Assembly: GCA_964453605.1 (NCBI GenBank)
Contig: CAYVOI010000001.1
Span: 310,029 to 374,028 of the forward strand
Length of the DNA stretch: 64,000 nucleotides
From: an uncultured Gammaproteobacteria bacterium
GTDB taxonomy: Bacteria; Patescibacteriota; Patescibacteriia; Veblenbacterales; UBA10138
Direction of reading: 5' to 3'
Part shown: piece after piece, positions 1 to 64,000 of the stretch
How the letters are laid out: each line of letters opens with the position of its first letter
Numbering within the stretch: the stretch's first letter is position 1
The notes under the pieces: generated by a model
Databases searched by the model: none
What the model saw: only the letters and a program-made list of their open reading frames with translations
What the model was told of the DNA's origin: nothing
Program-made: the position numbers and the translations under genes

Positions 1-459
1 GAGAAAACCGAATCAGGTGGTTGGACGTTCACCCACAACCCGTTCTCTGCCCCGAAGCCTGAGCACATGGCTGACCTGCTGGGTAAGCAGAACGTGGGCG
101 ACATACTCACCACACAGTACGACGTAGTGCTCAATGGCTGGGAGATTGGCGGCGGTAGCATCCGCAACCACCAGGCTGCAGCGCTCCAGGCCGTGTTTGA
201 GGTTATGGGTTACAAACCCGACCACATCACGCAGAACTTTGGGCACATGCTGGAGGCGTTTTCCTACGGCGTGCCGCCGCATGGCGGCATCGCCTGGGGT
301 CTAGATCGCTTGCTCATGGTGCTCTGTAACGAGCCCAACATTCGCGAGGTTATAGCCTTTCCCAAAACCGCCGACGCCAAAGACCTGCTCATGGGCGCAC
401 CCGACGCAGTTTCTCGGCAGCAGCTTGAGGAGCTTGGTATTTCCAGTAAGAAAAAGTAG
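1..459 (+). CDS. aspS: Aspartyl-tRNA synthetase, C-terminal fragment (5' end lies outside the window)
   Basis: Frame 1 is open from base 1. Class II aaRS C-terminal motifs are present: GGSIR, GVPPHGGIAWGLDRLLM, AFPK. Confidence 0.85.
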   Translation, partial: EKTESGGWTFTHNPFSAPKPEHMADLLGKQNVGDILTTQYDVVLNGWEIGGGSIRNHQAAALQAVFEVMGYKPDHITQNFGHMLEAFSYGVPPHGGIAWGLDRLLMVLCNEPNIREVIAFPKTADAKDLLMGAPDAVSRQQLEELGISSKKK

Positions 460-465
460 CACGGT

Positions 466-771
466 ATGCGCCTATCTCCTTTGCAAAAATACATTATGCG
501 CACCGCCTATGTAACGCCCGCCCGGGCGGTATCGCGAGGCGGCTTTGCGCGATTCTATGAGAACCAAAAGCAGAAGCCGAAAGATGTGGTGGATATTATT
601 ACCAAAAGTTTGGAATCATTGATAGATAAGGGTTTCATGGTGGGCTATGGAGTCAGGACGCCGCAAAAGTGGTACATTAAAGAGGTTAAGCTCATGCCGG
701 CAGGGCGCAAAGCCGCGCGCAAGCTCCTGGGGGAGCAGCAGGCGTTGCCGTTTCGCCTTAGGGCGGCTTAA
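466..771 (+). CDS. Hypothetical small basic protein (101 aa)
   Basis: ORF directly downstream of aspS. Lys/Arg-rich. No motif recognised. Confidence 0.4.
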   Translation: MRLSPLQKYIMRTAYVTPARAVSRGGFARFYENQKQKPKDVVDIITKSLESLIDKGFMVGYGVRTPQKWYIKEVKLMPAGRKAARKLLGEQQALPFRLRAA

Positions 772-781
772 GGGTTAGCCT

Positions 782-1051
782 ATGACGTTTACCCGTATTG
801 CAGATTTTCTTACCTGGCTCGGCGGTGTGGTTGTCTCCTGGCTTAAGCTGCCAGCTTCGTGGGCTCCGTTCACTAGCGCGCTGCCGCTGTGGGCGTTTGG
901 TTTGGTGGCGGTGATTGTGGCTATTCTCGTTTTTAGATTAGTGACGCACGCCATCTTCAAGTTTTTAATGTGGGCCGCACTCATTATTGCCATACTCATC
1001 CTCGCTTCCTCACTGGGTGTCCCCATTGCCCAATGGCTCTCTGGGTTTTGA
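782..1051 (+). CDS. Small membrane protein (about 3 TM helices)
   Basis: 89-aa hydrophobic ORF. No overlap with other genes. Confidence 0.4.
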   Translation: MTFTRIADFLTWLGGVVVSWLKLPASWAPFTSALPLWAFGLVAVIVAILVFRLVTHAIFKFLMWAALIIAILILASSLGVPIAQWLSGF

Positions 1052-1115
1052 GTATAAAGATAAGACTACTTTCTAATTCGCGCGAATAAGAAAATAGGTA
1101 ACTACTAATCCTTAA

Positions 1116-1604
1116 TTGAGAATATTTATGGCAAAAGTTCCGGCGAAAGTTTTAAACGCACTCAATAAGACCAAGATAAAGTACGACATCCTCGAGCATC
1201 GCACGGTATTCACCGCCTACGACCTGGCACAGACGCTAAGGCGCAAGCTCGGCGAGGTGGTGAAGACTATTGTGGTCAAAGTGGACAAGGGTCACGCTAT
1301 TTTACTCCTACCCGCTTCACACCAGGTGGATTTTAAACTATTCAAAAAAGCGGTGGGGGCCAAACAGGTAGACATCGACCGTGAGAACATGATGACCAAG
1401 TTGTTCAAAGTGAAACCCGGTGCCATTTCCCCGTTCCATGGGCCGCTCCACAAGTTGCCGGTGTATGTGGACAAGGGGGTTATGAAAGTGCAAAAGGCCG
1501 TGGTGCAGGCTGGAAGCTTTGAGCACTCTTTGCACATGAAGACGAAAGACCTGCTTAAGGTGGTAGAGGGTAAGCTTGGAAACTTTGCTAAGAAGAGGAA
1601 GTAG
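1116..1604 (+). CDS. YbaK/ProX-family aminoacyl-tRNA deacylase-like protein
   Basis: About 160 aa. YbaK-like pattern (ILEHRTVFTAYDLAQTL..., Lys-rich C-terminus). An ATG at 1128 is the likely true start. Confidence 0.55.
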   Translation: MRIFMAKVPAKVLNALNKTKIKYDILEHRTVFTAYDLAQTLRRKLGEVVKTIVVKVDKGHAILLLPASHQVDFKLFKKAVGAKQVDIDRENMMTKLFKVKPGAISPFHGPLHKLPVYVDKGVMKVQKAVVQAGSFEHSLHMKTKDLLKVVEGKLGNFAKKRK

Positions 1605-2309
1605 ATGTACGAAATCAAAATCGAAAAATTTCAAGGGCCGCTTAACCTCCTGCTCCAGCTCATAGAGCAGGAAGAGCTTGATATTTCAGAAGTGAGCCTG
1701 GCACAGGTAACTGACCAGTACCTTACGTATTTAAAACAAGTTGAGGAGCTGAACCCCGAGGAAGTGGCAGACTTTTTGGTAGTAGCGGCTAAGCTCTTGC
1801 TCATTAAGTCGCGGCTCCTGTTGCCAAGCCTGAACCTAGGGGGAGAAGAAGAGGCCAAAGACTTAGAAGAGCAGCTTAAGATGTACAAGCAGTACTTGGA
1901 GGCTGGGCGGGGGATTGCTAGAATGTGGCGGCAGGGGCACGTGGCCTGGGTCAGGCCAAAACCCTTGGTGCTTAAAGCTGAAGCTGCTTTTACACCGCCA
2001 GTTGGTGTGACGCGTGAAGTTTTAACCCAGGCTTTTGAGCGAGTGCTTAAAGCGATAGAGCCTATTATTAAGCTACCCGAAGTTACCCTCATCCGCGCTA
2101 TTTCTATTCAAGAGAAAATAGTATCACTGAAAGAATTAATCACAGATAAAGTTCGCTTGAGTTGGCACACGCTGGTTAAGGGCGCACAGGACAAAACCGA
2201 GGTGGTGGTTTCGTTCCTGGCACTGCTCGAGCTTATAAAGCAGCGGCACGTGGTAGTGGAACAGCCCGCGCTCTTTCAGGACATCGCCATCTCGCGCGTT
2301 AGCAAATAA
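1605..2309 (+). CDS. scpA: Segregation and condensation protein A
   Basis: 234 aa. ScpA-like N-terminus (IEKFQGPLNLLLQLIEQEELDISEVSLAQVTDQY). Immediately followed by scpB. Confidence 0.85.
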   Translation: MYEIKIEKFQGPLNLLLQLIEQEELDISEVSLAQVTDQYLTYLKQVEELNPEEVADFLVVAAKLLLIKSRLLLPSLNLGGEEEAKDLEEQLKMYKQYLEAGRGIARMWRQGHVAWVRPKPLVLKAEAAFTPPVGVTREVLTQAFERVLKAIEPIIKLPEVTLIRAISIQEKIVSLKELITDKVRLSWHTLVKGAQDKTEVVVSFLALLELIKQRHVVVEQPALFQDIAISRVSK

Positions 2310-2314
2310 ACTAT

Positions 2315-2881
2315 ATGCCCTCGACTACCGACAAGCTGATTGGAAAACTGGAGAGCGTGCTGTTTGCCGCCGGCAAGCCCTTAAGTTTTAAGAAGCTCGC
2401 TGAGGTAACGGAAGTGACGGTGGGCGATGTGGAACACGCCTTAACCAAGTTGCAAGAGCGCTACCAGGAAGCCGGTCATGGGTTGGAAGTTATCCAGCAC
2501 CAGGGTGAGGCAGTGCTAGCCACCCACCCCGACCACGCCGAGCTGGTGCGGCAGTTCTTGAAAAAAGAGGAGCTGGGGGAGCTGACCCGGCCGCAGCTCG
2601 AAACCCTCTCCGTGGTGGCGTACCGCGGGTCGGTGAGTAAGGCCGAGCTAGAGCAGATACGTGGGGTGAACTGCAGCCTGATTTTGCGCAACCTCATGAT
2701 CCGCGGGCTGGTGGAGACTACCGACGAAGACGCCGCCCTGCCTACGTACCACGTCACGGTTGATTTTTTAAGGTTCCTTGGGCTAAAGTCGGCCACCGAG
2801 CTGCCACACTTTGCAACCCTGTCTCAGCATGCCAACCTTGCCAACATTCTCCAAACTGAAAAACCTAGCGCTACGGCTTAG
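2315..2881 (+). CDS. scpB: Segregation and condensation protein B
   Basis: 188 aa. Two winged-helix repeats (LESVLFAAGKPLSFKKLAEV..., AYRGSVSKAELEQIRGV). Position after scpA. Confidence 0.85.
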   Translation: MPSTTDKLIGKLESVLFAAGKPLSFKKLAEVTEVTVGDVEHALTKLQERYQEAGHGLEVIQHQGEAVLATHPDHAELVRQFLKKEELGELTRPQLETLSVVAYRGSVSKAELEQIRGVNCSLILRNLMIRGLVETTDEDAALPTYHVTVDFLRFLGLKSATELPHFATLSQHANLANILQTEKPSATA

Positions 2882-3821
2882 CCGCACCTTGCCCGTAGTT
2901 GGGTTGGCCGCGTTGTTCAGCGTCTGGCCAGGGAGCCTGCGCTCTGCAGCCGCTGGGGTTGCTCTGTCGCCTCGGTTGCCGAGCTTAGGGGCGCAGGCCA
3001 TGCTGCCAGAGCCGATAGACTGGTCGCAGGTGCCGTCGCTTACGAGCCTTAACCTGTCAGCCTCCTCAGCGGTGGTCGTGCATCTGCCCGACGGCCGCCT
3101 GGTAGGGGCCTTGGACCCTGAGCACGTAAGGCCGCTGGCTTCGCTCACCAAGCTCATGACCGCGGTGGTGGCGATGGAGGTAGGGCCCAAGCTTGATGAG
3201 CTTGTCACGGTAACCCGTGCTGATAACACTGACTCGCTACTGCCGTACATGAACGCAGGGGATAAGATAAGCTACCTCTTTGTAGCTGATGGGCAGACAC
3301 TCCGGCTGCGGGACGCACTTACCGCCGCGCTGGTGGGTTCAGCCAACAACGCAGCAGCTACCTTGGCCCGGGTGAGCGGACTCTCGGCCGATGATTTTGT
3401 AGCCCGCATGAACACGCGGGCTCAAGTGTTGGGCATGTACGCTAGCCACTTTACCGAGAGCACGGGCCTAAGCCCGGCTAACACCAGCACCGCCTACGAC
3501 TACGCTATCCTGGCCCGCTACGCCTGGACCAACCGGACCCTCCGGCAGGTGTCGGGCTTGCCGCGGGCTACCTTTTCCAGTTCAGATGGCAAGGTGCACC
3601 ACATGCGGAACACCAACGCGCTGGTCACTAAGCCGCCCCCAGGGGTAACGCCACTCGCTAGCAAGACCGGCTACCTTACCGAGGCCGGCTACAACCTGGC
3701 GCTGGAGTGGAGGGCGCCAAACGGTAGTGAGTACCTGCTGGTGCTCATGAACGCGCCGTCGCTCACGGCCCGTTCAGCGGATGCGCTCAAGGTTATACGC
3801 TGGCTTCAAGCAAAAACCTGA
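2811..3821 (+). CDS. D-alanyl-D-alanine carboxypeptidase (peptidase S11, PBP5/6-like)
   Basis: Signal-peptide-like N-terminus. SxxK (ASLTK), SxN (GSANN) and KTG (SKTG) motifs. The 5' end overlaps the scpB stop, so the true start may be a downstream ATG (for example 2826). Confidence 0.75.
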   Translation: MQPCLSMPTLPTFSKLKNLALRLSRTLPVVGLAALFSVWPGSLRSAAAGVALSPRLPSLGAQAMLPEPIDWSQVPSLTSLNLSASSAVVVHLPDGRLVGALDPEHVRPLASLTKLMTAVVAMEVGPKLDELVTVTRADNTDSLLPYMNAGDKISYLFVADGQTLRLRDALTAALVGSANNAAATLARVSGLSADDFVARMNTRAQVLGMYASHFTESTGLSPANTSTAYDYAILARYAWTNRTLRQVSGLPRATFSSSDGKVHHMRNTNALVTKPPPGVTPLASKTGYLTEAGYNLALEWRAPNGSEYLLVLMNAPSLTARSADALKVIRWLQAKT

Positions 3822-3838
3822 GCTATGCTGTGTACTAT

Positions 3839-4612
3839 ATGGCCGTAGTAGTCAAGCCCCTCGTCATCGCCAATTGGAAAATGAACCTGTCTATCCGGCA
3901 GAGCGTAAGCTTAGCGCGTGCGCTCGTGACTGGCTTAGCGCCGCGCCGTGGCCACCTGGCTGCTGAGGTGGTGCTCTGCCCGAGTTTTCCAGCCCTGGCG
4001 GCTGTGGCTGGGGTACTTAAGGGTAAGCCACTTACCTTGGGTGCCCAGAACGTGTTCTGGAAAGCCAAGGGGCCATACACCGGTGAGGTTTCCGCTGAAG
4101 TGCTCAAAGAACTTGGTGTGAGGTACGTTATGGTTGGTCACTCGGAGCGGCGCCAGTACCTTAGGGAAACCGACGCCATGGTACAGCAGAAGGTGGCGGC
4201 GGTGCTCCAGGCAGGCTTGACGCCGGTGGTCTGCGTCGGGGAGACGTTTGCTGAGCGACAAATTGGACAAAAAGATGTTGTCATCGACCGCCAGGTGACT
4301 GCCGCGCTCAAGGGTCTTACCCTTGAGCCAGACGACCACCTGGTCGTAGCCTATGAGCCGGTGTGGGTGATTGGTTCTGGGCAAGCCGTAGAGCCCGAGG
4401 AGGCCATGGCTACGGCCAAGGTTATTCGCCAGGCGCTCATAGATGTGTGGCCCGAGCGTGCCTGGCAGTCCCAGGTGCGCATTATCTACGGCGGTAGCGT
4501 GGACTCTAGCAACATCAAGACGTTCTTGGGTGGAGAGCTTACGGGTGTGCTGGTAGGGGGAGCTTCACTCGAGGCCAAGACCTTGCTGGCGCTGGTCAGG
4601 GAGCTCGCGTAA
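3839..4612 (+). CDS. tpiA: Triosephosphate isomerase
   Basis: IANWKMN, VGHSERR and AYEPVWVIGSG motifs. The track start at 3830 is GTG; ATG 3839 is preferred. Confidence 0.9.
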   Translation: MAVVVKPLVIANWKMNLSIRQSVSLARALVTGLAPRRGHLAAEVVLCPSFPALAAVAGVLKGKPLTLGAQNVFWKAKGPYTGEVSAEVLKELGVRYVMVGHSERRQYLRETDAMVQQKVAAVLQAGLTPVVCVGETFAERQIGQKDVVIDRQVTAALKGLTLEPDDHLVVAYEPVWVIGSGQAVEPEEAMATAKVIRQALIDVWPERAWQSQVRIIYGGSVDSSNIKTFLGGELTGVLVGGASLEAKTLLALVRELA

Positions 4613-4616
4613 AGGT

Positions 4617-5477
4617 ATGTTCGTGCACGCCCGTCAGATTATTTTTCCCGCCTACCGGAAGCACCGGGCGGTGGTGGCGTTTAACACCATTAACGCTGAG
4701 ACCAGCCTCGCGATTGCTCGGGCCGCGAGTTCCGTCGGCGTGCCAGCGCTGTTTGAAATCAGCGAGAAAACTATTCACTACCTAGGCCTCACCACCGTAG
4801 TAGCCCTCACCAAAACCGTGGCCAGCGACCCGAGCGTTACGGTGCCCCTGGCCATACACCTTGACCACGGCCACAGCTTTGCCGTGTGCCGAGCTGCTAT
4901 TCAAGCTGGGTTTTCTTCGGTCATGGTAGATGGTTCGGCCTTGCCCTACGCTCAAAACGTCAAGCTGACGCGGCGTGTGGTGGCTTACGCCCACCAGCGC
5001 GGCGTGCTGGTGCAGGGCGAGCTCGGGGCGCTGAAGCCGGTGGTTGGTAAACGGCTCAGGGCCAACACTGACCTCATGACTGACCCTGAGCAGGCCAAAA
5101 CGTTTGTGGCCGCCACAAACGTTGATACCTTAGGTGTAGCAGTTGGCACGCTCCATGGCCCAGCCAAAATTTTTCAGCCTTTACCGAAGATTGATTTTGA
5201 ACGCCTGAAAGCCATTCACCGGTTGGTTAAGGTGCCACTTGTGTTGCATGGAGCTTCAGGCGTGCCCGCGGCCGACCTCAGACAGGCGCGACGCTTAGGA
5301 GTTGGCATTGTTAATATTGATACCGATTTGCGTTTAGCGTACCTGACGAGCCTCCGACGTGAACTTCGAGTACAGCCTAAGGAGTATGACCCCAGGGTTA
5401 TCTTTGGCCCCGTAGTTGAGGCGGTCCGCCGTGTAGCAGAACGGAAGCTCCGAGCGCTCTCCGGGCACCTATGGTAA
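4617..5477 (+). CDS. Class II fructose-bisphosphate/tagatose-bisphosphate aldolase family protein
   Basis: 286 aa. AFN..N.E motif, HLDHG metal site, LHGASG. Confidence 0.8.
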   Translation: MFVHARQIIFPAYRKHRAVVAFNTINAETSLAIARAASSVGVPALFEISEKTIHYLGLTTVVALTKTVASDPSVTVPLAIHLDHGHSFAVCRAAIQAGFSSVMVDGSALPYAQNVKLTRRVVAYAHQRGVLVQGELGALKPVVGKRLRANTDLMTDPEQAKTFVAATNVDTLGVAVGTLHGPAKIFQPLPKIDFERLKAIHRLVKVPLVLHGASGVPAADLRQARRLGVGIVNIDTDLRLAYLTSLRRELRVQPKEYDPRVIFGPVVEAVRRVAERKLRALSGHLW

Positions 5478-6409
5478 TCGACGTGGTGCTGTGGGTAGTC
5501 CTCACCTTAAGCGTGGTGGGGCTTATTGGCTTGGTGGTACGTAAGCTCCCCGTACTCCGGGTGATAGACACAGCTCAGCTCAGCTCCGTAAATCAGAGCC
5601 TGCTCAAGCTGAAGCTCCTCGAGCAGCGCCTGAGGCGTAAGGTGCAGAGCCTCGTGCAACGAGCGAGCCGTAACCTGCCTGCCGCTGGTAAACTTATCGC
5701 CCGCCGTATGGGTAGTGTGCATCAGGTTTTTCAGGACGTGACGAGTCGAATAGAGCGTAAGCTAGAGCGGCACACCGCTGCGTCTGCCAGCGCGGCCGAC
5801 CTCATGGCCCAGGCTGAGGCCGCGCTGAAGAGTGGTGGCTACGAGACGGCTGAGGCTAAGTACCTCGCCGTCCTACGTAGTGATGCTCATAGCCTAGGAG
5901 CTTATGAAGGCTTGGGAGCAGTGTACCTGGATGCACGAGAGTACGAGCAGGCCAGGGAAGTGTTTGAGTACCTGGTGGGGAGGGGCGTGGACAGTGCCCA
6001 CCTGGGGCTGGCGCGCGCTAGCCTAGGGCAAGGCCAGCTCGAGCTGGCGCGCGCCGAGTACCAGCAGGCGCTGGCCCACCTCACGTCACCTCAGCTCCTG
6101 ATAGAACTGGCGCAAGTGCTCCAAGAGCTCGGCAACTCCACTGAGGCCTTTACCTACCTCAAAGAGGCTCGAGCGCTAGAACCCAAGAACCCTAAGCTCC
6201 TTGACTTTTACATCGAACTCAGTATAGTAACTGGGCAACCAATTGAAGCCCAAAGCGCCCTGGACGCTCTCCGCGAGGTAAACCCCGAGAACCAGAAGAT
6301 CCCCGAGCTAGCTCAGGCCGTGCGTAAGCTGGCGGACAAGCTGAAGCTCAAGCGGCCGCGCGCGGCCACGAGCACAACCTTTGGTGTGCCGACCAGGCGC
6401 AAGGCTTAA
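5471..6409 (+). CDS. Membrane-anchored TPR-repeat protein
   Basis: N-terminal TM helix. Repeated TPR-like A/L/Y/E pattern (AEAKYLAVL..., EYQQALAHL...). Confidence 0.55.
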   Translation: MVIDVVLWVVLTLSVVGLIGLVVRKLPVLRVIDTAQLSSVNQSLLKLKLLEQRLRRKVQSLVQRASRNLPAAGKLIARRMGSVHQVFQDVTSRIERKLERHTAASASAADLMAQAEAALKSGGYETAEAKYLAVLRSDAHSLGAYEGLGAVYLDAREYEQAREVFEYLVGRGVDSAHLGLARASLGQGQLELARAEYQQALAHLTSPQLLIELAQVLQELGNSTEAFTYLKEARALEPKNPKLLDFYIELSIVTGQPIEAQSALDALREVNPENQKIPELAQAVRKLADKLKLKRPRAATSTTFGVPTRRKA

Positions 6410-6415
6410 CAGTTC

Positions 6416-6648
6416 CTAGGCCGTTGTAATCGGGCTACAGGCCCTCATACATCGGCATCGTTCGGAAGAAATGAACCTCGGTTCATTTCGTTCCTCACTC
6501 GCCGTTGTAGCTTCCGCCTCCACTCTCGGCTTCGGCGGACAAGCAGCTGGCACGTACTTTGATAACGTTCCTTCACTATGGGGTTGAAGGTTTTCTTGAC
6601 CCGCTGCCTTGTGCCGATGTAGCTGGAGCTGGCCCCACCCCTTCTCTT
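6416..6648 (+). repeat. Degenerate tRNA-Thr 5'-end fragments and hairpins upstream of tRNA-Thr(GGU)
   Basis: gccgttgta / gccgatgta (tRNA-Thr 5' acceptor plus D start) recurs at about 6421, 6511 and 6621. The 6421 copy closes a minihelix (gccgttg..catcggc). A 9-bp hairpin gaaatgaac-ctcg-gttcatttc is also present. Confidence 0.4.
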
Positions 6649-6724
6649 GCCGTTGTAGCTCAGCTGGTAGAGCAACTCCATGGTAAGGAGTAGGTCGCCG
6701 GTTCAATTCCGGCCAACGGCTCCA
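6649..6724 (+). tRNA. tRNA-Thr (anticodon GGU)
   Basis: Cloverleaf: acceptor gccgttg/caacggc, D arm agctcagctggtagagc, anticodon loop atGGTaa, T arm gccggttcaattccggc, encoded CCA. Confidence 0.85.
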
Positions 6725-6792
6725 GAAGGGGTGGGGTAAATGGCGCAACTCCATGCTTGCCCAGTAGGGAATTGCAAAGCGATTCTGCTTCT

Positions 6793-6836
6793 GGGGTAAG
6801 GAGTAGGTCGCCGGTTCAATTCCGGCCATCGGCTCC
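6793..6836 (+). repeat. Partial duplicate of tRNA-Thr(GGU) 3' portion (anticodon-loop 3' side to CCA), 1 mismatch
   Basis: ggtaaggagtaggtcgccggttcaattccggccatcggctcca is near-identical to 6682..6724. No matching 5' acceptor strand upstream. Confidence 0.75.
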
Positions 6837-6928
6837 AGGCAGCGGGCCAAGCCGGCCACGGGCCGTAAAGCCCTCGCGGGCCCACGGCCCTTTACGAGGC
6901 TCCACGTTCCTTTTACGTTTTTGGTCTC

Positions 6929-7014
6929 GGGTGGGTATCGAAGTGGTCAAACGAGACTGACTGTAAATCAGTTGCCTTCGGGCTTCGCAGGTTCGAATCC
7001 TGCCCCACCCACCA
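6929..7014 (+). tRNA. tRNA-Tyr (anticodon GUA), class II long variable arm
   Basis: Acceptor gggtggg/cccaccc, anticodon loop ctGTAaa, long variable arm, T arm gcaggttcgaatcctgc, encoded CCA. Confidence 0.85.
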
Positions 7015-7087
7015 CGTAAAGCTCGCACAGCTCGCCATGTGGTATTAAAATAGTTGTAAGTGGTGCACCCCGTAGAGGTGCGTCAGC

Positions 7088-7123
7088 ACCTTCTTCGGGG
7101 TTCGAATCCTGCCCCACCCACCA
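7088..7123 (+). repeat. Partial duplicate of tRNA-Tyr 3' end (variable-arm remnant, T arm, acceptor, CCA)
   Basis: ggggttcgaatcctgccccacccacca is identical to the 3' 27 nt of the tRNA-Tyr at 6988..7014. Confidence 0.8.
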
Positions 7124-7191
7124 TTCGGCTCGCTTCGCTCGCTCATGGTAAACCAAGCGAGTCGAATGCCCCGAGCCGAGCCGAGGGGTTG
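7123..7191 (+). repeat. Hairpin plus conserved motif (gagtcgaatgcc ccgagccgagccgaggggttg) shared with the tRNA-Pro locus at 31928..32030
   Basis: 13-bp stem attcggctcgctt/aagcgagtcgaat with one G-U pair. The motif gagtcgaatgcc at 7159..7170 matches 31989..32000 exactly. Confidence 0.6.
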
Positions 7192-7206
7192 AAAAACAAG
7201 CGTGCT

Positions 7207-7407
7207 ATGGGTACACTATACTACGTTTATATGATGCGCTGCTCCGACGGTACGTTCTACGTCGGGATGACAGTCAACCTCGCGGCACGAGAAGCTCGTC
7301 ACATTCGAGGTGATGGCGCGAAGTTTACCAAGTCACATGGAGGAGAACGTATAGTATATCGAGAGCCACATGCTACGTATTTAACTGCACGGCGTAGAGA
7401 GATATAG
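7207..7407 (+). CDS. Stand-alone GIY-YIG nuclease domain protein (YhbQ/UPF0213-like)
   Basis: YYVYMMRCSDGTFYVGMTVNLAAREARH is a GIY-YIG motif; an ERIVYRE glutamate is present. About 66 aa from ATG 7207; the track ORF starts further upstream at an alternative codon. Confidence 0.7.
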   Translation: MGTLYYVYMMRCSDGTFYVGMTVNLAAREARHIRGDGAKFTKSHGGERIVYREPHATYLTARRREI

Positions 7408-7464
7408 ATAAAGAACTGGCGCCGCGAGAAGAAAGAACGTTTACTTTTAGGCCTTAAGCCGTAG

Positions 7465-7539
7465 GCCAGCGTAGCTCAGTGGTAGAGCAACTGTTTTGTA
7501 AACAGTAGGTCGTCGGTTCGACCCCGACCGCTGGCTCCA
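7465..7539 (+). tRNA. tRNA-Thr (anticodon UGU)
   Basis: Acceptor gccagcg/cgctggc, D arm gctcagtggtagagc, anticodon stem actgt/acagt with loop ttTGTaa, T arm gtcggttcgaccccgac, CCA. Flanked by gccttaag direct repeats. Confidence 0.85.
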
Positions 7540-7576
7540 GCCTTAAGTCATCTTATCCGTTTTTGTTTGCCCTCGT

Positions 7577-7732
7577 ATGTCGCAAGATAACCTCGTTAAG
7601 CTTGAGTGCAGTGTGTGTCACCGCATTACCTACCACACCTTCCGCAACAAGAAGAAGGTCAAGGCGCGGCTGGAAACCATGAAGCACTGCCCGTGGTGCA
7701 AGAAGCACACGCTCCACAAGGAGACGAAGTAG
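7577..7732 (+). CDS. rpmG: 50S ribosomal protein L33 (zinc-ribbon type)
   Basis: 51-aa ORF not in the ORF track (<60 aa). MSQDNLVKLECSVCHRITYHTFRNKKKVKARLETMKHCPWCKKHTLHKETK matches the L33 pattern (C-x2-C...C-x2-C and KHT.HKE.K). Confidence 0.85.
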   Translation: MSQDNLVKLECSVCHRITYHTFRNKKKVKARLETMKHCPWCKKHTLHKETK

Positions 7733-7757
7733 CTTACTACTGCCACGTCTCCCGTTT

Positions 7758-7831
7758 GGGGGGTTCGTTCAGTGGTAGGACTTCGGTCTCCAAAACCGAT
7801 AACGTGGGTTCGATTCCTACACCCCCTGCCA
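7758..7831 (+). tRNA. tRNA-Trp (anticodon CCA)
   Basis: Acceptor ggggggt/accccct (G1-U72 wobble), anticodon stem tcggt/accga with loop ctCCAaa, T arm gtgggttcgattcctac, encoded CCA. Confidence 0.85.
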
Positions 7832-7868
7832 TGAAAAATTCAGTGGATTGTTCCACTGGATTTTTCAT
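7832..7868. terminator. Perfect 17-bp-stem hairpin immediately 3' of tRNA-Trp
   Basis: atgaaaaattcagtgga-ttgt-tccactggatttttcat. A related hairpin follows the downstream partial tRNA-Trp copy at 7983..8018. Confidence 0.6.
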
Positions 7869-7956
7869 TGTGTGAGTAGGAATCGAAGGGCGCGAGATAG
7901 GCGAGCGAGTTGGCTCGAGCTCGCCTGAGTGTAGCGCCCAGGCCCCGAGTCGGAGC

Positions 7957-7982
7957 GAGGGGGATTCCTACACCCCCTGCCA
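7957..7982 (+). repeat. Partial duplicate of tRNA-Trp 3' end (T-loop 3' side, acceptor, CCA) preceded by gagtcggagcgaggggg
   Basis: attcctacaccccctgcca is identical to 7813..7831. The preceding GGGGG can pair with the CCCCC of the acceptor strand to form a minihelix. Confidence 0.8.
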
Positions 7983-8091
7983 GGAAAAAACAGTTCCACC
8001 TTGGGACTGCTTTTTCCTGATGGCTAACGAGGGATCGAAGGTCATGCCTATAGGTATACACTCTTTCGTTTAGGAGTGCTAGACTAGAGCT

Positions 8092-8508
8092 ATGCGAGCA
8101 GAGGCACTAAAGTATGTAGCTATACTAGGGTTGCTGGCTTTTCTGGCCGTGGGAGTTTTTGCTGCTGCTCATATTATGGAAATGCCGATGAATGAGCACG
8201 GTGTAATGACCGGCTGTTGGTTCACGGGCATGGCTGGCCCCTGCCCCATGACCCTGAGTGAACATGTGGCGTCTTGGCACAGCCTTTTCACTAGCGTTCC
8301 GACTACATCCGACACTTTGTCGCTCGTTGTACTCGTTCTAGCGGTATTGCTGGTAGTCCCGCGTTGGTTCGAACGATACCGCAGGTGGGTGGCGGCACGA
8401 CTGGCACTTCTCCCCAGACTGTACCTGAAGTATCACCCCAACCTGACTCTCGCCACTTCGCTACGGGAAGCATTTTCTCAGGGCATTCTCAATCCTAAAG
8501 TGTACTAG
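8092..8508 (+). CDS. Small membrane protein (138 aa)
   Basis: Two or three TM segments. No recognisable motif. Confidence 0.45.
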   Translation: MRAEALKYVAILGLLAFLAVGVFAAAHIMEMPMNEHGVMTGCWFTGMAGPCPMTLSEHVASWHSLFTSVPTTSDTLSLVVLVLAVLLVVPRWFERYRRWVAARLALLPRLYLKYHPNLTLATSLREAFSQGILNPKVY

Positions 8509-8528
8509 CTGGTAGCCAATCTTTATGC

Positions 8529-8554
8529 TTGCGTCTTCCGACGCAGGTTTTTTC
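8529..8554 (+). terminator. Rho-independent terminator
   Basis: tgcgtc-ttcc-gacgca followed by ggtttttt. Confidence 0.7.
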
Positions 8555-8577
8555 GTGACATTACTTACTAAAATTCT

Positions 8578-9396
8578 ATGGAAACATTTCCTCAAACCCA
8601 ATATTCAGAATCCAATTCCGTTCCTCAAGGTGCTGTACCAAGTATGTTCGCCGGTGCCTCGCCTAAACTCACCTTCATCATGGGTTTGGTGACCGGTATC
8701 GCCGTCGTTAGCCTGGCAGGCTTTGTACTAGCTGCCAGCTACGGCTTATCCGGTCGCGCTAGCAGTGCGCTCGGCTCTGCAACTGTAGCAGTCCAAGGCA
8801 CCACCACACCTACACCCTCTGCCGCACCCTCACCCACTTCGCCACCAGCTGCGCCAGGCAAGGCAAACGTCACCCTTAAGCCCGACGACCACATCCGTGG
8901 TCCCAAGGACGCCAAGGTAGTGCTCGTTGAGTACTCTGACCTTGAGTGCCCCTTCTGCAAACGCTTCCACCCCCAAATGCAGCAGCTCATGCAGGAGTTT
9001 TCCGGTCAGGTGGCCTGGGTGTACCGCCACTTCCCGCTCTCATTCCACCAGAACGCCGAGAAAGAGGCTGAGGCCGCAGAGTGCGTGGGTAAGCTCGGTG
9101 GTAATGATAAGTTTTGGGCTTATGTGAACAAGATATTTGAACGTACGACCTCGAACGGTACTGGCTTTGCTTTAGATAAACTAGGGCCGCTGGCGGCAGA
9201 AGTAGGGGTTTCCCAGGGTAAGTTCCAAAGCTGCCTTGATAGCGGCGAGTTTACGGCCCACGTGCAGCAGGACGAGCAGGAAGGCACGGCCTTTGGTGTG
9301 AACGGCACCCCCACTACGTTCGTGAACGGGCAGCCAGTTGAAGGCGCGGTACCCTATGAGCAGTTGAAGCAGGTGGTGCAGAGCTTACTGAAGTAG
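8578..9396 (+). CDS. Membrane-anchored DsbA-like thiol:disulfide oxidoreductase
   Basis: N-terminal TM helix, a Pro/Thr/Ser linker, and a thioredoxin-fold domain with CPFC active site (LECPFCKRFHP). DsbA-family pattern. Confidence 0.7.
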   Translation: METFPQTQYSESNSVPQGAVPSMFAGASPKLTFIMGLVTGIAVVSLAGFVLAASYGLSGRASSALGSATVAVQGTTTPTPSAAPSPTSPPAAPGKANVTLKPDDHIRGPKDAKVVLVEYSDLECPFCKRFHPQMQQLMQEFSGQVAWVYRHFPLSFHQNAEKEAEAAECVGKLGGNDKFWAYVNKIFERTTSNGTGFALDKLGPLAAEVGVSQGKFQSCLDSGEFTAHVQQDEQEGTAFGVNGTPTTFVNGQPVEGAVPYEQLKQVVQSLLK

Positions 9397-9417
9397 TCTA
9401 AAAGCCACAGAGGTAGT

Positions 9418-9984
9418 ATGTCACCCACTATGAGCACTCCACTAGTCGCCATAGGCCGAGCCCTGGCTACCGTATTTCGCCAGTGGCGGTATATCGTGCT
9501 GACCGTAACAGTAGCCATGCTACTGTTCTTACTCGTGGCTTGGATACGCAACTTCTGGTTCCTGTGGTATGTCTTCACTACGCCCGCCTTCAGTTGGGGC
9601 ACTCGGTTTAGCCTGCTCAGTGGCACATTCGCCATGTTTAGGCTCAACACCACGCTGCCTCGCCTCGTATTGTCCGTAACGCTGGTGGTGCTCGCGGGCA
9701 TTAACGTGAGCCTGCTTGTGTTCTACCTCAAGCGCCGGCTGACCCAAGCAGGTGGGGTGGGCACCAGCCTCCTTGGTACGGTGCTCGGCGTACTTGGCAT
9801 TGGCTGCGCTTCGTGTGGTTCGGTTATTCTCACCTTGCTCATCGGCTTTAGCGCCACCGCGAGCTTCTTAGGGTTACTCCCGCTCAGGGGAGCTGAGTTT
9901 GGCCTGGCGGGAGTAACCCTGCTCTTAGGTTCCATCTACCTTACAGCCAAGAAAATTAACAATCCTGTGCTATGTAAAATTTAA
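9418..9984 (+). CDS. Polytopic membrane protein with an intramembrane G-C-x-x-C-G motif
   Basis: 188 aa, about 5 TM helices. The only internal cysteines are GIGCASCGSV inside a predicted TM segment. A C-terminal Cys is also present. Confidence 0.45.
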   Translation: MSPTMSTPLVAIGRALATVFRQWRYIVLTVTVAMLLFLLVAWIRNFWFLWYVFTTPAFSWGTRFSLLSGTFAMFRLNTTLPRLVLSVTLVVLAGINVSLLVFYLKRRLTQAGGVGTSLLGTVLGVLGIGCASCGSVILTLLIGFSATASFLGLLPLRGAEFGLAGVTLLLGSIYLTAKKINNPVLCKI

Positions 9985-10003
9985 GTGTTATACCTGTACA
10001 CCC

Positions 10004-10702
10004 ATGACTAAGCGTTCCATAACAACATTTATCATTGGCGCCATCATCCTTACGGCAAGTTTGATAGCTGGTTCGTTCTTACTTATCTCTCGTGGCCAAG
10101 GTGACGTAGTGAGTACCGAAGCTTTGGCAGCAGATAAGGCCATCTATGACAGTATCCCAACCGAAGCGGGTAAGGTGAATTTCATGCGGCAGAGCGGGAG
10201 CCTAACCAAAGCCGTTAACCCCGAACTCGTAGACCTCGACAGCCAAGTTATCTCCTGTGACCCGAGCGTGGATGGTTTATTGGGGGGCAACCCCACCACC
10301 GGCGGCAGCTGCGCGGCCGGACCAACGGCACTCAAGAGCACCCAGGGCATGTACCTTAGCGGTCAGTGCTGTAGCACTATAACCGACCCTACCGAGTACC
10401 ATGAGAACCTGGAAAAACTACAAGCCTACAAGAGTATGCCCGATATTGTGCTCGACCCCATGCACACGCCTATTGCTTTAGCGAAACAGTGGATTGACTA
10501 CGACCATGCCACGACCCTCACCGCTGACGAGCAGAAGGTGTATGACCAAGCCTATGCTATCTCCAAAGAGAAACCCTGCTGCTGCAAGTGCTGGCACTAC
10601 TTTGTGAACGAAGGCATTGCCAAGAAGATGATTAAGGACGGTACGTTCAACGCGCAGCAGATTGCCGACTACTGGGACGCCTCGGATATCTGTGGTGCGT
10701 AG
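10004..10702 (+). CDS. Membrane-anchored extracytoplasmic Cys-rich protein (10 Cys, including CC and CCCKC clusters)
   Basis: N-terminal TM anchor, then a soluble domain with GQCCST and KPCCCKCWHYF motifs. Confidence 0.45.
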   Translation: MTKRSITTFIIGAIILTASLIAGSFLLISRGQGDVVSTEALAADKAIYDSIPTEAGKVNFMRQSGSLTKAVNPELVDLDSQVISCDPSVDGLLGGNPTTGGSCAAGPTALKSTQGMYLSGQCCSTITDPTEYHENLEKLQAYKSMPDIVLDPMHTPIALAKQWIDYDHATTLTADEQKVYDQAYAISKEKPCCCKCWHYFVNEGIAKKMIKDGTFNAQQIADYWDASDICGA

Positions 10703-10718
10703 TACTCGCCTCTGAAGC

Positions 10719-10749
10719 AAAAAGCAGCTCCAAGATGGAGCTGCTTTTT
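10719..10749 (+). terminator. Rho-independent terminator
   Basis: aaaaagcagctcc-aagat-ggagctgcttttt. Confidence 0.7.
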
Positions 10750-10825
10750 GCTGATAACGATATAACATTTTCATGTATCTATGATAAACTTTTGGTAGGT
10801 CTAATTCTGGTAAGCATCAGAACAT

Positions 10826-11449
10826 ATGTACATCTGCCCCATGCATCCGGAAGTGCGCCAAGAGGTGCCCGGCCGCTGCCCTAGGTGTGGTATGAAGCTC
10901 GTACCCGCTGAGGCCGTGCCAGTAAGGTCAGCACCAAGCGATGATCGCGGCTTAGGAACGTTAACGTGGAAAAGCTACGTCCCCCTGATTGTTATCATCG
11001 GACTCATTTTGTGCGTGACAATTGTAGTCTCGTGGACTGATTATATGCTCGGCAGGTTCTCCATATTTCAGTCGGTCGCCTACTTTATGACGGGATTCTT
11101 TATCGTGTTTGCCGGCTTCAAGCTCATGGACCTACCTGGTTTTGCTGAAGGCTACTCCACCTACGATCTTTTGGCCCGGGCCTGGTTTGGCTATGGTTAC
11201 GTTTACCCCTTCATCGAGCTTACCTTTGGGCTGCTTATGCTCGCTGGTTTGCATCAGGCTTGGTTACCGTGGACTGAGTTTAGCGTTATGGCACTGAGCG
11301 GCTTGGGTGTGGCTATAAAACTAGCCAAGCGCGAGCCATTTATGTGCGCCTGCCTGGGCACGTTCCTCAAAGTGCCGCTTACCTACGTGACCTTGGTTGA
11401 AGATTTTGGCATGGCGGCCTTAGCGTTGGCGCTGGTGTTATTCCGATAG
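10826..11449 (+). CDS. Heavy-metal-binding domain (CPMHP...CPRCGM) fused to a MauE/DoxX-like 4-TM domain
   Basis: N-terminal MYICPMHPEV...PGRCPRCGMKL matches the HMBD found on Cu/Ag efflux components. The C-terminal hydrophobic domain resembles the MauE/DoxX family. Confidence 0.55.
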   Translation: MYICPMHPEVRQEVPGRCPRCGMKLVPAEAVPVRSAPSDDRGLGTLTWKSYVPLIVIIGLILCVTIVVSWTDYMLGRFSIFQSVAYFMTGFFIVFAGFKLMDLPGFAEGYSTYDLLARAWFGYGYVYPFIELTFGLLMLAGLHQAWLPWTEFSVMALSGLGVAIKLAKREPFMCACLGTFLKVPLTYVTLVEDFGMAALALALVLFR

Positions 11450-11465
11450 GTTACTCGCATTTCGT

Positions 11466-11496
11466 CATGGAACCTTTCGTACGAAAGGTTCCATGG
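11466..11496. terminator. Perfect 14-bp palindromic hairpin
   Basis: ccatggaacctttcg-tac-gaaaggttccatgg. No T-run follows, so terminator function is uncertain. Confidence 0.4.
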
Positions 11497-11524
11497 TTAA
11501 AGTTAGCCATAGTTATGTTATGCT

Positions 11525-11565
11525 ATGTCAAGTAAACTTGACATGGGATTTTTGTACTTTATACT
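11525..11565 (+). promoter_or_regulatory. Sigma70-like promoter (TTGACA-16-TATACT) with an 8-bp inverted repeat (ATGTCAAG-n4-CTTGACAT) overlapping the -35, upstream of msrB
   Basis: ttgaca at 11538..11543, tatact at 11560..11565. The palindrome at 11525..11544 is a likely operator. Confidence 0.55.
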
Positions 11566-11598
11566 CTAAGTAGAGCCTAATTTATAACCAATAAGGCC

Positions 11599-12000
11599 AT
11601 GCCAGACAAAATGGTAAAAACCGAGGAAGAGTGGAAACAGCTCCTCACCCCTGAGCAGTACCGTATTTTGCGGCAGAAGGGGACTGAGGCACCTTTTTCG
11701 GGCGAGTACGCTCAAGACCATAGCCCCGGCATGTTCGCCTGTGCCGCCTGTGGACAGCAGTTGTTTTCGTCCGATGCCAAGTTTGATTCCGGCACAGGCT
11801 GGCCAAGCTTTGACCAAGCTATCCCTGGTACCATAGAAATGTACCCTGATGACAGCCACGGCATGCACCGTGTGGAGGTAACTTGTACTCGCTGTGGTAG
11901 TCACCTAGGACATGTCTTCGAGGATGGTCCACGAGACACCACGGGGCAGCGGTTTTGCATCAACTCAGCCTGCTTAAGGCTCCAACCAAAGAAGTCGTAA
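11599..12000 (+). CDS. msrB: Peptide-methionine (R)-S-oxide reductase
   Basis: SelR/MsrB motifs: two CxxC zinc pairs (CAACGQQLF, CTRCGSHLGHVFEDGP) and GWPSF. Confidence 0.9.
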   Translation: MPDKMVKTEEEWKQLLTPEQYRILRQKGTEAPFSGEYAQDHSPGMFACAACGQQLFSSDAKFDSGTGWPSFDQAIPGTIEMYPDDSHGMHRVEVTCTRCGSHLGHVFEDGPRDTTGQRFCINSACLRLQPKKS

Positions 12001-12006
12001 CGCAGC

Positions 12007-12705
12007 ATGCTCCAAGTTCTCTTTGCACTGCTAGCCGGAATACTAACCATTGCGGCACCGTGTATTCTGCCGCTTTTGCCAGTGCTGCTGGGTACATCAG
12101 TTGGGCACCGCAGCAAGACCCGGCCTGTGTTTATAGTACTGGGGTTTATTATAGTTTTTTCACTGGCTGGGTTGCTGCTGGCAACACTAAGCACGAAATT
12201 AGGACTGAACCCAAACACCCTCAGGTTGGTTGCTATTGTTGTACTGGCTTTGTTTGGGGCGCTGTTGCTGTGGCCACTGCCGTTTGAGCTCATAGCAGGC
12301 CGTCTTAGTGGCACGTTTGCCAAGGTGGGTGCAGAGGCCAACCAAGGACAGGGGAACTTGAGTGGGTTTGTGCTTGGTATGACCTTGGGGTTGGTGTGGA
12401 CGCCCTGTGCTGGGCCAGTCTTAGGGACCGTACTCACGCTGGTGGCGCTGCAGCGTGAGCTTACTACAGCCGGGATACTGCTTACCGCCTATGCTATCGG
12501 GGCTGCTCTGCCTATGCTGGCTATTGCCTACGGCGGTCAGTACCTGACGGCTAAAGTCAGGGTACTGACTCGATATACCGGCGTGTTACAGCGTACGTTC
12601 GGGGTGCTCATCATCACCCTCGCGGTAGCGCTCTACTATAACTACGACACTAAGCTCTACGCCGTCCTCCTCGAACACTACCCAACGTTTAACCCTAAGC
12701 TCTAG
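12007..12705 (+). CDS. ccdA: CcdA/DsbD-family thiol-disulfide transmembrane electron transporter
   Basis: 6-TM protein with a conserved Cys in TM1 (AAPCILP) and TM4 (WTPCAGP). Confidence 0.75.
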   Translation: MLQVLFALLAGILTIAAPCILPLLPVLLGTSVGHRSKTRPVFIVLGFIIVFSLAGLLLATLSTKLGLNPNTLRLVAIVVLALFGALLLWPLPFELIAGRLSGTFAKVGAEANQGQGNLSGFVLGMTLGLVWTPCAGPVLGTVLTLVALQRELTTAGILLTAYAIGAALPMLAIAYGGQYLTAKVRVLTRYTGVLQRTFGVLIITLAVALYYNYDTKLYAVLLEHYPTFNPKL

Positions 12706-12709
12706 CACT

Positions 12710-13762
12710 ATGCCTAACAAAACTATTGTGCTCATTACTGCCGCTGTCGTTATACTACTCGTGGCTGCTGGGTTGTACCTTGACCAAAAGGGCAAACATC
12801 CACTTACCAATACAGCGTCCGTCACCGGAACAGAGCCTTCTGCGTCAGCTACTACCATGGGCAAGGTGGAGTTTCAGGACTACGGCACGGCGCCGGAGTT
12901 TACCGGCATTAGCCACTGGCTAAACACCGAACCACTTACCATGGAGAGCCTCCGGGGTAAGGTAGTCCTCATCGATTTTTGGACGTACTCATGCATTAAC
13001 TGCATCCGCACCCTGCCCCACGTAACCGAGTGGTACAATACGTACCAAGACAAGGGTTTTGTGGTTGTGGGGGTACACACACCAGAGTTTGCTTTTGAGA
13101 AAGAAACCGGCAATGTGCAAGCGGCGATTGATCACTTCGGCATTCACTACCCCGTGGCGCAAGATAATGACTACGCCACCTGGGGAGCCTACAGCAACCA
13201 GTACTGGCCGGCTGAGTACTTGGTGGACAAGCAGGGTAGGGTGAGGTATGTGCACTTTGGTGAGGGGAACTACGACCACACCGAGAACGCTATTCGTGAG
13301 TTGCTTGGCTTAAACGATGAGGCAGAGGCAGCCGCCTCGGCTGACAACCTCACTAACGTGGGCTCGCCTGAAATGTACTTTGGTACTGACCGGCTGCAGA
13401 ACTTGGTACGCACACAAACTGCGAAAGCTGTAGCAACCGCCTATGCCTTCCCTAAAGATCTACCGCTTAATACCTTTGCCCTTGAGGGCAGCTGGCAGTT
13501 CTCGCCACAGAGCCTAACGCTCGCAGGGGAGGGAGGTGAGCTACGGCTAAAGTTTCACGCCGGCAAGGTGCACCTGGTGGCCGCGAGCCCAACTTCACCA
13601 GCCGAAGTTACCATTACCGTTGATGGTAAACCCCAGCCTACGGTTACGGTGAGTCAGGCCGAGCTCTACACCTTGTTTAGCTCAGCTGACTACACCGACC
13701 ACGTAATAGACATCAAAGTTCAGGGCCCGGGGTTTCAAGCCTTCACCCTCACCTTTGGCTAA
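12710..13762 (+). CDS. Membrane-anchored TlpA/ResA-like thioredoxin (redoxin family) with a C-terminal extension domain
   Basis: N-terminal TM helix. Redoxin fold with WTYSCINCIRTLPH (CxxC). About 150 aa of extra C-terminal domain. Confidence 0.7.
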   Translation: MPNKTIVLITAAVVILLVAAGLYLDQKGKHPLTNTASVTGTEPSASATTMGKVEFQDYGTAPEFTGISHWLNTEPLTMESLRGKVVLIDFWTYSCINCIRTLPHVTEWYNTYQDKGFVVVGVHTPEFAFEKETGNVQAAIDHFGIHYPVAQDNDYATWGAYSNQYWPAEYLVDKQGRVRYVHFGEGNYDHTENAIRELLGLNDEAEAAASADNLTNVGSPEMYFGTDRLQNLVRTQTAKAVATAYAFPKDLPLNTFALEGSWQFSPQSLTLAGEGGELRLKFHAGKVHLVAASPTSPAEVTITVDGKPQPTVTVSQAELYTLFSSADYTDHVIDIKVQGPGFQAFTLTFG

Positions 13763-13964
13763 ACCTATGCGCCTCGGGAACCAGGTTAAGCGATTGCGCT
13801 TGGTGAAGAACATCACGCAAGAGCAGTTGGCGCGGGTGGTAGGGGTGTCGCGGCAGACTATCATCGCCATTGAGCAGGGGAACTACACTCCCTCGCTGAC
13901 CCTGGCTCTGCAGCTGGCTCACTTTTTTAAAGTTGCAGTGGAGGAGCTGTTTCGTCTAGAGTAA
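13755..13964 (+). CDS. XRE-family HTH transcriptional regulator (YozG-like, 69 aa)
   Basis: ITQEQLARVVGVSRQTIIAIEQGNYTPSLTLALQLAHFF is a canonical Cro/C1 HTH. Confidence 0.75.
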   Translation: MAKPMRLGNQVKRLRLVKNITQEQLARVVGVSRQTIIAIEQGNYTPSLTLALQLAHFFKVAVEELFRLE

Positions 13965-13968
13965 ACGT

Positions 13969-14328
13969 ATGAAACTCATTAGCTACTACCTGTTCCTGCT
14001 GGTGTTCATTGCCCTGCTCACGGGGTTTCTCCTGCAGCGTGGAGCACAGGCCATGAGCATGGGGCAGGTGCTCTCGGTGTCGGTGCTCTTGGGGCTCTAC
14101 GTGGTTGGTATGTCGTTCCTGGGGGAAGGTAAGCCAACCGATGAACGGGCCGTGTTCCACCGCTACCTGGCCAACCGCTACGCCCTGCTCGCCGGCACCG
14201 TCGTGCTCTCCCTGGGTGTACTGGTGCAGCTGTTCACCGAACAGCTCGACTACTGGTTGCTCACGGGTTTGATCGCTATCAACGTAGTAAAGGTGATGAG
14301 CCTCGTGTACTCGAGCCACAAGAACTAA
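13969..14328 (+). CDS. Small 4-TM membrane protein, partner of the XRE regulator (DUF2975/YoaS-like arrangement)
   Basis: 119 aa, hydrophobic. 5 bp downstream of the HTH gene. Confidence 0.5.
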   Translation: MKLISYYLFLLVFIALLTGFLLQRGAQAMSMGQVLSVSVLLGLYVVGMSFLGEGKPTDERAVFHRYLANRYALLAGTVVLSLGVLVQLFTEQLDYWLLTGLIAINVVKVMSLVYSSHKN

Positions 14329-14469
14329 CTCCAGAGACGGTGATCAGTACATAGATCAGGTACAGATGGAAATTATTTTTGGAGATAAAGTTAAAGCCTA
14401 AAGCCTCATGCCATTTTCAGAAATGTTACCTTATGATTAATTTATCTATAATTATTAACTGCACACGCT

Positions 14470-14862
14470 ATGCCTAGTCGAGTTATACACTTTGAAATCC
14501 AAGCCGACGACGTGGCCCGCGCCACCGCGTTCTACGAGCAAACGTTTGGTTGGCAGGTTCAACAGATGATGTCGAAAGACAAGGGTGGCATGGATTACTG
14601 GGGCTTAACGACCGGTCCAGCTGGTACCCCGGGCATAAACGGTGGCATGTACCAGCGGCCTAAGGAAGGCCAGCTCCACACCTTTGACTGCACCATTATG
14701 GTGGACGATATCGATAAAGCCATAGCGGATGTACAACAGAATGGTGGTACTATTACCAGGAAAAAAGACATGATACCGGGGGTAGGTTGGTTTGCCAGCG
14801 CCAAAGACACGGAGGGGAACAAGCTGGGGCTCATGCAGGCTACTGACTGGAAGCCTGCCTAG
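14470..14862 (+). CDS. VOC/glyoxalase/bleomycin-resistance family protein
   Basis: 130 aa. The HFEIQADDVARATAFYEQTFGW start is typical of the VOC fold. Confidence 0.65.
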   Translation: MPSRVIHFEIQADDVARATAFYEQTFGWQVQQMMSKDKGGMDYWGLTTGPAGTPGINGGMYQRPKEGQLHTFDCTIMVDDIDKAIADVQQNGGTITRKKDMIPGVGWFASAKDTEGNKLGLMQATDWKPA

Positions 14863-14900
14863 GGCACATGGCACGTACGCTCTGGTATCTTCACCGGCAC

Positions 14901-14940
14901 AACCGCGTTTGGACCCCGCCCACCTGAACGCGGTTTTCTT
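14901..14940 (+). terminator. Rho-independent terminator
   Basis: aaccgcgtt...aacgcggtt followed by ttctt. Confidence 0.6.
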
Positions 14941-15096
14941 GTGCCGCGAGTTCGCTCGTGTTCCGGTAGTGGAACATCCATCGCCCCTGAGCGTTACTAG
15001 GAGTAGGGGGAGGTAAGCCAGGGTCGTTGCCTGAAGCCTAGGGAGGGGTTTATAGTATAGGTATAGGGGTTAGCCTTATCATTTACCCTTAATTCT

Positions 15097-15567
15097 ATGG
15101 TTAACCGATCAATAATTACTGCGGGGGTGGTGGGGGTGGTAGTAGTGGCCCTCGGTTGGTACTTCTCCTCGCGCGCCAACCAAGCTACCTCCACCAGTGG
15201 CCAGCAGGCTATGCAGGAAAACCAGAACACCAACACGTCGGGAGCGGCCGCACCACCTACGACTAGTAAAACTCCTACCAGCAGTACCCTGAGGGCTGGT
15301 GAGCGCTACGCCGCGGCCCGCGACGAGTACCAGTACCGCTTTACCTTTCTCCAGTGCCACGGTACGCCGGGGTCTTTGAATGTCGCGGTGGGTTCCAAGA
15401 TCATGCTGGAGAACGGGGATGATGTGAGCCACAAAATCGCGCTGGGCAGCCAAGTGTTTACCATTGGCGGCCATAAGTACGTCATTGCAACTGCCCCCTC
15501 GAAGGCTGCGGGGTACTACATCACCTGCGACGGTGGTGGAGCGGCCCAACTGTTCGTGTACCCGTAA
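15097..15567 (+). CDS. Membrane-anchored protein with a Ser/Thr/Pro linker and a small C-terminal beta-rich domain (possible cupredoxin-like)
   Basis: TM helix, then low-complexity linker, then a domain containing QCHGTPG ... SHKI ... YYITCDGG. Confidence 0.4.
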   Translation: MVNRSIITAGVVGVVVVALGWYFSSRANQATSTSGQQAMQENQNTNTSGAAAPPTTSKTPTSSTLRAGERYAAARDEYQYRFTFLQCHGTPGSLNVAVGSKIMLENGDDVSHKIALGSQVFTIGGHKYVIATAPSKAAGYYITCDGGGAAQLFVYP

Positions 15568-15591
15568 GCTAAGCCCCTGTACGTTCCTGGT

Positions 15592-15619
15592 CAAACCACC
15601 CCTTCGGTGGGGTGGTTTG
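15592..15619 (+). terminator. Hairpin terminator
   Basis: caaaccacccc-ttcg-gtggggtggtttg. Confidence 0.55.
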
Positions 15620-15694
15620 CAGTACCAGCTAGTGCCTGTGTGGTCGAGGTGAGGTGGTTGTGGTACTATTTGTACACTCTCGCTACAAAACTGC

Positions 15695-16417
15695 ATGGTA
15701 ATTATCTCTGCCCTCATCACGTTCCTATCCACCTTAATTGGTGGCTTGCTCGCGCTGCGCTACAAAGGCAAGCTTAAGTTGGTTCTGGGGTTTACTGCTG
15801 GCGTGCTCCTGGCAGTAGTAGCGTTTGATATTCTACCCGAGGTTATTGAGCTCACCGCGAAAACTGGGGTTCAGGCCCATAAACCCATGTTAGCGTTGGT
15901 GTTGGGGTTCCTGATTTTCCACGTCTTAGAGAAAGCCCTCCTCATTCACCATGCCCAAGAGGCGAGCTATGGCAAACACCGCCACCCCTCGGTAGGGTTG
16001 CTCTCGGCTCTAGCCCTGTCGGGGCACTCGTTTCTTGATGGTGTAGGGATAGGGCTTGGGTTCCAGGTTTCTTCAGCGGTGGGCTTACTCGTAGTGGTAG
16101 CGGTAGTTGCTCACGATTTCAGCGACGGTATGAACACCGTGTCGCTGATGTTAGTAAACAAAAACACCGACCGCAGGGCCCTCGGGCTCTTACTACTCGA
16201 CGCTCTCACACCCACCCTGGGAGCTGCTTCGACGTTCTTCTTCACCCTAACTGAGCCTGCACTGCTCTTGTACCTCGGGTTTTTTGCTGGTTTCTTGCTC
16301 TACATAGGCGCCTCGGACATACTCCCTGAGGCACACAGCGAGGATTCTTCCTGGAAAACGATAGCCATGACCGTGCTGGGGGTGGTATTCATTTTTATCG
16401 TTACCCGATTTGTCTAG
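15695..16417 (+). CDS. ZIP-family divalent metal (zinc) transporter
   Basis: 8-TM pattern, a His-rich loop (HHAQEASYGKHRH), and the ZIP signature GHSFLDGVGIGLG / VAHDFSDG. Confidence 0.75.
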   Translation: MVIISALITFLSTLIGGLLALRYKGKLKLVLGFTAGVLLAVVAFDILPEVIELTAKTGVQAHKPMLALVLGFLIFHVLEKALLIHHAQEASYGKHRHPSVGLLSALALSGHSFLDGVGIGLGFQVSSAVGLLVVVAVVAHDFSDGMNTVSLMLVNKNTDRRALGLLLLDALTPTLGAASTFFFTLTEPALLLYLGFFAGFLLYIGASDILPEAHSEDSSWKTIAMTVLGVVFIFIVTRFV

Positions 16418-16985
16418 CTGTATGCTTGTACACTCCACGGCCGCGCATTACTGGCTTCCCCTAGGCTTCGCTGTCACCATGCTCTGTGGTTTGGTGTACG
16501 TGGCAGTACAACAGAGCTTGCGGCAAGGCGGTAACGACCCACAGATTCAGATGGCTGAAGACCTGGCTGCCCGCGCTAGCCGCGGTGAGGCACTGAGCAG
16601 CTTAGTGCCCGTGGAGCACATTGATCTAGGTTCTAGCTTGGCGCCGTTTGTAATTATCTACGACGAGCAGGGCAAGGTTGTGGCAGGTTCAGGTGAGCTT
16701 GAGGGTAAGCTGCCCCAGGTTCCCTGGGGTGTACTACAGTACACTAAAGCTCATGGCGAAAACCGCCTCACCTGGCAACCGCGGTCAGGGGTGCGCATCG
16801 CAACCGTCACGGCCTACTTCAATGCTCCGACCCAATCAGGCTACGTGCTCGTTGGCCGGTCGCTCCGTGAGGTAGAACGCAGGGTTGGTATGCTCGGAAC
16901 CTACGCGCTCGCGGCTTGGTTTACGGCGTTAGTAGGTTCGTACGTAGCTCTGGCACTGTTGCCTAAACCATCGGGTGCTACTTGA
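16410..16985 (+). CDS. Hypothetical membrane-anchored protein
   Basis: 191-aa ORF with N- and C-terminal hydrophobic segments. Confidence 0.4.
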   Translation: MSSCMLVHSTAAHYWLPLGFAVTMLCGLVYVAVQQSLRQGGNDPQIQMAEDLAARASRGEALSSLVPVEHIDLGSSLAPFVIIYDEQGKVVAGSGELEGKLPQVPWGVLQYTKAHGENRLTWQPRSGVRIATVTAYFNAPTQSGYVLVGRSLREVERRVGMLGTYALAAWFTALVGSYVALALLPKPSGAT

Positions 16986-17643
16986 GGTAGGGGAGTACGT
17001 TTATCCACTGAGCGAGGTCGGCGGGTTTTTGTACGTAGCCTCGCAGGTTGAGGTTCACGCCGCGGTGGAGGCCGAGGTGCAGGTGCTTGCGCTCACCGTC
17101 GGTCTCAGTACTGTAGCCCCGGCCTAACACGCCTAAGCTAGCTCCGGCTTTGAGTTCAGTACCCACTAGGGCAGTTATGCTCGTGAGCTTGAGGTGACCG
17201 TACACAACGGTGATGGGTTGGCCTTGGAGCGTACAAGCCTGAACAGCCACACCACCGTAGCCTGAAGCCCACTTTTTTAGCAAGAGTTTCCCGCTGCAGA
17301 TGGCACGGACCTGGATTGCGCTGTCCTGCTCCCCGGGGAATGTTTCAAAATCAACGCCCGTATGGTAGCCCTGGAACCGCTCTGGGCTAACTGGTGAATG
17401 GGTGGGCGAGACATAGAGGCCAAAGGGTTTGAGGCTCACCCGTTCGAGCGCGCGCTCGAACGGCGCGGTGAGCTCAGGTTTGGTTTGAGGTGTGCTGGCT
17501 TGACTGGCCGAGCTGGTGCCGGGGGGTGCAGGTGTGCTCGAGGTAGAACTTGGAGGCCAGCTACAGCCAGCCAGCAACGCACTGAGCCCCAGTGAAACAG
17601 CAAGGTTTAGGAAACGTTTTAGGTAAACAGCGTGAGGTCGCAT
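16978..17643 (-). CDS. M23-family peptidase lipoprotein
   Basis: Lipobox LLAGCS. GYHTGVDFE and VYGHL match M23 HxxxD/HxH zinc motifs. Confidence 0.7.
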   Translation of the reverse strand: MRPHAVYLKRFLNLAVSLGLSALLAGCSWPPSSTSSTPAPPGTSSASQASTPQTKPELTAPFERALERVSLKPFGLYVSPTHSPVSPERFQGYHTGVDFETFPGEQDSAIQVRAICSGKLLLKKWASGYGGVAVQACTLQGQPITVVYGHLKLTSITALVGTELKAGASLGVLGRGYSTETDGERKHLHLGLHRGVNLNLRGYVQKPADLAQWINVLPYLK

Positions 17644-17716
17644 AGCGGTGCAGGTTAGTGAGTACAGTACCGCGGTTGTACGGAGAGCACAGAGGCACTA
17701 TACTACCTTAGTACTT

Positions 17717-18277
17717 ATGAAAACGTACTCAGATGAAGAGCTGGTGCGCCTGAGCGCTGAGGGTAGCCGCGAGGCCTTGGAAACGTTGGTCGCTCGCTAC
17801 CTCCAGCGTATCTATAGCTTTGCCTATGCTCGGGTGCGTTCGCGGGAAGCAGCCGAGGACATTGCCCAAGACGTGTTCGTGAAAGTGTGGCGGAATTTGC
17901 ACAGGTTTGACCAGGCCAGGCTGTTTAGGCCATGGCTCTACGAAATTGCTCGTAATACCGTGCTCGACGCCCTGAAGAAAAAGTCGGCTCTACCGTTTGC
18001 GCACTTTGCCGCGGCCGATGGGACCAACTGGTTGGAGCAGACCCTGGTTGACGAATCGCAGCAGTTGGAAGGAACTGCCGACCAGGCGCTGGTACGTGAT
18101 AAGCTAGCAGCGGCAGTAGGGCAACTTGCACCTAAGTACGCTGAAGTTGTCTCCCTCCACCATACCAAGGGTTTGCGCTTTAGGGAAATTGCCGAGTCCC
18201 TCAGGGAGCCACTCAACACCATCAAGAGCCGCTACCGCAGGGCAGTGCTGGCACTTAAGGGCATCATCAAGCCGTAG
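17717..18277 (+). CDS. ECF (sigma-70 family group 4) RNA polymerase sigma factor
   Basis: Region 2 (AEDIAQDVFVKVWRNLHRFD) and region 4 HTH (KGLRFREIAESLREPLNTIKSRYRRAV). ATG at 17717. Confidence 0.8.
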   Translation: MKTYSDEELVRLSAEGSREALETLVARYLQRIYSFAYARVRSREAAEDIAQDVFVKVWRNLHRFDQARLFRPWLYEIARNTVLDALKKKSALPFAHFAAADGTNWLEQTLVDESQQLEGTADQALVRDKLAAAVGQLAPKYAEVVSLHHTKGLRFREIAESLREPLNTIKSRYRRAVLALKGIIKP

Positions 18278-18422
18278 TGCACCAGGTTCGCTGCATGTGT
18301 CGTACTCATACATGAGGGCTCTTTAGTCAGCCCCTCTACCTTAGGGTGCTACCTCCGTGCCTTAGGGTATAATGTACATAAGGGTGCACCATTGTGCATC
18401 CTTATGTCGTACTAGGTTAGGT

Positions 18423-18833
18423 ATGGCTATGAATCAACCTCCCGTGCGTGTGCCTGAAGCTTCTCCTGATTTACTGGAGCGGGTACTGCTGAGGCTTGAC
18501 GTGGAGCAGCGCCTGCGTCGGGTGCGGCAGCGTTTGGTAGGTGCCTTATGCTTGGGTGCTGGCTTGTTAGTCTCTGCCATTCCGGCTTGGCACTCGTTCC
18601 AAGTGAACATCGCCCAGAGTGGGTTCAGTGACTTTGTGGGCCTGGGGTTCCACGATTTTAACCTGGTGGCTGCCACCTGGCAGGACTACCTCTTGAGCTT
18701 AGTTGAGTCATTACCCTTGCTTAGTACAACGGTACTCTTGGTATTGCTGTTGGGGGTGCTGTTTGCGGCTAAGCGCGTAGCTGAGTACAGCCGCACGCTC
18801 ATGAGTGGGGCCGAGGCACCGCTTTCAATTTAA
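18423..18833 (+). CDS. Putative anti-sigma factor-like membrane protein
   Basis: Downstream of the ECF sigma. Cytoplasmic N-terminus, one central TM helix, extracytoplasmic tail. Sequence is not diagnostic. Confidence 0.35.
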   Translation: MAMNQPPVRVPEASPDLLERVLLRLDVEQRLRRVRQRLVGALCLGAGLLVSAIPAWHSFQVNIAQSGFSDFVGLGFHDFNLVAATWQDYLLSLVESLPLLSTTVLLVLLLGVLFAAKRVAEYSRTLMSGAEAPLSI

Positions 18834-18842
18834 GCAAAATGT

Positions 18843-19352
18843 ATGGATACAGCAGCATTTTTTAGGTCAGTCTGGTTCACCCGCGCTCTCTATGGGCTGG
18901 GTGGCCTGATTGTGCTCCTCACTGTGTTCCAGCTCGGGGTGGTGGTAGGGTTTCACAAGGCAAGGTTTTCCTACCGTTGGGCAGAAAACTACCACCGTAC
19001 GTTCGGTGGCCCCCGCGCGGGCCTGTGGGGTGATGTAGAGGATCATGAGTTTATGGACAGCCATGGTTTGGTCGGTACGGTTATAAAAGTTGATGGGACC
19101 TCGGTAGTTGTGAAAGGCTCCGACGGTCTAGAGAAAGTTATTAGTACCACCCCTGCCACAACCCTGGAGCGCGGGCGACAAGTAGTGCAGCTTAGTGATC
19201 TTAAAGTCGACGATAAAATTGTGGTCCTAGGCTCGCCGCAAGATGACGGCTCGATTGCGGCTAAGTTCATTCGCATTTTTGATCAACTATTCGACCAGGC
19301 GCTGCCGCCACCTCCGCCGAGCGGGTTTCACTTCAAACCGTTGGGGTTTTAG
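18843..19352 (+). CDS. Membrane-anchored protein with a beta-rich domain paralogous to the N-domain of the 23099..23812 protein
   Basis: VIKVDGTSVVVKGSDGLEKV...DDKIVVLGSPQDDGSIAAKFIRI resembles KDDKSITVKMRDGSTKIVFF...GKQVTVMGMANSDGSVTAQSIQL. Confidence 0.4.
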   Translation: MDTAAFFRSVWFTRALYGLGGLIVLLTVFQLGVVVGFHKARFSYRWAENYHRTFGGPRAGLWGDVEDHEFMDSHGLVGTVIKVDGTSVVVKGSDGLEKVISTTPATTLERGRQVVQLSDLKVDDKIVVLGSPQDDGSIAAKFIRIFDQLFDQALPPPPPSGFHFKPLGF

Positions 19353-19373
19353 GACCAGCGGTACTGTACTTCT

Positions 19374-21134
19374 ATGAACATACTTACCCGTTTGTGGCAG
19401 CGTAAAGCTCTTGTGGGGCTTGTCACCGTGGTACTTGTTGGGGCAGGTTACTATGCTTATGCCCGTGGCAAAACTACCAGTGCCGCCCCGCGCTACGTTA
19501 CGGCTCAGGTTACGCGAGGTACATTGAGTGTTTCACTGAGTGGCACGGGGCAGGTAGCAGTTTCGAGCCAGCTTGACCTTAAGCCTAAGGCGTCTGGTGA
19601 CGTGGTTAAGGTGTTCGTTACCCAGGGGCAGAAGGTTACCGCTGGCCAGGTACTGATCCAGCTTAATACCCGAGACGCTGACAAGGCAATTCGCGATGCT
19701 CAAACTAACATTGAGTCGGCTAAGCTCGCTTTGCTCAAACTGCAGCAGCCGGCTGATGACCTCTCACTGCTCCAGGCTCAGAATGCTCTGGTGCAAGCTC
19801 AGGCGGGCAAGCAAAAAGCCACCGACGTCTTAGCTCAAGACTACGAGAGCGGGTTTAACACCGTAACCAGCACCTTCCTTAACCTGCCAACCATTATGGT
19901 GGGGCTACAAGATACGCTCTTGGGCACTTCCCTGGGCACCGCTGGGCAGACAAACAAAGATTACTACATCGACGCTCTTAAGCTGATTGATAACAAAGTC
20001 TACCAGTACGCTGATGATACCAACCAGAGCTACCAAGCAGCGCGTATGGTCTACGATGCCAATTTCCAGCACTACAAGGTAACTGACCGTTCGGCTCCAC
20101 CTGCCACCATCGAGGCGCTACTCACCGAAACGTACACCACTACGCAGGCCATAGCCCAAGCGGTAAAGGATGCTAACAACTTAATTCAGTTCTACAACGA
20201 CACACTTACCCAGCGGAGCCTAAAACCAAACCCCGGTGCTGCTACCTACCTTACAAACCTTACCACTTACGCTAGTCAAACTAACTCGGCGCTCACAAAT
20301 GTACTGAGTGCTAGAACAACACTCCAAACTGATAAAGACGCGTTAGTAGCTGACGACCAGTCGATTGCGGAAAAAACTGCTTCGCTCACGAAGCTCAAAG
20401 CCGGTACTGATCCACTGGACATTCAGTCACAGCAGCTCGCCATCACGCAGCGTGAAAACGCTCTACGTGATGCTGAAGAGGCGCTAGCGAACTACACTGT
20501 GCGGGCACCGTTCGGCGGTGTAGTGGCGGCCGTTACGACCAGAGTCGGGGACACGGTTTCTACCGGCACATCCTTAGGCACACTCATAACTACCGAACGC
20601 CTGGCCGATGTTACCCTGAACGAGGTAGACGTGGCTAAGGTAAAGCTGGGGCTGAAAGCGGTGTTGACGTTTGATGCTATACCAGACCTGAGCCTTAGCG
20701 GCCAGGTGGATGATATTGCGGCTTTAGGCACGGTGAGCCAAGGGGTGGTGTCGTACGATGTTAAAATTGGTTTTGATTCGCAAGACGACAGAATTAAAGA
20801 CGGCATGAGTGTGGCGGCGGCTATTATCACCGATGTTAAACAAGACGTGCTCATGGTGCCAAATGCGGCTGTGAAAACCCAAGGTACAGCCGGTTCCTAC
20901 GTGCAGGTGATGGTGAATGGCGCACCCGAGCGGAGGCCGGTGGAGGTCGGGGCTGCTAACGACACGGAGACCGAGGTGTCGGGGAATATTAGCGAAGGCG
21001 ACGAGGTGGTGACTCAGACTATTACCTCTACCACTACATCAAGCACCACGAACACTCAACAGCGCGGTGGCGTGGGTGGTGGCCTGTTTGGCGGTGGTAC
21101 GTTCCGTATAGGCACTGGCGGCCCTGGCCGCTAG
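19374..21134 (+). CDS. HlyD/MacA-family periplasmic adaptor (membrane fusion protein) with a long coiled-coil insert and Gly-rich tail
   Basis: N-terminal TM helix, biotinyl/lipoyl-like hairpin (VKVFVTQGQKVTAGQVLIQL), beta-barrel domain (YTVRAPFGGVVAAV), C-terminal GGVGGGLFGGG. Confidence 0.7.
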   Translation: MNILTRLWQRKALVGLVTVVLVGAGYYAYARGKTTSAAPRYVTAQVTRGTLSVSLSGTGQVAVSSQLDLKPKASGDVVKVFVTQGQKVTAGQVLIQLNTRDADKAIRDAQTNIESAKLALLKLQQPADDLSLLQAQNALVQAQAGKQKATDVLAQDYESGFNTVTSTFLNLPTIMVGLQDTLLGTSLGTAGQTNKDYYIDALKLIDNKVYQYADDTNQSYQAARMVYDANFQHYKVTDRSAPPATIEALLTETYTTTQAIAQAVKDANNLIQFYNDTLTQRSLKPNPGAATYLTNLTTYASQTNSALTNVLSARTTLQTDKDALVADDQSIAEKTASLTKLKAGTDPLDIQSQQLAITQRENALRDAEEALANYTVRAPFGGVVAAVTTRVGDTVSTGTSLGTLITTERLADVTLNEVDVAKVKLGLKAVLTFDAIPDLSLSGQVDDIAALGTVSQGVVSYDVKIGFDSQDDRIKDGMSVAAAIITDVKQDVLMVPNAAVKTQGTAGSYVQVMVNGAPERRPVEVGAANDTETEVSGNISEGDEVVTQTITSTTTSSTTNTQQRGGVGGGLFGGGTFRIGTGGPGR

Positions 21135-21150
21135 AGCTACTCCCCACACC

Positions 21151-21840
21151 ATGATTGAGTGCAAGAACATAACCAAGGTCTACCAGAGCGGGGGCACTGC
21201 TACCACAGTGCTTAAAGGTGTGTCGTTTACTGTTCGAGACGGCGAGTTTGTGGCTATCATGGGCCCTTCGGGCAGCGGTAAGAGCACCCTCATGCACATT
21301 TTAGGCGGGCTCGACACGCCAACGAGCGGTACCTACGTGCTCGATGACAAGGACGTGTCTACACTTTCGGACGACGATCTGGCGGAAGTGAGAAAGAACA
21401 GCATCGGGTTTGTGTTTCAAGCCTTTAACCTGCTCCCTCGCGCCAGCGTTTTACGGAACGTGAGCTTGCCGCTGGTCTACGCCAACATTCCCCGTGCCGA
21501 GCGCGAGCAGCGTGCCCGTGAGGCTCTGACACAGGCGGGTATGGAGGAGGAGCGGTTCCACCACCTTTCAAACCAGCTCTCCGGTGGGCAGATGCAACGT
21601 GTGGCAATAGCGCGGGCCTTGGTTAATAATCCAAAACTCGTGCTGGCTGATGAACCAACCGGTAACTTGGACACTAAGACTGGCGAGGTGGTGCTGAAAA
21701 CTTTTCAAGAGCTTAACGCCCAAGGCCACACCATTGTGCTCATTACCCACGAGCACGACGTAGCGAGCCACGCGCGGCGGATAGTTTCGATTCGCGATGG
21801 CAACATTGTAGACGACCAAATGGTTACCCAGCATCTATGA
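21151..21840 (+). CDS. ABC transporter ATP-binding protein (MacB/LolD type)
   Basis: Walker [10 protein letters not shown], signature [15 protein letters not shown], Walker [13 protein letters not shown]. Confidence 0.85.
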
Positions 21841-23060
21841 AGTTTGTCGATTTGCTAGAGGAAACTTACGCTGCTATCGCGGTCAATAAGGTGCGCTCTG
21901 GACTTACCATTTTGGGTATTGTGATAGGTATTGGCTCGGTTATCGCCATGGTGGCGATTGGTCAAGGTGCCCAAGGGTCTATTCAAGCCAGCATTCAGTC
22001 CATTGGTTCTAACCTCATTATTGTGGTGCCAGGGTTTCAGCGTGGGGTGGGGAGCCAGGTGAGGACCGGCCGCGGCGGCGCCACCACCTTGACCCAAGAC
22101 GATGCCGACGCTATCGCTGCCCAGGTCACGCTGGCTCGCGCGGTCGCGCCCGAGAACTCACGGCGGTACCAGGTGACCACGCGCGGCCAGAACACCAACA
22201 CCCAGGTGGTGGGGACCGTGCCCCAGTACCCCGAAGTTCGCAACGTTACGGTGGATAGTGGCTCGTTCATAACTCAGGAACAAGTAGTAAGTGGCGCCAA
22301 GGTAGCCGTGCTCGGGCCCACCACCGTGAGCGACCTGTTTGGTGAGGGGGCCGACCCGATTGGTGAAACCGTACGCATCAACCGTATCGATTTCCGGGTT
22401 ATTGGCGTGACGCGGGCTAAGGGCGGTAGTGGGTTTGCGAATCCTGACGACGTGGTATTTGTCCCGCTCACGACCGCCGAGCACTATCTGGCGGGTGACA
22501 GCTATGTCACCACTATAAGCGTCGAGGCACAGGACCAGGGCAGCATGAGCACTATTCAGCAGCAGATAACGGAGCTATTGCTTCAGCGTCACAAGATTTC
22601 AGACCCTACCCAAGCTGATTTCCAAGTGCTGAACCAGTCTGACATTGTGGCTGCTGCATCGAGTGCTACGGGCATCTTTACCATTCTGCTGGCGTCCATC
22701 GCCGGCATTAGCTTGCTGGTGGGGGGCATTGGCATTATGAACATGATGTTAACCACGGTAACCGAGCGCACGCGGGAGATCGGGCTCCGTAAGGCGATTG
22801 GCGCACACCGTGGCGACATCAGTACTCAGTTCTTGCTCGAGGCGGTGATGCTGACGCTGGTTGGCGGTTGTTTAGGTGTATGTTTGGGGTGGCTGTTGGC
22901 GTGGGGTGTAACCAAGTTTGCTGCCATAACCACAACCGTGTCGGCCAGTTCGGTGCTACTGGCGTTTGGTGTTTCGGCTGCTATTGGTATTGTGTTTGGG
23001 TACTACCCAGCGCGGCGAGCGGCACGCTTGAACCCAATTGAGGCACTCAGATACGAGTAG
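21837..23060 (+). CDS. ABC transporter permease (FtsX/MacB-type, with MacB periplasmic domain)
   Basis: N-terminal TM helix, large periplasmic domain, C-terminal FtsX 3-TM bundle. Overlaps the ATPase stop. Confidence 0.8.
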   Translation: MKFVDLLEETYAAIAVNKVRSGLTILGIVIGIGSVIAMVAIGQGAQGSIQASIQSIGSNLIIVVPGFQRGVGSQVRTGRGGATTLTQDDADAIAAQVTLARAVAPENSRRYQVTTRGQNTNTQVVGTVPQYPEVRNVTVDSGSFITQEQVVSGAKVAVLGPTTVSDLFGEGADPIGETVRINRIDFRVIGVTRAKGGSGFANPDDVVFVPLTTAEHYLAGDSYVTTISVEAQDQGSMSTIQQQITELLLQRHKISDPTQADFQVLNQSDIVAAASSATGIFTILLASIAGISLLVGGIGIMNMMLTTVTERTREIGLRKAIGAHRGDISTQFLLEAVMLTLVGGCLGVCLGWLLAWGVTKFAAITTTVSASSVLLAFGVSAAIGIVFGYYPARRAARLNPIEALRYE

Positions 23061-23098
23061 TGTAACTTTACTGTGCTTATTTTTTAGTTAGAGCACGT

Positions 23099-23812
23099 AT
23101 GAACAAAATGATACTAACTGCAGCCGTGGCTGCAGTGGTAGCAGGTGGTGGAGCTTTCTACGCTGGCATGCAGTACGCCAAAGCCCAAGCTCCAAGTAGA
23201 GGAGCCGGTCAGTTTCAACAGTTTGGTGGCGGTCAGGGTGGACGCCGAAACGGGAGCCCCAGCGCCGGTGGGTTTGTGGGTGGTGAAATTTTAAGCAAGG
23301 ACGACAAGAGCATCACGGTTAAAATGCGTGACGGCAGTACCAAGATAGTGTTTTTTTCAAGCTCCACCTCAATCGGGAAGGTGGCAGAGGGTACAGCCGC
23401 CGACCTCGCGGTGGGGAAGCAGGTTACGGTTATGGGTATGGCGAATAGCGACGGCAGTGTCACAGCCCAAAGTATTCAGCTCCGGCCTGCTATGCCCATG
23501 CCGCAGGCGAGTAGCGCGCCAACCACTACCCAAGCAGGCGTAAAACAGTTTACCGTGGTGGCGCAGAACTTTGCCTTCGCCCCAGGCGAAATTCGAGTAA
23601 AGAAAGGGGATACGGTTAAGCTTACGCTCCAGAACCAAGACGGCTTCCACGACCTGGTGATAGACGAGTTCAACGTGCGCACGCCGCGTATTGGCCAAGG
23701 GCAAACCGCTGACGTGCAGTTTGTGGCCGATAAAACCGGCACCTTCCAGTACTACTGCTCGGTCGCGAACCACCGGGCTATGGGCATGTGGGGTAACCTT
23801 GTGGTGGAGTAG
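23099..23812 (+). CDS. Membrane-anchored cupredoxin (type-1 copper, plastocyanin/amicyanin-like) with an N-terminal beta-domain
   Basis: C-terminal FHDLVIDEF ... YYCSVANHRAMGM supplies His, Cys, His and Met copper ligands. Confidence 0.65.
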   Translation: MNKMILTAAVAAVVAGGGAFYAGMQYAKAQAPSRGAGQFQQFGGGQGGRRNGSPSAGGFVGGEILSKDDKSITVKMRDGSTKIVFFSSSTSIGKVAEGTAADLAVGKQVTVMGMANSDGSVTAQSIQLRPAMPMPQASSAPTTTQAGVKQFTVVAQNFAFAPGEIRVKKGDTVKLTLQNQDGFHDLVIDEFNVRTPRIGQGQTADVQFVADKTGTFQYYCSVANHRAMGMWGNLVVE

Positions 23813-23928
23813 CTTGCTCGTGCAAGTTTGGCGAAGCGCGAAGCTTAGCCAAATTTTCCTGTGGATTACGTCTTTTTTTGAGTGGAGTATACTGATGGTA
23901 TCATTTTTAACCACTAAGGAGTCAACCT

Positions 23929-24717
23929 ATGATCAAGTTCCGTGTTATGAAGCGAGTTTTGGCAACCGGCGTGGTGGGGCTCATGAGCACCATTGTTGTG
24001 CCGTCAGCTTCGGCCAACCACTCGTGGAACGGTTACCACTGGGCGCGCCAGAGTAACCCCTTTACCGTAAAGCTCGGTGATAACGTGAGCAGCGGCTGGG
24101 ACAGCTACCTCACCACCGCCTCGTCGCAGTGGAGCCAGTCCGATGTGCTCGACACTACCGTCGTTACCGGCCAAGCCAAGGCCAACTGTCGGCCAACGAG
24201 TGGGCGGGTGGAAGTCTGCAACAAAGCTTACGGTAACAACGGGTGGTTGGGGATTGCACAAATCTGGGTGAGCGGTAGCCACATCACCCAGGGCACGGTG
24301 AAGATGAATGACACCTACTTTGCTAGCTCAAGCTACAACACACAGGGCTGGAAGAGCTTGGTGATGTGTCAGGAAATTGGCCACACTTTTGGGTTGGCGC
24401 ACCAGGATGAGGACTACAACAACCCGCCAATTGTACCGCACACCTGTATGGATTACTTTGTGCCTGGTACCAACGAAACCGTGGGCCCGAACCAGCATGA
24501 CTACGACGAGCTCGACGTTATTTACTCACACCTCGACAGCACCACAACTGTTGGTGCGGCGCTGCCGGGCAACGGTCAGCGCCTCGGCGTGGGGAACGAC
24601 ACGCCGGGCGAGTGGGGTAAAGCTGTGCGCCAAGACGCCAAGGGCCGGAACTCCCTCTACGAGCAGGACTTGGGTGGCGGCAACAAGGCGTTCACCTTCG
24701 TGGTTTGGGCAGAGTAG
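23929..24717 (+). CDS. Secreted protein with a degenerate zincin-like motif (QEIGHTFGLAH)
   Basis: Signal peptide. ExxHxxGxxH resembles metzincin HExxHxxGxxH, but the first His is replaced by Gln. Confidence 0.4.
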   Translation: MIKFRVMKRVLATGVVGLMSTIVVPSASANHSWNGYHWARQSNPFTVKLGDNVSSGWDSYLTTASSQWSQSDVLDTTVVTGQAKANCRPTSGRVEVCNKAYGNNGWLGIAQIWVSGSHITQGTVKMNDTYFASSSYNTQGWKSLVMCQEIGHTFGLAHQDEDYNNPPIVPHTCMDYFVPGTNETVGPNQHDYDELDVIYSHLDSTTTVGAALPGNGQRLGVGNDTPGEWGKAVRQDAKGRNSLYEQDLGGGNKAFTFVVWAE

Positions 24718-24792
24718 CGGATTGTGCTGCGGCGGGGACCTACGGTCCCCGCCGTTTACGTAGTGTGTCAGGTACAGCTACAATAGCTGTAT

Positions 24793-27405
24793 ATGGCTCC
24801 TGAACCCAAGGTAGGCCAAGGTGGCTTGCTCACTCAATTCCCGAGCCTGCAAGACGTAGCCCAGCTCACCCCCGAGCTCGCCGTCAAGGGCCTCGGCAGT
24901 AGTGCCTCAGGCCTCAGTTCCGCCCGAGCGCGGGAACGCTTGGCAACGTATGGCCCCAATACGATTGCGGCTGAGCGACAGACCAGCTGGTTTACTATGC
25001 TGCTTTCGAACCTCAGGGACCCGCTGAGCGGGCTGCTGCTGGTGTTAGCAGTTATTTCATACTTTACTGGTGACCAGCGTTCCACCGTGCTCATTGTGGT
25101 GATGTTGGTCCTGAGCGTAGGCCTCCGCTTCCTGCAAGAGCTTAAGGCCGACCACGCGGCAGAAAAGCTTAAAGCTATGGTGCGGACAACTGCTACGGTG
25201 GTACGGGGTGGTGCTGCGCTTGAGGTGCCTCTCCGCGCGCTGGTACCGGGGGACGTGGTGCAGCTTTCAGCTGGCGATATGGTCCCGGCCGACCTTAGGC
25301 TCATAGAGTCCAGGGATCTGTTCGTAAACCAAGCTACGCTGACTGGTGAGGCACTGCCAGTCGGAAAGCACGCGCCGGCTGTTACCGACAAGTCTTTAGC
25401 TCAGTTCGACATTCCCAACTTATGTTTCATGGGGACTGACGTAGAGAGCGGTACAGCTACAGCGCTGGTGGTGGCCACGGCAGGTGCCACCTACTTTGGT
25501 GGACTTTCCCTAAGTTTACAACGTCGGGACGAGGTTACCGACTTTGACCGCGGCGTGACTCGTTTCACCTGGCTCATGATCCGCTTTATTGCGGTCATGG
25601 TGCCACTGGTGTTCCTCATCAACTGGTTTGGCAAGGGTGACTGGGCCCAAGCCTTCCTCTTTGCCCTGGCTGTGGCGGTTGGGCTGACACCCGAGCTCCT
25701 GCCTATGATTGTGACGGTAAACCTGTCCAAGGGGGCGCTCAACATGTCGAAGCAGAAGGTGATTGTGAAGCGCCTCAACGCTATTCAAAACTTTGGCGCC
25801 ATGGATATTCTCTGCACCGATAAGACCGGCACGCTGACAGAAGGCAAGGTAACACTTATCAAACACGTCGATATCGAGGGCAAGGAGAACAGTGACGTCC
25901 TGACCTACGCCTACCTCAACAGCTTTTACCAAACGGGCTTACGGAACTTGCTTGACCAAGCTGTGCTAGCACACGACACAGCTCAAGCCCAGAGGGTTGA
26001 ACATAGCTACCAGAAGGTCGATGAAGTGCCGTTCGACTTTGTGCGCCGGCGGATGTCGGTAGTGGTGGAAGACGGCAAGGGTAAACACCTCTTGATCTGC
26101 AAAGGTGCGGTTGAGGAAGTGCTAGCCCAGTCCAACGCAGTTCAGGTTGCTGGGCGCACCTTGCCCCTAAGCCAGCTGCACCACCAGAGCAAACAGGACT
26201 TGGTGGGCAAGCTCAACGCCCAGGGGTTTCGTTTGATTGCGTTGGCGATTCGCGAGCTGCCACCTTCGAAGCGTGTCTACTCAGTCGCCGACGAGGTAAA
26301 CCTGACCCTGGTGGGGTTTCTAGCTTTCTTAGATCCAGCCAAGCCAACCGCTGCCCAGGCACTTAAAGATCTGTCACGCCATGGTGTGCAGGTTAAAGTG
26401 CTGACCGGTGACAATGAGGTGGTAACCCGCAAGCTCTGTAGTGAGGTGGGGCTGCCGATTACGCGCATACTTTTGGGCAGTGAGGTGGACAAATTCAGCG
26501 ACGCCGAACTTGAGCAGGCAGCCGAAGAGGCTACCGTGTTTGATAAACTTGAACCCGCGCATAAAGAGCGCGTGATACAGGCGCTTAAACGCCGTGGGCA
26601 CGTGGTAGGGTTTATGGGTGACGGCATCAACGATGCGCCGGCGCTTAAAGCCGCCGACGTTGGCATCTCCGTTGACTCGGCGGTCGACATTGCGAAAGAG
26701 TCGTCAGACATTATTCTGCTCGAGAAGAGCCTCTATGTACTCAAGGACGGGGTCAGGGAGGGCAGGAAGGTGTTCGGCAACATCGATAAGTACATCAAGA
26801 TGACAGCTAGTTCAAACTTTGGCAACATGCTGAGCGTGGTAGGGGCCAGCCTGTTCTTGCCGTTTTTACCTATGCTCCCCATTCAAGTTATCGCCAACAA
26901 CTTGCTCTACGACCTTTCCCAAGTAGCCATTCCTACTGACGGCGTTGATGTGGAGTACCTCAACCGCCCGCGGCCGTGGAACCTCAAGCACCTGGAACGT
27001 TTTATCTTAATTATGGGTTCGGTGAGTTCGGTGTTTGATTTCGCCACCTATGCTATTCTCATTTTCTTGTTTGGTGCTTGGACTGGCGCCCAAGCTTTGT
27101 TCCATACGGGTTGGTTCGTGGAATCGCTCCTCAGCCAAACGCTTATCATCCACATCCTCCGGACTAACCGTCTACCGTTCTTCCAGAGCCGAGCGAGCTG
27201 GCCCCTCACTATAACTACACTGGCCGCTGTGGCGGTAGGCGTGTACCTGCCCTTCTCCCCGCTGGCGCAAACGTTAAGCTTTGTGCCGCTGCCAGGGCGG
27301 TACTGGCTGTTCATGTTGGGGGTGCTGCTGCTCTACGCCGCCGCGGCCCAGCTGGTGAAGCGTTGGTTTGAGCGCTACGTTGAGGCAAAATCTCAACCTG
27401 TATAA
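24793..27405 (+). CDS. mgtA: P-type ATPase, Mg2+-importing MgtA-like (type IIIB)
   Basis: 870 aa. ICTDKTGTLT phosphorylation site, TGDN, GDGINDAPALK, 10-TM architecture, MgtA-like N-terminus. Confidence 0.8.
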   Translation: MAPEPKVGQGGLLTQFPSLQDVAQLTPELAVKGLGSSASGLSSARARERLATYGPNTIAAERQTSWFTMLLSNLRDPLSGLLLVLAVISYFTGDQRSTVLIVVMLVLSVGLRFLQELKADHAAEKLKAMVRTTATVVRGGAALEVPLRALVPGDVVQLSAGDMVPADLRLIESRDLFVNQATLTGEALPVGKHAPAVTDKSLAQFDIPNLCFMGTDVESGTATALVVATAGATYFGGLSLSLQRRDEVTDFDRGVTRFTWLMIRFIAVMVPLVFLINWFGKGDWAQAFLFALAVAVGLTPELLPMIVTVNLSKGALNMSKQKVIVKRLNAIQNFGAMDILCTDKTGTLTEGKVTLIKHVDIEGKENSDVLTYAYLNSFYQTGLRNLLDQAVLAHDTAQAQRVEHSYQKVDEVPFDFVRRRMSVVVEDGKGKHLLICKGAVEEVLAQSNAVQVAGRTLPLSQLHHQSKQDLVGKLNAQGFRLIALAIRELPPSKRVYSVADEVNLTLVGFLAFLDPAKPTAAQALKDLSRHGVQVKVLTGDNEVVTRKLCSEVGLPITRILLGSEVDKFSDAELEQAAEEATVFDKLEPAHKERVIQALKRRGHVVGFMGDGINDAPALKAADVGISVDSAVDIAKESSDIILLEKSLYVLKDGVREGRKVFGNIDKYIKMTASSNFGNMLSVVGASLFLPFLPMLPIQVIANNLLYDLSQVAIPTDGVDVEYLNRPRPWNLKHLERFILIMGSVSSVFDFATYAILIFLFGAWTGAQALFHTGWFVESLLSQTLIIHILRTNRLPFFQSRASWPLTITTLAAVAVGVYLPFSPLAQTLSFVPLPGRYWLFMLGVLLLYAAAAQLVKRWFERYVEAKSQPV

Positions 27406-27552
27406 GTCAGGTAAGCGCCGTCTTCACCCATTAGCAGAGTTAGGCTTAATGGTTGCTTCACGCTGGTCAGGAACAGTTTGACCTGTGGATTGTGCGGTTT
27501 TCTTAGGGTTTGCTATACTGAGGAGTACTAATTCGTTAACCAGCCACAACCT

Positions 27553-27837
27553 ATGGCTAAAGGTATGACCAAGTCACAGGTGCTCGCCGCTCTGGCTGAA
27601 GCTACCGGCCACAGCCGGAAAGAGGCTTCGGCTTGGGTAGAGGCTATGGTGATGCTCGCCTACAAAGAGACCAAGCGCTCCGGCGAGTTCACCATTCCAG
27701 GCCTCGGCAAGCTCGTTAAGAAGCAGCGCGCCGCCCGCATGGGCCGCAACCCCGCCACTGGCCAGGAGATCAAAATTCCGGCTAAGACGGTAGTTAAGTT
27801 CCGGGTAGCCAAGGCTGCCAAGGACAGTATTCTCTAA
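27553..27837 (+). CDS. HU/IHF-family nucleoid-associated DNA-binding protein
   Basis: 94 aa. Beta-arm with RMGRNPATGQEIKIPAKTVVKFR. Confidence 0.85.
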   Translation: MAKGMTKSQVLAALAEATGHSRKEASAWVEAMVMLAYKETKRSGEFTIPGLGKLVKKQRAARMGRNPATGQEIKIPAKTVVKFRVAKAAKDSIL

Positions 27838-28021
27838 GTTAAACTCGCTCTCCGCAGTCGCCCACTGCCTGAGTGTTCATACGGCCCTCCGATTGGTATC
27901 GGAGGGCCGTATGTTGTCTTTTTACGATTAAGAGGTTGACATTTTAGCTCCACTAGATTAAGGTTTTACCACAGCAGACAGTTAAACAAACCAATGTATA
28001 AACTACACAAGGAGATTTACC

Positions 28022-28564
28022 TTGAAAACTAAACAGCAGATATTCTTGATTCATGGGATTTATTTCTATGAAGGTGCTATGCCTGGTATAGGTCATGAGC
28101 CAGGTATCGGTGAAATCGTGGTCACGCGCCATACTGGAGCGTACTCCCTCTTTAGTGGGGTAATTGCCCCGCACAAGGATGATGGAACCACGTACGGTGG
28201 TGAATTGTCAGACTATTTCGGTGAGTCCACGCTTAGTGAAGTTGAAATCTCTGACAATACGCTGTCGTTCCTCAAGACCTACAAGGTGAGTGGCTACACT
28301 AGTCTCTATACTTTCAAAAGAGCCGGTCCGTTATGGTTCGGGTCATGGGGTTCACGCAGTGGCTCAGACAATGGTTGCGCCAGGTGCATCGTCCATTCGG
28401 TTACTGAGAGCTTCTTCCATGTTGAGGATCCGAAAGTTCTGGATGTGCCGACGGAGGTTGCCGAGAAAGTACAACCCCCCTGCGATCAATGCGGTAGCAT
28501 CATGATTCGCAAAGGAAGCGAGTGCAAGTGCCCTAACTGCGAGGAAACAAAATCAGACTCTTAG
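28022..28564 (+). CDS. Hypothetical protein with a C-terminal zinc ribbon (TTG start)
   Basis: TTG at 28022 with aaggag 7 nt upstream. C-terminal CDQCGS...CKCPNCEE. Flanked by AT-rich DNA. Confidence 0.4.
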   Translation: MKTKQQIFLIHGIYFYEGAMPGIGHEPGIGEIVVTRHTGAYSLFSGVIAPHKDDGTTYGGELSDYFGESTLSEVEISDNTLSFLKTYKVSGYTSLYTFKRAGPLWFGSWGSRSGSDNGCARCIVHSVTESFFHVEDPKVLDVPTEVAEKVQPPCDQCGSIMIRKGSECKCPNCEETKSDS

Positions 28565-28714
28565 ATTTTGGGCTCGAAAAAAGGCCTCTACAAGAACTGC
28601 TTTGCGCAAGCCAGATGGGGTGTGGTGCGTAAAATCCTGGAATGATGGCGAGGGCTTAGACATCCACCCTAGTAATGGGTTGAGTAACCAAAGACACTTC
28701 CAGTTAGAGAAAAA

Positions 28715-28756
28715 GGGCGGTGATGATAGACCATCTAACCGCCCTCCCTTTTTATT
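28715..28756 (+). terminator. Rho-independent terminator
   Basis: gggcggt...accgccc followed by tccctttttatt. Confidence 0.65.
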
Positions 28757-28807
28757 CATGGCCCTGTCAAAGAATACATTCAGCTACCCTGTGGTATACT
28801 GCAGGGT

Positions 28808-29701
28808 ATGAGTTGGCTCTGGTGGGTTACCCTCGGGTACCTGTTGAACGCCCTAACCTTGGTGGTTGATAAGGCGCTCCTTGCGCGCAAGGAGATTAAG
28901 GACCCTGCCGTGTACACGTTGTCTATTTCTCTACTCGGCGCGCTGGTGCTGGTACTTGCCCCTTGGGGACTCACCTGGCCAAGTGCCCAAGTGCTCGCCT
29001 TAGGGTTTACCTCAGGCTTTTGTTTTAGCCTAGCACTCTGGCTCATGTTCATGGTGCTGAAGGTGGGTGAGGCCTCACGCGTGCCGGCTTTTATTGGCAG
29101 TTTAAGCCCCATGTTTGTTTTTCTCTTTTCCGCTGTACTCTCGGGCGAGCGTCTTAGTGCGCTAGAGGTAGTGGCGTTCGCGTTTCTAGTTTTTGGTGGA
29201 TTGTTAATGGTCGGTGGTCACGGCGGGCTCAAGCACCGTCCACTCCTACTGGCCGCACTGTCAGCCGCCATTTTTGCCTTGGCCTATGTTACGTTAAAAC
29301 TCACCTTTGAGCACACTAATTTTATCTCCGGGCTCATCTGGTCCAGGCTTGGGGCGCTACTGGCAAGTTTGCTGCTCCTGGCTATTCCAGGGACTTACCG
29401 GCGTTGGCGACAGAGCATGGGCCAGAGTACCAATGGTTTGAAGCTCGTGTTTCTCGGCGGTCAAATTTCAGCGGCGCTGTCGGGGCTTTTTATTACCTAC
29501 GCTATTACCAAGCAGAGCGTAACGTTGGTGAACGCGCTCCAGGGTTTGCAGTACGTTTTTCTACTCGGGCTAGCGGTGCTAGTGTCCTGGCGGTATCCTG
29601 AGTTTTTCCGCGACGAGTTCAGTGGCCGAACCTTGGCGCGTAAGGTGCTAGGTACTGTGGCCATTGGAGTTGGGCTGTGGCTGGTAGCGGCTGTAGCGTG
29701 A
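28808..29701 (+). CDS. EamA/DMT-superfamily transporter
   Basis: 10-TM protein with two EamA-like repeats. Confidence 0.55.
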   Translation: MSWLWWVTLGYLLNALTLVVDKALLARKEIKDPAVYTLSISLLGALVLVLAPWGLTWPSAQVLALGFTSGFCFSLALWLMFMVLKVGEASRVPAFIGSLSPMFVFLFSAVLSGERLSALEVVAFAFLVFGGLLMVGGHGGLKHRPLLLAALSAAIFALAYVTLKLTFEHTNFISGLIWSRLGALLASLLLLAIPGTYRRWRQSMGQSTNGLKLVFLGGQISAALSGLFITYAITKQSVTLVNALQGLQYVFLLGLAVLVSWRYPEFFRDEFSGRTLARKVLGTVAIGVGLWLVAAVA

Positions 29702-29705
29702 GCGT

Positions 29706-30680
29706 ATGAAGTACCTGTGGGCCTTCTTAGGGTTTCTTGCCCTCTTAGTCGCCGTTGGGCTAACGCTCCAACGTAGCTTGCCGTTCGTACCTGAGCCCCG
29801 GTTCGTAGTGACGTTTTCTAGCGAGCAAGCTCGCTACCTAGGGTTAGACCCGGCTGAAACCTACCAAGCGATACTCACCGAGCTCAAACCGGCTCACGTT
29901 AGGCTGCAGGCGAACTGGCGCGACGTTGAACCTGAACCGGGTCAGTTCACGTTTGCTGAAGTTGATGCGCTGGTGGCAGGGGCTCAGGCACATGGTGCCA
30001 CGGTGACATTGGCGGTGGGGAGAAAACTTCCCCACTGGCCCGAGTGCCACGACCCACTGTGGGCTAAGAGTTTAAAACCATGGGAGCTTGATGAGCGTAT
30101 TTTGGGTATGCTCTCCACCGTGGTGAAGCACTACCGTGGTAACGCCACGATTGTTCGTTGGCAGCTTGAGAACGAGCCCATGTTCGGCTATGGCGACTGC
30201 CCACCGCCATCGTGGCACCGGCTGGTGGCCGAGCGAGACCTGCTGCGCTCTCTAGACCCTACGCGGCCAATCTTGCTAACTGATTCCGGTGAACTATCAC
30301 CGTGGTTTGAAACCGCCGCCCTGGCCGATGAACAGGGTGCTACCATGTATCGGGTAACCTGGAACCCAATTTTGGGGTACTTTACCTACCCGTGGCCGCC
30401 ACTCTACTACCGTATTAAGGCTGGTTTGGTTAGCCTGTTTGTGAAGAAGGTAATAGTAAGCGAGCTGCAGATGGAACCGTGGGCACCGGCCGGGCTAGCG
30501 CAGCTTTCGCTTGAGGAAGCGCGCAAGTCGTTTGACCTCGATCGGTTTCACGCTAACGTAAATTTTTTCCGGCGCACGGGTTTGCCGGAGGCTATGGTTT
30601 GGGGTACGGAGTGGTGGTATAGCGCGCTGAAGCACGGCGACCCTAGCTACTGGCAGGCTGGTGGGCAGCTGTTCCACTAA
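29706..30680 (+). CDS. Membrane-anchored TIM-barrel glycoside-hydrolase-like protein (GH5-like NEP motif)
   Basis: WQLENEPMFGYG contains the GH5 catalytic N-E-P. N-terminal TM helix. Confidence 0.4.
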   Translation: MKYLWAFLGFLALLVAVGLTLQRSLPFVPEPRFVVTFSSEQARYLGLDPAETYQAILTELKPAHVRLQANWRDVEPEPGQFTFAEVDALVAGAQAHGATVTLAVGRKLPHWPECHDPLWAKSLKPWELDERILGMLSTVVKHYRGNATIVRWQLENEPMFGYGDCPPPSWHRLVAERDLLRSLDPTRPILLTDSGELSPWFETAALADEQGATMYRVTWNPILGYFTYPWPPLYYRIKAGLVSLFVKKVIVSELQMEPWAPAGLAQLSLEEARKSFDLDRFHANVNFFRRTGLPEAMVWGTEWWYSALKHGDPSYWQAGGQLFH

Positions 30681-30722
30681 AAATACCCTGGCCTAAGGCC
30701 AGGGTATTTGGTAGACCGGAGG

Positions 30723-31154
30723 TTACGGCGTGACGGTTACCTTGCCGAAGTGGCTGGCGTTGAGGTGGTCGTGGAATCCCCAGGCGCCGGACTTGGTGAA
30801 GGTAAATGTCCAGCTTTGCCCAGGTGCAATACCCCGCCGCGGGTCAAATTCCGGGTAGTTGGTGTGGGTGGGGTGAGGAGCTGAGGCGGGCCAGTGGGGG
30901 AGTGCGCCGTTGTTCATAAACCTCACCGTATCGCCAACGGTAATGCTAAGCTGCGATGGAGTGAAGCCATCGTCGGTCATGCTGATGACGACCGTTTTTG
31001 GCTGATGAGCGGGAGGGGTAACCGTTGCCGGAGCATTGGTGTTGGTGACTGGCGTGGTGGTAGGTGGTGTAGCTGCCGGTGTTCCGCTGCAGGCGGCACC
31101 AACCAAGCTTAGCGTAGCCAGAGCACCTACGGTTACTAGGGAACGTTTGAACAT
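30723..31154 (-). CDS. Cupredoxin-like lipoprotein without Cys ligand (EfeO/cupredoxin-like)
   Basis: Lipobox LVGAACS, Thr/Pro linker, His-rich beta-domain (HWPASAPHPTH, FHDHL...HFGKVTV). Confidence 0.45.
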   Translation of the reverse strand: MFKRSLVTVGALATLSLVGAACSGTPAATPPTTTPVTNTNAPATVTPPAHQPKTVVISMTDDGFTPSQLSITVGDTVRFMNNGALPHWPASAPHPTHTNYPEFDPRRGIAPGQSWTFTFTKSGAWGFHDHLNASHFGKVTVTP

Positions 31155-31276
31155 ACGTTTCTGTTTAAGGATTAGCTTACCCAGTGTACCCTACGATTCA
31201 TAGGTGAGGCAATTATGATTATCGTCGGGTGGGCGTTGCCAGAGCACCGAGCTTTGGCTATACTACGCCTGTTGTA

Positions 31277-31301
31277 CGGGGTATGGCCTAACCCCGACGC
31301 C
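31277..31301 (+). repeat. Internally deleted tRNA-Pro remnant (5' acceptor/D start cggggtatggcctaa joined to 3' acceptor ccccgacgcc)
   Basis: The first 15 nt are identical to tRNA-Pro 31670..31684. The tail matches the 3' acceptor strand. Lies upstream of the GIY-YIG gene. Confidence 0.6.
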
Positions 31302-31386
31302 TGGGCGCCGACGCTGCGGTCGGCGTTCCGCACCAGAAGCGTCGGAATCGGGGCTCCGACAGCGGAGCTCGTCGGAGTTGGTTTAT

Positions 31387-31647
31387 ATGATAGGATATTT
31401 GTATATTTTGAAGAGCTCGCAAACGGGACGTTATTACGTCGGTAGTACGAATGATTTACGTCGGCGACTGGTTCAACATCACCAGGGCCAGACTGCAACA
31501 ACTAAACGTCTCGGCAAGTTTGAGTTAGTTTTTTCTCAGGAGTTTAGTTCGCTAGCAGAAGCGAGGCTAGCCGAACGCCGAGTAAAGGAGTGGAAACGAC
31601 GAGATTTTATTGAAAAAATTATCCGTGATGGTAGAATTAAAACTTAA
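31387..31647 (+). CDS. Stand-alone GIY-YIG nuclease domain protein (YhbQ/UPF0213-like)
   Basis: GYLYILKSSQTGRYYVGSTNDLRRRLVQHHQG plus a downstream ...ERRVKEW glutamate. ATG at 31387; the track start at 31378 is TTG. Confidence 0.7.
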   Translation: MIGYLYILKSSQTGRYYVGSTNDLRRRLVQHHQGQTATTKRLGKFELVFSQEFSSLAEARLAERRVKEWKRRDFIEKIIRDGRIKT

Positions 31648-31669
31648 CATGTGATGTTGAGGTAATTAT

Positions 31670-31745
31670 CGGGGTATGGCCTAATTGGTAAGGCGCACGC
31701 TTCGGGTGCGTGAGATTCTGGGTTCGAGTCCCAGTACCCCGACCA
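31670..31745 (+). tRNA. tRNA-Pro (anticodon CGG)
   Basis: Acceptor cggggta/taccccg, D arm gcctaattggtaaggc, anticodon stem cacgc/gcgtg with loop ttCGGgt, T arm ctgggttcgagtcccag, CCA. Confidence 0.8.
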
Positions 31746-31784
31746 GACAAATGCGCCGGTAGCGTTACTGGCGCATTTGTCTGC
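31746..31784 (+). terminator. 12-bp-stem hairpin immediately 3' of tRNA-Pro
   Basis: gacaaatgcgcc-ggtagcgttact-ggcgcatttgtc. Confidence 0.55.
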
Positions 31785-31795
31785 TGATTGGTAGT

Positions 31796-31812
31796 ATGGG
31801 ACTCGAAGGGTA
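31796..31812 (+). repeat. Inverted partial copy of the tRNA-Pro T-arm (gggactcgaa = reverse complement of ttcgagtccc)
   Basis: Same arrangement as the inverted T-arm copy gtaggaatcgaa (about 7873) after tRNA-Trp. Confidence 0.5.
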
Positions 31813-31908
31813 CTTTAGAAACGTAAACAGTTTTACGTTGCTAAAGACCCAGGCTTTGGCGGAGCGGTGAGTGTTGTGCTGTAAGCACCACGAGCCGCGG
31901 GGGAGAAG

Positions 31909-31928
31909 GAGTCCCAGTACCCCGACCA
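31909..31928 (+). repeat. Partial duplicate of tRNA-Pro 3' end (copy 1), preceded by gagccgcggggg
   Basis: gagtcccagtaccccgacca is identical to 31726..31745. Confidence 0.8.
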
Positions 31929-32030
31929 TTCGACTCGGCCTTCGACAAGCTCAGGCCTTGCCCATGGTCTACGACCTATAGATGAGCCGAGTCGAATGCC
32001 CTGAGCGAACGAAGTGAGTCGAGGGGCGCT
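31928..32030 (+). repeat. Long hairpin (attcgactcggc...gccgagtcgaat) plus motif gagtcgaatgccctgagc...gagtcgagggg
   Basis: 12-bp stem with a loop of about 46 nt. gagtcgaatgcc at 31989..32000 matches 7159..7170. Confidence 0.6.
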
Positions 32031-32047
32031 GCCCAATACCCCGACCA
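32031..32047 (+). repeat. Diverged partial duplicate of tRNA-Pro 3' end (copy 2)
   Basis: gcccaataccccgacca versus tcccagtaccccgacca. Confidence 0.6.
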
Positions 32048-32081
32048 GCTCCCTATTTTTATTGGTTGTCCTGTATCCCTG

Positions 32082-32786
32082 ATGAATTCCGCTGATCCAA
32101 AAATGTCACAACCTAAGCACGTAGCGGTGATTGTTGATGGCAACCGCCGCTGGGCGAAAGCAAAAAATCTTCCGAGTTTGGAGGGGCACCGGGCTGGCTA
32201 TACAAGGGTAAAAGAGCTTGCCCGCTGGCTGTTTGCTCGTGGGGTTAAGTTTGCCAGCTTCTACCTGTTCTCGCGCGAGAACTGGAATCGTTCGGCTGAG
32301 GAGGTGGCCTACCTGTTCAATTTACTGGACGATGGGTTAGAGCGCGATGTTAAAGATTTTGTGCGCGATGGCATTAGATTGCGGTTTGCTGGTAGCCGCA
32401 CTGAGCTGAAACCCCGTACCCAGAAGCTCATGCGCCAGGCCGAAGCTGAGACCGCGGCTGGCACCAAGGGCACTATTGTGGCCTGCATCAACTACGGCGG
32501 GCAGCAGGAGATTGTAGAGGGCGTGCGCAAACTTGCGGCCGAGGGAACGAATTTAGCCGAGCTCACACCCGAAGGCCTCAAAGCCGGGCTCACGACGGCC
32601 CAGGTGCCGCCGGTTGACTTAATGATTCGCACCTCGGGTGAGCAACGTATTTCGAATTTTCTGTTGTGGGAGCTGGCGTATGCTGAGCTCTATTTTACCC
32701 CCGTGCTGTTTCCTGATTTTTCTGAGAAAAATTTAGACGAGGCTTTAGTTTGGTACCACAGCCGCGAGCGGCGCTTCGGCAGTTGA
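32082..32786 (+). CDS. uppS: Undecaprenyl-diphosphate synthase (cis-prenyltransferase)
   Basis: HVAVIVDGNRRWA, FSRENWNR, and C-terminal RFG. The true start may be ATG 32103. Confidence 0.85.
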   Translation: MNSADPKMSQPKHVAVIVDGNRRWAKAKNLPSLEGHRAGYTRVKELARWLFARGVKFASFYLFSRENWNRSAEEVAYLFNLLDDGLERDVKDFVRDGIRLRFAGSRTELKPRTQKLMRQAEAETAAGTKGTIVACINYGGQQEIVEGVRKLAAEGTNLAELTPEGLKAGLTTAQVPPVDLMIRTSGEQRISNFLLWELAYAELYFTPVLFPDFSEKNLDEALVWYHSRERRFGS

Positions 32787-32846
32787 GGCATACTGAGCAA
32801 ACAAAACATTCCTCGGCACGAGGAATGTTTTGTTTGCAGTAAAGCA

Positions 32847-33173
32847 TTAGGCTGTTTGGAGCAAACCTCGGCAGCTCGCTTCTATAGTACGAATCAGCTC
32901 GTCTTTCGCTGGCTGAGGCGCTTCTAGCCGGTTAATACGGCCAATGAGTTCAATGGCCAGGGCATTCATGTTGTCAACGCCCATTTCCTCAGTGCGGGCG
33001 AGCTTTAGCGCTTCTGTCAAGGCTGCTTGCACTGCAGCAATTTCGCCATTACGAATAGCATCAATACTATGCTCAATAAGTTCTTGGGCTGTTTGCCCGC
33101 GAGCGAGTTCGGCCGTTTCATTGCGCACCTCATCTGTGTCGGCACCGTAAATTGATTGCTCGTTCTGTCTCAT
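32847..33173 (-). CDS. Hypothetical acidic helical protein (108 aa)
   Basis: Only ORF explaining this interval. Convergent with uppS. Confidence 0.35.
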   Translation of the reverse strand: MRQNEQSIYGADTDEVRNETAELARGQTAQELIEHSIDAIRNGEIAAVQAALTEALKLARTEEMGVDNMNALAIELIGRINRLEAPQPAKDELIRTIEASCRGLLQTA

Positions 33174-33269
33174 ATGATGTATACGCTTAATAGTAGTACA
33201 TTCAGATTAGCATGCGATTGTGTAGTTGTTGAGCTTTTTGTCAAGGCCTCTTCGGTGTAAACTAAGCTT

Positions 33270-34547
33270 ATGCCTAAATCCAAATCAGGCCCGCCGCAGC
33301 GTGATTTATTCGATAGCGGTCTCGAGCAACACCTCCGTGCCGAGGCGCCTTTGGCTGAGCGCTTACGTCCAGAAACCTGGACAGATTTTGTTGGCCAAGA
33401 ATCTGTTATTGGGCTTGGCACGCCCCTCCGGCAGCTTATTGAGCGCGACCAGGTGCCCTCGCTCATTTTTTGGGGCCCGCCCGGGAGCGGCAAAACCACG
33501 CTCGCCAGGCTGATCGCCCGGTTGACTAAATCCGTATTTGTGCAGCTGTCGGCGGTGCAAGCCGGGCTGGCAGAACTCAGGCAGATTGTGGCTGAAGCGC
33601 TTGAGCGGCGTAAGCTCCACCACACACGTACCATTCTCTTTATCGACGAAATTCACCGCTGGAACAAAGCACAGCAAGATGCGCTCTTACCCTATGTAGA
33701 GAACGGCACGGTGACGTTGATTGGCGCCACCACCGAAAACCCGTCGTTCGAGGTGGTGTCGGCCTTACTTTCTCGTTGTCGGGTGGTGGTGCTGCGGCCG
33801 CTCGCACCTGAGAACATCACCAGCATTCTAGAGCGGGCACTGCAAAGTCCTGCCGCTGGGTTTGGCACCGTTCGCGTCGAGGGTGCCGCGGCTGCCATTG
33901 CCCATCTCTCCGTAATGGCGAACGGCGATGCGCGCGTGGCGCTAAACGCGTTAGAGCTCGCGATAAAGTCGCAGGTGAAGGATGGTGTGGCGCGCCTGAC
34001 AGATGAGGTTTTAAAACAAAGCCTGCAGCGCACGCACCTGATGTATGATAAAGCCGGTGAGGAGCACTACAACATTATTTCCGCGTTGCACAAATCCATG
34101 CGGGGTTCTGATGCCGACGCTGCACTGTATTGGTTGGGGAGAATGCTCGAAGCAGGCGAGGATCCCTTGTACGTTGCCCGCCGGCTCATTCGTTTTGCTA
34201 GCGAAGACATTGGCCTGGCTGACCCGCAGGCGCTGGTGCAGGCGGTGGCCGCTTACCAAGCCGCACACGATATTGGCATGCCTGAATGTAATCTAGCGCT
34301 TGCCCAGGCTACCGTGTATCTGGCCCGCGCGCCCAAATCTAACGCACTCTACACCGCTTATGGTAAAGTAAAGGAAGATATAGAGAAGACTATCAACGAG
34401 GGCGTACCGCTGCACCTCAGGAACGCGCCCACCAAGCTCATGAAAGATCTACAGTACGGCAAGGGGTACAAGTATAACCCAGATTTTAGTGAGCCGGTGG
34501 AACAGGACTATTTACCACCGAGCTTGAAAGGAAAAAAGTACCTATGA
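33270..34547 (+). CDS. rarA: Replication-associated recombination protein A (MgsA/RarA AAA+ ATPase)
   Basis: Walker A GPPGSGKTT, Walker B ILFIDEIHRWNK, sensor and arginine-finger regions. C-terminal MgsA helical domain (HYNIISALHKSMRGSD). Confidence 0.85.
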   Translation: MPKSKSGPPQRDLFDSGLEQHLRAEAPLAERLRPETWTDFVGQESVIGLGTPLRQLIERDQVPSLIFWGPPGSGKTTLARLIARLTKSVFVQLSAVQAGLAELRQIVAEALERRKLHHTRTILFIDEIHRWNKAQQDALLPYVENGTVTLIGATTENPSFEVVSALLSRCRVVVLRPLAPENITSILERALQSPAAGFGTVRVEGAAAAIAHLSVMANGDARVALNALELAIKSQVKDGVARLTDEVLKQSLQRTHLMYDKAGEEHYNIISALHKSMRGSDADAALYWLGRMLEAGEDPLYVARRLIRFASEDIGLADPQALVQAVAAYQAAHDIGMPECNLALAQATVYLARAPKSNALYTAYGKVKEDIEKTINEGVPLHLRNAPTKLMKDLQYGKGYKYNPDFSEPVEQDYLPPSLKGKKYL

Positions 34548-34876
34548 CCTACGAACGTTGGCAAACCTTGCGTGAGAGCCTAAAGGGTAAGTTCCAAGTT
34601 TCCGCCGAGGGCACGGAGGAACTTAACCCCGGCCCTGGGCACGTGGAGTTTCTGGAGTGCACCACGCCGATGGGTCAGGTTCGGCTTGAGCTTGAGGTCA
34701 GGCCCAGGGTGTTGGAAAAGAAAACTTACTACTCCAAGCGCGCAGGCTCTCAGACTACCGTGGAATATAAGTACGACGAAAACGAACACACCTTAACCCT
34801 CAAGGCCTATCGCTTAGACCAGGGAAGTGGTGATTGGCTAGAGGTAAAGCCCGAAGCGTTTGCCGGGCATGTATAG
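34544..34876 (+). CDS. Hypothetical protein (110 aa)
   Basis: ORF overlapping the rarA stop by 4 nt. Confidence 0.4.
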   Translation: MTYERWQTLRESLKGKFQVSAEGTEELNPGPGHVEFLECTTPMGQVRLELEVRPRVLEKKTYYSKRAGSQTTVEYKYDENEHTLTLKAYRLDQGSGDWLEVKPEAFAGHV

Positions 34877-34928
34877 ACTTGCGAAAGTGCGCTATACTAA
34901 AAGGGTACTTAGTTGCTAGCCGTAGAGT

Positions 34929-35132
34929 ATGTTTTTAGGAACTGTTCTTATTGTGCTGGGTGTGCTCCTACTCCTCAAGAACCTGGGGGTAATTCAGGCT
35001 GCCACCTGGGACGTGCTCTGGCCGGTGCTACTCATCATTTTTGGTTTTGTGTTGCTAAAACGCAAGCGCGGCCGGGCCAGCTGGTGGGAATCGCGCCAGA
35101 ACGGTAACCGCGTACCACCGCCTACGCCGTAA
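34929..35132 (+). CDS. Small 2-TM membrane protein
   Basis: 67 aa: two hydrophobic helices and a basic tail. Confidence 0.35.
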   Translation: MFLGTVLIVLGVLLLLKNLGVIQAATWDVLWPVLLIIFGFVLLKRKRGRASWWESRQNGNRVPPPTP

Positions 35133-35138
35133 GGTGCT

Positions 35139-35594
35139 ATGCTGCCGCGCCTCCAGGTTGCCGCCGTCGTTGGTACCGCCGCCATACTCCTGGTAGTTGG
35201 GGGTGTGGTGGTGTACGTGGGCACGAGGAGTTACTCTCGTGGACCTGCCTCCACCTCTAGCTCAGCCGAAACAGTAGCTACACCGGCTCAGGTAGCCGAG
35301 CAGTACCAGGTAGGCTTGCGCGCTGCGGTGGCTGAGCTCGAACCACTCTTAGATCACAAGCTCTCTAGCCAGGACCAGGCAGCCCTAGCTTCCATACGTA
35401 ACACGTTGTTGGGTTTGAGTGTGCCACCCGAGGACCAGGCCTTCCACCTTAAGCTCGTGCTCAAGGTGTCACTGCTCCATGAGCTTCTCACCCCAGGTAC
35501 GGTGACCGCCGCCTCGCGCGGTGTGCCGACCGTGGCCTCTACCCAGGCTGAGCTTAAGCGCCTACTGGTGAGTTCGCCAGTGCTGGTTCGGTGA
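35139..35594 (+). CDS. Membrane-anchored hypothetical protein
   Basis: 151 aa. TM helix, then an Ala/Leu-rich domain. Confidence 0.4.
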   Translation: MLPRLQVAAVVGTAAILLVVGGVVVYVGTRSYSRGPASTSSSAETVATPAQVAEQYQVGLRAAVAELEPLLDHKLSSQDQAALASIRNTLLGLSVPPEDQAFHLKLVLKVSLLHELLTPGTVTAASRGVPTVASTQAELKRLLVSSPVLVR

Positions 35595-35597
35595 GCT

Positions 35598-36440
35598 ATG
35601 GTTGTCGCCGTACCTCATCCCGGTCGACCTCGGCTGTGGCACAAGGTGAGCCTGATGTGGCGTGCGCCGCGCCGCGGTGAGTGGTTTAGTCGGTGGTTGA
35701 TACGCGCCCTGGCGCTGGCAGTGCTGCTCCCCCTGGTCGCCACGTGGTACGAACCCTTGCTCTTACCCTACGCCATCGGTGTTCTTTTCTTCACCATTGG
35801 TTTAGCGGTCTGGTGGCAGTGGTTGGGGCTTGAGCACGTGGGAGCTTGGCTGGCAGGCGCGGCCACCCTGGCACTGTTCTGGTCGAGTAGTTTTGCGTTC
35901 TGGTTGTTCCTGGAGAACCCACGCTACCGGGTAGTCTGGCTCCTCGTGCTGGCGGTGTTTTCGTGGTGGTACCTTACGGAGTGGCAACGGCTCAGGCAGA
36001 AGTTATTCATTGGTGAGCCGCTGGTAGCAAGTTCCCCCAACCTGGCCCTGGGGTTTCTCACCACCTTAAGCTTGGGGGTGTCGGCCGAGGGCTTTCTGGT
36101 GTACCTCAATACGCCGCTGCCCTGGCTGTGGCTACTGTGCTACGGGCCGCTCGTGGTATCGTTCCTCGGCCTCTGTCAACTCAGCGGCTGGTCACCGTTC
36201 TCTCGTCCACTCTACCCCCTCACGGCGGCGGTGGTACTAGCCGAGGTGTTCGCGGTGGTAACTTGGTGGCCAACCAGCTTGTATGTTACGGGTTTTACAC
36301 TTGGTGCTACCTACCTAGTGGTGGCAGTAGTAGTGCGGCAAGAGGCGCAAGGCTTTGTGAACCGCCGGTCCTTGGGCCGTGAACTTGGGGTTCTGCTGGG
36401 CTCGCTGGTGTTGGTTCTCCTCTTAGCGCGTTGGGTGTAG
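35598..36440 (+). CDS. Polytopic Trp-rich membrane protein
   Basis: 280 aa, at least 7 hydrophobic segments. Start codon uncertain. Confidence 0.4.
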   Translation: MVVAVPHPGRPRLWHKVSLMWRAPRRGEWFSRWLIRALALAVLLPLVATWYEPLLLPYAIGVLFFTIGLAVWWQWLGLEHVGAWLAGAATLALFWSSSFAFWLFLENPRYRVVWLLVLAVFSWWYLTEWQRLRQKLFIGEPLVASSPNLALGFLTTLSLGVSAEGFLVYLNTPLPWLWLLCYGPLVVSFLGLCQLSGWSPFSRPLYPLTAAVVLAEVFAVVTWWPTSLYVTGFTLGATYLVVAVVVRQEAQGFVNRRSLGRELGVLLGSLVLVLLLARWV

Positions 36441-36443
36441 CCT

Positions 36444-37685
36444 ATGCCAGATCGCGACACCAGAGAAGTTCCGCCTCAGGTGCGGAACGACCAAGAGCTC
36501 AGGGCCCTCTACCAAGAGCGTAATGCCCGGAGCAGCTTCCGTACGCCCACCACTCACCTGGCGCCGCGCCGCGGGTGGTACCTCCAGCTCTTTCTCTTGG
36601 TTGTAGTAGCAGCCTCCGTGAGCCTGCTGACCGCTTTGAGTGTGTTCAACGCCGTACCCTTGTCGCTATTCCTGCCGTTTGAGCGTACCCTGCGGCCAGC
36701 CCAGCCCGCCCTTGAGCTCTCGGAAGATCTCCAGCATCGGCTGGCTTCGTCGGTTGTTGCCATGCTGCCGGCCAAAGCTGGCTCGGGCAGCACGGGCCAA
36801 CCGTACCTGGTGCAGGACAGTGTGGGACAGGGCTTGGCGCTCTCGAGCGATGGCTGGTTGGTTACTACCCAGGGCGTGGTGGCTCAGACTGGCCGTACCT
36901 ACCAGGTGGCGTCAGGGAGTGGCCACCTCTACCCCAGCGAGCTACTCCTGGTTGATCCGGTAGCCCCCCTGACGTTCATTAAAACCTCTGCCGTGGGGCT
37001 CACCGCTACGCCGTTTGCGGATGCCGTAAGTTTAGTGGTGAATCAGCCAGTGGCAGTGGCAGTGCTCGGCACGCAGTCCGCCGACCCAGCGTTCTACCTG
37101 AGACACCTGGCGCACCTTTCGGCCCACCTGGTACGCTCGAGTGCCGAGGTGCCGGTGAGCTCAGAAACTCTGCCCGACCGCTACCTGCTCGACAGTCCGC
37201 TGCCGCCGGGGAGCCAAGGTGCACCAGTAACCACACTCCGTGGCGACGTTATTGGTTTAGTGGCTGACTATGGCGGTGAGCTGAGGGCTGTGGTGCCGCT
37301 GGACTCTCTCGGCAGCGTAATTGACCGCCTGTTCGCCGACCATGAGGTGCACCGGTCTGCCTTGGGTATCACCTACGTGCAGTCAGCCTGGCTGGCGCCA
37401 TTTGTGACCTCCGGTGTGCCCACTGACGGCGCCCTGGTTACAGCCGTAAGAACGCCGGCACCAAAAACGGCTGCTCCTGGCGGCGGGCTCCAGGTGGGAG
37501 ATCGCATAGTGGCCGTGGCCGGCGAGCGCGTTGCTGAACGGAGCCTTTCGAGTTTGCTCCAACAGTACCGACCCGGCACACGCTTGAACCTAAGCGTCAA
37601 CCGAGGGGGCAATGAGCTTACCGTCACCGTTACCTTGGGCGAGCTAGTAGGTAAGCAAGCAGCATCAGCTAAACCAACTAGCTAG
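36444..37685 (+). CDS. Membrane-anchored trypsin-like (S1C/HtrA-like) domain plus PDZ protein, catalytic motif degenerate
   Basis: TM helix. The trypsin-fold region has GSQGAPV in place of GNSGGP. C-terminal PDZ (GLQVGDRIVAVAGERV). Confidence 0.45.
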   Translation: MPDRDTREVPPQVRNDQELRALYQERNARSSFRTPTTHLAPRRGWYLQLFLLVVVAASVSLLTALSVFNAVPLSLFLPFERTLRPAQPALELSEDLQHRLASSVVAMLPAKAGSGSTGQPYLVQDSVGQGLALSSDGWLVTTQGVVAQTGRTYQVASGSGHLYPSELLLVDPVAPLTFIKTSAVGLTATPFADAVSLVVNQPVAVAVLGTQSADPAFYLRHLAHLSAHLVRSSAEVPVSSETLPDRYLLDSPLPPGSQGAPVTTLRGDVIGLVADYGGELRAVVPLDSLGSVIDRLFADHEVHRSALGITYVQSAWLAPFVTSGVPTDGALVTAVRTPAPKTAAPGGGLQVGDRIVAVAGERVAERSLSSLLQQYRPGTRLNLSVNRGGNELTVTVTLGELVGKQAASAKPTS

Positions 37686-37829
37686 GGCTTAGGTCGGAAG
37701 GCATTGCAGCTGAAACGTAGAGTGCCCAAGTAGCTTTGGGGTTTTTGCTCTTGACAAAATTATAGTTTTGTACTAGCATAGTATGTTACATAAAAATCAA
37801 AACCACAACTTTTAGGAAAGGGTTCCACA

Positions 37830-38399
37830 GTGAAAACATCGTTCTTTATATTACTCATCGTACTCGTATTATTCGCCGCTACCGCTTCGGCACAAACCAC
37901 CACCGTCGACTACATTAACCAGCCCTATTTGCAGTTCGGGCTTGGGCTGGGAAATTACTCCGGACCCGAGGGAAGCTACCGGTTGGCTCAGTTCAACATT
38001 GTCCAATACTCAAGCTATCACCTGGGGTTTGTTGTTGAGCCTACTATTGGGCTAGCGGGTACTTACCCCCACCAGGTTGCTGGCAGCCCCGTGTACGCTC
38101 TGTTTTTTGGGCTGCAGTGGACGGTGTGGCACCGTTCGGCCATTGTCGGTGGCTATGCGTGGGTTGCCAAGTACGATGGCATCCAATTAAGTGATGCCAT
38201 TAACCGCCGTTCCCACGGACCGAGCATTGGAGTCCGCTATAACTGTACAGATGGGCTCTGGGTTCCCCACGGAAACGTGTCGGTGGAGGTTAGGGCGCTC
38301 TTCTTAAACACAGAAGATCGCACGACTGGCTGGCAACCTGAGTACAACAAGAGTTTCCTAGTGATAGTAGGGTACAATTTCGACCTCTCTAGTCATTAG
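37830..38399 (+). CDS. Outer-membrane beta-barrel protein (OmpW/OmpA-like 8-strand barrel)
   Basis: Cleavable signal peptide (..ATASA|QTT). Alternating amphipathic beta-strand pattern. Aromatic-rich C-terminal strand. Confidence 0.5.
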   Translation: MKTSFFILLIVLVLFAATASAQTTTVDYINQPYLQFGLGLGNYSGPEGSYRLAQFNIVQYSSYHLGFVVEPTIGLAGTYPHQVAGSPVYALFFGLQWTVWHRSAIVGGYAWVAKYDGIQLSDAINRRSHGPSIGVRYNCTDGLWVPHGNVSVEVRALFLNTEDRTTGWQPEYNKSFLVIVGYNFDLSSH

Positions 38400-38556
38400 T
38401 CATTGAGTTCCAAAACAAGCCCCACCCAAGCAACATCAGGTGGGGTTTTGCTATACCTAGAGCTAACCCTTGCACTTCGGGTTTCTTTGTGGTAGGCTAT
38501 CTACAGATCAAGGCCCCCGACGGGCCTTTTAAAAGACCCTAAATTCCTTAAAGGTT

Positions 38557-38748
38557 ATGCCTAACGTTCTCACTAATTACCTAAAACAGGCTACCGAAGA
38601 GCTTAAGAAGGTAGTTTGGCCCACACGCCAAGAAACTACCACCCACACCCTCATAGTCGTGGGCCTTTCGCTTGGGCTGGCGCTCTTCTTAGGAGCTATT
38701 GACTACGCCCTGAACTACGGGCTGCAGTCACTACTTTTGAACCGTTAA
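38557..38748 (+). CDS. secE: Preprotein translocase subunit SecE
   Basis: 63 aa: amphipathic N-terminus (ELKKVVWPTRQE) plus a single TM helix. Immediately upstream of nusG. Confidence 0.8.
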   Translation: MPNVLTNYLKQATEELKKVVWPTRQETTTHTLIVVGLSLGLALFLGAIDYALNYGLQSLLLNR

Positions 38749-38752
38749 GCTT

Positions 38753-39298
38753 ATGTCCAGGCAAGCTACACAACTTGGCCGTCGCTGGTACGCTATTCAC
38801 ACCTACTCAGGTTACGAGGAGAACGTTACTCGGAACTTACGGCAGCGTATTGAGTCCATGGATATGGGCGATAAGATTTTTAACGTGCTCATTCCCACCG
38901 AAAAGAAAATCCGCATTAAGAACGGTAAGCGTCGCGTAATCGAGGAAAAAATATTCCCGGGCTACGTGCTGGTGGAAATGCTGGTGACGGACGACAGCTG
39001 GTACGTGGTGCGCAACACCCCTAACGTCACGGGGTTCATCGGCACTGGCACCACGCCGACTCCAGTTTCCGAAGAGGAGATAAAGTCTATTCAGAAGCGC
39101 ATGGGTATCGAAGAGCCTAAGTACCAAATCGACGTTACCCCCGGTACACCAGTGCGCATCACCGACGGCCCGTTCAAAGAGTTTGAGGGTAAGGTGTCAG
39201 AAGTTGACGAAGGCCGTGGCAAAATTAAGGTCTTGGTTTCCATGTTCGGCCGCGAAACTCCGGTTGAACTCGACAGCTTGCAGATTCAAAAACTCTAG
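38753..39298 (+). CDS. nusG: Transcription termination/antitermination factor NusG
   Basis: NGN domain (WYAIHTYSGYEENV) and KOW domain (GTPVRITDGPFKEFEGKV). Confidence 0.9.
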   Translation: MSRQATQLGRRWYAIHTYSGYEENVTRNLRQRIESMDMGDKIFNVLIPTEKKIRIKNGKRRVIEEKIFPGYVLVEMLVTDDSWYVVRNTPNVTGFIGTGTTPTPVSEEEIKSIQKRMGIEEPKYQIDVTPGTPVRITDGPFKEFEGKVSEVDEGRGKIKVLVSMFGRETPVELDSLQIQKL

Positions 39299-39369
39299 CA
39301 CCAGTTCATAGTTCTTAGTCGTTAGTTCATAGTACTAAGAACTGTTGACTAATAACTATTAACTATTTT

Positions 39370-39795
39370 ATGGCTAAGAAAGTAAAAACAGTTATCAAGC
39401 TCCAAATTCCAGCTGGCAAGGCGAACCCCGCCCCGCCAGTAGGTCCGGCCTTGGGACAGCACGGCCTTAACATTCAGGAGTTCTGTACCAAGTTTAACGC
39501 CGCCACTAAGGACAAGGGTGGCGACATTACCCCAGTGGAAATTACGGTCTACGAAGACCGTACTTACACCTTTATTTTGAAGACCCCGCCCGCGGCTGAG
39601 CTGTTGAAGAAGGCCGCTGGCGTTCAGAAGGGGAGCGGTAAGCCGCTGCAGGAAAAGGTTGGCAAGGTTACACGTGCGCAGATTGAGGAAATCGCCAAGA
39701 TAAAACTACCCGACCTCAACGCTAACGACATCCCGGCTGCCATGAAGATTATCGAGGGTACGGCCCGCCAGATGGGCTTAGTGGTTGAAGGCTAA
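39370..39795 (+). CDS. rplK: 50S ribosomal protein L11
   Basis: [30 protein letters not shown] is the L11 signature. Confidence 0.9.
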
Positions 39796-39996
39796 AGCCT
39801 TCAGCGAGCCAATAGTTTGGCTCGCGTAACCACTAAGCGGGCATTGCGATGCGGCTCCGCCGCAATGCCCAGGGACCGTTCCTGAAGAGCCCACGAACGT
39901 CTAGCGAATTTATCAACTAAACTTACTTATTATTTTGTGGGACCTGAGTCCGCCAGCTGGCGGACAAAGGGTTTGCACCACGAAAGGAACCACGTT
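39796..39996 (+). promoter_or_regulatory. Structured rplK-rplA intergenic leader (possible L1 autoregulatory site)
   Basis: 200-nt spacer with three strong hairpins (cagcgagccaa..ttggctcgcg; gggcattgcg..cgcaatgccc; gtccgccagctggcggac) ahead of the rplA RBS gaaagga. Confidence 0.35.
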
Positions 39997-40686
39997 ATGT
40001 CACAGCGCAGTAAGCGGTACAAAGCCGCCAAAGCCGCCGTCACGCCAGGTAAGGCTTACGAGCCTAAAGAGGCGGTAGACATTATTAAGGCTGAACCAGC
40101 AGCTAAGTTCGACGCCTCAGTGGAGGTGCACCTGCACCTCGGGGTCGATGTTAAACAGGCTAACCAGCAGGTGCGGGGCAGTGTCGTGCTCCCAAACGGC
40201 ATAGGGAAGACTAAGCGCGTGGCTGTGTTCTGCGCCGAGGACAAGCAGAAGGCGGCCAAGGCCGCTGGCGCCACCCTGGTCGGTGGTGAAGAACTCATTA
40301 AGGAAATTCAAACCACGGGCAAGTGCGATTTTGATGTCGCGGTGGCAACTCCTGACATGATGAAGCTCCTGGCCCCCATTGCCAAAATTTTAGGGCAGAA
40401 GGGCCTCATGCCTAACCCTAAAACTGAGACCATTACGCCAGACGTAGCCAAGGCAGTTGAGAACTTGAACAAGGGCAAGGTAAGTTTTAAGGCCGACGAC
40501 ACCGGCAACGTGCACCAAATGATCGGCAAGCTCTCGTTTGAGGCAGCCAAACTCCTGGAGAACCTCACCACCTTTATTGAGGCGGTAAAGCGCGCCAAAC
40601 CCTCGGGCGCTAAGGGCACCTACGTTATGAGTGCTACGCTTACCACCACCATGGGCCCGGCAGTCAAGGTACACGTGAGTGCCTAA
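39997..40686 (+). CDS. rplA: 50S ribosomal protein L1
   Basis: MSQRSKRYKAAK..., FDASVEVHLHLGVDVKQANQQVRGSVVLPNG. ATG at 39997 with RBS. Confidence 0.9.
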   Translation: MSQRSKRYKAAKAAVTPGKAYEPKEAVDIIKAEPAAKFDASVEVHLHLGVDVKQANQQVRGSVVLPNGIGKTKRVAVFCAEDKQKAAKAAGATLVGGEELIKEIQTTGKCDFDVAVATPDMMKLLAPIAKILGQKGLMPNPKTETITPDVAKAVENLNKGKVSFKADDTGNVHQMIGKLSFEAAKLLENLTTFIEAVKRAKPSGAKGTYVMSATLTTTMGPAVKVHVSA

Positions 40687-40807
40687 GGTTAGCCCTGTTT
40701 TGTTAATAGTGCTACTGTTATCTTAGATTTTTAGTTACTGTTAATTAACTTTATCTTCTCTTAAAGCGGTTCTCGTTAGCTAGCCGTATAAGGGAGAGGA
40801 CAACCAT

Positions 40808-41698
40808 ATGCCTGAAAAGTCTATGGGAGCTGACTTGAGTGAGCAAATATACCAGGAGCATCGCGACGCTTCTTGGAAACTGGATTCTAGTAAACAGAAA
40901 AAAGAGTTTTTGGACGAATCAGACTTTGTTAGTAAGTTTATTGCGGCTATTAGTGGTAAAAGACGAGAAGTTGAACAGAGAGTACAAGAAAGTCGGAAAA
41001 CTTATGAGGAAAATTTACGCCTCGCGCAAGAGCATATAGACGAAATGCATGAGCAAGCAAATGAGTATGTAAAAAGTTATGAGGTTTACGAACGAGAGCT
41101 GCAAAGGCTTACACAAGAGCTTGGGGCACAGTATAGTGAACGAGTAGAGGCGCTTCCTTGGCCAGCTTCGACAGCTGATATCAATGGCTATATTGATGAG
41201 ATGGTGGGGCTGAAAGTCGAACGTGGGATATCTTTGGAAGATCGGGCGCGGATAGTCGCCGCTATTGATATTTTTAAGCCTAAAATGGATAACCCAGGTT
41301 TTGCTGGTGAATCTTTTGTGATTGGCGAAGGAACCGATAGCGTAGAAGTCGGAATTTATAACGGCTCCCGTTTTCCAAGGTGGGAACTAGGTCAAGATAA
41401 CATCGCATCGGCCTCTGAAGTAGCGCACAGCAAAGGCTGGAAGGACATTTTGGAGGTGTCAACAGCTGTTACCTATCCGAGGAGGTATGATTCTCCTAAG
41501 GACCCTTCTGTTGAGGCTGAAAAGAAAGTTTATATTGCCCTAAGTGATGAAACAGCTAACCTGCTAAAGCAAGCTGGGCCCGATAATCTGAATTCTAGCT
41601 CCACCTTAACTTCGAAATTTGGTCGAGGTCTAGACTTGAGCACGCTCCATAATAGCTTTAATGTCATTGAGCTAGAGCGGGTGCGACAGAACAATTAG
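40808..41698 (+). CDS. Hypothetical protein (296 aa), coiled-coil N-terminal half, in an AT-rich segment
   Basis: Visibly lower GC than flanking genes. AT-rich 120-nt upstream region. No recognisable motif. Confidence 0.45.
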   Translation: MPEKSMGADLSEQIYQEHRDASWKLDSSKQKKEFLDESDFVSKFIAAISGKRREVEQRVQESRKTYEENLRLAQEHIDEMHEQANEYVKSYEVYERELQRLTQELGAQYSERVEALPWPASTADINGYIDEMVGLKVERGISLEDRARIVAAIDIFKPKMDNPGFAGESFVIGEGTDSVEVGIYNGSRFPRWELGQDNIASASEVAHSKGWKDILEVSTAVTYPRRYDSPKDPSVEAEKKVYIALSDETANLLKQAGPDNLNSSSTLTSKFGRGLDLSTLHNSFNVIELERVRQNN

Positions 41699-41718
41699 CT
41701 CACTTTGGTTGCAGTAAC

Positions 41719-42297
41719 ATGATACTCTCTGACCGTGACATCAAAGCAGCTCTCAAGGAGGGCAAGATCGGCGTGGAGCCGCTCTATGAGGGCGCTCTGC
41801 AGCCCGCCTCGGTGGATTTGCACCTCGACAAAAAGTTCCTCATTTTTCGGAACACCGAACACGCGTTCATAGACGTTAAGCAACCCATTGCTGACCTCAT
41901 GGAGGAGGTTGTCATTGCCGAGGACCGGCCGTTCATCATCCACCCTGGTGAGTTTGCGCTTGGGGTAACCGTTGAGAAGATAACCCTAGCTGACGATATG
42001 GTGGCCAGGCTCGAGGGCAAATCTTCCTTAGGTCGTATTGGTATCATCATCCACGCCACCGCCGGCTTTATTGACCCTGGAAATTCACTCAAGCCCACGC
42101 TCGAGCTCCACAACATTGGTAACTTGCCGGTGAAGCTCTACTACAACATGCCCATAGCGCAGATAGCTTTTATGCCGCTCTCGAGCCCTGCCGAGCACCC
42201 CTACGACAAGAGCCACAAGTACTTTGGCGCCTCAGAGCCGCAAGCCTCTAAGATGCACGAGAACTTTACCCCGCACCACCCAACTCCACGCACGTAA
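41719..42297 (+). CDS. dcd: dCTP deaminase
   Basis: MILSDRDIK...ASVDLHLD...IIHPGEFALGVT...EGKSSLGRIGI. Confidence 0.85.
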   Translation: MILSDRDIKAALKEGKIGVEPLYEGALQPASVDLHLDKKFLIFRNTEHAFIDVKQPIADLMEEVVIAEDRPFIIHPGEFALGVTVEKITLADDMVARLEGKSSLGRIGIIIHATAGFIDPGNSLKPTLELHNIGNLPVKLYYNMPIAQIAFMPLSSPAEHPYDKSHKYFGASEPQASKMHENFTPHHPTPRT

Positions 42298-42476
42298 GTG
42301 AGAACGGGTATGACCATATTGATAGTACCTAATCTTCAGGCGACCTTAGTCGTGTTAAGGGTTGGTGCTGGGTTTAAGGGCCAGAGTTAGCCTAACTCTG
42401 GTACTGAGCTTCCGGATATAAGCAGACCTACCACAGTGTTGTAGTAGGTCCGTTTCTGCTCGGGGAACCTCGGTTT

Positions 42477-42770
42477 TTAACCGTTCGCTGCTTCCATCAG
42501 TTCATTGGCATGAATGGGTGAGCCGTATCTGAACTGTGGTTCCTTTTGATGCTTGGGGCAGTACATATGGAACACGGTACGTGTGCCCGAGCCGGCGCAT
42601 GGCCCAGGACCATCTTCCCATATCGTGTGGGTTGCCTGCACCATGATAATGCCAGCGCCGGTTTTCTTACAAACCCATTTGTTCCTTTTATACACAGCAT
42701 GCCGCCCAAGCCACTCGCGTTCTTTTTTCACTATGGTAACTTGGCCAGGAGCAGTTTGTATGCCGCTCAT
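42477..42770 (-). CDS. Hypothetical small basic Cys/His-containing protein (97 aa)
   Basis: Only ORF in a 600-nt gap. Antisense to the flanking operon. Function unknown. Confidence 0.3.
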   Translation of the reverse strand: MSGIQTAPGQVTIVKKEREWLGRHAVYKRNKWVCKKTGAGIIMVQATHTIWEDGPGPCAGSGTRTVFHMYCPKHQKEPQFRYGSPIHANELMEAANG

Positions 42771-42902
42771 AGTAATCTCCTTGTTGGTTGTGGAATATTT
42801 ACCTCCCGTTTTTTGAATTTTTGTAAATCAACCTTAGCGCTGACCTGCCTGAAAGTCAATAGCGCCCCCTTGAGCTTTAGGGTGTAATTTTTTATACTAC
42901 CC

Positions 42903-43481
42903 ATGCCTATGCCCAAACGCAGGAACCCAAAACCCATGGTAGTCGTCTTTGTCGGTGAGAAGCTGGCAGGGAAAGAGGTGGCCTCTCACTACCTACAGCG
43001 GCGCCATGGTTTTGTGAGCTACCGCTTTTCTAAAATTTTGGTAGACATTCTAGACAGGCTCCACCTGCCCGTAAGCCGGGTGAATGAGGTGGCACTGGTG
43101 GGGGGCCTCAGGGAGCGGTTTGGTGGCGGGGTGTTGGCGCAGGTGATTGCCGCGGAAATTAAGATGCGTAAGCAGAAGAGGGTAGTGCTCGACGGTATGC
43201 GCCACCCCGCAGAGTTTGAGGCCTTAAAAAAGCTGCCAGGGTTTTTACTGGTCTACCTTACTGCGCCCCTAGAGCTCAGGTTCAAGCGCGCCAGGGCACG
43301 TGGGGAAAAGGTAGGGGAGCGTAACTTTACACTTGCCGAGTTCAAGCGTGAGGAGAGTCTGCCGACTGAGGTGTTTATCCGCGGTTTAGGGCGTAAGGCT
43401 AAGGTAAAGCTCGTGAACAGTAGCACACTGCCTGAGCTCTACCAGCAGATTGAAGACAAGGTAATTAAGCCTTACCTATGA
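42903..43481 (+). CDS. NMP-kinase-fold P-loop protein (adenylate/cytidylate-kinase-like; putative (d)NMP kinase)
   Basis: Atypical Walker A VVFVGEKLAGKEV (GxxxxGK-E, as in AK GxPGxGKGT). DG-R NMP-binding motif (VLDGMRHPAEF). LID-like LVYLTAPLELRFKRARARGE. Confidence 0.45.
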   Translation: MPMPKRRNPKPMVVVFVGEKLAGKEVASHYLQRRHGFVSYRFSKILVDILDRLHLPVSRVNEVALVGGLRERFGGGVLAQVIAAEIKMRKQKRVVLDGMRHPAEFEALKKLPGFLLVYLTAPLELRFKRARARGEKVGERNFTLAEFKREESLPTEVFIRGLGRKAKVKLVNSSTLPELYQQIEDKVIKPYL

Positions 43482-43903
43482 AGCTTGAGGTGAAAAAGTT
43501 AGACCCCAGGGCCAAGCTGCCTTCCTACGTGCACCCAGGGGACGCGGGGTTGGACTTTTTTGCGCTGGAGGACACCGTGGTTCGGGCAGGGGAGCGGCAA
43601 GCCGACATTCGCACTGGCGTGGCCATCGCTATACCCCAGGGTTACGTAGGGTTGTTTTGGGATAAGTCGGGCCTGGCTGCTAAGTACGGGCTTAAAGTTA
43701 TGGCGGGGGTTATAGATTCTGGCTACCGCGGCGAGCTTTTACTCACGCTCTTCAACACCAGTGATAAGGATTACCACTTTAAGGCAGGGGACAAAGTTAT
43801 GCAGCTTGTGGTGCAGCCCGTTGAACAGGCAGAAATTATGGAGGTGCAAGAGCTGTCTGAAACACCCCGCGGCTCGAGCGGGTTTGGGAGTACGGGGAAG
43901 TAG
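43478..43903 (+). CDS. dut: dUTP diphosphatase
   Basis: dUTPase motifs AGLDF, IDSGYRGEL, and C-terminal RGSSGFGSTG. Confidence 0.85.
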   Translation: MKLEVKKLDPRAKLPSYVHPGDAGLDFFALEDTVVRAGERQADIRTGVAIAIPQGYVGLFWDKSGLAAKYGLKVMAGVIDSGYRGELLLTLFNTSDKDYHFKAGDKVMQLVVQPVEQAEIMEVQELSETPRGSSGFGSTGK

Positions 43904-43967
43904 GTAAAATAAAGACGACCAGTTAGAATCAACTGGTCGTCTTTTTGTTGAGCGATGTCGTAGCGCG

Positions 43968-44684
43968 CTACCCGCCGTTTTTGCCCTTCAATAGGGCGAG
44001 CATTTTGGGGCGGTAGGGAGCGTAGAGCACCTTTATTGAAATGAACTCCTCAGCGTAGCAATCGAGTTCATCGTGGTGCAGGGGTAAGTCAGAGGCGTAC
44101 TTCTGGTGCCCGGCCTCAAGCTCTTCGAACATGTGCATAACGTAGCCGATGCGTTCCAGGGCGTTGAAGAACCTACCTTCACGTGTATTTTCATACTGGA
44201 TTTCGTACAGGGTTTGGTAGGCACTCACCACCGCACTCTTGTAGGGTTCCTCGAGGGGGAGCTGGCTCAGCCAGTGGCGGAAGCGCTTGCGCTCCAGCTC
44301 GTCGTAGTAGGCTTTCTTGTCACCCAGTTTTTCCGTCCAGGGTACATCGAAGTGTCCCTCGCCATTGTGGTTTGGTTCCCCCTCTTCACCTAGGTCGTGT
44401 ATACCCGCTGCGATGATGAGTGAAGCCATGTTCAGAGGTTCCCCAGAGCCAAACTGTGCTTCAATAAAGAGAGCAACTTCAGTTAGGCGCACCTGTTCAA
44501 ACAGGTGTTGGAGCACGTTCTGAACGCGGTAGCGTTCGTCAAGTTTGAACCTGCCCCACCGCTTGGTACGCTGGGCTTGCGCTGCGGCGTAGAGTATGTG
44601 CTGCTGTAAGGTAACGATTTGTTTGGATACTGGTATGGCATCTTCCGGTACAACTGCCGGCGCGGTATCTATTTTTTGCTCCAT
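43968..44684 (-). CDS. HD-domain phosphohydrolase (YfbR-like 5'-deoxynucleotidase candidate)
   Basis: His...HDLGE...D pattern (IAAGIHDLGEEGEP). Confidence 0.5.
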   Translation of the reverse strand: MEQKIDTAPAVVPEDAIPVSKQIVTLQQHILYAAAQAQRTKRWGRFKLDERYRVQNVLQHLFEQVRLTEVALFIEAQFGSGEPLNMASLIIAAGIHDLGEEGEPNHNGEGHFDVPWTEKLGDKKAYYDELERKRFRHWLSQLPLEEPYKSAVVSAYQTLYEIQYENTREGRFFNALERIGYVMHMFEELEAGHQKYASDLPLHHDELDCYAEEFISIKVLYAPYRPKMLALLKGKNGG

Positions 44685-44838
44685 GGCAATACCTCATGAT
44701 TGTTGGTTTTATAGTTGATTTGTTATTGTTGTTATATGGCGCTATAGTACTAGCGAGCGGTTTTTTGGTCAAGCTCTATCACCCTATGCAACAGTACCTA
44801 AGCTTAGTTCAGGAAATACTAGAAAAGGAGAGGTAACT

Positions 44839-45711
44839 ATGAAGGCTTACTTAGATATAGTCAGAAAGGTTTTGGAAACTGGTCAGTTGAAATCAACTCG
44901 CCAGGGTACCGATGCTTATACGATTGCTGGTGAGAAGTTTGAGCACGACATGGCCAACGGTTTTCCATTGTTGACAACGAAAAAAGTTCCGCTTCGGCTG
45001 GTGGCTTCAGAACTGGAATTTTTTATAAAAGGCATTACTGATAAAAAATGGTTACAAGATAGGAATAATCACATTTGGGATGAGTGGGCCAACCCCCGCC
45101 AGGCACCCTATGGTCATGACCAGGCTGCTAAGGAACGCATGCTTAATGAGCGCGACCTAGGCGCAGTGTATGGTTACCAGTGGCGTCATTTCAACTATCC
45201 CTACGAGAGCTATGGTACTGACTATGCTGGCAAGGGCTACGACCAGCTGCAAAAGGTTATAGATACGCTAAAATCAAACCCAAATGATCGGCGCATGATC
45301 GTTAGTGCCTGGAACCCGTTGATGCTCGACAGCATGGCGCTGCCGCCGTGCCACTATGGATTTCAGGTGACAGTGATTCGTGGTCGGTTGAATTTATTAT
45401 GGAATCAGCGCTCCGTTGATATTATATTGGGTTTGCCTTTTAATATCGCAAGCTACGCTTTGTTATTGCATTTACTAGCTAAAGAGACTGGGCTCCAAGA
45501 AGGAAAACTAATTGGGTTTTTGGCTGATATACATTTATTTCTTAATCACGTTGATGGGGCTAAAGAGCAATTATCTAGAGACCCGGATAAATATAAATTA
45601 CCCAAAATAGAAACCGAGAATTTCACCTCCATATTTAATTGGCAGTACACTGACAGTAAGCTGGTTGGCTACGAGAGCTATCCAGCTATTAAATTTGATA
45701 TCGCGGTTTAG
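44839..45711 (+). CDS. thyA: Thymidylate synthase (ThyA type)
   Basis: FPLLTTKKV, R..E..WF..G, active-site LPPCH, and SYALLLHLLA motifs. Confidence 0.9.
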   Translation: MKAYLDIVRKVLETGQLKSTRQGTDAYTIAGEKFEHDMANGFPLLTTKKVPLRLVASELEFFIKGITDKKWLQDRNNHIWDEWANPRQAPYGHDQAAKERMLNERDLGAVYGYQWRHFNYPYESYGTDYAGKGYDQLQKVIDTLKSNPNDRRMIVSAWNPLMLDSMALPPCHYGFQVTVIRGRLNLLWNQRSVDIILGLPFNIASYALLLHLLAKETGLQEGKLIGFLADIHLFLNHVDGAKEQLSRDPDKYKLPKIETENFTSIFNWQYTDSKLVGYESYPAIKFDIAV

Positions 45712-45713
45712 CT

Positions 45714-46238
45714 ATGGGTTTCGCAATTATCGCGGCGCTGGATAAAAACCGCGGCATAGGCCAGGGAGGTAAACTGCCCTGGAACCTGAGAGGCGATATG
45801 AAGCACTTTAAAGAGGTCACGGTAGGGGCCCAAGAGGCTACAGCAGGGCAGAACGCGGTTATTATGGGTCGGACCACTTGGGACTCAATACCGGCCCGTT
45901 TTAGGCCTCTGGAAGGCCGTATAAACGTAGTTTTAAGCCGTAAGCCCTTGGTGGAGCTCCCCCAGGGGGTTTTGCAGGCGGGGTCGCTTGATGAGGCCCT
46001 AGCCCAAACCAAGGCCCAAGGCGGCCGCGAGGTTTTTATTATAGGTGGGGCTAGTGTGTACGCTCAAGCTATAAACCACCCCGACTGCCAAACACTTTAC
46101 CTAACAGAGATCGAAAGTGAATTTCCGTGTGATACGTTTTTCCCCGAGGTTCCCGCTAACTTTCACCGCACCGAGACTGCGGACCCGGCGGCCGAGCAAG
46201 GGGTGAACTATAGATTTGTTACCTATAAGCGGAGGTAG
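45714..46238 (+). CDS. folA: Dihydrofolate reductase
   Basis: IIAALDKNRGIG..GKLPW, VIMGRTTWDSIP, FIIGGASVY. Confidence 0.85.
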   Translation: MGFAIIAALDKNRGIGQGGKLPWNLRGDMKHFKEVTVGAQEATAGQNAVIMGRTTWDSIPARFRPLEGRINVVLSRKPLVELPQGVLQAGSLDEALAQTKAQGGREVFIIGGASVYAQAINHPDCQTLYLTEIESEFPCDTFFPEVPANFHRTETADPAAEQGVNYRFVTYKRR

Positions 46239-46244
46239 ATTTTT

Positions 46245-46922
46245 ATGAAACAACGCGGCAGGTTTATTGTTATCGAAGGTACCGATGGCTCGGGCAAGGC
46301 CACGCAGGTTAAGCTGTTGGTGCGAGCGTTAAAAAAAGCTGGGTATAAAATTAAGTATGTTGACTTTCCGCAGTACGGTAAGCCGTCAGCCCGATTAGTT
46401 GAGCGGTACCTAAATGGCGCCATGGGACTAGCCAGCAGCATTAGCCCGTACGACGCGTCGCTGTTTTACGCCGTGGATAGGTTTGCCAGCGGCCACAAGC
46501 TGCGCCAGTGGTTTGCCCAAGGCTACACGGTGGTGGCGAACCGTTTTACCTGGAGCAATGCCGCCCACCAGGGCGGCAAGCTTAACTCACTGGCAGCCAG
46601 AAAAAAGTTTTGGAAGTGGCTCTTTCGCCTGGAGTACCACCTGCTCGATATCCCCTGGCCGAATATAACGGTCGTGCTGCACGTGCCCGCTGCCCAAGCC
46701 CAGCAGCTAGTTGATAAAAAAGGCCGGCGTGCCCACCTCGGCGGAGCTCGGCGCGACGCCCATGAGGCAGACCTCGCGCACCTTAAAGCTGCTGAGCAGG
46801 CTTACCTTACTCTAGCCAAGACACACCGGGCCCCGGTTATTGAATGTGTGGAGAAGGGACGGCTCTTGACCCCAGCCGAAATTCATAAAAAAGTACTCGC
46901 CGTAGTTCTGCGACGAATGTAG
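46245..46922 (+). CDS. tmk: Thymidylate kinase
   Basis: GRFIVIEGTDGSGKATQ P-loop, DRF..S motif, LID region. Confidence 0.85.
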   Translation: MKQRGRFIVIEGTDGSGKATQVKLLVRALKKAGYKIKYVDFPQYGKPSARLVERYLNGAMGLASSISPYDASLFYAVDRFASGHKLRQWFAQGYTVVANRFTWSNAAHQGGKLNSLAARKKFWKWLFRLEYHLLDIPWPNITVVLHVPAAQAQQLVDKKGRRAHLGGARRDAHEADLAHLKAAEQAYLTLAKTHRAPVIECVEKGRLLTPAEIHKKVLAVVLRRM

Positions 46923-47042
46923 CCACGCCTACACATAGGCTCTTGACAACTGCAGCAGTACGTGCCAAAGTTTGGAAAATTATCATTTCACAACAGATAA
47001 CGTTTCATTCAAATTATTCAAAACCACAAGAAAGGAGTGAGC

Positions 47043-47846
47043 GTGAAGAAAAAAGTATTGGTAGTAGGAGTCACCGGCGTCGGTGGTATGGCAGCGGCCG
47101 CCGCTGCCGCAGCCGCAGGCTACCGCGTAGTAGGAACACGGAAGAAAGCAGTCGACGCGTTCAGCAGGCCATGCCCCCATGTCGATGTACTGGTTGGCGG
47201 TGTGGACGTCACCACATCAAACTGGCTTGACAGCGTACTCTCAGCCGAGCCCGGGGTTTATGAGTTTGGGTTTCTGGCTTTTGCTCAAGGCGAGGTTGGG
47301 TTCCCCGCCGACGAGGCTACTCATGAGCAGCAGGCGCGAGCTTTGCGGGCTAGCCTCCAACCCCTGCTCGATATGGAAGCCAGTGGCCGTTTTAAAAACC
47401 TGGTTGGGTTTAGCTCGTTCCACGAGCTTGACATTTCTCAGCTGGTGTACGGCAGTATGGTTCAGGGCAAGGTTCAGATTGACCACTGGCCGCAAACTGC
47501 CACCAAGGCAGTGGGGCGGTACGTCATAAAATCCGGCGGCTTCGATAGTAAGTCGCTGCGGGGTGTGAAGCTAGCAACGTTCAGGCAGCTTAGCCGTCGT
47601 CAAGGAAATGTAGACGACCGGCTGGTGAAAGCGTTTGGTAACCCAGACGTAGCCACACTCGAGCAAATGCTCCGCCAGCGCCTCCTCATGGAGGAGAACG
47701 CGCGGTTTGGCAATACCAGGCTAACGACGGGTGATGATCTGGTTCCTGCCGTAGCGGCTGTGCTCAGGGGCGCCGCCGATGATGCTATTGGCCCCATTAC
47801 CTGTGTGGTCGCTGATGAGGTGTTTTACCTTGAGTGTTTGATATAA
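47043..47846 (+). CDS. NAD(P)-binding Rossmann-fold protein (atypical SDR/NmrA-like)
   Basis: GxTGxxG (VVGVTGVGG) at the N-terminus. GTG 47043 lies 6 nt after aaaggag; the track start at 47037 is too close to the RBS. Confidence 0.45.
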   Translation: MKKKVLVVGVTGVGGMAAAAAAAAAGYRVVGTRKKAVDAFSRPCPHVDVLVGGVDVTTSNWLDSVLSAEPGVYEFGFLAFAQGEVGFPADEATHEQQARALRASLQPLLDMEASGRFKNLVGFSSFHELDISQLVYGSMVQGKVQIDHWPQTATKAVGRYVIKSGGFDSKSLRGVKLATFRQLSRRQGNVDDRLVKAFGNPDVATLEQMLRQRLLMEENARFGNTRLTTGDDLVPAVAAVLRGAADDAIGPITCVVADEVFYLECLI

Positions 47847-47918
47847 GCTGCAGTTCTGTCAGTCCCAGCATCTATAATCAGGTGCTGTGCCGATTTTATT
47901 ATGGTAGAATGTGCTGGT

Positions 47919-49373
47919 ATGAACCTGGAACCAGTTATCGGTCTGGAAATTCACGTCCAGCTAAAAACCAAGTCTAAAATGTTCTGCTCGTGCGACAACA
48001 CGGGTGAGCTGCAACCTGCCAACACCACCATTTGCCCCATCTGCCTAGGGCACCCAGGCACCCTGCCGGTGCCAAACGCCGAGGCTATTCGTTTGAGTGC
48101 ACTGGCGGCGCTGGCGCTAAACCTCCACGTCAACAACCACTCAAAGTTCGACCGCAAGAACTATTTTTACCCCGATCTGCCGAAAGGGTACCAAATTTCT
48201 CAGTACGACGAGCCACTCGCGAGCGACGGCTACCTAGAGGTTGAGGTGGGTGGTGAGGTGCGCAAAGTCGGTATTGAGCGGCTGCATTTGGAAGAAGACA
48301 CGGCCAAACTCATGCACGTTAAAGCAAGCTCGCTCCTCGATTACAACCGCGCGGGCACGCCGCTGATGGAAATTGTGACCAAGCCGGAAATCAAGAGCCC
48401 GGCTGAAGCCAAAGCATTCCTGCAAGAGCTTAGGCTTACCATGCGCTACCTGGGGGTGTCGGACGCGGATATGGAAAAGGGGCACCTACGGTGTGACGCC
48501 AACATCTCTTTGCGGCCGGTCGGTGACAGTAAGCTCTACCCTAAGACCGAGGTAAAGAACCTGAACTCATTCCGCGCCGTTGAGCGGGCGCTGGCCTACG
48601 AGGTGGAACGGCAGGGTAAGCTCTGGGAGCAGGGTAAGGCACCGACCGTGGGCTCCACCCGCGGCTGGGACGAAAAGAAAGGCGAGACCGTGGCGCAACG
48701 CGAGAAAGAAGCGGTGCACGACTACCGCTATTTCCCCGAGCCCGATATTCCGCCGCTGGAGCTGGCTAAGAAGCAGATCGATGAGTGGCGCGCCTCGTTA
48801 CCAGAGCTGCCGGCAGCACGGCGCAGGCACTACCGCGAAGACTGGCAGCTTGCATCGAAAGTCGCTGAGTTTTTACTTGAGAATCAGAACTTCGGCACAT
48901 TTGCTGAGCAGGTGATTGATGAAATTTTGCCCGCCGTTGAGGGCGATGCCGCTACCGCAGCTAAGCTTGCGACCAACTGGATAGTGAACAAGTACCCCAG
49001 CGTTTTGGAAGAGGTGGGCAAGGCTTTTGTCGACGCACCACTCAACGCCGTTCAGTTTGGAAACTTTTTGCAGGTTGTAGCTGGTGGAAAGGTCAATTCC
49101 ACCAATGCGCAAGTGCTGCTCAAGCGCATGGTGGAAACCGGTAAGGATCCGCAGGCCGTATTGGCAGAAGAAGACTTGGCCCAGGGTGGGGGAGAGGAGC
49201 TGGCAGAGGTAGTAGCGCGTGTGCTCGCGGCTAACCCTGCGCCAGCGGCCGAACTTAAGGCCGGTAAGCAGGCTCTGCTCAAGTTCTTTGTCGGACTAGT
49301 GATGAAAGAAACCAAGGGTAAGGTTAACCCCATAGAGGCTGAGGCTCAACTTAAACGTAGCTCAGGTTTGTAG
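47919..49373 (+). CDS. gatB: Asp-tRNA(Asn)/Glu-tRNA(Gln) amidotransferase subunit B
   Basis: MNLEPVIGLEIHVQLKTKSKMFCSC..., C-terminal GatB/YqeY domain. ATG 47919 fits the GatB N-terminus. Confidence 0.9.
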   Translation: MNLEPVIGLEIHVQLKTKSKMFCSCDNTGELQPANTTICPICLGHPGTLPVPNAEAIRLSALAALALNLHVNNHSKFDRKNYFYPDLPKGYQISQYDEPLASDGYLEVEVGGEVRKVGIERLHLEEDTAKLMHVKASSLLDYNRAGTPLMEIVTKPEIKSPAEAKAFLQELRLTMRYLGVSDADMEKGHLRCDANISLRPVGDSKLYPKTEVKNLNSFRAVERALAYEVERQGKLWEQGKAPTVGSTRGWDEKKGETVAQREKEAVHDYRYFPEPDIPPLELAKKQIDEWRASLPELPAARRRHYREDWQLASKVAEFLLENQNFGTFAEQVIDEILPAVEGDAATAAKLATNWIVNKYPSVLEEVGKAFVDAPLNAVQFGNFLQVVAGGKVNSTNAQVLLKRMVETGKDPQAVLAEEDLAQGGGEELAEVVARVLAANPAPAAELKAGKQALLKFFVGLVMKETKGKVNPIEAEAQLKRSSGL

Positions 49374-49418
49374 TAGTTCACTCGTCGCGCTGCACCTACT
49401 GATGCAGGGTGTTTAGTA

Positions 49419-49447
49419 TTGACGTGCCGTTTGCTGTAGGTTATAAT
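49419..49447 (+). promoter_or_regulatory. Sigma70-like promoter TTGACG-17-TATAAT
   Basis: ttgacg at 49419..49424, tataat at 49442..49447. RBS aaaggaac ahead of ATG 49491. Confidence 0.6.
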
Positions 49448-49490
49448 TGCTCGGCAGTACAGTGCTCTTTGTCAAACAGAAAGGAACGTT

Positions 49491-50006
49491 ATGCCTAAGA
49501 GAACGTCGTGTGCAGTTTGCGGAAAACCGAGAGGGAAGTTTCAGCTGGTGACGTTCATAGATGCCGATGGTAGTGCGCATGAAGGGCAGTCACTCTGTGG
49601 TACATGCAGCGCCGGTCGTTCATTCATTTGTGAACGCAGGCACCCCTGTGTCGTCTTTATCGACGCTACGTCTATCTGCCCCGTGTGCGCCGAACGGCAC
49701 GCTAACCACCTGTGCAAACGTGACTTCGCACTGCTCCGCAGGGAGTGGCAAGCCATTACTCAGTGCATCCCGGCTGAAGATGTGGCCGAGTTCTTGAAGC
49801 TCGTTAGGACTGCTATCAATAACGATAGCGCCTCGCCCGAGCTTTGCTTGATCTCTGCCGTGGTTGCTGCCGCTCAGCGTTTTGGTACTACCGTTTCTCG
49901 GGTAGAGCAGCAGCTCCGGCGCGAAACCATGGCTACGAAATCTATCGTTACGGCACTACTTCCCAGCCGTAACCCCGCCAAACGATACAAACCTAAACAA
50001 CCCTAG
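49491..50006 (+). CDS. Hypothetical protein with an N-terminal multi-Cys zinc-ribbon region
   Basis: CAVCGKP...CGTCSAG...CPVCAERH. Confidence 0.4.
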   Translation: MPKRTSCAVCGKPRGKFQLVTFIDADGSAHEGQSLCGTCSAGRSFICERRHPCVVFIDATSICPVCAERHANHLCKRDFALLRREWQAITQCIPAEDVAEFLKLVRTAINNDSASPELCLISAVVAAAQRFGTTVSRVEQQLRRETMATKSIVTALLPSRNPAKRYKPKQP

Positions 50007-50013
50007 CCCACTA

Positions 50014-50940
50014 CTATTTGAAGCTAGGGTTGTTTTCTTTGTTGAGGAATTGGGCGGTTTGCTTTTGTGCTTGTGCGCTCGTACGCACCCACTCTACGTT
50101 CGGCCTGTTCCTAAACCACGTCATCTGCCGCCGGGCGAACTGCCAAATTTTGGTAGCCAGCTGCTGCTCAAGCTCGGCTTTTGTAATTTTACCTTGAAGG
50201 TAGTAGCTCACGTAGCGGTACTCAAGCCCCAAGCTCGCTAGCCTGTCCCACGAGAGGCCGCTGTGGTGTAGCGTGCGAACTTCGGCAATGAGCCCTTGGT
50301 GCAGGCGGCTTTTGAGGCGTTTGGTTATGAGCCGACGGAGCGTAGAAGCTCTGGGCTTAAGGCTTAGGATAAGAACGTTGGTCGTCGGCGGATGATAGCT
50401 TACTGTTTTTACCTTTCCAGTGGCGGTGGCGATTTCGATGGCCCGTACTAAGCGGCGGCGATTATGGATGTCTATACCCTTGGCGCGTTTTGAGTCTAGC
50501 CGCCGCAGCATTTTTACCAACTCGGCGGTGGTTTTGTGTTCAAGTGTTTGGCGGAGCGCTAGGTTCGGTTTTACATTTGGCAGAGCAGTGCCCTTGAGAA
50601 CCGAGTCAATGTAGAACCCGGTGCCCCCGCAGAGTATGGGCAGCTTGCCGCGCTGCCAAATCCCCTTGAGTGCTTTGAGCGCCAGGCGTTGGTACTGCGC
50701 TACGCTGAACGTACGCCGGGGGCTCGCTACGTTGAGCAGGTGGTGGGGTACACCCTGCATGGCGCGACGCGTGATTTTGCCACTGCCAATATCAAGCCCG
50801 CGGTACACCTGGCGCGAGTCAGCCGAAATAACCTCCCCATTGAACCGTTTGGCTAAGCTTACCGCCAGCCTACTCTTGCCGCTGGCGGTAGGGCCGACAA
50901 TAGCTAGCAGCGGCCGCAGCTTGACAGTTTTAGTAGGCAT
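50014..50940 (-). CDS. miaA: tRNA dimethylallyltransferase
   Basis: P-loop GPTASGKS, ISADSRQVYRGLDIGSGK, FARRQMTWFR. Confidence 0.85.
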   Translation of the reverse strand: MPTKTVKLRPLLAIVGPTASGKSRLAVSLAKRFNGEVISADSRQVYRGLDIGSGKITRRAMQGVPHHLLNVASPRRTFSVAQYQRLALKALKGIWQRGKLPILCGGTGFYIDSVLKGTALPNVKPNLALRQTLEHKTTAELVKMLRRLDSKRAKGIDIHNRRRLVRAIEIATATGKVKTVSYHPPTTNVLILSLKPRASTLRRLITKRLKSRLHQGLIAEVRTLHHSGLSWDRLASLGLEYRYVSYYLQGKITKAELEQQLATKIWQFARRQMTWFRNRPNVEWVRTSAQAQKQTAQFLNKENNPSFK

Positions 50941-51024
50941 TGCTATAGTGTAACGTTACAATAAAAAAAAGGAAATCAATAAACAAACTAGCAAAAAACC
51001 AAGAATAAAGAAAGGAGTTTACCA

Positions 51025-51435
51025 ATGAAATGTATGGTTGTGAGCGGACAGCTGGAATTGCAGCTGGTTGTTAAAAACGCCCTGCGCAAAGTGTTCCCGG
51101 GCAAAACGACCACTACGGTGGAGGCTCAGTGTGTCGCCGAGGCGCTGCAAAAATTCCCAAGTTTTCCTATGGACGTCATATTCTTGGATCGCGAGGCAGA
51201 AAGTGATATCATTCACGCTATCCACGAAGCCTACAACAACCTGCGCGACGTTAGCCATGGCCGGGTGATTGTTATATGCAATTACCAGCCCTCACTGGCC
51301 ATGTTGCACAAGCTGGTAGACGCGGGAGTTAACAACATACTCATTAACCCCGCGCCGCAAGACTTTGAGCGAGAGATTCAGATTACGGCAGCTGCCAGCC
51401 AAGTGGCAGCTGCATCCCCAACCAACCATCATTGA
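51025..51435 (+). CDS. Receiver-like (pseudo-receiver) domain protein
   Basis: CheY-like alpha/beta pattern with a candidate Asp (DVIFLDRE) but no N-terminal acidic pair. Confidence 0.45.
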   Translation: MKCMVVSGQLELQLVVKNALRKVFPGKTTTTVEAQCVAEALQKFPSFPMDVIFLDREAESDIIHAIHEAYNNLRDVSHGRVIVICNYQPSLAMLHKLVDAGVNNILINPAPQDFEREIQITAAASQVAAASPTNHH

Positions 51436-51580
51436 GTGCTTGTGCCGCTAGCCGTGGCGCTAGTACTAGCTATGAGTAGGCCTCTCTTGACTTTTTCTTG
51501 AGGCATTGCTATGGTTGGTTGAAATAAAAAGTAAGGATATTCAATAATCACAGTAACACAAACAACAAAGGAGTTATACA

Positions 51581-51967
51581 ATGGAACAGCGAATATTACT
51601 CGTCGACGATGAAGAGTCAATTCGTTTTTTAACGGCGAATACCCTTCGCGACGAAGGGTATAATGTGATCGAAGCTTCCGATGGTCAAGAGGCGCTGGAC
51701 AAAATTCTGGCTCAGCCAGAGCCGTTCAACCTCATCGTCACCGATCTCCGGATGCCGCGCATGGACGGCAAGGGCTTGCTCGATCACTTGCAGGGGAGCA
51801 TTCCCACCATTGTTACGTCAGGTACCTTTGCGGAAGGTGGTGATGCAAGCACCGACGAGGTGGTACACCTTGGCGCCGTGGCTACCTTACGGAAGCCGTA
51901 CGACGCCGAAGACCTCCTGACCTGTGTCAGGAAATACCTGCCTCGGGCCGTGCCACAAACGTTATAG
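51581..51967 (+). CDS. Single-domain response regulator (CheY-like receiver)
   Basis: ILLVDDEESIR, phospho-Asp LIVTDLRMPRMDG, downstream Thr/Ser and Lys. Confidence 0.75.
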   Translation: MEQRILLVDDEESIRFLTANTLRDEGYNVIEASDGQEALDKILAQPEPFNLIVTDLRMPRMDGKGLLDHLQGSIPTIVTSGTFAEGGDASTDEVVHLGAVATLRKPYDAEDLLTCVRKYLPRAVPQTL

Positions 51968-52030
51968 TGCGCTCCTGCGCACCAAAGATTCACCCCGTTG
52001 CTGCTGATACTAGCGGCAACGGGTTTTTTA

Positions 52031-53794
52031 TTAGCTCTGGCGAGTGGTAATTTCCTGCTCGAGCTTTTCCAAGAATGCTTTTTTGTTTAGCGCAAGCAAA
52101 TCTTTCTGCCCGCGCTGGCGCACGGCGAGCTGGCCAGAAGCAATTTCTTTATCGCCGATAACTAGGGCGTAGGGTATTTTCTCTTTTTCAGCTTGGCGGA
52201 TTTTCTTGCCAATGGTTTCGTTAGCATCGTCCACCTCCACGCGGACCATCTGGTCTCTAAGCTCTCCAGCAAACTTGTGGCAGAAGTCGCGATGTGCCTC
52301 GCCAACTGGTAGGAGCTTTACCTGCACAGGCGCCAGCCAGGTGGGGAAGTTGCCTGCGTAGTGCTCAATCAAGAAGCCAATAAACCGTTCATGGGTACCC
52401 AAAGGGGCCCGGTGGATAATGAGTGGGGTTTTGGCAGCACCGCCCTTGTCTACATACGTTAGGCCGAAGCGTTTGGGCTGAGCAAAGTCCACCTGGTTGG
52501 TAGCGAGCGTGAACTCGCGGCCAATTGAGCTCCATACCTGTACGTCGATTTTGGGACCATAGAAGGCAGCCTCGTTCGGCACCTCCACAAAGTTAATGCC
52601 GCTCTCTTGCATTACTTTGCGCACCATGTCCTCGGTCTGCTTCCAGAGCGCCGGTTCATCCACGTACTTTTTACCGAGCTCTTTAGGGTCATGAGTTGAA
52701 AAGCGCATGACGTACTTGGCTATGCCAAAGAGCTTAAAGTATTTTAGATATATTTCATTGACCGCCAGAAATTCGTTGGCAAATTGTTCAGGGGTTAAGT
52801 AGAGGTGGGCGTCGTTCATAGAGAGCTGTCGCGTGCGCATGAGGCCAAACAGCTCGCCCGATTTTTCGTAGCGGTAGCACGTGCCGTACTCGGCGAGCCT
52901 TAAGGGCAGGTCGCGGTAGCTCCTAGGCTCGGCGGCGTAAATTTGGTGGTGGTGAGGGCAGTTCATAGCCTTGAGGTAGTAGGTGGTTTTGGTGCCCTCT
53001 TCGTCCATCACCATAGGCGGGAACATGCTCTCGGCGTAGTAGGGGAGGTGGCCCGAGGTTTTGTACATGCTCTCTTTGGCAATGTGCGGTGTGCGCACGT
53101 GAAGGTAGCCGACCTTGAACTCGGTTTCCTGAGCTAGCTTTTCAAGCTCGTCGGCAATTACCGTGCCATTTGGTAACCACAGGGGCAGCCCTGGGCCCAC
53201 GTAGTCGGAAAAGGTGAAGAGCTTGAGCTCTTTCCCAAGTTTGCGGTGGTCGCGCTTTAGGCCCTCCTCGCGCTGGGTTAGGTACTCGTCGAGCTCTTTC
53301 TTACTATCAAACGCCAGACCATAGATGCGCGTTAACATTTTATTCTTCTCGTCGCCACGCCAGTAGGCGCCGGCGAGCCGGTCGAGTTTCCACGAGTTGC
53401 CCTGCGCATCACCCATGCTCTCAACGTGGCCGCCGCGACACAGGTCAGTAAACTCGCCCGAGGTGTAGCAGGTGAGCTGTTCGCCGTCTTTAGAAAATTC
53501 CTCAATCAGTTCGAGCTTGTAGGGGTTGGCCTTGAAGGTTTTTTTAAGCTCGGCAGCTGAGTGCTCGCTCCGGGCGAAGCCTTTCCAGGAGGGGGCGAGT
53601 TCGCGCATTTTTGACTCGATAGCAGCTAGGGCACTTTCGGTGATTTTCTCCTTACCGAAATCAAAGTCGTAGTAAAAGCCATCATCAACCGCTGGGCCGA
53701 TGGTGCGTAGGGCTTTGGGGTAAAGTTCGGCCACAGCAGCCGCCAGCAGGTGTGCTAGCGAGTGGCGTTTTGCTTCGATAGAGGATTGCGACAT
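52031..53794 (-). CDS. thrS: Threonyl-tRNA synthetase (lacks the N-terminal TGS/editing extension)
   Basis: Class II motifs (FRLAEYGTCYRYE, HRAPLGTHERFIGFLIEHYAGNFP) and the anticodon-binding domain. Confidence 0.9.
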   Translation of the reverse strand: MSQSSIEAKRHSLAHLLAAAVAELYPKALRTIGPAVDDGFYYDFDFGKEKITESALAAIESKMRELAPSWKGFARSEHSAAELKKTFKANPYKLELIEEFSKDGEQLTCYTSGEFTDLCRGGHVESMGDAQGNSWKLDRLAGAYWRGDEKNKMLTRIYGLAFDSKKELDEYLTQREEGLKRDHRKLGKELKLFTFSDYVGPGLPLWLPNGTVIADELEKLAQETEFKVGYLHVRTPHIAKESMYKTSGHLPYYAESMFPPMVMDEEGTKTTYYLKAMNCPHHHQIYAAEPRSYRDLPLRLAEYGTCYRYEKSGELFGLMRTRQLSMNDAHLYLTPEQFANEFLAVNEIYLKYFKLFGIAKYVMRFSTHDPKELGKKYVDEPALWKQTEDMVRKVMQESGINFVEVPNEAAFYGPKIDVQVWSSIGREFTLATNQVDFAQPKRFGLTYVDKGGAAKTPLIIHRAPLGTHERFIGFLIEHYAGNFPTWLAPVQVKLLPVGEAHRDFCHKFAGELRDQMVRVEVDDANETIGKKIRQAEKEKIPYALVIGDKEIASGQLAVRQRGQKDLLALNKKAFLEKLEQEITTRQS

Positions 53795-54020
53795 AGTGTT
53801 AGCTTAATTAACAAACAACCCAAACGATACGTGTCGTTTGGGTCCCGTAAAATTTGCTTTAGCTCACCACGGGAGGTTCCACCCATATTCCCCGTGGCCG
53901 TAAGGCTTTACGGGGCACTCTCAAGTTGTCTGTACGCTTAGTTCCGCCTAGACGGGAGCCCCTCGACAAGCTCGGGGCAAGCAGGTGGTAGCTGCCGCAA
54001 TCGCGTACAGGTGTAGCCTA
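53795..54020 (-). promoter_or_regulatory. T-box-like leader upstream of thrS
   Basis: On the - strand, AAUAUGGGUGGAACCUCCCGUGG (reverse complement of 53867..53891) resembles the T-box consensus AAUUAGGGUGGUACCGCGG. It is followed by a terminator hairpin cccaaacgacacgtatcgtttggg plus a U-run, immediately before the start codon. Confidence 0.5.
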
Positions 54021-54140
54021 CCAACGCTTGACAAGTTTGTCAATCTGGCGTACAGTGAATGGTTACTGTTGTTGAGTAGGTACATTACTAACCCCGAATA
54101 ACGGGGAAAATCATACACACATAAAAGGAAAGGAACACCC

Positions 54141-54821
54141 ATGTCTAAACATGGCACACCCTTGACTACCCAGTTCGTGAAGCTGCTGAATGCGGTTACG
54201 ACCGCGGTAGCAACGGCCGTGGAGGGTTTCTCCATTGCCGACCTCTTAAACGTCGTCACCCAAAAGGGTGAAACGTTGACCCGGTTTCTTCGCCTCGTGT
54301 TCACCGGCCTCCTAAACGACCAGGAAATCATGCTCGTGGAAACACAAGCAGCCGTGCAGCGCTTGCTCGAACCAATCAGTGTCACTACAGTCAATGCCGT
54401 CAAGGAGTTCATTGCCAAAAACTGTTTTCAGGTCGGCAACTCCACTGGTGTGACCGTCGCTTCCGTTAGGGATAATTTCAAGCAGCACTTCCTAAATAAG
54501 GTCGAGCGTGACGTTGCCAGCGCTACCTTGAAATCGTTTAGGCTGAAAAAAGCTTCGCTCGATCCGCCCATTATTACTGAGCTCGGAAGCGGGCACGAAA
54601 CAGCCCTGGCCCACCTCTGGGAGCTGCTTACCAAGCAGCCGAATGGCGAAGTTGGACCCTTACGCACGAGTTGGTGGATAAACATTTTCTATATTCGGGA
54701 TACGGAAGGCACTCTCTGGGCCGTGGGGGTCGACTGGCACGACGGTGGTTGGAACGTGAATGCGTTCTCGGTTGAGCACCCGTTCAGGTGGCACCCTGTC
54801 TGCCAGATGTTCGGTCGCTGA
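54141..54821 (+). CDS. Hypothetical protein (226 aa)
   Basis: ORF with RBS aaaggaaagga. Divergent from thrS. Confidence 0.4.
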   Translation: MSKHGTPLTTQFVKLLNAVTTAVATAVEGFSIADLLNVVTQKGETLTRFLRLVFTGLLNDQEIMLVETQAAVQRLLEPISVTTVNAVKEFIAKNCFQVGNSTGVTVASVRDNFKQHFLNKVERDVASATLKSFRLKKASLDPPIITELGSGHETALAHLWELLTKQPNGEVGPLRTSWWINIFYIRDTEGTLWAVGVDWHDGGWNVNAFSVEHPFRWHPVCQMFGR

Positions 54822-55026
54822 TTCTTTGGCCCTTGCTTAAAAAATTGTACCTTTGAACTTTAGACCCTTTGAACTTTCACACCATGTGGAACGAAGAAGG
54901 GTCTTTTTATTTTCAAACGCCGACAGAGGAATCTGCCAGCGTTGTTTTATAGCTAAATAACTTTAGGAACCTTTCGCGCGAAAGGTTCCTAAGCAATTAT
55001 AGAACATGTGCCGCGCTGCCCGCGCC

Positions 55027-56184
55027 TTACTGCTTCAGGACTATGGTGATGTGGCTCTCGATGGTGGGCACGGTCTTGACCCAGAACGGGGACAGCACAA
55101 CGGTGGCGTTCACTACCCCCGGCACGTTACTGAAGTAGTTCTTAACTTCGGCCGGCGTGCGGCCTACGAGGGCAGCTTTGCTAAACGCTAGGTCGGGGTC
55201 GGTAATAGTTTCCTGGGTTAACAGCTTCACCTTAAGACTGGCCGTTGTAAGGTCTTGGCTTACGCTGTCGAGTGAAGTAGCAATGCTTTGGTCCTCTAGG
55301 CTAACAATTTTGTGGCCGGTTGAGGTGTCCCCCTGCAGGGTAGCGAGCAGTGCCGCGTGCAGCGTAGCGGGGTCGTAGAACACCGCGGTAACTTTGGCTT
55401 TGAGGGTGTAGGCAAAGTTGGGTTGCGCGGTACCAGCCGGCACCGACGGGCTGCCCTGGGCAGTGTCGCTCTGGTAGACTACTGACCAGGCGCGCTTGGC
55501 CGGTGGTAGCTGCTCCCTGAGCTTGGCTAGAGCTTGCGGTATGAGGAGGTCAGCCAGAGCTTTGCGGGCTTGTTCGAAGTCAAGCGAGGTTACCTTGTTG
55601 CCCGGCTTCTCGGCTCGCCGCATAGGCTCGCTTGATTCAGCGTAGATTTTGTCCTGTAGGTTGGGGCGAAGCCCCGGGAAGGTGAACTTGGTTGGGCCAA
55701 TTTCGCTGCCATCACCTGGCTTGTCGGCTACTACGGGGATGTTCGCGACCTTGCCGCGTGCTGGCACATTCACTGTTTCCTTCAGACGAAACAGTGCGTT
55801 CTGCGGACTAAGGAGCCTGGTGGTAGCGATTAACGTTTGGCCAGCACCCGTAGTGTTGGTGATGGTGACCACGCCCGAGGCCTTGTCCTCTTTCTCGCCT
55901 GAGGCCGAAGCCGTGAACGTTTTAGTTTGCTCAACCTCGGTTTGGGTAATAGCGCCCGCGACCGCACCACCTTCACCCGAGCCGGTTACCCCTACGGTAG
56001 TTTCCCGGACGGCTTGCGAGGTACCGGTTTCTAAGGTGATGGTAGCTTGCGCCAGGCTGTAGTAGAGCACCAGGCTGACAATGGCAACTACAGCCACCAA
56101 GAAGCTTATGACAATGCGCTTGTACTGGTAGCGCTCAGGTTCTGGCCGCGCGGTACCAGCGGCGGAGTGAGTGCGACGAGGCAT
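55027..56184 (-). CDS. Membrane-anchored extracytoplasmic hypothetical protein (385 aa)
   Basis: Basic cytoplasmic N-terminus, one TM helix, large Thr/Ser/Ala-rich ectodomain. Confidence 0.4.
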   Translation of the reverse strand: MPRRTHSAAGTARPEPERYQYKRIVISFLVAVVAIVSLVLYYSLAQATITLETGTSQAVRETTVGVTGSGEGGAVAGAITQTEVEQTKTFTASASGEKEDKASGVVTITNTTGAGQTLIATTRLLSPQNALFRLKETVNVPARGKVANIPVVADKPGDGSEIGPTKFTFPGLRPNLQDKIYAESSEPMRRAEKPGNKVTSLDFEQARKALADLLIPQALAKLREQLPPAKRAWSVVYQSDTAQGSPSVPAGTAQPNFAYTLKAKVTAVFYDPATLHAALLATLQGDTSTGHKIVSLEDQSIATSLDSVSQDLTTASLKVKLLTQETITDPDLAFSKAALVGRTPAEVKNYFSNVPGVVNATVVLSPFWVKTVPTIESHITIVLKQ

Positions 56185-56247
56185 ATATAGAGGATAGAGG
56201 GTTACGAGATAGGTTTATGTTGCCTCTACTATACCAGAAGTGGGAAC

Positions 56248-59200
56248 TCAGGTCGAGTACTGGACCTGGCCCCTTGGGCCTATGATGCTCCGACAGGCAG
56301 CTTCGAAGTCGGGGGTACAGTTGACCCGGTACGGGGTGGTGATACGTTTTGGGGTCGAACCTTCGGTAACCATGAGCCGTACCGCGGCGTCACCGGGTGA
56401 GCGTTCGAGCAGCGCCTTGAGCGCGGCCATGGTTTGGGCAGTGGTGTGGGGTGGCAGCGTTATGGTGACCTCGCGCTTACTCGAACTCGTTGGCGGCTGG
56501 CCGCGTTCTCCGGCCGGTAGTTTGCCGGTGGCCCAGGCGGCTACCACCTGAGCGGCGGTAGCCGCGGCGGACAGCCGGACAACGCTTTGAGCAATGAGCT
56601 TGCGCTCGCCGTTTTTTTCTGATAGCCGCCCGCGCAGGGCTACCAGCGCGTCGGGCACAAGTTCCCCGCGGAACTGCCGGAAGGTTTCAGGAAACACCAC
56701 CACCTCAGTGCTGCCACCAACATCTTCCAGGGTGACAAAGGCCATGGGCTCCCCCTTCTTAGTCGTAATTGGTTTAACGTTGGTAACAAGCCCCGCGCTG
56801 GTGACCAAGGGTTCGCCAGCGAGCTGGCCCAGGTCCTTGAGCGGCACCACCGCGCCTTGGAGGGTGGTGGCGTAGTCAGCGAAGGGGTGCTCGGTAACGT
56901 AGAGCCCTAAGAGCTCGCGCTCCCAGGCCAGGCGCTCGGTTTTACTAGCTGGTGCGGTAGGGGGTAGCCTAAGCTGGCTTAAGGCGGTGGCCTCGCTACC
57001 AAATAGGCTGGACTGCTGGGCGGCTTTAGCTTGGGCGGCGCTGCGGGCAAAGCCGAGCAGGGTATCCATACCGCCAAGCAGCTGCCCGCGTTCCATACTG
57101 AAACTGTCGAGCGCGCCTGATTTGATGAGGCTCTCTAGCGATTTCTTGTTGAGCTCGCGGCCAGCGGTACGCTGCAGGAAGCTGTCTAGTCCCAGGAACG
57201 GGCCGCTGGTCTTACGCTCCGCGATAATGCTCTCTATAACCTGTTCACCTAAGTTCTTAATAGCGCTGAGGCCGAACCGTATCTTGGTGTCGTCGACTAC
57301 GGTAAAGGTTGCCAGCGATTCGTTAACGTCGGGCGGCAGCACGGTTATACCCATGCGTGAACACTCGCCCACAGCCTGGGCAATAGTGTCGAGGTCGCCA
57401 GCTTCGGCCGTCATGAGCGCGGCCATGAACTCGGTGGGGTAGTTGGCCTTGAGGTAGGCAGTTTGGTAGGCCACAATGCCGTAGGAAGCGGCGTGGGCTT
57501 TGTTGAAGCCGTAGGCGGCAAACGGTTCGATGAGCTCCCACAGCTTGAGGGCTTTGTCTTCCTTCAAGCCACCGTGGGTGATGCACCCAGACACAAACTT
57601 TTCTTTCTGCCGGCCCATTTCTTTAGGGATCTTCTTCCCCATAGCCTTGCGCAGCTTGTCCGCTTCTTCCCAGGTGTAGCCGGCGATGTCAATGGCTATA
57701 AGGAGCACATCGTCTTGGTAGGTAATAATGCCGTAGGAATCTTTGAGAATATCTTTGAGCCTGGGGTCGAGGTAGGCTACACTCTGCGGGTTGTGCTTAC
57801 GCTTGATAAAGTCAGGGATAGAGTTCATGGGCCCAGGCCTAAACAGCGCTACCATAGCCATGATGTCGGTAATGCTTGAGGGTTTGAGCTCTTTGAGGTA
57901 GCGGGTCATGCCGCTGCCGCCGAGCTGGAACATGCCCATGGTTTCACCCTTGGCCATGAGGGCGAAGGTTTTCTGGTCAGTAAGGGGCAGGTTCTCGAGG
58001 TCAACCTCTAGGCCCTTGGTTTTCTTGATAATGTTGACCGTGCTCCCCATGATGGAGAGGTTGCGGATCCCGAGGAAATCCATTTTGACTAAGCCAACAT
58101 CCTCACAGGCCCACATGTCGTACTGGGTTATGACGTGCTTGCCATCTACGTCGTACTGCAGGGGCAGGTAGTTGGTTAGGGCGTCGGGCGCTATCACCAC
58201 ACCCGCAGCGTGCACCGAGGCGTGCCGCGCGCAACCCTCGAGCCGTTCGGCTAAACTAAGGAGCCTCATAACCTGCGGGTCAGCTTGGTACAGCGCTTTG
58301 AGCTCCGGCGTTTCTTTGAGCGCGCGCTCAATAGTCATGTGGAAGCCTTGGCTCCCAAACGGTATGAGCTTCGCCACCTGGTCGCAGAGGCTGTAGGGGA
58401 GTCCTAGGGCACGGCCAACGTCTCGTACCGCAGCCCGGGCCGCCATGGTGCCGAAGGTTACAATTTGCGCTACTTGGTCCACGCCGTACTTGGCCGTGAC
58501 GTAGGCTATTACCTCGTCGCGGCGGTTATCGGCAAAGTCCATATCAATATCAGGTGGGGTGGGCCGGAAGTCGTTGAGGAACCGCTCGAACGGCAGACGG
58601 TAGGTGAGTGGGTTTACCGTAGTGACGCCAATAAGGTAGGAGACCAAGCTACCGGCCGCACTCCCGCGCGTAGTGGCGATGATGCCGTTGGAACGGGCCC
58701 AGTTCACAAAGTCAGCCACTACCAAGAAGTAGCTCGCAAAACCTTTTTTCATAATAATGCCGAGTTCGTACTCAAGGCGCTTCCTCACTTCTTCGCCGAC
58801 CTCTTGGCTGTAGTGTTCTACTAGCCCCTGCTCGGCCTGGAGCCTCAAGTAGGCCTCCGGCGTTTCACCCCGTGGGGTAGGAAAGCGCGGGAAGTGGCGT
58901 TCCGCAAGGGGGAGCTCGGTCGTAAGTTCGTCGGCTAGCTGGCCGGCCCGGTCGATAGCGTCGCCAAAGTCAGGCAGGTCTTGCCGCATGGTGGGCTCGT
59001 TCTTTAACGACGTGTTTACCCCGCGCATGTCGAGCCGTTTTTCGTCGGTTACCTTTTTGCCGGTTTGAATGCAGACTAAAATGTCTTGCACCTCTTGGTC
59101 AGCGGGCTCTAGGTAGTGGCTGTCGTTGGTAGCAACCAGCGGGACCGAGCGCTCGCTAGAGAGGCGCCGGAGGCGCTGGTTGAGTTCAACTTGCTCCGGC

Positions 59201-59742
59201 AGCTCAGGGTGTGCTTGAACTTCCAAAAAGAAGTTACCTTCGCCAAACGTGCGCAGGTAAAAGTCAGTAAGTTCCCCGGCCCCTGCCTGGTCGCCCTGCA
59301 TCAGGGCCTGTGGAATTTCGCCTTTCAGGCAGGCTGACAGTGCCACCAGGCCCTCGTGGTACCGTTCCAGCGCCTCGTGGTCGATTCTCGGTTTGTAGTA
59401 GAACCCCTGCAGGTGGGCGAGCGTGGTAAGCTTCAGGAGGTTCTGGTAGCCGGCGAGGTTCCGCGCCAAGAGCACGAGGTGGGCGGCTGAGTCGTCGAGC
59501 CGCGCCTGCTTGTCCGTAAGCTTCCGTGGGGCCACGTACGCCTCCACCCCCAAAATTGGTTTGAGGCCAGCCGCCACCGCCGCCTTGTAAAACTCCACGG
59601 TGCCGTACATGACGCCGTGGTCGGTGAGCGCTAGGCTGCCGAAGCCCTGTGCTTTAGCAAAACTAACCAGGTCCGGAATTTTCGGTAACCCGTCGAGCAG
59701 GGAGTAGTGCGAGTGGACGTGGAGGTGTGCAAATTTTGACAT
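56248..59742 (-). CDS. dnaE: DNA polymerase III alpha subunit
   Basis: 1164 aa. PHP domain (HLHVHSHYSLLDG), palm, fingers and OB-fold regions. Confidence 0.9.
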   Translation of the reverse strand: MSKFAHLHVHSHYSLLDGLPKIPDLVSFAKAQGFGSLALTDHGVMYGTVEFYKAAVAAGLKPILGVEAYVAPRKLTDKQARLDDSAAHLVLLARNLAGYQNLLKLTTLAHLQGFYYKPRIDHEALERYHEGLVALSACLKGEIPQALMQGDQAGAGELTDFYLRTFGEGNFFLEVQAHPELPEQVELNQRLRRLSSERSVPLVATNDSHYLEPADQEVQDILVCIQTGKKVTDEKRLDMRGVNTSLKNEPTMRQDLPDFGDAIDRAGQLADELTTELPLAERHFPRFPTPRGETPEAYLRLQAEQGLVEHYSQEVGEEVRKRLEYELGIIMKKGFASYFLVVADFVNWARSNGIIATTRGSAAGSLVSYLIGVTTVNPLTYRLPFERFLNDFRPTPPDIDMDFADNRRDEVIAYVTAKYGVDQVAQIVTFGTMAARAAVRDVGRALGLPYSLCDQVAKLIPFGSQGFHMTIERALKETPELKALYQADPQVMRLLSLAERLEGCARHASVHAAGVVIAPDALTNYLPLQYDVDGKHVITQYDMWACEDVGLVKMDFLGIRNLSIMGSTVNIIKKTKGLEVDLENLPLTDQKTFALMAKGETMGMFQLGGSGMTRYLKELKPSSITDIMAMVALFRPGPMNSIPDFIKRKHNPQSVAYLDPRLKDILKDSYGIITYQDDVLLIAIDIAGYTWEEADKLRKAMGKKIPKEMGRQKEKFVSGCITHGGLKEDKALKLWELIEPFAAYGFNKAHAASYGIVAYQTAYLKANYPTEFMAALMTAEAGDLDTIAQAVGECSRMGITVLPPDVNESLATFTVVDDTKIRFGLSAIKNLGEQVIESIIAERKTSGPFLGLDSFLQRTAGRELNKKSLESLIKSGALDSFSMERGQLLGGMDTLLGFARSAAQAKAAQQSSLFGSEATALSQLRLPPTAPASKTERLAWERELLGLYVTEHPFADYATTLQGAVVPLKDLGQLAGEPLVTSAGLVTNVKPITTKKGEPMAFVTLEDVGGSTEVVVFPETFRQFRGELVPDALVALRGRLSEKNGERKLIAQSVVRLSAAATAAQVVAAWATGKLPAGERGQPPTSSSKREVTITLPPHTTAQTMAALKALLERSPGDAAVRLMVTEGSTPKRITTPYRVNCTPDFEAACRSIIGPRGQVQYST

Positions 59743-59877
59743 AGAAGTGGAGGCTTGCCCTACACCATTAGGTAGTAGAGCGTTGCCTGATAGAGTTGGG
59801 CACGGAACACGCTGCCCTGTTTAGGTTAACTCTAGCATGCCCATCCTCGAGATGGAAGTTGTTCCCTGGATTTAAAA

Positions 59878-59899
59878 CAGCCCGCCGAAAGGCGGGCTG
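59878..59899 (-). terminator. Hairpin terminator (U-run on - strand)
   Basis: cagcccgcc-gaaa-ggcgggctg. The - strand continues ttttaaatcc. Confidence 0.55.
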
Positions 59900-59925
59900 T
59901 GAGAAGTCTTCAGTGATAGCTTAAA

Positions 59926-60294
59926 CTACAGTTCCATGCTCTTCTTTTTCCTGGCCCCAGTGCCGCTCGCGCGTTTGGCCATGAAATAGGCAAGGAGTTC
60001 CTTAGCACCAGTTGCTAGTATCGAAAGGTACGAGCTTGAGTGCTCAAGTTTTTCCCGAGCCGCGGCCATAAAACTCTCTACCTTTTGCAGGCTCTCTTCT
60101 ACGCGGCTGAATATGCGGACTAGCCTGCGGACCGTGATAATAACATACACCAGTATCCACCCCAGGAGGAACGCCAGGCCAAAAACTGACAGGGCTAAAG
60201 CCAGGTTCAGAATATCTTTGCTGGTTTCGAGGTACATAGGAGAGGTAGGCCAGTAGCTAGTGGTAGCATAGCACGGCCCCCTAGCCCTTGACAA
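59926..60294 (-). CDS. Small membrane protein (122 aa)
   Basis: One central TM helix. Confidence 0.4.
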   Translation of the reverse strand: MSRARGPCYATTSYWPTSPMYLETSKDILNLALALSVFGLAFLLGWILVYVIITVRRLVRIFSRVEESLQKVESFMAAAREKLEHSSSYLSILATGAKELLAYFMAKRASGTGARKKKSMEL

Positions 60295-60406
60295 AATAGC
60301 CAGCTTGCCCCATAACTAGCTTGTTACTGTATCAGTTACGTACATTACCAATCAACCCGCCAAGTAAGGCGGAAAACACTCACACAATAAAGTAAAGGAG
60401 CTGACC

Positions 60407-60997
60407 ATGTCAGATAATGACACACTCGGCAGATCAGGAGAGGACAACCTCGGCCTGGTCATCGACTTCGCAAATAAGCTACGGACTGGGAACATTTCCC
60501 GTGGAGAAGCCAAACGCTTCCTCCAGAGGCAAAACCCCTGGCCTACCGACATCATTCACGCCGTCCCGTTCGACCCCGTTGCCTTCTTAGGTCAAGGCTG
60601 GTCTATCGAAAAGGAAGAGCAGGACGAGCGCTCCCTGGCCCTCACCGAAGTTGACCTTAGTAAGGTCAAGCTCAAAACCTACCTTCGGAAAGGTGAAGTC
60701 AGCATCACGGGCGAAGAAAAGCTCAACCGCGCAAAAGCAAGCGGTGACATCCGCCTTGATGCCAGGTTCCTTATGGCTCTTTGGAATAACAAAAAGCTTA
60801 TCCCCGAAAGCTGGAAGGAGAAAACGAACGGTAATACTACGTACATCTACTTCGACGGCACTGTTCTGGGCAGCCCGGGCGGTTACCCCCGCGTCCTTGG
60901 CCTGTGCTGGCGCGATGGCGAGTGGATCTGGGACTACGGCTGGCTTGAGCGCGGCTGGAGCTCCCGCAGGCCCTCCGCTGTTCTCGCCGCCGCATAA
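60407..60997 (+). CDS. Hypothetical protein (196 aa)
   Basis: RBS aaaggag upstream. No recognised motif. Confidence 0.4.
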   Translation: MSDNDTLGRSGEDNLGLVIDFANKLRTGNISRGEAKRFLQRQNPWPTDIIHAVPFDPVAFLGQGWSIEKEEQDERSLALTEVDLSKVKLKTYLRKGEVSITGEEKLNRAKASGDIRLDARFLMALWNNKKLIPESWKEKTNGNTTYIYFDGTVLGSPGGYPRVLGLCWRDGEWIWDYGWLERGWSSRRPSAVLAAA

Positions 60998-61246
60998 TGC
61001 GGGGCAGGCAAGTTAGTTCTTTGAACTTTGGTCTTTGGTTTTTTGCCTTAGACACTAAGTCCTCAGAGCTTTCGTAGTTTTACACCCGTGTCCACAGTAG
61101 TGGGCATGGGTGTTCTTTTGCTACACTAAAATGTAGTAATAGCTGAATATGTCTCGACGTACTACCAGAGCTGCCTATGGCTCGATGGCGATGCTGGGTT
61201 ATGTGCTGAGGCGTTGAGCTGTGCTACACTACCACCAGGTAAAGCT

Positions 61247-62080
61247 ATGCCCGAGCTCTCGGACCAACAACTTAAATTTGGCTACTGGTACTTCCTGCAC
61301 CGTGCCACCCTACGGCGAGCACTGATTGGTTTGTTCGTGGTAGCTATCGCGGCTCTGTGGGGGTATGCTGGTTGGCAGCTCGTGGATTGGCTAGCAGGTA
61401 AGCGCGCTGATGATGAGTTGGTGCAGCAGCTAACCTCGACCACGGTGAATAGCCAAGACTACCTCAAGCGCCACCAACCCCTACCCCTGGAGGTTGGCAC
61501 TGCCACCGCCGTGCCGAGCGGTAACGGCCGGTACGATCTGCTAGCTGAGGTTAGGAACCCCAACCCCACCTGGGGGCTGAAAGCCTTGAGCTATACCCTT
61601 ACCGCCGATGGCCAGGTGTTTAGCGGCTCTGGGTTCCTGCTGCCGCTCGAGGATAGCTACCTCGTGAGCTTAGGTGCTAAGCTGGCGGCGCAGCCTGCCC
61701 AGGTGAGTTTTGCCGCCGCTGGCCTGGCGTGGCAGCGCGTCAGGAACGTGACTGATTTTACGGTACCAACGTTTACGGTGGCGAACCAAAAACTGGAGCA
61801 GCTCTCACCGCTGACGCCCGGGGGCAGTCCGGTGGCCCGCCTGCGCTTTGACCTCACCAACGACAGCGCGCTGAGCTTCTGGCGTATGAACGTGGTGGTG
61901 GTGCTCATGAACGGTAACGTGCCTCAGGCGGTGGGACAGCAGCAGCTTACCAACATCGAGAGTGCGCGCACGTACCCGGTTGAGTTTTCCTGGCCGCGAG
62001 GGCTCCCGCCGGTGGACCACGTGGTGGTGAAGCCAGAGGTAAACGTGTTTGACCCTGAGGTGCTGAAGCCGGTGCAGTAA
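61247..62080 (+). CDS. Membrane-anchored hypothetical protein
   Basis: ATG 61247 (MPELSDQQ...). One TM helix, then a beta-rich ectodomain. Confidence 0.4.
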   Translation: MPELSDQQLKFGYWYFLHRATLRRALIGLFVVAIAALWGYAGWQLVDWLAGKRADDELVQQLTSTTVNSQDYLKRHQPLPLEVGTATAVPSGNGRYDLLAEVRNPNPTWGLKALSYTLTADGQVFSGSGFLLPLEDSYLVSLGAKLAAQPAQVSFAAAGLAWQRVRNVTDFTVPTFTVANQKLEQLSPLTPGGSPVARLRFDLTNDSALSFWRMNVVVVLMNGNVPQAVGQQQLTNIESARTYPVEFSWPRGLPPVDHVVVKPEVNVFDPEVLKPVQ

Positions 62081-62219
62081 GTTTATGCCCGAGCTAACAA
62101 CTTCGCTAGCGCTCGCTTCAACCACCACAACCCTATGCTTCGTACACAGACTTTATTGACTAACCATTCGCTTACTCCTACTCGCGCTCGGGTGGTTGAG
62201 CGAAGTTGGCAGCTCGGGC

Positions 62220-63368
62220 ATGTGGCGTAAGCTCATTGAGCTGTGGCGTAGCCTGGACGGCACGCTCTTAGCCCTCACCGCCTCGCTCCTGGCCTTGGGG
62301 CTAGCCGCCATTTACTCCAGCTCACTGTCGCAGCCTGAGCTCTCTAGCCTCTTGGCCCGCCAGCTCGTGGGTGTGGCGGTGGGGGTGGTAGCTCTGGTGG
62401 CGTGCGCCAGCTTTGACTACCGCCACTACCGTGCTTGGTCGAGGCTCATCTACGTGGTGGCGCTCGGGCTCTTGGTAGTAGTGCTGCTGTTGGGGCACAC
62501 GGTTCGTGGCACCACCGGCTGGCTGCGGGTTGGCGCGTTCGGCTTGCAACCAGTGGAGGTGGTGAAGCTGTTGTGGGTTATGAGCTTGGGCAGCTACCTG
62601 GCGCACGTTGGCCCACCGCTGACCTGGCGGAAAACCTTGGTCAGCGGCCTACTCTTAGCGCCGCTCTTTATCCTCGTGCTGCTGCAACCCGATTTTGGTT
62701 CGGCTGCGGTACTGGCTATGGCCGGTTTTGCTATGCTCGTCGCTATGCCTAAGCCCAAGCGCTGGTGGTTGGGGATGGCAGTGCTCCTCGTGCTGGCCGC
62801 CGGCGCCGGCAGTGTTTTCCTGAAAGACTACCAGCGCGCGCGCCTGCGCACGTTCTTTAACCCCAGGGCCGACGTCTTAGGCAGCGGCTACAACGTCACC
62901 CAGTCGGTAGTGGCAGTGGGCGCCGGTGGTTTCTGGGGGAGGGGCCTGGGGCTTGGCACCCAGAGCCAGCTCCACTTTTTGCCGGAGCAGCAGACTGACT
63001 TTATTTTTGCTTCCCTGGCTGAGGAACTTGGGTTTTTAGGTGCTGGCCTGGTGATTGCCCTGTGGCTAGCGTTCTTCCTGCGCCTCACCTGGCTCATCCG
63101 CCGCCTCCGGGACGACTACGCCGTGTTCATAGCCATTGGCATTTTTACTACCTTGGCGGTACAGGTAGCCTTGAACATTGGCATGAACTTAGGCGTGGCT
63201 CCAGTGGTAGGGTTAACCTTGCCGTTTTTAAGCTTTGGCAGCTCGTCTCTCGTGGTGAGTCTGGCCGCCGTAGGCGTGCTCGAGAACCTGGCGCGTACCT
63301 ATGGCCGCATGGCACCTCAGGAAGCGGTCGGGAGTATTGACAGGGGAGCGGAAGTGGTGCTACACTAG
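62220..63368 (+). CDS. SEDS-family peptidoglycan glycosyltransferase (FtsW/RodA/SpoVE)
   Basis: 10-TM pattern. Conserved SEDS segments (QPVEVVKL, LLQPDFGSA, ...GGFWGRGLG..Q...LPE..TDFIF). Confidence 0.75.
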   Translation: MWRKLIELWRSLDGTLLALTASLLALGLAAIYSSSLSQPELSSLLARQLVGVAVGVVALVACASFDYRHYRAWSRLIYVVALGLLVVVLLLGHTVRGTTGWLRVGAFGLQPVEVVKLLWVMSLGSYLAHVGPPLTWRKTLVSGLLLAPLFILVLLQPDFGSAAVLAMAGFAMLVAMPKPKRWWLGMAVLLVLAAGAGSVFLKDYQRARLRTFFNPRADVLGSGYNVTQSVVAVGAGGFWGRGLGLGTQSQLHFLPEQQTDFIFASLAEELGFLGAGLVIALWLAFFLRLTWLIRRLRDDYAVFIAIGIFTTLAVQVALNIGMNLGVAPVVGLTLPFLSFGSSSLVVSLAAVGVLENLARTYGRMAPQEAVGSIDRGAEVVLH

Positions 63369-63392
63369 CGCGGTAGGTTAAGGCACATTCCT

Positions 63393-63704
63393 ATGCAGCC
63401 CAGGCGAAAACCACACCACTTTTCAGGCGACGGCTTGCGGCTTATTTCATACTGTCCACTGTGCGAGCGGTCCTACAACCCGCTCAAGGCCAGGGTCTTA
63501 GAGGAGCGCGATGACGCCCACCTCGTACACATGCAGTGCGCCGCCTGCGGGAGCTCTATTGTGGCCCTTATTTTGAGCTCCAGTGTAGGCCTAACCTCGG
63601 TCGGGCTTATTACCGACCTCACCGGTGACGACGTGCTCCACTTTAAAGACGTTGGTCAGGTGAGCGCCGATGAAGTTTTAGAACTCCACAACCTCTTGTC
63701 GTAA
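63393..63704 (+). CDS. Hypothetical zinc-ribbon protein (103 aa)
   Basis: CPLCER...CAACGS pairs. Confidence 0.35.
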   Translation: MQPRRKPHHFSGDGLRLISYCPLCERSYNPLKARVLEERDDAHLVHMQCAACGSSIVALILSSSVGLTSVGLITDLTGDDVLHFKDVGQVSADEVLELHNLLS

Positions 63705-63723
63705 CCGTTTTTTATTTTATCCT

Positions 63724-64000
63724 ATGACTACGCTGGCTGTTACCTCACGCTCTATCACCGGAAAGCTGGTGCGTTCACTCAGGCACCGGGGCGCTATTCC
63801 CGGTGTTATCTACGGCCACGGTGTTAAGCCCTCGGCCGTTACCATTAACCGTTCTGAGTTTGAAAAGGTGTACCGCCAGGTGGGTGAGAGCACGCTGGTT
63901 GATTTAGTGCTTGACGATAGCAAACCCGTTAAGGTGCTGGTGCAGGAAGTGCAGCACAACCCGACGAGCGGGGCACCAGTGCACGTTGATTTTCACCAGG
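63724..64000 (+). CDS. rplY: 50S ribosomal protein L25/general stress protein Ctc, N-terminal part (runs off window)
   Basis: SRSITGKLVRSLRHRGAIPGVIYGHG... Confidence 0.8.
   Translation, partial: MTTLAVTSRSITGKLVRSLRHRGAIPGVIYGHGVKPSAVTINRSEFEKVYRQVGESTLVDLVLDDSKPVKVLVQEVQHNPTSGAPVHVDFHQ

Follow-up and report, generated by a model that had tools for sequence, protein, structure and literature searches.

A GIY-YIG nuclease cassette that interrupts and restores a tRNA-Pro gene in Patescibacteria: a candidate selfish element

Why should the gene for a very small GIY-YIG nuclease be preceded by a fragment of a tRNA-Pro gene and followed first by the complete gene and then by two more copies of its 3' end? 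This arrangement lies in a 64-kb stretch of DNA from an ultra-small (Patescibacteria) bacterium (hereafter the window), where a first-pass annotation had described it as the classic footprint of a homing or integrating cassette. The features that the annotation listed were all present at, or a few bases from, the positions it had given. They are laid out as follows.

31236..31264, plus strand: ancestral tRNA-Pro promoter, TTGCCA-N17-TATACT (promoter scan, 10/12 matches)
31277..31291, plus strand: 5' stub, an exact copy of tRNA-Pro nt 1-15 and the left copy of a direct repeat (repeat search)
31292..31353, plus strand: hairpin H1, outer stem CCCCGACGC / GCGTCGG..GGGG (fold; CCGAC..GTCGG matches at 31294-31345)
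31354..31377, plus strand: hairpin H2, CTCCGAC-10 nt-GTCGGAG (fold; CCGAC..GTCGG match)
31378..31382, plus strand: continuation of the stub, tRNA nt 16-20, ttggt (read from the sequence)
31387..31647, plus strand: GIY-YIG nuclease gene, 86 aa, UPF0213 / Slx1-like (Pfam PF01541, E=2.4e-16)
31610..31637, plus strand: promoter-like site within the 3' end of the ORF, TTGAAA-N16-TG-TAGAAT (consensus match only)
31648..31669, plus strand: 22-nt spacer supplied by the cassette, the new tRNA 5' leader (not in the empty site of L124)
31670..31745, plus strand: intact tRNA-Pro(CGG), nt 1-15 being the right copy of the direct repeat (ARAGORN; Rfam tRNA, 66 bits)
31744..31783, plus strand: terminator-like hairpin that opens downstream unit 1 (31746-31928), 18-nt arms, 94% complementary
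31794..31928, plus strand: structured tRNA-linked 3' element (fold is a three-way junction, z=-5.3)
31797-31807, plus strand: left arm of the 3' element, 11 nt, reverse complement of T-loop and T-stem (inverted repeat)
31808-31850 and 31854-31908, plus strand: hairpins H1 and H2 of the 3' element, separated by AGG
31909-31928, plus strand: exact 20-nt copy of tRNA nt 57-76 including CCA, the end of the 3' element
31929..32047, plus strand: older downstream unit 2 (absent from the empty site of L124)
31929-31996, plus strand: unit 2 hairpin TTCGACTCGGC..GCCGAGTCGAA (13-bp stem with a 46-nt loop at 31927-31998)
31999-32026, plus strand: unit 2 hairpin CCCTGAG..CGAGGGG (motif search)
32028-32047, plus strand: diverged copy of the tRNA 3' end, 80% identity (repeat search)
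32103..32786, plus strand: uppS, the conserved right-hand neighbour, outside the element (Pfam Prenyltransf)

The exact 15-nt copy of the tRNA 5' end, which the annotation had placed at 31277, was found there and is beyond chance: with up to two mismatches, 0.10 copies of the 15-mer are expected in 64 kb and two were found. Pfam and ARAGORN agreed with the nuclease gene and the complete tRNA-Pro(CGG) that had been called, but the gap between stop codon and tRNA measures 22 nt rather than 23.

We compared orthologous loci for tRNA-Pro with and without the cassette, as had been proposed, and found both states, an empty site in L124 and a filled site in L120. L124 is a close relative, whose GH-like protein is 85-92% identical compared with 52-64% in other relatives. 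Its -10 box and leader are the same, and its 76-nt tRNA is identical and followed by 44 nt and uppS (the UppS alignment begins at M8); stub, hairpins, ORF and downstream units are absent. A cognate allele without the insertion, which a free-standing homing gene calls for, therefore exists, with identical tRNA and leader. The 26 nt that precede the tRNA in L124 are identical to window positions 31251-31276, and the stub occupies the place of the tRNA 5' end; the left junction reads ...tgttgta CGGGGTATGGCCTAA ccccgacg in the filled allele and ...tgttgta CGGGGTATGGCCTAA ttggtaagg in the empty one. The window tRNA-Pro is identical over 76/76 positions to both the L124 and the L120 tRNA; of the tRNA and its leader, only the leader differs between filled and empty alleles, with acgcctgttgta directly 5' of the tRNA in L124 instead of the 22-nt spacer. 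From this empty site it follows that the window holds a 393-bp insert with a 15-nt flanking repeat, plus 302 bp of downstream units.

The cassette is missing from most relatives at this locus. tRNA-Pro(CGG) lies 5' of uppS in L004, L005, L007, L008, L010, L011, L013, L024 and L124, and on the opposite strand relative to uppS in L009; L125 and L126 end before the tRNA and were left out of the comparison of empty and filled sites. L024 carries at the same tRNA-Pro(CGG)-uppS site a GIY-YIG protein of only 30% identity, with a 17-nt stub and hairpins of a different class; the L024 and window cassettes are independent insertions at one target.

The insert (31292-31684, equivalently 31277-31669) interrupts the window tRNA gene after nt 15, within the D-loop. 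It consists, in order, of the double hairpin, tRNA nt 16-20, the GIY-YIG gene, the 22-nt spacer and a new tRNA nt 1-15. Because it brings this fresh copy of nt 1-15, the tRNA-Pro is regenerated intact, and the original 5' end is left as a stub beside the native promoter. The upstream remnant had been described as a tRNA with its middle deleted, but it comprises tRNA nt 1-20, interrupted after nt 15 by a double hairpin of 86 nt. The letters ccccgacgcc, which had been taken for the 3' acceptor strand, are the first arm of that conserved double hairpin; the acceptor-strand reading was rejected because the same hairpin also follows non-Pro stubs with different acceptor strands (CCGAC...GTCGG doublets stand 3' of Arg, Asp, Phe, Val and Asn tRNA 5' stubs). 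A tRNA intron, group I or archaeal-type, was rejected because the downstream tRNA is contiguous and complete; no Rfam intron matched at E<=5. Group I tRNA introns have been reported for Patescibacteria (PMC13011429).

The native promoter aligns with TTGCCA/TTGTCA...TAGGCT/TACACT 5' of the intact tRNA-Pro in L007, L008 and L009. In the window it now reads into the stub, the hairpins, the nuclease and the tRNA. The promoter-like site at the 3' end of the ORF could drive tRNA-Pro, and most other cassettes have comparable sites in the same ORF codons (IEK...DGxI).

Between the window and L120, the closest relative, some 35 nt including H2 and ttggt are 100% identical and the ORF about 75%. H1 of the window contains a nested insertion of about 48 nt with a further CCGAC hairpin, whereas L120 has a short H1, ccccgacgccggggtcgggg, without it. 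The 3' arm of H2 includes a Shine-Dalgarno-like GGAG, 9 nt 5' of the ATG. Across 20 cassettes H2 forms 132 Watson-Crick and 8 G-U pairs with no mismatch; its outer pairs covary and the CCGAC core is invariant. In every other locus the hairpins are followed by a D-loop remainder that matches the local tRNA type, such as TTGGCTA for Pro, CTGGATA for Arg and CAGTTGGTTAG for Asp.

We then considered what the 86-aa protein is. In a sequence search against the PDB the first match was 1zg2 (UPF0213; E=7e-14) and the next was SLX1. Its AlphaFold2 model (pLDDT 85.4) gave 1zg2 as the top Foldseek hit and then the Slx1 nuclease domain (rmsd 2.0-2.3 A over 66-70 residues), both ahead of UvrC and I-TevI. 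Residues Y6, Y17, G19, R27, H31 and E63 are invariant in 26 homologues. The active-site motifs (GIY and YIG with the conserved Arg and Glu) and the predicted fold, a three-stranded sheet with flanking helices, place the protein in the UPF0213 / Slx1-like branch of the GIY-YIG superfamily, with no added DNA-binding domain, the 86 aa being a catalytic core plus one C-terminal helix. Because the catalytic residues are invariant, dN/dS is 0.11-0.25, indicating purifying selection, and the fold resembles Slx1/UPF0213, the nuclease is likely to be active and functional. GC3 of the ORF is 0.36 compared with 0.62-0.64 in neighbouring genes, which has the look of a foreign signature, and the cassette ORF is more AT-rich than the surrounding locus in 15/16 loci. 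UPF0213 proteins fill 4,835 clusters of the library searched at E<=1e-3; for this clade alone the figure at E<=1e-10 is 279. A scan of viral contigs yielded only weak relatives of the nuclease, at 39% identity or less, and a phage origin was discarded on this basis. PADLOC and PHROGs returned weak "homing endonuclease" matches only, and a defence system was rejected.

Is the arrangement peculiar to this locus? At all 13 testable metagenome loci a same-strand tRNA lies 2-230 nt 3' of the ORF, and loci reached through named homologues bring in Arg, Asn, Phe, Gln, Ile, Val and Pro tRNAs as well. Altogether, GIY-YIG homologues adjoin a tRNA gene in 21/21 testable loci with 12 anticodons, a total that includes a second copy in the window and L024; the tRNA adjacency on which the first-pass annotation had staked its reading is thus borne out. 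The stub recurs too, which argues against a chance match: 16 loci show an exact or near-exact 10-17-nt copy of the 5' end of the local tRNA, then hairpins, D-loop remainder and ATG, and in most loci the full order is stub, hairpins, D-loop remainder, ORF and intact tRNA, with the ORF stop codon falling inside the tRNA in some. Homology places the window cassette in a large Patescibacteria family that adjoins tRNA genes of many identities. Nuclease clades track tRNA type at shallow depth and switch type deeper in the tree. Several copies appear to be remains of a life cycle, namely L096 (ATG lost, stub decayed), the second GIY-YIG copy of the window (in-frame stop), the window tRNA-Thr(GGT) with stub and hairpin and no ORF, and the stacked units of L091. 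Our full-text literature search found no description of tRNA-linked UPF0213 cassettes, nor of hairpins in tRNA loops in Patescibacteria.

Two non-coding units stacked one behind the other make up the 302 bp 3' of the tRNA. They are of a second kind, mirror-image to the nuclease cassette, and each ends in a copy of the tRNA 3' end from T-loop to CCA. The unit with the exact copy would be the newer and that with the 80% copy the older. Most of what had been noted here was recovered: the inverted T-arm copy, the exact 20-nt copy at 31909-31928 (0.00 matches expected with up to three mismatches) and the diverged second copy. The two hairpins also exist, with other dimensions than the 12 bp reported for each; the one after the tRNA has the 18-nt arms listed above, and the one with the 46-nt loop has 13 bp and extends over 31927-31998 rather than 31928..31997. 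The terminator-like hairpin recurs at the same position in L008, L009 and after the window's tRNA-Trp. Homologous 3' elements follow tRNA-Pro in L007-L010 and the window tRNA-Trp, each matching its own tRNA. Their closing helix has 43 Watson-Crick pairs, 4 G-U pairs and 1 mismatch in 6 elements, and in H1 of the element the window and L008 differ by four compensatory pairs, with no pair disrupted. Because relatives without the nuclease also carry the structured element (L005 and L007-L010 have it with no GIY-YIG gene at tRNA-Pro), the downstream 3' copies belong to separate structured elements outside the cassette. The L124 empty site upholds the proposal of a nuclease cassette at a tRNA gene that leaves target fragments; the proposal that the 3' copies are parts of it does not stand.

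On the plus strand of the window, the hairpin motifs of unit 2 occur elsewhere solely in tRNA-linked positions, after a tRNA-Tyr 3' copy (7124-7188) and inside the tRNA-Trp element (7943-7962). The GAAGGG..CCCAGG pattern has six tRNA-linked matches and is too loose beyond these. On the minus strand there is a single isolated H2-type match (53959-53977). Rfam, searched with 30700-32500 at a threshold of E<=5 and with the full window at the gathering score, returned tRNAs only, which excludes known introns, ribozymes and T-box leaders in 30700-32500; a T-box leader suspected near 53.9 kb had no Rfam support. HDV-like theta ribozymes abut tRNA 3' ends (PMC10879173), and we considered one for the hairpins after CCA. 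It was rejected on inspection, the predicted folds being plain hairpins and a three-way junction with no HDV-like nested double pseudoknot, and no Rfam ribozyme matched in 30700-32500 at E<=5.

What, then, is the insert? The explanation we favour, with about an even chance of being right, is a selfish endonuclease cassette that targets tRNA genes and leaves the target intact, the cutting mechanism of which we infer. Its spread would be homing-like. The nuclease would break cassette-free tRNA genes in or near the D-loop, probably recognising folded or branched DNA, as Slx1 does, rather than a long sequence. Repair of the break from a cassette-bearing copy, with stub and intact tRNA as homology arms, would install the cassette, and H2, by sequestering the ribosome-binding site, would keep nuclease expression low.

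Several points weigh against this explanation. The break at the tRNA gene is one that we infer throughout. As insertion restores an identical tRNA, a target inside the tRNA would persist in cassette-bearing genomes, so that simple homing leaves self-immunity unexplained. A DNA-binding domain gives I-TevI and the Seg enzymes their specificity, and the present protein is a catalytic core that, by its predicted fold, is closer to Slx1 than to I-TevI. The annotation's integrated cassette is retained, its "classic" homing less securely so, given an Slx1-like core without DNA-binding domain and a presumed target that is regenerated. Orthologous Pro(GGG) cassettes have dS of about 0.9 and tRNAs that differ, and still each stub matches its own tRNA exactly; decay would be expected of a passive scar, and either mobility is continual or the stub is functional. 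The hairpin stems are conserved in sequence and tolerate G-U pairs and no other mismatches, which suggests that they act as RNA or as sense-strand DNA, a function for which the model has no need; nor does simple target-site duplication account for the presence of tRNA(16-20) after the hairpins.

The hairpins themselves suggest another possibility, somewhat unlikely in our view, that the doublet is the real mobile unit, inserted into the loops of folded DNA, and the GIY-YIG protein its dedicated nuclease, much as REPIN repeats stand to their RAYT transposase. The ORF-bearing cassette would then be the autonomous form and the downstream units and hairpin-riddled tRNA copies its non-autonomous relatives; tRNA genes, with their D, anticodon and T loops, would offer it a natural niche. 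In L094 a second copy of tRNA-Val indeed has a hairpin of the same class in each of its three loops, L108 has them at the anticodon and T-loop positions, and the 3' copy of the window tRNA-Thr(GGT) starts exactly at the anticodon. They also nest in one another's loops (L087, L099, L101 and window H1 compared with L120), and the closest solved relatives of the protein after UPF0213 are the structure-specific Slx1 nucleases. Nuclease clades differ in hairpin class (CCGAC for the main one, CCGCC for L024, TTCGRCTCG/CCCYGAG at the window's second GIY-YIG copy, a perfect palindrome in L104), but this could reflect joint inheritance. CCGAC doublets were confined to GIY-YIG loci in about 1 Mb searched, L040 excepted. 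In the window CCGAC..GTCGG matches six times compared with 1.5 expected, three of them within the cassette, and because these hairpins exceed chance at only one locus in 64 kb they do not look like a dispersed repeat family there. The downstream elements, moreover, use different hairpins and occur with no nuclease gene nearby, and we know of no GIY-YIG enzyme that transposes DNA.

Could the cassette move without its own nuclease, the GIY-YIG gene being cargo, an addiction module or a repair function? This is unlikely; the route would be a Campbell-type crossover of a small circle at the 15-17 nt identical to the tRNA, or homologous recombination that follows natural DNA uptake and is anchored in the highly conserved tRNA. 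RecA recombination is inefficient at 15-17 nt of homology, the insert has no recombinase gene, the nuclease being its only ORF, and purifying selection together with its invariable presence in the 5' type indicates that the nuclease matters to the element. The anatomy nevertheless is that of a single crossover between a tRNA and a circle bearing a hairpin-interrupted tRNA(1-20), and L090 and L092 resemble circular permutations of one unit and L091 two units in series. Direct repeats of tRNA ends are a hallmark of integrative elements, and one such arrangement has been published for an archaeon, comprising a 5' tRNA fragment, a recombinase element of 1.8 kb and the complete tRNA (PMC3293823). 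In the two informative cases, L010 and L044, the 3' copies carry CCA and the tRNA gene does not, as fits a 3' end supplied by the element. In L007 and L008 we found no third 3' copy bracketing the 3-kb stretch from tRNA-Pro to uppS, as a classical integrated element would show.

That the locus is a stable, host-useful operon, in which leader and downstream element would be functional RNAs controlling expression or processing of tRNA and nuclease and the nuclease would serve maintenance of tRNA genes or RNA, we regard as improbable. A close relative that shares the identical tRNA lacks the cassette, as do most relatives at the locus, the composition of the cassette is atypical for the host, decayed copies and independent insertions at one site exist, and no Rfam family matches. 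The idea does draw on the low dN/dS maintained over dS of about 0.9, on stubs and 3' copies that match their own tRNA despite lineage divergence, and on compensatory and G-U changes in the helices of the sense strand. The ribosome-binding site within H2, the promoter-like site at the ORF 3' end and the stop codons inside tRNAs agree with it as well. A published fusion of an Slx1-like domain to TrmH, a tRNA D-loop methylase, hinted at RNA roles (PMC1564403).

Quite speculatively, and with little confidence, we also considered that the stub with its hairpins, and the mirror-image downstream element, might be working guide modules for the nuclease and not scars. A flank-derived guide of 10-20 nt with a clade-specific hairpin scaffold, as RNA or folded sense-strand DNA, might direct the minimal Slx1-like nuclease to cassette-free tRNA genes. 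Stubs and 3' copies that track their own tRNA across species, scaffold stems conserved in sequence with only G-U changes tolerated, and a stub just 3' of the promoter are consistent with this idea and not diagnostic of it. The logic resembles that of the TnpB/IscB OMEGA systems, but with a GIY-YIG enzyme. Chance repeats or an assembly artefact are scarcely credible: short contigs and repeats can mislead metagenome assemblers, and in L005 it is precisely a run of N that separates the tRNA from its 3' copy, but the exact 15-mer and 20-mer are far beyond chance, an independently assembled Logan contig has the same 1,050 bp, and the architecture was found in dozens of unrelated JGI, ENA and Logan samples.

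Returning to the selfish tRNA-targeting cassette, we asked how it compares with known systems. Seg proteins of T4-like phages have about 200 aa and a DNA-binding domain and leave no duplicated target fragment, and phage endonuclease genes are known whose translation is under hairpin control. SegB, encoded between genes in the T4 tRNA gene cluster, is reported to be a site-specific endonuclease (PMC2330249). The likeness is that of an optional GIY-YIG gene among or against tRNA genes, with inheritance supposedly promoted by the breakage of alleles from which the gene is missing. Unlike Seg, the window protein consists of an Slx1-like core of 86 aa, and its cassette is inserted within the tRNA gene; double hairpin and 5' stub are constant, and bacteria, not phages, are the hosts. 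Mobile endonuclease ORFs of fungal mitochondria, such as the GIY-YIG ORF at atp6, bring a replacement gene end. There, too, a duplicated terminal segment keeps the host gene functional and the old segment becomes a remnant, the kind of footprint to which the first-pass annotation referred, but these ORFs sit at the 3' ends of protein genes and bring a copy that differs in sequence, whereas the cassette sits at the 5' end of a tRNA gene, brings an identical copy and always has a hairpin doublet in the remnant.

tRNA-targeting integrative elements share the direct repeats of tRNA ends flanking the insert (here 15 nt of the 5' end around the cassette and 20 nt of the 3' end around the downstream units), the restored tRNA and the loops as insertion points. 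Caldiarchaeum is the archaeal example (PMC3293823): its 5' tRNA-Thr fragment precedes the recombinase element as well as the complete tRNA. The downstream units duplicate the segment from T-loop to CCA, as classical integrative elements do; the cassette uses the tRNA 5' end and D-loop, which is unusual in bacteria. Unlike those elements, the present ones measure 119-393 bp, not kilobases, and have no integrase, the GIY-YIG gene being the only family-matched ORF and the downstream units being non-coding. REP/REPIN repeats are short palindromic modules associated with the RAYT transposase (Y1/HUH). Like REPIN-RAYT and the GC clusters of yeast, which are mobile mitochondrial hairpins (PMC4478555), our loci have nested palindromic modules, sequence classes and one small flanked gene of nuclease type; unlike REPIN-RAYT, the enzyme is GIY-YIG and not a Y1/HUH transposase, copies in the window are few, and loops of tRNA genes are occupied rather than intergenic space. 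The best sequence and structure matches, with the same catalytic residues, are UPF0213 / COG2827 (BH0048, PDB 1zg2) and eukaryotic Slx1, which needs Slx4 and acts in repair. The UPF0213 literature that we retrieved gave no tRNA linkage or function.

If these loci do hold selfish cassettes that spare their targets, this would be the first biological role for a clade of UPF0213, a family of widespread tiny GIY-YIG proteins. The tRNA genes of Patescibacteria, in genomes that are reduced, would be hot spots for a dedicated class of selfish elements that spare an essential target by rebuilding the tRNA from either end. Such elements explain the partial copies and hairpins around tRNA genes in these genomes, remnants that can mislead annotation and break assemblies, and the stacked remnants would let successive insertions be read off. 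For enzyme engineering, interest would lie in a natural, minimal nuclease whose targets may be set by DNA folding or by short matching segments, and the guide modules, if real, would mean guide- or structure-programmed homing built on a GIY-YIG enzyme.

The locus around the intact tRNA-Pro(CGG) is an empty tRNA site carrying two additions, one of them a nuclease cassette of 393 bp. All sequence elements that the first-pass annotation listed at 31271-32060 were found in the window with ARAGORN, Rfam, a repeat finder and Pfam, and are laid out as follows.

31277-31291, plus strand: stub, exact 15-nt copy of the tRNA-Pro 5' end (repeat finder)
31292-31353, plus strand: H1, first hairpin of a doublet, between stub and H2
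31354-31377, plus strand: H2, second hairpin, between H1 and ttggt
31378-31382, plus strand: ttggt, D-loop continuation of the window tRNA-Pro, directly after H2
31387-31647, plus strand: GIY-YIG ORF (Pfam, E=2.4e-16)
31670-31745, plus strand: intact tRNA-Pro(CGG) (ARAGORN, Rfam)
31744-31783 and 31927-31998: hairpins (repeat finder)
31746-31928, plus strand: unit 1 (hairpin, reverse complement of T-loop and T-stem, two hairpins, tRNA nt 57-76 with CCA)
31797-31807: inverted 11-nt copy of T-loop and T-stem (repeat finder)
31909-31928, plus strand: exact 20-nt copy of the tRNA-Pro 3' end (repeat finder)
31929-32047, plus strand: unit 2 (two hairpin motifs, then a diverged 3' copy)
32028-32047, plus strand: 80% copy of the tRNA-Pro 3' end (repeat finder)

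Two 15-mer matches with at most 2 mismatches were found against 0.10 expected from shuffled windows, and two 20-mer matches with at most 3 mismatches against 0.00; a separately assembled contig contains the same 1,050 bp. Some details required correction: the gap from stop codon to tRNA is 22 nt rather than 23, and the first hairpin after the tRNA has arms of 18 nt, not 12 bp. The ccccgac following the 15-mer, previously read as the 3' strand of the acceptor, is the hairpin, and the same motif follows Arg, Asp, Phe, Val and Asn stubs; it resembles the Pro acceptor end because the hairpin consensus matches that end by coincidence.

The window belongs to the Patescibacteria, judging by the genes that flank the locus (GH-like, cupredoxin, uppS and rarA). 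Among the loci fetched from relatives and metagenomes (L-numbers), tRNA-Pro(CGG) lies just 5' of uppS in L004, L005, L007, L008, L010, L011, L013 and the distant L024, and on the opposite strand in L009. Gene order indicates that tRNA-Pro(CGG) immediately 5' of uppS is the ancestral arrangement. Of 80 uppS loci fetched, L024 alone has a GIY-YIG gene at the tRNA-Pro-uppS site; its hairpin class differs, and it represents a separate insertion event at this Pro-CGG site.

Closer relatives (L124, L125 and L126) were retrieved via the cupredoxin protein, and their GH-like proteins are 85-92% identical to that of the window, against 52-64% in other relatives. L124 reads cupredoxin, ...ggcTATACTacgcctgttgta, tRNA-Pro(CGG), 44 nt, uppS. 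Its tRNA-Pro matches that of the window at 76/76 positions, and the 26 nt 5' of it equal window 31251-31276 exactly, which is the sequence right before the stub. The comparison of orthologous loci, suggested earlier as a check, thus yielded an empty site with an identical tRNA, and this identity of tRNA and leader means that the window is the empty site plus two additions: 393 bp at 31292-31684 (or 31277-31669) with the 15-nt repeat on both sides, and 302 bp (31746-32047) that separate CCA from the uppS spacer. In addition, the promoter 5' of the stub, TTGCCA-N17-TATACT, lines up with those that precede an intact tRNA-Pro in L007-L009. Together with the L124 match, this places the cassette inside the tRNA gene and makes the stub the original 5' end of that gene. 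The cassette is an insertion within a tRNA gene, flanked by a 15-nt repeat, and the gene is restored. On the other side of the tRNA, UppS of L124 is merely 71% identical to that of the window (GH-like, 85-92%), no nearer than in distant relatives; given this difference in divergence between its two sides, tRNA-Pro may be a recombination breakpoint.

The same anatomy recurred in the fetched loci that encode nuclease homologues: stub, double hairpin, D-loop continuation, ATG and ORF, complete tRNA. The stub is the first 10-17 nt of the local tRNA, exact or near-exact, followed by H1 with the consensus (T/C)CCGA(C/T)G...CGTCGG(A/G) and H2 with nnCCGAC...GTCGGnn. The D-loop continuation follows each locus's own tRNA (TTGGCTA in Pro-GGG, CTGGATA in Arg, CAGTTGGTTAG in Asp, TTGGTAGAG in Phe), and the complete tRNA begins -10 to +30 nt after the ORF. 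In a search of ~1 Mb, CCGAC-type double hairpins were confined to GIY-YIG loci except for one match, in L040.

A same-strand tRNA lay 2-230 nt from the ORF end in 13/13 testable metagenome loci. Pooling all sources, 21/21 distinct testable loci were tRNA-adjacent; by background chance, a few per cent of genes would adjoin one. Twelve anticodons are represented: Pro-CGG, Pro-GGG, Arg-GCG, Asp-GTC, Val-TAC, Val-CAC, Met-CAT, Asn-GTT, Phe-GAA, Gln-TTG, Ile-GAT and Thr-TGT. The association of this nuclease family with tRNA genes is absolute within the sample of 21 loci, and the cassette is a member of a large tRNA-bound family. The Asn-GTT locus carries a group I-type intron position that has been reported in this phylum (PMC13011429).

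Several loci depart from the common layout. At tRNA-Gln(TTG) (L104-L107, ~1420-1950) a perfect 18-nt palindrome takes the place of the double hairpin in the stub. What this stub matches is a second, full-length copy of tRNA-Gln farther downstream rather than the intact tRNA; the second copy contains the palindrome too, in its D-loop, and its anticodon stem is decayed. In L097, L099, L121 and L094 the nuclease stop codon is a TAG within the tRNA 5' end (GTAG, nt 7-10), so RNase P processing would strip the stop from the mRNA.

The profile search of the 86-aa protein returned a GIY-YIG domain (E=2.4e-16). The protein is the GIY-YIG core alone, with Y6, Y17, G19, R27, H31 and E63 invariant in homologues. 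By sequence and by predicted structure (pLDDT 85), UPF0213 BH0048 is its nearest solved relative, with the Slx1 structure-specific nuclease domain next; UvrC and I-TevI rank lower. The nuclease is conserved. Among orthologous Pro-GGG cassettes dN/dS is 0.11-0.25, hence the protein is under selection. The clade is large, comprising 279 clusters (50% identity, E<=1e-10). In 15/16 loci the ORF has a higher AT content than the sequence around it (window GC3 0.36 vs ~0.63). A scan of viral contigs gave distant relatives only, and none of the defence-system models searched fits the nuclease. Some members (P0111, P0116, P0168) have 166-214 aa with two GIY-YIG stretches each, and in many others the N-terminus is longer by 20-60 residues, perhaps through gene calls extended across stub and hairpins. 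Conserved C-terminal codons (IEK...DGxI) spell a sigma-70-like -35 and extended -10 at window 31610-31637, and likewise in L084-L088, L090, L096, L097 and L101, 8-37 nt before the tRNA; the tail codons may double as a tRNA promoter.

Several observations hint at a cassette life cycle. The closest cassette, L120 (78% aa identity, identical tRNA), has a short H1, and its stub contains a single mismatch; in the window H1, by comparison, a 48-nt insertion that includes a further CCGAC hairpin is nested. H2 and ttggt (~35 nt) are 100% identical between the two, the ORF only ~75%. Part of the nested insertion, 31329-31342, is missing from L120 and is 13/14 complementary to the tRNA-Pro anticodon arm (31697-31710), the lone mismatch falling in the anticodon. 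In L096 the start codon is gone and the stub is decayed, L091 has two units in series, and L092 resembles a circular permutation of L090. Nuclease clades track tRNA type at shallow depth and change type deeper in the tree.

Elsewhere in the window, a distantly related second GIY-YIG gene (7207-7464, 86 codons, in-frame TAG at codon 67) ends right where tRNA-Thr(TGT) begins (7465). A hairpin pair (7124-7188) precedes it, directly after a 25-nt tRNA-Tyr 3'-end copy (7099-7123); no tRNA-Thr(TGT) stub was found. At 6501-6539 and 6613-6632, tRNA-Thr(GGT) has a 12-nt 5' stub and a TCCGCC..GGCGGA hairpin without an ORF, then a second, degenerate 5' copy; 3' of it, a 43-nt copy (6795-6837, 42/43 identical) starts exactly at anticodon nt 34 and reaches CCA.

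The downstream 3'-end copies, at first assigned to the nuclease cassette, belong to a second kind of element; unit 1 homologues follow tRNA-Pro in L007-L010 and probably L005, each copying its own tRNA. Unit 1 is predicted to form a three-way junction, after which the acceptor strand is left single-stranded. In the closing helix, counted over six elements, 43 pairs are Watson-Crick and 4 are G-U, with a single mismatch, and H1 of unit 1 shows 4 compensatory and 0 broken pairs between window and L008. In L010 and L044 the 3' copy has CCA and the tRNA gene does not. Units 1 and 2 are absent from the tRNA-Pro locus of L124, L004, L011 and L013; the downstream units are therefore optional, like the cassette. 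Both kinds of element follow one logic: each copies part of the tRNA, from one of its ends to slightly beyond one arm, and has hairpins in the loop of that arm. The arrangement of units 1 and 2 fits serial insertion at the T-loop, in which the outermost 3' copy would be the oldest, the original 3' end of the tRNA gene.

Related structures were seen at other tRNAs. After the window tRNA-Trp come a hairpin and a unit 1-family element (7876-7982) ending in an exact 20-nt 3' copy, and a further isolated GGGATCGAAGG motif (8031-8041) lies after a second hairpin. On the window plus strand, the unit 2 hairpin motifs recur at just two places, behind the 3' copy of tRNA-Tyr and within the tRNA-Trp element; the minus strand has one additional H2-type match (53959-53977). 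A long minus-strand intergenic leader (53800-54040), 5' of a 587-aa gene (52031-53794), contains several hairpins, a GGGTGGAACC motif and the promoter-like sequence TTGACA..TAGGCT; it resembled a T-box leader, yet no Rfam family matched it. In L094 (2850-3085), a second tRNA-Val-like copy with near-identical CCGAC double hairpins in D-loop, anticodon loop and T-loop comes right after an intact tRNA-Val(TAC) that follows a GIY-YIG gene. In L005 a run of N (5883-5983) fills precisely the space that separates tRNA-Pro from its 3' copy, either a scaffold gap from the repeat or a masked stretch.

As to mechanism, we infer that the nuclease breaks DNA and so would let the cassette copy into cassette-free tRNA genes; H2 would occlude the GGAG ribosome-binding site, and the promoter-like sequence at 31610-31637, near the end of the ORF and also seen in other loci, would help to sustain tRNA expression. 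Four observations sit uneasily with this model: the insertion restores a tRNA that does not differ from the empty target, the nuclease lacks a specificity domain, long-diverged orthologous cassettes keep stubs identical to their own tRNAs, and hairpin stems are conserved in sequence with G-U exceptions only. They leave room for a REPIN/RAYT-like hairpin system targeting loops, for nuclease-independent recombination via the tRNA identity segment, for a function at the RNA level and, though improbable, for a guide-like role of the stub.

Among the closest known systems are mitochondrial mobile ORFs that supply a replacement gene end, and palindromic repeat systems. Others are Seg-type free-standing endonucleases (PMC2330249) and integrative elements targeting tRNA genes, one of them an archaeal case with a 5' fragment (PMC3293823). 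Compared with these systems, the cassette alone combines a minimal Slx1-like nuclease, insertion into the D-loop that duplicates the 5' end, and a hairpin doublet as a constant feature. The full-text literature searched yielded no published description of such tRNA-linked UPF0213 cassettes, and there is a real chance that the cassette proves more than a variant of known systems.

Follow-up and report, generated by a model that had tools for sequence, protein, structure and literature searches.

The window, as the whole stretch of 64,000 nt analysed here is called, contains an open reading frame (ORF) of 296 amino acids between rplA and dcd, in the gene order secE, nusG, rplK, rplA, ORF, dcd, with dut, thyA, folA and tmk further downstream. 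The preliminary description had read the locus as an AT-rich spacer followed by a 296-aa ORF and a nucleotide-metabolism operon, and this layout was confirmed, the AT-rich spacer between rplA and the ORF being 121 nt long (40687-40807). The features of the locus are as follows.

39997..40686, + strand: rplA (ribosomal protein L1), the upstream neighbour (Pfam Ribosomal_L1, E = 1.4e-61)
40687..40744, + strand: proximal part of the spacer, aligning with the nearest relative (L001) only
40745..40760, + strand: upstream motif TTAACTTTATCTTCTC, conserved before the L001 orthologue and the L005-L010 homologues
40781..40807, + strand: TATAAG box and Shine-Dalgarno sequence GGGAGAGG, just before the start codon (sequence)
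40808..41698, + strand: the 296-aa ORF, stop codon included (ORF list, homologues, dN/dS)
40817..41146, + strand: N-terminal helical hairpin, residues 4-113 (AF2)
41180..41695, + strand: C-terminal alpha/beta domain, residues 125-296 (AF2)
41267..41287, + strand: motif D154-I-F-K-P158-K-M at the end of helix 143-156 (family alignments)
41369..41392, + strand: motif R188-F-P190-R191-W-E193-L-G195 (family alignments)
41699..41718, + strand: 20-nt junction between the ORF stop and the dcd start (sequence)
41719..42297, + strand: dcd (dCTP deaminase), the downstream neighbour (Pfam DCD PF22769, E = 2.2e-43)

That 40808..41698 is a true gene, as opposed to a frame open by chance, is shown by its good ribosome-binding site, by seven full-length homologues and by dN/dS ratios of 0.09-0.13, with a value of about 0.12 against the L001 orthologue, which indicate purifying selection. 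Its GC content is 0.444 vs 0.548 for the window, and its GC3 (0.397) is the lowest among the 77 ORF calls of the window (mean 0.626, sd 0.067), 3.4 sd under the mean and lower even than the intergenic GC content of 0.474. The product is acidic (pI 4.9), contains no Cys and, showing no visible N-terminal hydrophobic segment, looks cytoplasmic. The upstream neighbour rplA starts with the ATG at 39997 and encodes a protein of 229 aa, of which an identical 229-aa copy is present in the protein collection.

The proximal part of the spacer does not resemble the sequence ahead of the ORF in other family members and is lineage-specific. The adjoining motif TTAACTTTATCTTCTC is unique in the window (chance expectation 0.01 matches), overlaps the palindrome GTTAATTAAC and may act as promoter or operator. 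Closer to the start codon, the sequence TATAAG(A/G)GA(A/G)(A/G)GG is kept in the aligned regions upstream of the ORF in L001 and L005-L010. A simple scan of the spacer yielded neither a sigma-70-like promoter nor a terminator, and the search for an RNA element gave no Rfam match and an unremarkable fold (z-score -1.0). Because the terminator scan of the + strand detected none at the ORF-dcd junction, transcription would be expected to read through into dcd. Taking into account that L005-L010 have TTAACTTTATCTTCTC in an unrelated context, the gene appears to form a cassette unit that came with approximately 60 nt of its own upstream sequence.

The preliminary description had proposed a coiled-coil-plus-globular architecture, and the AF2 model (pLDDT 82, pTM 0.73) agrees with it: long helices spanning residues 4-113 (4-37, 40-49, 51-105 and 107-113) are combined into a hairpin, followed by an alpha/beta domain (residues 125-296) with the topology alpha-alpha-beta-beta-alpha-beta-beta-alpha-beta-beta-alpha. 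The hairpin contains a conserved helix, TYEENLRLAQEHIDEMHE-ANEYV (residues 64-88), whereas the C-terminal domain carries the signatures D-x-F-K-P and R-F-P-R-x-(E/D)-x-G. All 14 aligned members have D154 and P158; R188, P190 and G195 complete the set of family-invariant residues, R191 is nearly invariant, and position 193 is, judging by the alignment, E or D in most members. The string HIDEMHE, considered as a metalloprotease-like motif, was ruled out, its His residues not being conserved in distant members. Comparison of the whole model with PDB and BFVD by Foldseek gave nothing under E = 0.06, a profile of the C-terminal domain alone found 0 matches among PDB sequences at E <= 10, and PDB sequence profile searches with the family alignments returned nothing meaningful. 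None of the structure matches assigns an activity: F-BAR domains, the AcrA/MacA hairpin and SMC-like coiled coils match the hairpin in a generic helix-on-helix manner (4-11% identity), and none of these matches extends over the C-terminal domain.

In E. coli and many other bacteria the slot after rplA belongs to rplJ-rplL. The abstract of PMC8046335 describes the conserved secE-rpoBC cluster. The preliminary description had assumed that rplJ-rplL would normally be found at this place, an expectation that holds for model bacteria only. In four contig sets of related Patescibacteria dcd comes after rplA, with or without an orthologue of the 296-aa ORF in between, and rplJ-rplL were found at the rplA-dcd junction in none of the sampled relatives, so that nothing was displaced. 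Searches by tblastn with E. coli L10 and L7/L12 (approximate query sequences) gave no significant match in the window or in 16 loci. These comparisons show that in this lineage, which is related to Candidatus Veblenbacteria, rplA natively precedes dcd.

The orthologue occupies the same rplA-dcd site in L001-L003. L001 is the nearest relative of the window (rplA identity 88% vs 68-74% for the others), and the encoded proteins are 66% identical. Two more distant relatives (L012/L013 and L014-L016) have the same flanks, including the whole dcd-dut-thyA-folA-tmk block, and no ORF, their rplA-dcd spacer being just 60-74 nt long; dcd is 91-93% identical across the lineages compared. The synteny check proposed earlier thus located the ORF at this site in the nearest relative only, and its absence from L012-L016, together with its being the compositional outlier of the window, supports insertion. 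Two genes of L014-L016 without a Pfam match (294 and 327 aa) were tested as hidden homologues and proved unrelated.

The insertion is old, and a single event fits the data. For the ORF, dS between the window and L001 is 1.9, similar to the 1.0-1.7 of the flanking genes, the upstream spacer aligns end to end, and the orthologue is common to the window and its nearest relative; dN of the ORF is comparable to that of folA, tmk and gatB. Of the original claim of a low-GC gene of unknown function, recently inserted directly after rplA, the ORF, its low GC content and the lack of a family match have stood, whereas "recent" has to be abandoned. Since low GC3 has been kept through dS > 1 in two lineages, foreign origin alone is an insufficient explanation of it. 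Neither target-site duplications nor inverted repeats were found around the window ORF. As judged from these alignments, the ORF seems to be a single-gene cassette of approximately 0.95 kb in the short rplA-dcd spacer, at a site shared with the nearest sampled relative, and since its insertion it appears to have been inherited vertically under purifying selection. That it is an acquired accessory cassette of one gene, which displaced nothing, is highly probable.

The family to which the gene belongs is very small, unannotated and restricted to Patescibacteria. It comprises 13 clusters among 1.84 billion representatives, and the source names on members or their neighbours are of Patescibacteria (CPR) only, one member being named "Patescibacteria group bacterium" and one dcd neighbour Candidatus Veblenbacteria. 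A metagenome scan added one locus, and no relatives were detected in phage records (50,697), plasmid records, IMG/VR or GTDB representatives. Searches of the literature on Veblenbacteria, on Patescibacteria defence and on CPR ribosomal gene order brought up nothing on this family.

Members occur in different surroundings: between rplA and dcd, 18 nt after pheS, between glyA and folD, upstream of 16S rRNA, and as a stand-alone copy next to yceG; further neighbours are an SDR gene and a LigT-like gene. L028, which belongs to MAG GCA_043798785.1, is the only locus with a Fic gene and an IS200-type gene, approximately 2.5 kb from the member. GC content is 0.36-0.47 in the family vs 0.35-0.63 in neighbouring genes. 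GC3 of the member is lower than that of its neighbours in L001, L017, L021, L023, L024 and L028 (in L028 0.35 vs 0.80-0.88) and about level with it in L005 and L027; among the hosts examined, one (L004) had no lower GC3 in the ORF than in the neighbouring genes.

In L005/L008/L011 and L024/L025 a co-oriented XRE-HTH gene (69-71 aa) lies directly upstream of the ORF at a distance of 75-122 nt, an association that counts as a single observation because L005-L011 and L024/L025 share flanks and represent one locus type. This type is a 1.6-1.7 kb unit bounded by inverted repeats of 38-41 nt. In L005, a contig of 1559 nt, the two ends are perfect inverted repeats of 38 nt with the HTH gene and the ORF between them; in L024, which belongs to MAG GCA_043824815.1, the repeat around the two genes is 41 nt long and 95% matched, and inspection by eye revealed no target-site duplication at its ends. 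Both flanks of L011 and L024 are 82% identical at the nucleotide level, whereas identity between the ORFs is only 25%; with the window protein the L011 allele shares 57% identity. The window has no HTH gene beside the ORF, its only XRE homologue being located 27 kb away at 13755-13964, and the inverted-repeat sequences of L005 and L024 are absent from it. The XRE-HTH partner, the inverted repeats and the divergent alleles at one locus lend indirect support to the notion of an exchangeable accessory or conflict gene, as does the AT-richness that members show irrespective of the GC content of the host.

The preliminary description had also entertained an abortive-infection or defence role, and the library searches did not bear this out. 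With the window protein, Pfam, NCBIfam, PADLOC and PHROGs gave sub-threshold matches on the helical N-terminal part only, and with 14 family members and the C-terminal domains alone the same libraries gave only sub-threshold N-terminal or scattered single matches. The best match in PADLOC-DB v2 was LmuB (E = 0.0024, 14.6 bits; hairpin residues 26-111), which does not amount to a significant defence match, and no PADLOC model matched more than one of the 14 members. No defence island surrounds the window ORF, whose neighbours are housekeeping genes, and phage and plasmid records gave no matches.

The most likely reading of the family is that of a horizontally exchanged pool of accessory genes, as suggested by the AT-rich composition in most hosts, the varied contexts and the allele replacement at L011/L024. 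For the locus as a whole, the best explanation would be an old accessory cassette whose product is most likely an effector in genetic conflict, a tentative account that falls somewhat short of being probable. Such an effector could be of the exclusion, abortive-infection or addiction type and, where the XRE partner is present, might be repressed by it. Protein-protein contacts would be its probable mode of action, the hairpin serving for oligomerisation or docking and the surface with the D and R motifs being a putative binding or active site. The window copy would then be an orphan of the XRE-linked module, and its transcription might be driven by the element ahead of it, by rplKA transcripts running on into dcd, or by both.

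The assignment as a conflict or defence effector, taken by itself, is possible though on the unlikely side. It has to contend with the lack of a consistent defence, toxin or phage HMM match in any family member, with the housekeeping neighbours of the window copy and its lack of an XRE partner and of flanking repeats, and with the acidic nature of the protein, which is unlike most nucleases and toxins. An orphan toxin without antitoxin should not be tolerated, and this also counts against a conflict role. A more far-reaching version is doubtful. In it the gene, either an effector in genetic conflict or a selfish gene similar to homing genes, would be specific to Patescibacteria and encode an alpha/beta fold not seen before; it would enter the spacers of highly conserved housekeeping operons as a "promoter plus ORF" cassette of approximately 1 kb, and where it is regulated, an XRE repressor would control it within a module that is bounded by repeats and whose alleles are swapped rapidly.

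An ordinary lineage-specific cellular function also fits the stable vertical retention and a dN like that of folA, tmk and gatB. On this view the gene would share a transcript with rplKA and dcd, and its product would be an accessory factor for thymidylate/folate (dNTP) metabolism or for the ribosome. This is consistent with the orientation of the gene, which is that of its neighbours, with its position 20 nt before dcd and the lack of a terminator on either side, with purifying selection and co-divergence with the flanks, with the lack of mobility features in the window, and with a second, independent member whose two neighbours, glyA and folD, likewise belong to the thymidylate cycle. However, a core gene should be found at the corresponding site in every relative and have host-like composition, whereas this one is missing from the junction in L012/L013 and L014-L016 despite their intact dcd-dut-thyA-folA-tmk block and is an extreme compositional outlier, as are its relatives in most hosts. 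Moreover, other members lie beside the unrelated pheS, 16S rRNA, yceG, SDR and LigT-like genes, the distribution is very narrow, and similarity to metabolic or ribosomal families is lacking, which makes a cellular role of this kind improbable.

A selfish, free-standing gene of the homing type, spreading into the spacers of housekeeping operons with DNA passing between CPR cells by natural uptake, would account for the recurrence of members as single co-oriented ORFs near conserved genes (rplA and dcd, pheS, glyA and folD), for the presence/absence polymorphism at an otherwise conserved junction, for the unusual conservation of dcd only 20 nt downstream and for an AT content above that of the host in most of the loci. 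No GIY-YIG, HNH, LAGLIDADG or PD-(D/E)XK signature was found by Pfam in any member, however; the acidic protein has just one invariant acidic residue, the window copy has persisted vertically for long without decay (dN/dS 0.12), and the small size of the family speaks against active spread. We consider this origin quite improbable.

There is little chance that the gene is the remnant of a prophage or integrated element, left over as a moron or superinfection-exclusion gene. The XRE repressor-like partner at one locus, the AT-rich composition and a sub-threshold DUF1351 match in two members are in line with such an origin, but no homologue was found in the 50,697 phage records, IMG/VR or BFVD, there was no consistent PHROG match, and none of the loci examined contained other phage genes.

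The two-ORF layout of the L005/L024 unit is similar to that of IS families in which OrfA is an HTH protein and OrfB the catalytic one. The ORF could accordingly be imagined to serve, in a catalytic or accessory capacity, a small IS-like element or mobile insertion cassette (inverted repeat, HTH ORF, ORF of ~290 aa, inverted repeat), the copy in the window then being a remnant, either domesticated or stranded. Besides the repeats enclosing both genes in L005 and L024, the contigs seen with the P0004 and P0020 types, which are all shorter than 5 kb as for repeated elements in assemblies, agree with this idea. Its prospects are slimmer still: no member matches a transposase or recombinase family, the acidic protein has no DDE-like triad, the L024 repeat ends lack a target-site duplication by eye, the repeat motif folds into a local hairpin as well and may be REP- or terminator-like, and the window copy has neither repeats nor an HTH gene. 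In addition, L011 and L024 share sequence past the right repeat, which makes them one locus, as opposed to a fresh insertion.

That the ORF is a diverged or fused rplJ/rplL in canonical position, as its place after rplA and a length near that expected for L10 plus L7/L12 (~295 aa) might suggest, is effectively refuted by the rplA-dcd synteny of L012-L016, where nothing lies between the two genes, and has a negligible probability in view of the homologues at unrelated junctions, the lack of a Ribosomal_L10 or Ribosomal_L12 match in Pfam and NCBIfam, and an AF2 domain order (N-terminal helical hairpin, C-terminal alpha/beta) unlike that of L10.

Little is known on how ultra-small CPR episymbionts handle phages and mobile DNA. 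If the conflict reading is right, the gene would represent an unannotated CPR effector family with a confidently modelled domain that gave no match in PDB or BFVD; the family would also illustrate, on a small scale, how cassettes of one gene colonise housekeeping operons. The more far-reaching version, if true, would add a novel type of defence or addiction gene to organisms for which few known defence systems are reported. Even if the conflict reading is wrong, the synteny expectation is corrected, rplA-dcd being native in the lineage, the insertion is dated as old, and low GC3 is recognised here as a trait of the family and no mark of recency.

Compared with known systems, the window ORF resembles rplJ-rplL of the rplKAJL-rpoBC cluster in filling the slot after rplA, but has no similarity to them in sequence or domain order, and the slot is here natively the rplA-dcd junction. 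Two-ORF IS elements and mobile insertion cassettes, the latter being inverted repeats around cargo that includes no transposase, are similar to the repeat-bounded unit of 1.6-1.7 kb with a small HTH ORF and an ORF of ~290-376 aa; this unit, however, shows no transposase signature and, by eye, no target-site duplication, and its repeats are absent from the window. The homing endonuclease genes seg and mob of phage T4 are similar in being lone ORFs of distinct composition between conserved co-oriented genes, with relatives devoid of the gene, whereas the window ORF has no detected nuclease motif or fold, resides in a cellular genome and has been under purifying selection since before the split of the window and L001. 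From XRE-HTH-linked conflict modules (type II toxin-antitoxin and Abi-like pairs) the locus is set apart by the gap of 75-122 nt between the genes and the conserved upstream element of the ORF itself, by an acidic protein that matches no known toxin or Abi family or fold (Pfam, NCBIfam, PADLOC or PDB), and by the lack of an HTH partner in the window copy and most members; with these modules it has in common the XRE-HTH gene upstream of the ORF in relatives and a patchy, AT-rich family with diverse alleles in a conserved frame.

The junction between rplA and dcd reads as follows (window positions):

end 40686, plus strand: rplA (Pfam Ribosomal_L1, E = 1.4e-61)
between 40686 and 40808: AT-rich spacer of 121 nt
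40808..41698, plus strand: orphan ORF of 296 codons, with the Shine-Dalgarno sequence GGGAGAGG ahead of its start
start 41719, plus strand: dcd (Pfam), 20 nt past the ORF

An AAA_18 kinase-like gene, dut, a minus-strand HD gene, thyA, folA, tmk and gatB lie 3' of dcd. The preliminary description (rplA, AT-rich spacer, 296-aa ORF, nucleotide genes) matches this layout; what it observed was largely correct, and its interpretation holds in part. The reading frame 40808..41698 is a genuine gene, with seven full-length homologues among 5.8 billion clustered proteins and a dN/dS of 0.09-0.13 in the unsaturated homologue pairs; the exact protein is recorded in a protein collection on an 876-kb contig.

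For the synteny comparison four related contig sets were recovered, including L001-L003, L012/L013 and L014-L016. The window dcd belongs to the same cluster (at least 90%) as a Candidatus Veblenbacteria protein (Parcubacteria/Patescibacteria). In the nearest relative, L001-L003 (identity to the window: nusG 99%, rplA 88%, thrS 85%, gatB 76%), secE-nusG-rplK-rplA is followed by a 294-aa orthologue, 66% identical, and then by dcd. In the more distant L012/L013 and L014-L016 (rplA 68-74%) dcd comes after rplA with a gap of just 60-74 nt. E. coli L10 and L7/L12, used as query sequences, gave no significant tblastn match in the 64-kb window or in 16 loci. From this result and the rplA-dcd order of the relatives, no rplJ-rplL is expected after rplA in this lineage; the ORF therefore displaced nothing, and is an indel at the native rplA-dcd junction. 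A fused or diverged rplJ/rplL was also considered and refuted. It had been proposed that a recent insertion, possibly encoding a defence protein, took over the rplJ-rplL slot. The insertion is borne out by the lack of the ORF in L012/L013 and L014-L016, but the displacement is not, since relatives carry dcd after rplA either directly or behind the same ORF.

Recency is likewise unsupported. The rplA-ORF spacers of the window and L001 can be aligned end to end, which points to one insertion event. Between these two genomes the dS of the ORF is 1.9, compared with 1.0-1.3 for nusG, rplK, rplA, dcd and dut and 1.7 for gatB, which we read as inside the range of the neighbours, with tmk saturated; its dN, 0.24, falls between the values of folA/gatB and tmk. 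Since dS and dN are comparable to those of the neighbours and the spacers align, the ORF has co-diverged with the genome since before the two species split.

The low GC content, in contrast, is statistically strong. The ORF has a GC of 0.444 (window 0.548) and a GC3 of 0.397, the lowest among the 77 ORF calls in the window (mean 0.626, sd 0.067) and below the intergenic GC of 0.474. The orthologue in L001 has a GC3 of 0.35 vs 0.61-0.76 for most neighbours (0.52 for thyA), and the family ORF has the lowest GC3 in nearly all loci with comparable neighbours; L004 is the exception, and the ORFs of L005 and L027 are about level with a neighbour. Because GC3 is still 0.40 in the window and 0.35 in L001 despite the old co-divergence, recent arrival cannot account for the composition. 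Its persistence could reflect either a constraint particular to this gene or the repeated replacement of alleles out of an AT-rich pool.

Elsewhere the family ORF is found in these contexts:

L028 (3361-4379): 18 nt 3' of pheS; GC3 0.35 vs 0.80-0.88 for the neighbours
L021: between glyA and folD
L017: behind gyrA and a divergent membrane-protein gene, immediately 5' of a 16S rRNA gene
L023: stand-alone, adjoining yceG
L004: ahead of an SDR gene
L027: ahead of a LigT-like gene

A lineage-specific cellular factor tied to the dNTP/folate genes or the ribosome would agree with two independent contexts touching the thymidylate cycle, but the ORF is missing in relatives that keep the operon. The placement pattern would also fit a homing-type selfish gene, although the ORF has no nuclease signature. 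The pheS-pheT junction occupied in L028 is a further insertion site, with an unrelated 294-aa membrane protein in L014 (2556-3440). HTH_17, Fic and IS200-type Y1 transposase genes (145-1431) are located about 2-3 kb upstream of the family ORF in L028, with DciA, a 133-aa ORF and pheS in between. In L017 the 16S gene 3' of the family protein P0020 appears, by eye, to bear an insertion near its 5' end (about 2700-3254); such insertions have been described in many CPR 16S genes.

One locus type stands out: in L005/L008/L011 and L024/L025 the family ORF comes after an XRE-HTH gene of 69-71 aa, and in two of these loci inverted repeats flank the pair:

L024, 94-134 and 1796-1836: 41 nt, 95% identical
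L005, 7-44 and 1522-1559: 38 nt, perfect

The architecture in L005 and L024 would suit the ORF of an IS-like element or mobile cassette, but a transposase signature is missing and the window lacks all of these features. In L024 a third copy, 23 nt past the right repeat, pairs with it as well; the repeats could therefore be REP- or terminator-like sequences instead of the ends of a transposon. L011 and L024 share about 82% nucleotide identity in both flanks and 89% identical HTH proteins, whereas their family ORFs (294 vs 376 aa) are only 25% identical; with the protein of the much GC-richer window genome the L011 allele shares 57% identity. On these alignments, L011/L024 represent allele or cassette replacement within a conserved frame, and are direct evidence of horizontal exchange. 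About 60 nt 5' of the start codon (TTAAC(C/T)TTA..TTCTC, TATAAG, RBS) are common to the window, L001 and L005-L010, and the motif occurs once in the window; the transferred unit therefore looks like the ORF with its own 5' region, about 0.95 kb. By eye, clear sigma-70-like promoters can be read ahead of several other family ORFs too.

Side observations were made on other window loci. The HTH of the module has a single homologue in the window, a 69-aa XRE-HTH gene (39% identical), followed by a 119-aa membrane protein (13755-14328). Thymidylate synthase (thyA, 44839-45711), whose GC of 0.438 and GC3 of 0.467 rank among the window's lowest, is only 35-39% identical to its counterparts in the three related lineages and 44-45% to phage thyA genes, while dut and folA are 86% and 71% identical to L001; this pattern suggests a xenologous replacement of thyA. 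Between dut and thyA, the content of the minus-strand slot (43968-44684) varies, with an HD/YfbR-like gene (weak Pfam match) in the window, a PNP_UDP_1 gene in L012 and L014, and a 165-aa gene without Pfam match in L001. Protein identity of dcd (41719-42297) is 91-93% across all four lineages vs 68-88% for ribosomal protein L1, and dcd is unusually strongly conserved, or homogenised. The 600 nt that separate dcd from the AAA_18 gene (42298-42902) hold a single ORF, Cys-rich, 97 aa, on the minus strand (42477-42770), with no Pfam match and no counterpart in the relatives. Four tRNA genes (6649-7828) and a fifth (31670-31742) are the sole Rfam gathering-score matches in the window.

Searched exhaustively with phmmer, 1.84 billion representatives yielded only 13 proteins at E <= 0.001, and profile searches added none. 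The family is known so far from Patescibacteria alone, one member being labelled 'Patescibacteria group bacterium'. GTDB representatives, IMG/VR, phage records and plasmid records contained no relatives, and the lack of phage homologues argues against a prophage remnant. No family library recognises any member. The proteins are without exception acidic (pI 4.6-5.6) and contain almost no Cys. Five residues are invariant in the alignment of 14 sequences (D154, P158, R188, P190 and G195; R191 nearly so). They define the motifs D-x-F-K-P-K-M and N-G-x-R-F-P-R-x-(E/D)-x-G, next to which a helix, TYEENL..A.EHIDEMHEEANEYV, is conserved. With this alignment AF2 (pLDDT 82, pTM 0.73) predicted:

residues 4-113: long helical hairpin
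residues 125-296: alpha/beta domain (alpha-alpha-beta-beta-alpha-beta-beta-alpha-beta-beta-alpha)

Foldseek with the whole model found nothing below E = 0.06 in PDB and BFVD, and a profile of the C-terminal domain had zero matches to PDB sequences. The modelled alpha/beta domain is a candidate novel fold.

The ORF is thus an acquired, vertically kept single-gene accessory cassette, and belongs to a small and AT-rich family whose members are exchanged horizontally. Its patchy occurrence, the transfer from genome to genome, the extreme divergence of alleles within a fixed frame, the XRE partner and the bounding repeats are in combination the usual signature of genetic-conflict genes, from which we infer that genetic conflict (exclusion, abortive infection or addiction) is the most likely role. 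The hairpin may serve oligomerisation or docking, and the face with the D/R motifs could be the functional site. A conflict role has indirect support, and serious points speak against it: the protein is acidic, and the window ORF has no partner gene, yet has been kept long at an ordinary evolutionary rate. Defence and toxin models did not match the family proteins and no defence island surrounds the ORF, which leaves the defence idea of the preliminary description unconfirmed. Importance would rise with proof that the C-terminal domain is a new effector fold, or with a conflict phenotype of the XRE-linked module. The family is new and uncharacterised, and is of a familiar general kind, the horizontally exchanged accessory gene.

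Follow-up and report, generated by a model that had tools for sequence, protein, structure and literature searches.

We verified seven open reading frames at positions 41719-46922 of the window, the whole stretch of 64,000 nucleotides analysed: dcd, a P-loop kinase gene, dut, an HD hydrolase gene, thyA, folA and tmk, together as a preliminary description of this DNA had proposed. The features of the region are, with their basis in brackets:

41719..42297, plus strand: dcd, dCTP deaminase, dCTP to dUTP (TIGR02274, PF22769)
42903..43481, plus strand: UPF0200-like NMP-kinase-fold protein, predicted (d)NMP kinase (profile, fold, residues)
43478..43903, plus strand: dut, trimeric dUTPase, dUTP to dUMP and PPi (TIGR00576, PF00692)
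43911..43944, no strand: hairpin with a 15-bp stem in the gap between dut and the HD gene (terminator scan)
43968..44684, minus strand: divergent YfbR-like HD-domain phosphohydrolase, predicted 5'-deoxynucleotidase (fold, residues)
44685..44838, no strand: intergenic region between the HD gene and thyA, with promoter-like sites in both directions (promoter scan)
44839..45711, plus strand: thyA, canonical thymidylate synthase, apparent low-GC xenologue (TIGR03284, residues, GC)
45714..46238, plus strand: folA, dihydrofolate reductase (PF00186)
46245..46922, plus strand: tmk, thymidylate kinase, dTMP to dTDP (PF02223, P-loop, DRF motif)

The kinase and dut genes overlap by 4 bp, and the HD gene is convergent with dut, from which it is separated by the hairpin, likely a bidirectional terminator to judge from its position. 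Consensus matches alone define the promoter-like sites, one on the minus strand (44772-44744, TTGACC-17-TACTAT) and one on the plus strand (44720-44748). A minus-strand ORF of 97 aa, absent from the preliminary description, lies in the 605 bp that separate dcd from the kinase gene, so that the cluster consists of several transcription units and not of one operon. Two singleton ORFs nearby, unk296 and orf97, are low in GC or inserted.

All five canonical enzymes passed curated family cut-offs. The analysis supports a dCTP->dUTP->dUMP->dTMP->dTDP route whose genes all lie together. Dcd, whose identity is 83-92% across most syntenic loci, scored 194 bits against the TIGR02274 equivalog (cut-off 92.8; PF22769 E 2e-43), Dut 141.8 bits against TIGR00576 (cut-off 102.55; PF00692 E 3e-28), ThyA 289 bits against TIGR03284 (cut-off 108), and FolA 144.7 bits against PF00186 (cut-off 25; E 2.6e-42). 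Tmk, with its P-loop EGTDGSGKAT and DRF motif, reached 66.6 bits against PF02223 (cut-off 27) and lay below two further cut-offs, those of TIGR00041 (71 bits, 83.25 needed) and NF005923 (116 bits). ThyA shares 41% identity with its E. coli counterpart, the catalytic residues being aligned, and it retains those specific for dUMP (equivalents of C146, R166, D169 and N177). The thyA gene has a GC content of 0.438 vs ~0.55 in adjacent genes, and its product is 87-89% identical to that of two syntenic loci (L005 and L016) and 35-42% identical to that of the remaining ones; by these sequence features it looks like a low-GC xenologue that was horizontally replaced.

The cluster is flanked by rplK-rplA and by gatB, and the order nusG-L11-L1-dcd-kinase-dut-[slot]-thyA-folA-tmk-gatB is repeated in ~20 distinct loci of other Patescibacteria (L001, L002/L004/L024, L005-L019, L023 and L025). 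The co-location of the thymidylate genes is not due to chance. The remaining genes of the window are housekeeping genes (DnaE, ThrRS, MiaA, GatB, ScpAB, TIM and FtsW). Like bacterial thyA-folA pairs and the td-frd/cd/1/56 set of phage T4, the cluster brings together a deaminase, dUTPase, thymidylate synthase, DHFR and dNMP kinase; unlike them, it is contiguous on a cellular chromosome next to genes for ribosomal proteins, its dUMP chemistry is canonical and its Tmk is of the host type. Where the preliminary description saw a phage-like arrangement, we find a vertically conserved chromosomal block shared by a whole bacterial lineage.

T4-like phages encode analogous enzyme sets, and a nucleotide-metabolism island that is mobile or derived from a phage, and that perhaps serves a modified DNA base, would also fit with the viral relatives of the kinase, the atypically low GC and apparent horizontal replacement of thyA, and the singleton ORFs unk296 and orf97. 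We consider such an origin highly improbable, as position and order beside rplK-rplA and gatB are kept in the ~20 related loci, the GC and GC3 of dcd, kinase, dut, HD gene, folA and tmk are in line with the genome, and no integrase, structural or base-modifying genes were found in the region. PADLOC gave only weak matches, one to the kinase domain and one, on the adjacent unk296, to LmuB (E 0.0024). The suggestion of non-canonical nucleotide handling was likewise not borne out: ThyA keeps its catalytic residues, among them the Asn specific for dUMP, genes of hydroxymethylase or glycosyltransferase type are absent, and the region showed no sign of modified-base chemistry.

The extra kinase turned out to be a bacterial relative of the archaeal UPF0200/SSO1041 proteins. 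A profile search of the PDB matched it over its full length to these proteins of the same length (3h0k and 3lw7, 'adenylate kinase-related protein'; E 5.6e-19), with 72 bits for UPF0200 vs ~24 bits for adenylate and UMP/CMP kinases. Its AF2 model (pLDDT 91.8) retrieved 3lw7, the SSO1041 structure crystallised with AMP, as the best Foldseek match (target-normalised TM 0.82); AK1 and UMP/CMP kinases came next. The family search gave no match to PF00406, PF02224, PF01121 or PF21448, and the window protein reached no curated specific family cut-off, its score against NCBIfam PRK08356 (53 bits) being far below the 189 needed. It is thus not an adenylate kinase, a cytidylate kinase or CoaE, so that the paralogy to the first two that the preliminary description had named as counting against its proposal was not what we found. 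A literature search returned no papers on UPF0200.

Invariant residues of the kinase (K24, R59, R70, R100, R126, R129 and R133) include R100 of a conserved DGxR motif (D97-G98-x-R100) and the arginines of an arginine-rich lid (R126, R129 and R133). UPF0200 has the same motif and a similar lid, and we take this whole set of conserved residues to be typical of NMP kinases. In contrast to the archaeal GKS, the Walker A of this patescibacterial protein ends in GKE. The sequence GEKLAGKE is as previously described, although the label 'adenylate-kinase style' fits loosely: the wider family carries GKGT (adenylate-kinase-like) or GKDT, while the window clade has GKE[VLMI] and thereby misses the usual Ser/Thr after the Walker lysine, a substitution that may reflect changed chemistry or a non-catalytic function.

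Close homologues are named 'Dephospho-CoA kinase, CoaE' in UniRef, JGI and some GenBank records, and weak matches to such kinases extend over the P-loop region alone (2grj, E 4e-4, residues 4-52). That the protein is a dephospho-CoA kinase is nonetheless very hard to reconcile with the lack of a PF01121 or NCBIfam CoaE match in the window protein, with its best full-length matches being UPF0200 and NMP kinases, with the DGxR motif and lid, and with a genomic context that, in the loci compared, is always that of deoxynucleotide metabolism and never includes CoA genes.

The likeness to dNMP kinases that had been noted before was upheld by a full-length match to phrog_139 'dNMP kinase' (E 1e-8), by 16 phage homologues, most of which bear that annotation, and by BFVD fold matches, many with the same name; the phage names come from homology-based annotation. 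Phage and giant-virus deoxynucleoside monophosphate kinases share the NMP-kinase fold with the window kinase and an acidic residue after the Walker lysine, GKDT being found in many members of the kinase family. Paenibacillus, Bacillus and Staphylococcus phage proteins, mostly annotated as dNMP kinase, are ~25% identical to the window kinase. By contrast, T4 gp1 (1dek, PF21448) matched at the P-loop only (E 0.018, 38 residues), and the window gene, far from being viral, belongs to the chromosome and is conserved vertically.

Gene neighbourhoods tied the kinase family to thymidylate synthesis. Outside the window clade, every informative context includes thymidylate genes, and distant relatives always adjoin a dCTP/dCMP deaminase, dUTPase, ThyA/FolA or ThyX/Tmk:

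L029: dCMP deaminase-kinase-thyA-folA
L030: dCMP deaminase-kinase...dut...thyA-folA
L031: dCMP deaminase-kinase
L028: kinase-thyA
L032: folA-kinA-kinB-gatB
L033/L034: dcd-dut-kinA-kinB-tmk-thyX

In one representative, P0071, the kinase is fused to a dUTPase, but this fusion is seen on a single contig of 1.3 kb and may have arisen in assembly. The direct adjacency of relatives of the kinase to zinc dCMP-type deaminases mirrors the fused architecture of the dCTP deaminase that Tal et al. described in defence, which has an N-terminal kinase and a zinc deaminase domain, and the window kinase itself has a weak match to the kinase part of the PADLOC 'dCTPase' model (E 2e-5). Unlike that system, the window shows no fusion, its deaminase is of the trimeric Dcd type and has no PADLOC match, and the context is housekeeping with no defence island.

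Because the dCTP-to-dTDP route needs no further NMP kinase, the role of this protein is read from its context only, and on this basis it is probably specific for deoxypyrimidines. Alternatively, it may be a broad-specificity enzyme resembling that of phage T5, phosphorylating all dNMPs scavenged from degraded DNA for general dNTP salvage in a cell whose de novo synthesis is scant, with no deoxypyrimidine-specific step. A dependence on salvage is generally ascribed to CPR bacteria. The homology and fold likeness to annotated viral dNMP kinases agree with such breadth, and tandem paralogues (L032, L033) and kinase-kinase fusions (P0107, P0115, P0135) suggest a kinase set with divided specificities. 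We regard it as unlikely, given that the genes invariably next to the kinase encode dC-nucleotide deaminases, dUTPase and thymidylate synthases, with purine genes absent among them in the loci compared, and that the separate tmk speaks against full breadth.

The HD protein is, as predicted from its model, a divergent YfbR-type 5'-deoxynucleotidase, consistent with the dNMP-nucleotidase type suggested earlier. Foldseek with the AF2 model (pLDDT 85.6) ranked YfbR (2paq/2par/2pau) best (E 2.5e-4, TMt 0.8), and the all-helical HD fold is shared with YfbR/HDDC2 (PF12917; 2paq, 4dmb) and OxsA (5tk6). R42-W43, H60, H96-D97, E100 and E177 align with YfbR R18-W19, H33, H68-D69, E72 and D137, thus keeping the R-W motif, His, His-Asp and catalytic Glu, with Glu in place of Asp as the last metal ligand. 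Unlike YfbR, the protein is ~40 residues longer and only ~15% identical, scores 17.3 bits against PF12917 (cut-off 25.9), and has an insertion of ~10-20 residues after HDxGE, owing to which the D77 equivalent is ambiguous. Its homologues P0057, P0060 (named 'YfbR-like 5'-deoxynucleotidase' by NCBI), P0062 and an L026 protein (60 bits) are PF12917 members. Again unlike YfbR, the gene has a fixed position within a thymidylate cluster: it occupies the same variable, minus-strand slot in L001, L002/L004/L024, L007, L013, L023 and L025, a slot that holds PNP_UDP_1 nucleoside phosphorylases in six other loci from sister genomes. E. coli YfbR is annotated as a dCMP phosphohydrolase, and YfbR-type enzymes act on the deoxypyrimidine monophosphates dCMP, dUMP and dTMP as part of pyrimidine deoxynucleotide metabolism (PMC5098729); in E. 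coli and T. brucei they contribute to the supply of dUMP and dTMP.

The protein might instead hydrolyse (d)NTPs or (d)NDPs, cleaning the pool of, for example, dUDP/dUTP or dCTP in the manner of OxsA or DatZ. OxsA, which hydrolyses tri-, di- and monophosphates, was its sole profile match in the PDB (E 0.01) and tied with YfbR in Foldseek; DatZ was a weaker fold match (E 0.17), the D77 loop is remodelled, the last metal ligand is Glu, and the distant homologue in L026 lies near a MazG pyrophosphohydrolase. This assignment appears doubtful to us, since the Arg-Trp pair, catalytic Glu and metal ligands are YfbR-like, the slot alternates with nucleoside phosphorylases that act one step downstream of a monophosphatase, and the T. 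brucei YfbR homologue was inactive on diphosphates (PMC5098729).

Overall, we propose, with a probability of roughly 70%, that the cluster, on a Patescibacteria (CPR) chromosome, is a housekeeping dTTP supra-operon that also encodes a (d)NMP kinase on the deoxypyrimidine side and an accessory dNMP nucleotidase; the gene route, the kinase and the HD type of the preliminary description are retained in this proposal, and its phage flavour and non-canonical handling are not. What the analysis establishes is the identity of the genes, the folds, and the conservation of catalytic residues and of synteny; substrates and the direction of flux are inferred. Dcd would convert dCTP to dUTP and Dut dUTP to dUMP, ThyA would form dTMP with the folate recycled by FolA, and Tmk would yield dTDP. 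The kinase, a predicted active UPF0200-like phosphotransferase whose gene is translationally coupled to dut, may interconvert dCMP/dUMP with dCDP/dUDP, feeding salvaged dCMP to Dcd or, in the reverse direction of flux, yielding dCMP or dUMP. The metal-dependent HD enzyme would split dNMPs into deoxynucleoside and Pi, possibly as a branch for overflow or salvage at the level of deoxynucleosides. As the kinase family always lies beside thymidylate genes, this uncharacterised family gains a testable function.

The five canonical enzymes of dTMP synthesis encoded in the cluster at 41719-46922 are confirmed, at the level of sequence families, by curated models: Dcd scored 194 bits with TIGR02274 (cut-off 92.8), Dut 141.8 bits with TIGR00576 (cut-off 102.55) and ThyA 289 bits with TIGR03284 (cut-off 108), DHFR (folA) matched PF00186 above its cut-off (E 2.6e-42), and Tmk reached 66.6 bits with PF02223 (cut-off 27) while staying under the NCBIfam equivalog cut-offs. 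The set of ORFs agreed exactly with that of the preliminary description, including the 192-aa P-loop protein (42903-43481, plus strand; hereafter the kinase) and the 238-aa minus-strand HD phosphohydrolase (43968-44684), which is convergent with dut. By family membership, the pathway would lead from dCTP to dUTP (Dcd), dUMP (Dut), dTMP (ThyA with FolA) and dTDP (Tmk). We assign a probability of roughly 70% to the general reading that the cluster provides this dTMP route, with the P-loop protein as a (d)NMP kinase and the HD protein as a dNMP phosphatase. Among the 50 scanned ORFs of the window, none was found for ribonucleotide reductase, ndk, cmk or adk.

The kinase gene and dut overlap by 4 bp, and gaps of 2 bp and 6 bp separate thyA from folA and folA from tmk, respectively. 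The intergenic features are:

42298-42902: dcd-kinase spacer of 605 bp; in most relatives it spans only tens of bp
42477-42770, minus strand: 97-aa Cys-containing ORF in this spacer, with a strong Shine-Dalgarno, AAGGAGATTACT-ATG
between the convergent dut and HD genes: 15-bp hairpin
HD-thyA spacer: promoter-like sites in both directions

The gene spacing, the hairpin, the promoter-like sites and the dcd-kinase spacer together indicate a supra-operon of several transcription units. The 97-aa ORF formed a singleton protein cluster with no family match in Pfam, PHROGs, NCBIfam or PADLOC, and an Rfam scan of the 605-bp spacer returned no match. A promoter-like TTGAGC-17-TATACT at 42870-42903 ends 4 nt 5' of the kinase ATG, with no Shine-Dalgarno; a leaderless kinase transcript is possible. 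In the public annotation, the kinase starts 11 codons later (181 aa), yet the basic N-terminus is conserved among homologues.

Judged by its genes, the remaining window is ordinary chromosome, with tRNAs, ScpAB, TIM, aldolase, DnaE, ThrRS, MiaA, GatB, FtsW and metal transport. We found the order nusG-L11-L1-dcd-kinase-dut-(slot)-thyA-folA-tmk-gatB, where the slot is the dut-thyA interval, again in ~20 distinct loci of other Patescibacteria, and the base composition of dcd, kinase, dut, HD, folA and tmk (GC 0.54-0.56, GC3 0.58-0.69) is genome-typical, indicating that the cluster is vertically inherited and housekeeping in nature. The preliminary description had likened the arrangement to that of large phages, as would suit a phage or modified-base island, a likeness that does not hold up for this chromosomal, recurring cluster; the phage-island reading is rejected on synteny and composition. 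The named kinase and HD homologues all belong to Patescibacteria (CPR), namely Kerfeldbacteria, Veblenbacteria and the 'Parcubacteria group'. As for modified bases, a BLASTP alignment gave the window ThyA 41% identity to its E. coli counterpart, and the catalytic Cys (PCH; E. coli C146), R166/D169 and the dUMP-specifying Asn (N177, in GLPFNIASY) all align, a Phe at the position of E. coli Y209 being the sole change among the compared residues. With the C146 and N177 equivalents kept, nothing points to hydroxymethylase-type or other non-canonical chemistry, and the earlier suggestion of non-canonical nucleotide handling is not supported; there is no indication of new chemistry, modified DNA or mechanistic surprise.

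The thyA gene itself (44839-45711) has a GC of 0.438, unlike its cluster neighbours, and is 87-89% identical in amino acids and 76-80% in nucleotides to thyA from two relatives of low GC (L005, L016), compared with 35-42% for other syntenic loci; it looks like a xenologue that replaced the resident gene in place. Identity to the window Dcd falls into two classes across syntenic loci, 73-92% or 45-48%, with L008, L012, L013, L015 and L017 set against the others, which suggests a second in-situ gene replacement, at dcd. Between rplA and dcd, a 296-aa ORF (40808-41698, plus strand) is probably a recent insertion, since its GC of 0.444 and GC3 of 0.40 depart from the ~0.55 and ~0.65 of adjoining genes, it forms a singleton cluster and it is missing from every syntenic relative; it had no significant family match. 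The tmk-gatB interval holds a 269-aa ORF (47037-47846, plus strand) with an Ala-rich Rossmann-like N-terminus and weak oxidoreductase matches only, for which a homologue at the same position was detectable among the relatives only in L008 (31% identity). Elsewhere in the window, a metal/thiol-redox run at ~8500-27500 encodes DsbA-like, HMBD/MauE, DsbD and AhpC/thioredoxin proteins, a ZIP transporter, an ECF-type sigma factor, HlyD/MacB-type efflux, a cupredoxin protein and a P-type cation ATPase. Among the relatives, L014 has three additional genes (318, 372 and 336 aa) between kinase and dut (6562-9602), and L002 has two tandem 100-aa GIY-YIG genes between secE and nusG (4317-4932). Four loci (L011, L012, L016, L018) are labelled 'uncultured Gammaproteobacteria bacterium' yet have the typical patescibacterial nusG-L11-L1-dcd-kinase-dut, and these labels are probably wrong.

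Genomic linkage to thymidylate genes extends past the clade of the window kinase. Searching 1.84 billion representative proteins, we obtained 9,662 kinase relatives at E <= 1e-3, of which 363 reached E <= 1e-30. Outside the clade of the window, we examined the gene contexts of seven family members and found the kinase relative together with thymidylate genes in 7/7. The arrangements by locus, with kinA and kinB denoting tandem paralogues, are:

L029: L1-...-dCMP deaminase-kinase-thyA-folA-gatB
L030: dCMP deaminase-kinase-...-dut-...-thyA-folA
L031: dCMP deaminase-kinase
L028: kinase-thyA
L032: folA-kinA-kinB-gatB
L033/L034: L1-dcd-dut-kinA-kinB-tmk-thyX
L027: kinase-dUTPase fusion of 376 aa (P0071), on one 1.3-kb contig

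The linkage persists whether the deaminase is Dcd or a zinc dCMP deaminase and whether the synthase is ThyA/FolA or ThyX, which makes for strong context evidence that the kinase family works in deoxypyrimidine/thymidylate metabolism. The kinase-dUTPase fusion is to be taken with caution because it comes from one short contig only; tandem kinase-kinase fusions of ~380-395 aa (P0107, P0115, P0135) occur among the family representatives. At 571 aa, the ThyX (Thy1) of L033 (7849-9564) is roughly double the usual size.

Because the constant partners make or use dC/dU nucleotides, the kinase would be expected to act on deoxypyrimidine monophosphates, and a reversible step between dCMP/dUMP and dCDP/dUDP would fit the Dcd contexts as well as those with dCMP deaminase. 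We advance specificity for deoxypyrimidines tentatively, at somewhat worse than even odds. A broad dNMP kinase competes with it: the window kinase gave a full-length match with phrog_139 'dNMP kinase' (residues 5-187, profile 77-260 of 342; E 9.9e-9), a match from a collection (PHROGs) without curated cut-offs and a name that reflects annotation and not an assay. It is also ~25% identical to proteins of Paenibacillus, Bacillus and Staphylococcus phages, most of them annotated as dNMP kinase, one phage homologue having a dUTPase and thyX 2-3 kb away, and in a comparison with viral structures, dNMP kinase is the label on most of the best named matches. The dC/dU partners in the bacterial loci are what speaks for the narrower, deoxypyrimidine substrate range.

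Comparisons of sequence and fold place the kinase closest to the archaeal UPF0200 family of NMP-kinase fold. A profile of 29 kinase homologues (A1), run against the PDB with hmmsearch, matched SSO1041 (3lw7/3h0k) over its full length (profile 11-184, chain residues 3-173; E 5.6e-19), and in a Foldseek search with the AF2 model (pLDDT 91.8), 3lw7/3h0k took ranks 1-3 (TMt 0.79-0.82), the best PDB match being AMP-bound 3lw7 (TM 0.82), with AK1 and UMP/CMP kinases next. In the PDB profile search, adenylate and UMP/CMP kinases reached ~24 bits (E ~1e-4) and bacterial CMK gave no match, appearing in Foldseek first at rank 41 (TM 0.43); nor did PF00406 (adenylate kinase) or PF02224 (cytidylate kinase) match the kinase at E <= 0.01 in Pfam/NCBIfam. 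Hence, the protein is not clearly an AK or CMK paralogue, the outcome that the preliminary description had named as counting against its reading. In NCBIfam, the kinase matched a single model, archaeal PRK08356 ('hypothetical protein'), at 53.3 bits under a cut-off of 189, which argues for a sister family and not an equivalog, and its only Pfam match was AAA_18. The public label 'dephospho-CoA kinase' would make the protein a CoaE, and CoaE chains of the PDB do match A1, over residues 4-52 or 114-184 only (E 4e-4 to 0.05); with similarity confined to such short ranges and no PF01121 (CoaE) match in the Pfam search, we regard this label as unsupported. T4 gp1 (1dek) matched A1 in the P-loop region only (E 0.018), and the T4 gp1-type model PF21448 (DNMK) did not match the window kinase at E <= 0.01, some relatives scoring 26-32 bits over short stretches.

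Nine positions do not vary in the 29 sequences (G18, G23, K24, R59, R70, R100, R126, R129 and R133), and conservation of D97 and G98 is 90% or higher. A P-loop lysine, a DGxR acceptor-phosphate arginine and lid arginines form what we take to be the NMP-kinase pattern, their roles being mapped through the A1/PDB HMM alignment to adenylate and UMP/CMP kinases, and the kinase, which has the conserved residue set for NMP-kinase catalysis, is predicted to transfer phosphate to a (d)NMP. The Walker A of the window clade has GKE followed by a hydrophobic residue (51/53 sequences); across the wider family, the motif reads GKGT in 51 sequences, GKDT in 23 and GK[ST]T in 18.

The kinase also matched the PADLOC dCTPase model weakly, in its kinase portion only (21.5 bits, E 2e-5). 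In the defensive dCTP deaminase, a kinase domain is fused to a zinc deaminase domain and defence needs both (bioRxiv 10.1101/2021.04.26.441389), whereas the window kinase has no fused deaminase and sits in a housekeeping setting. We read the similarity as shared ancestry of the kinase-deaminase domain pairing; a defence role, to which only this weak kinase-domain match would point, is rejected on context.

The HD protein scored 17.3 bits with PF12917, the family of the E. coli 5'-deoxynucleotidase YfbR, under the gathering cut-off of 25.9. Its link to PF12917 is transitive, as it is homologues that carry the domain: three (P0057, P0060, P0062) have precomputed PF12917 matches, one of them being named 'YfbR-like 5'-deoxynucleotidase' by NCBI, and that of L026, 28% identical to the window protein, scores 60 bits. 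The subfamily is rare or poorly sampled, to judge from the eight homologues found in total (word-indexed homology search, 2-8 relatives) and the four loci of a metagenome scan. Sequence searches of the PDB were uninformative (phmmer gave only noise, and the HD profile only OxsA, at E 0.01), which made structure prediction necessary. The AF2 model (pLDDT 85.6) matched YfbR best in the PDB (2paq, 2par, 2pau; E 2.5e-4 to 9e-4, TMt 0.77-0.81), followed in the Foldseek list by OxsA, lin2634 and HDDC2, with DatZ much weaker. As hhalign of the HD profile with the single YfbR sequence gave a probability of 11.7%, though the N-terminal motifs aligned, the comparison rests on the fold search and a MAFFT alignment. 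In the latter, R42-W43, H60, H96-D97 and E100 pair with YfbR R18-W19, H33, H68-D69 and E72, all of them invariant, and the invariant E177 aligns with the YfbR metal ligand D137, a Glu for an Asp. D77 of YfbR contacts the sugar 3'-OH; its column is not conserved in the HD clade, which has an invariant D113 after a clade-specific insertion behind HDxGE. R18-W19 is said to have been assigned to phosphate binding and deoxyribose selectivity, and E72 to catalysis, by Zimmerman and co-workers in 2008. Roles of YfbR residues are also given in a legend of PMC5098729. The protein thus resembles YfbR in its HD fold, Arg-Trp pair, metal-binding His/His-Asp and catalytic Glu, and the fold match and the aligned key residues argue for a divergent YfbR-type HD phosphohydrolase, predicted to be most likely a 5'-deoxynucleotidase. 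A dNTP/dNDP-hydrolysing enzyme that removes more than one phosphate, as OxsA does, would suit the OxsA matches of both the profile and the fold search and is a lesser but real prospect; YfbR is the better fold match and shares the listed residues. For YfbR-type enzymes, PMC5098729 names dCMP, dUMP and dTMP as substrates and describes a part in deoxypyrimidine supply; E. coli yfbR is annotated as a dCMP phosphohydrolase. As a putative 5'-deoxynucleotidase, the HD enzyme would dephosphorylate dNMPs in an overflow or salvage branch.

The dut-thyA slot varies among loci. An HD homologue occupies it on the minus strand in the window and in L001, L002/L004/L024, L007, L013, L023 and L025, while in L005, L006, L009, L011, L014 and L016 a minus-strand PNP_UDP_1 nucleoside phosphorylase lies upstream of thyA, as the sole gene between dut and thyA in 5/6 of them, and in L008, L015 and L019 the interval is too short for any gene. 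Given that an HD protein, a phosphorylase or no gene may stand there, the slot enzymes would be interchangeable, acting at the dNMP/deoxynucleoside level, and from gene order they assist the core route as accessories and are not essential steps in it.

The enzyme superfamilies are known and the pathway is textbook; two features appear not to have been described before, namely the invariable coupling of UPF0200-like kinases to the thymidylate clusters of Patescibacteria and the variable nucleotidase/phosphorylase slot. We found no papers on UPF0200/SSO1041, nothing relevant on thymidylate in Patescibacteria/CPR, and none on the kinase coupling or the slot. A bolder proposal, which we consider rather unlikely, is that UPF0200-like kinases are the hitherto unassigned deoxypyrimidine (dCMP/dUMP) kinases of Patescibacteria, forming a reversible mono/diphosphate valve coupled, physically or translationally, to dUTPase and dC-nucleotide deaminases, perhaps in place of canonical Cmk in such reduced genomes; if true, it would give a lead on archaeal UPF0200 function and make the GKE Walker A of the window clade a distinct solution to Mg/phosphate binding. 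The kinase family, a large one that includes the solved structure SSO1041, carries public labels of hypothetical protein, 'AAA ATPase' or dephospho-CoA kinase (the last probably wrong), and the genes that invariably accompany it, for dC-nucleotide deaminases, dUTPase and thymidylate synthases (ThyA/FolA and ThyX), yield a concrete functional hypothesis. The kinase assignment, if right, would correct the annotation in thousands of genomes. Overall, the finding is of use for annotation and for understanding the CPR nucleotide economy, and it bears on the balance of DNA precursors in these ultra-small, salvage-dependent bacteria.
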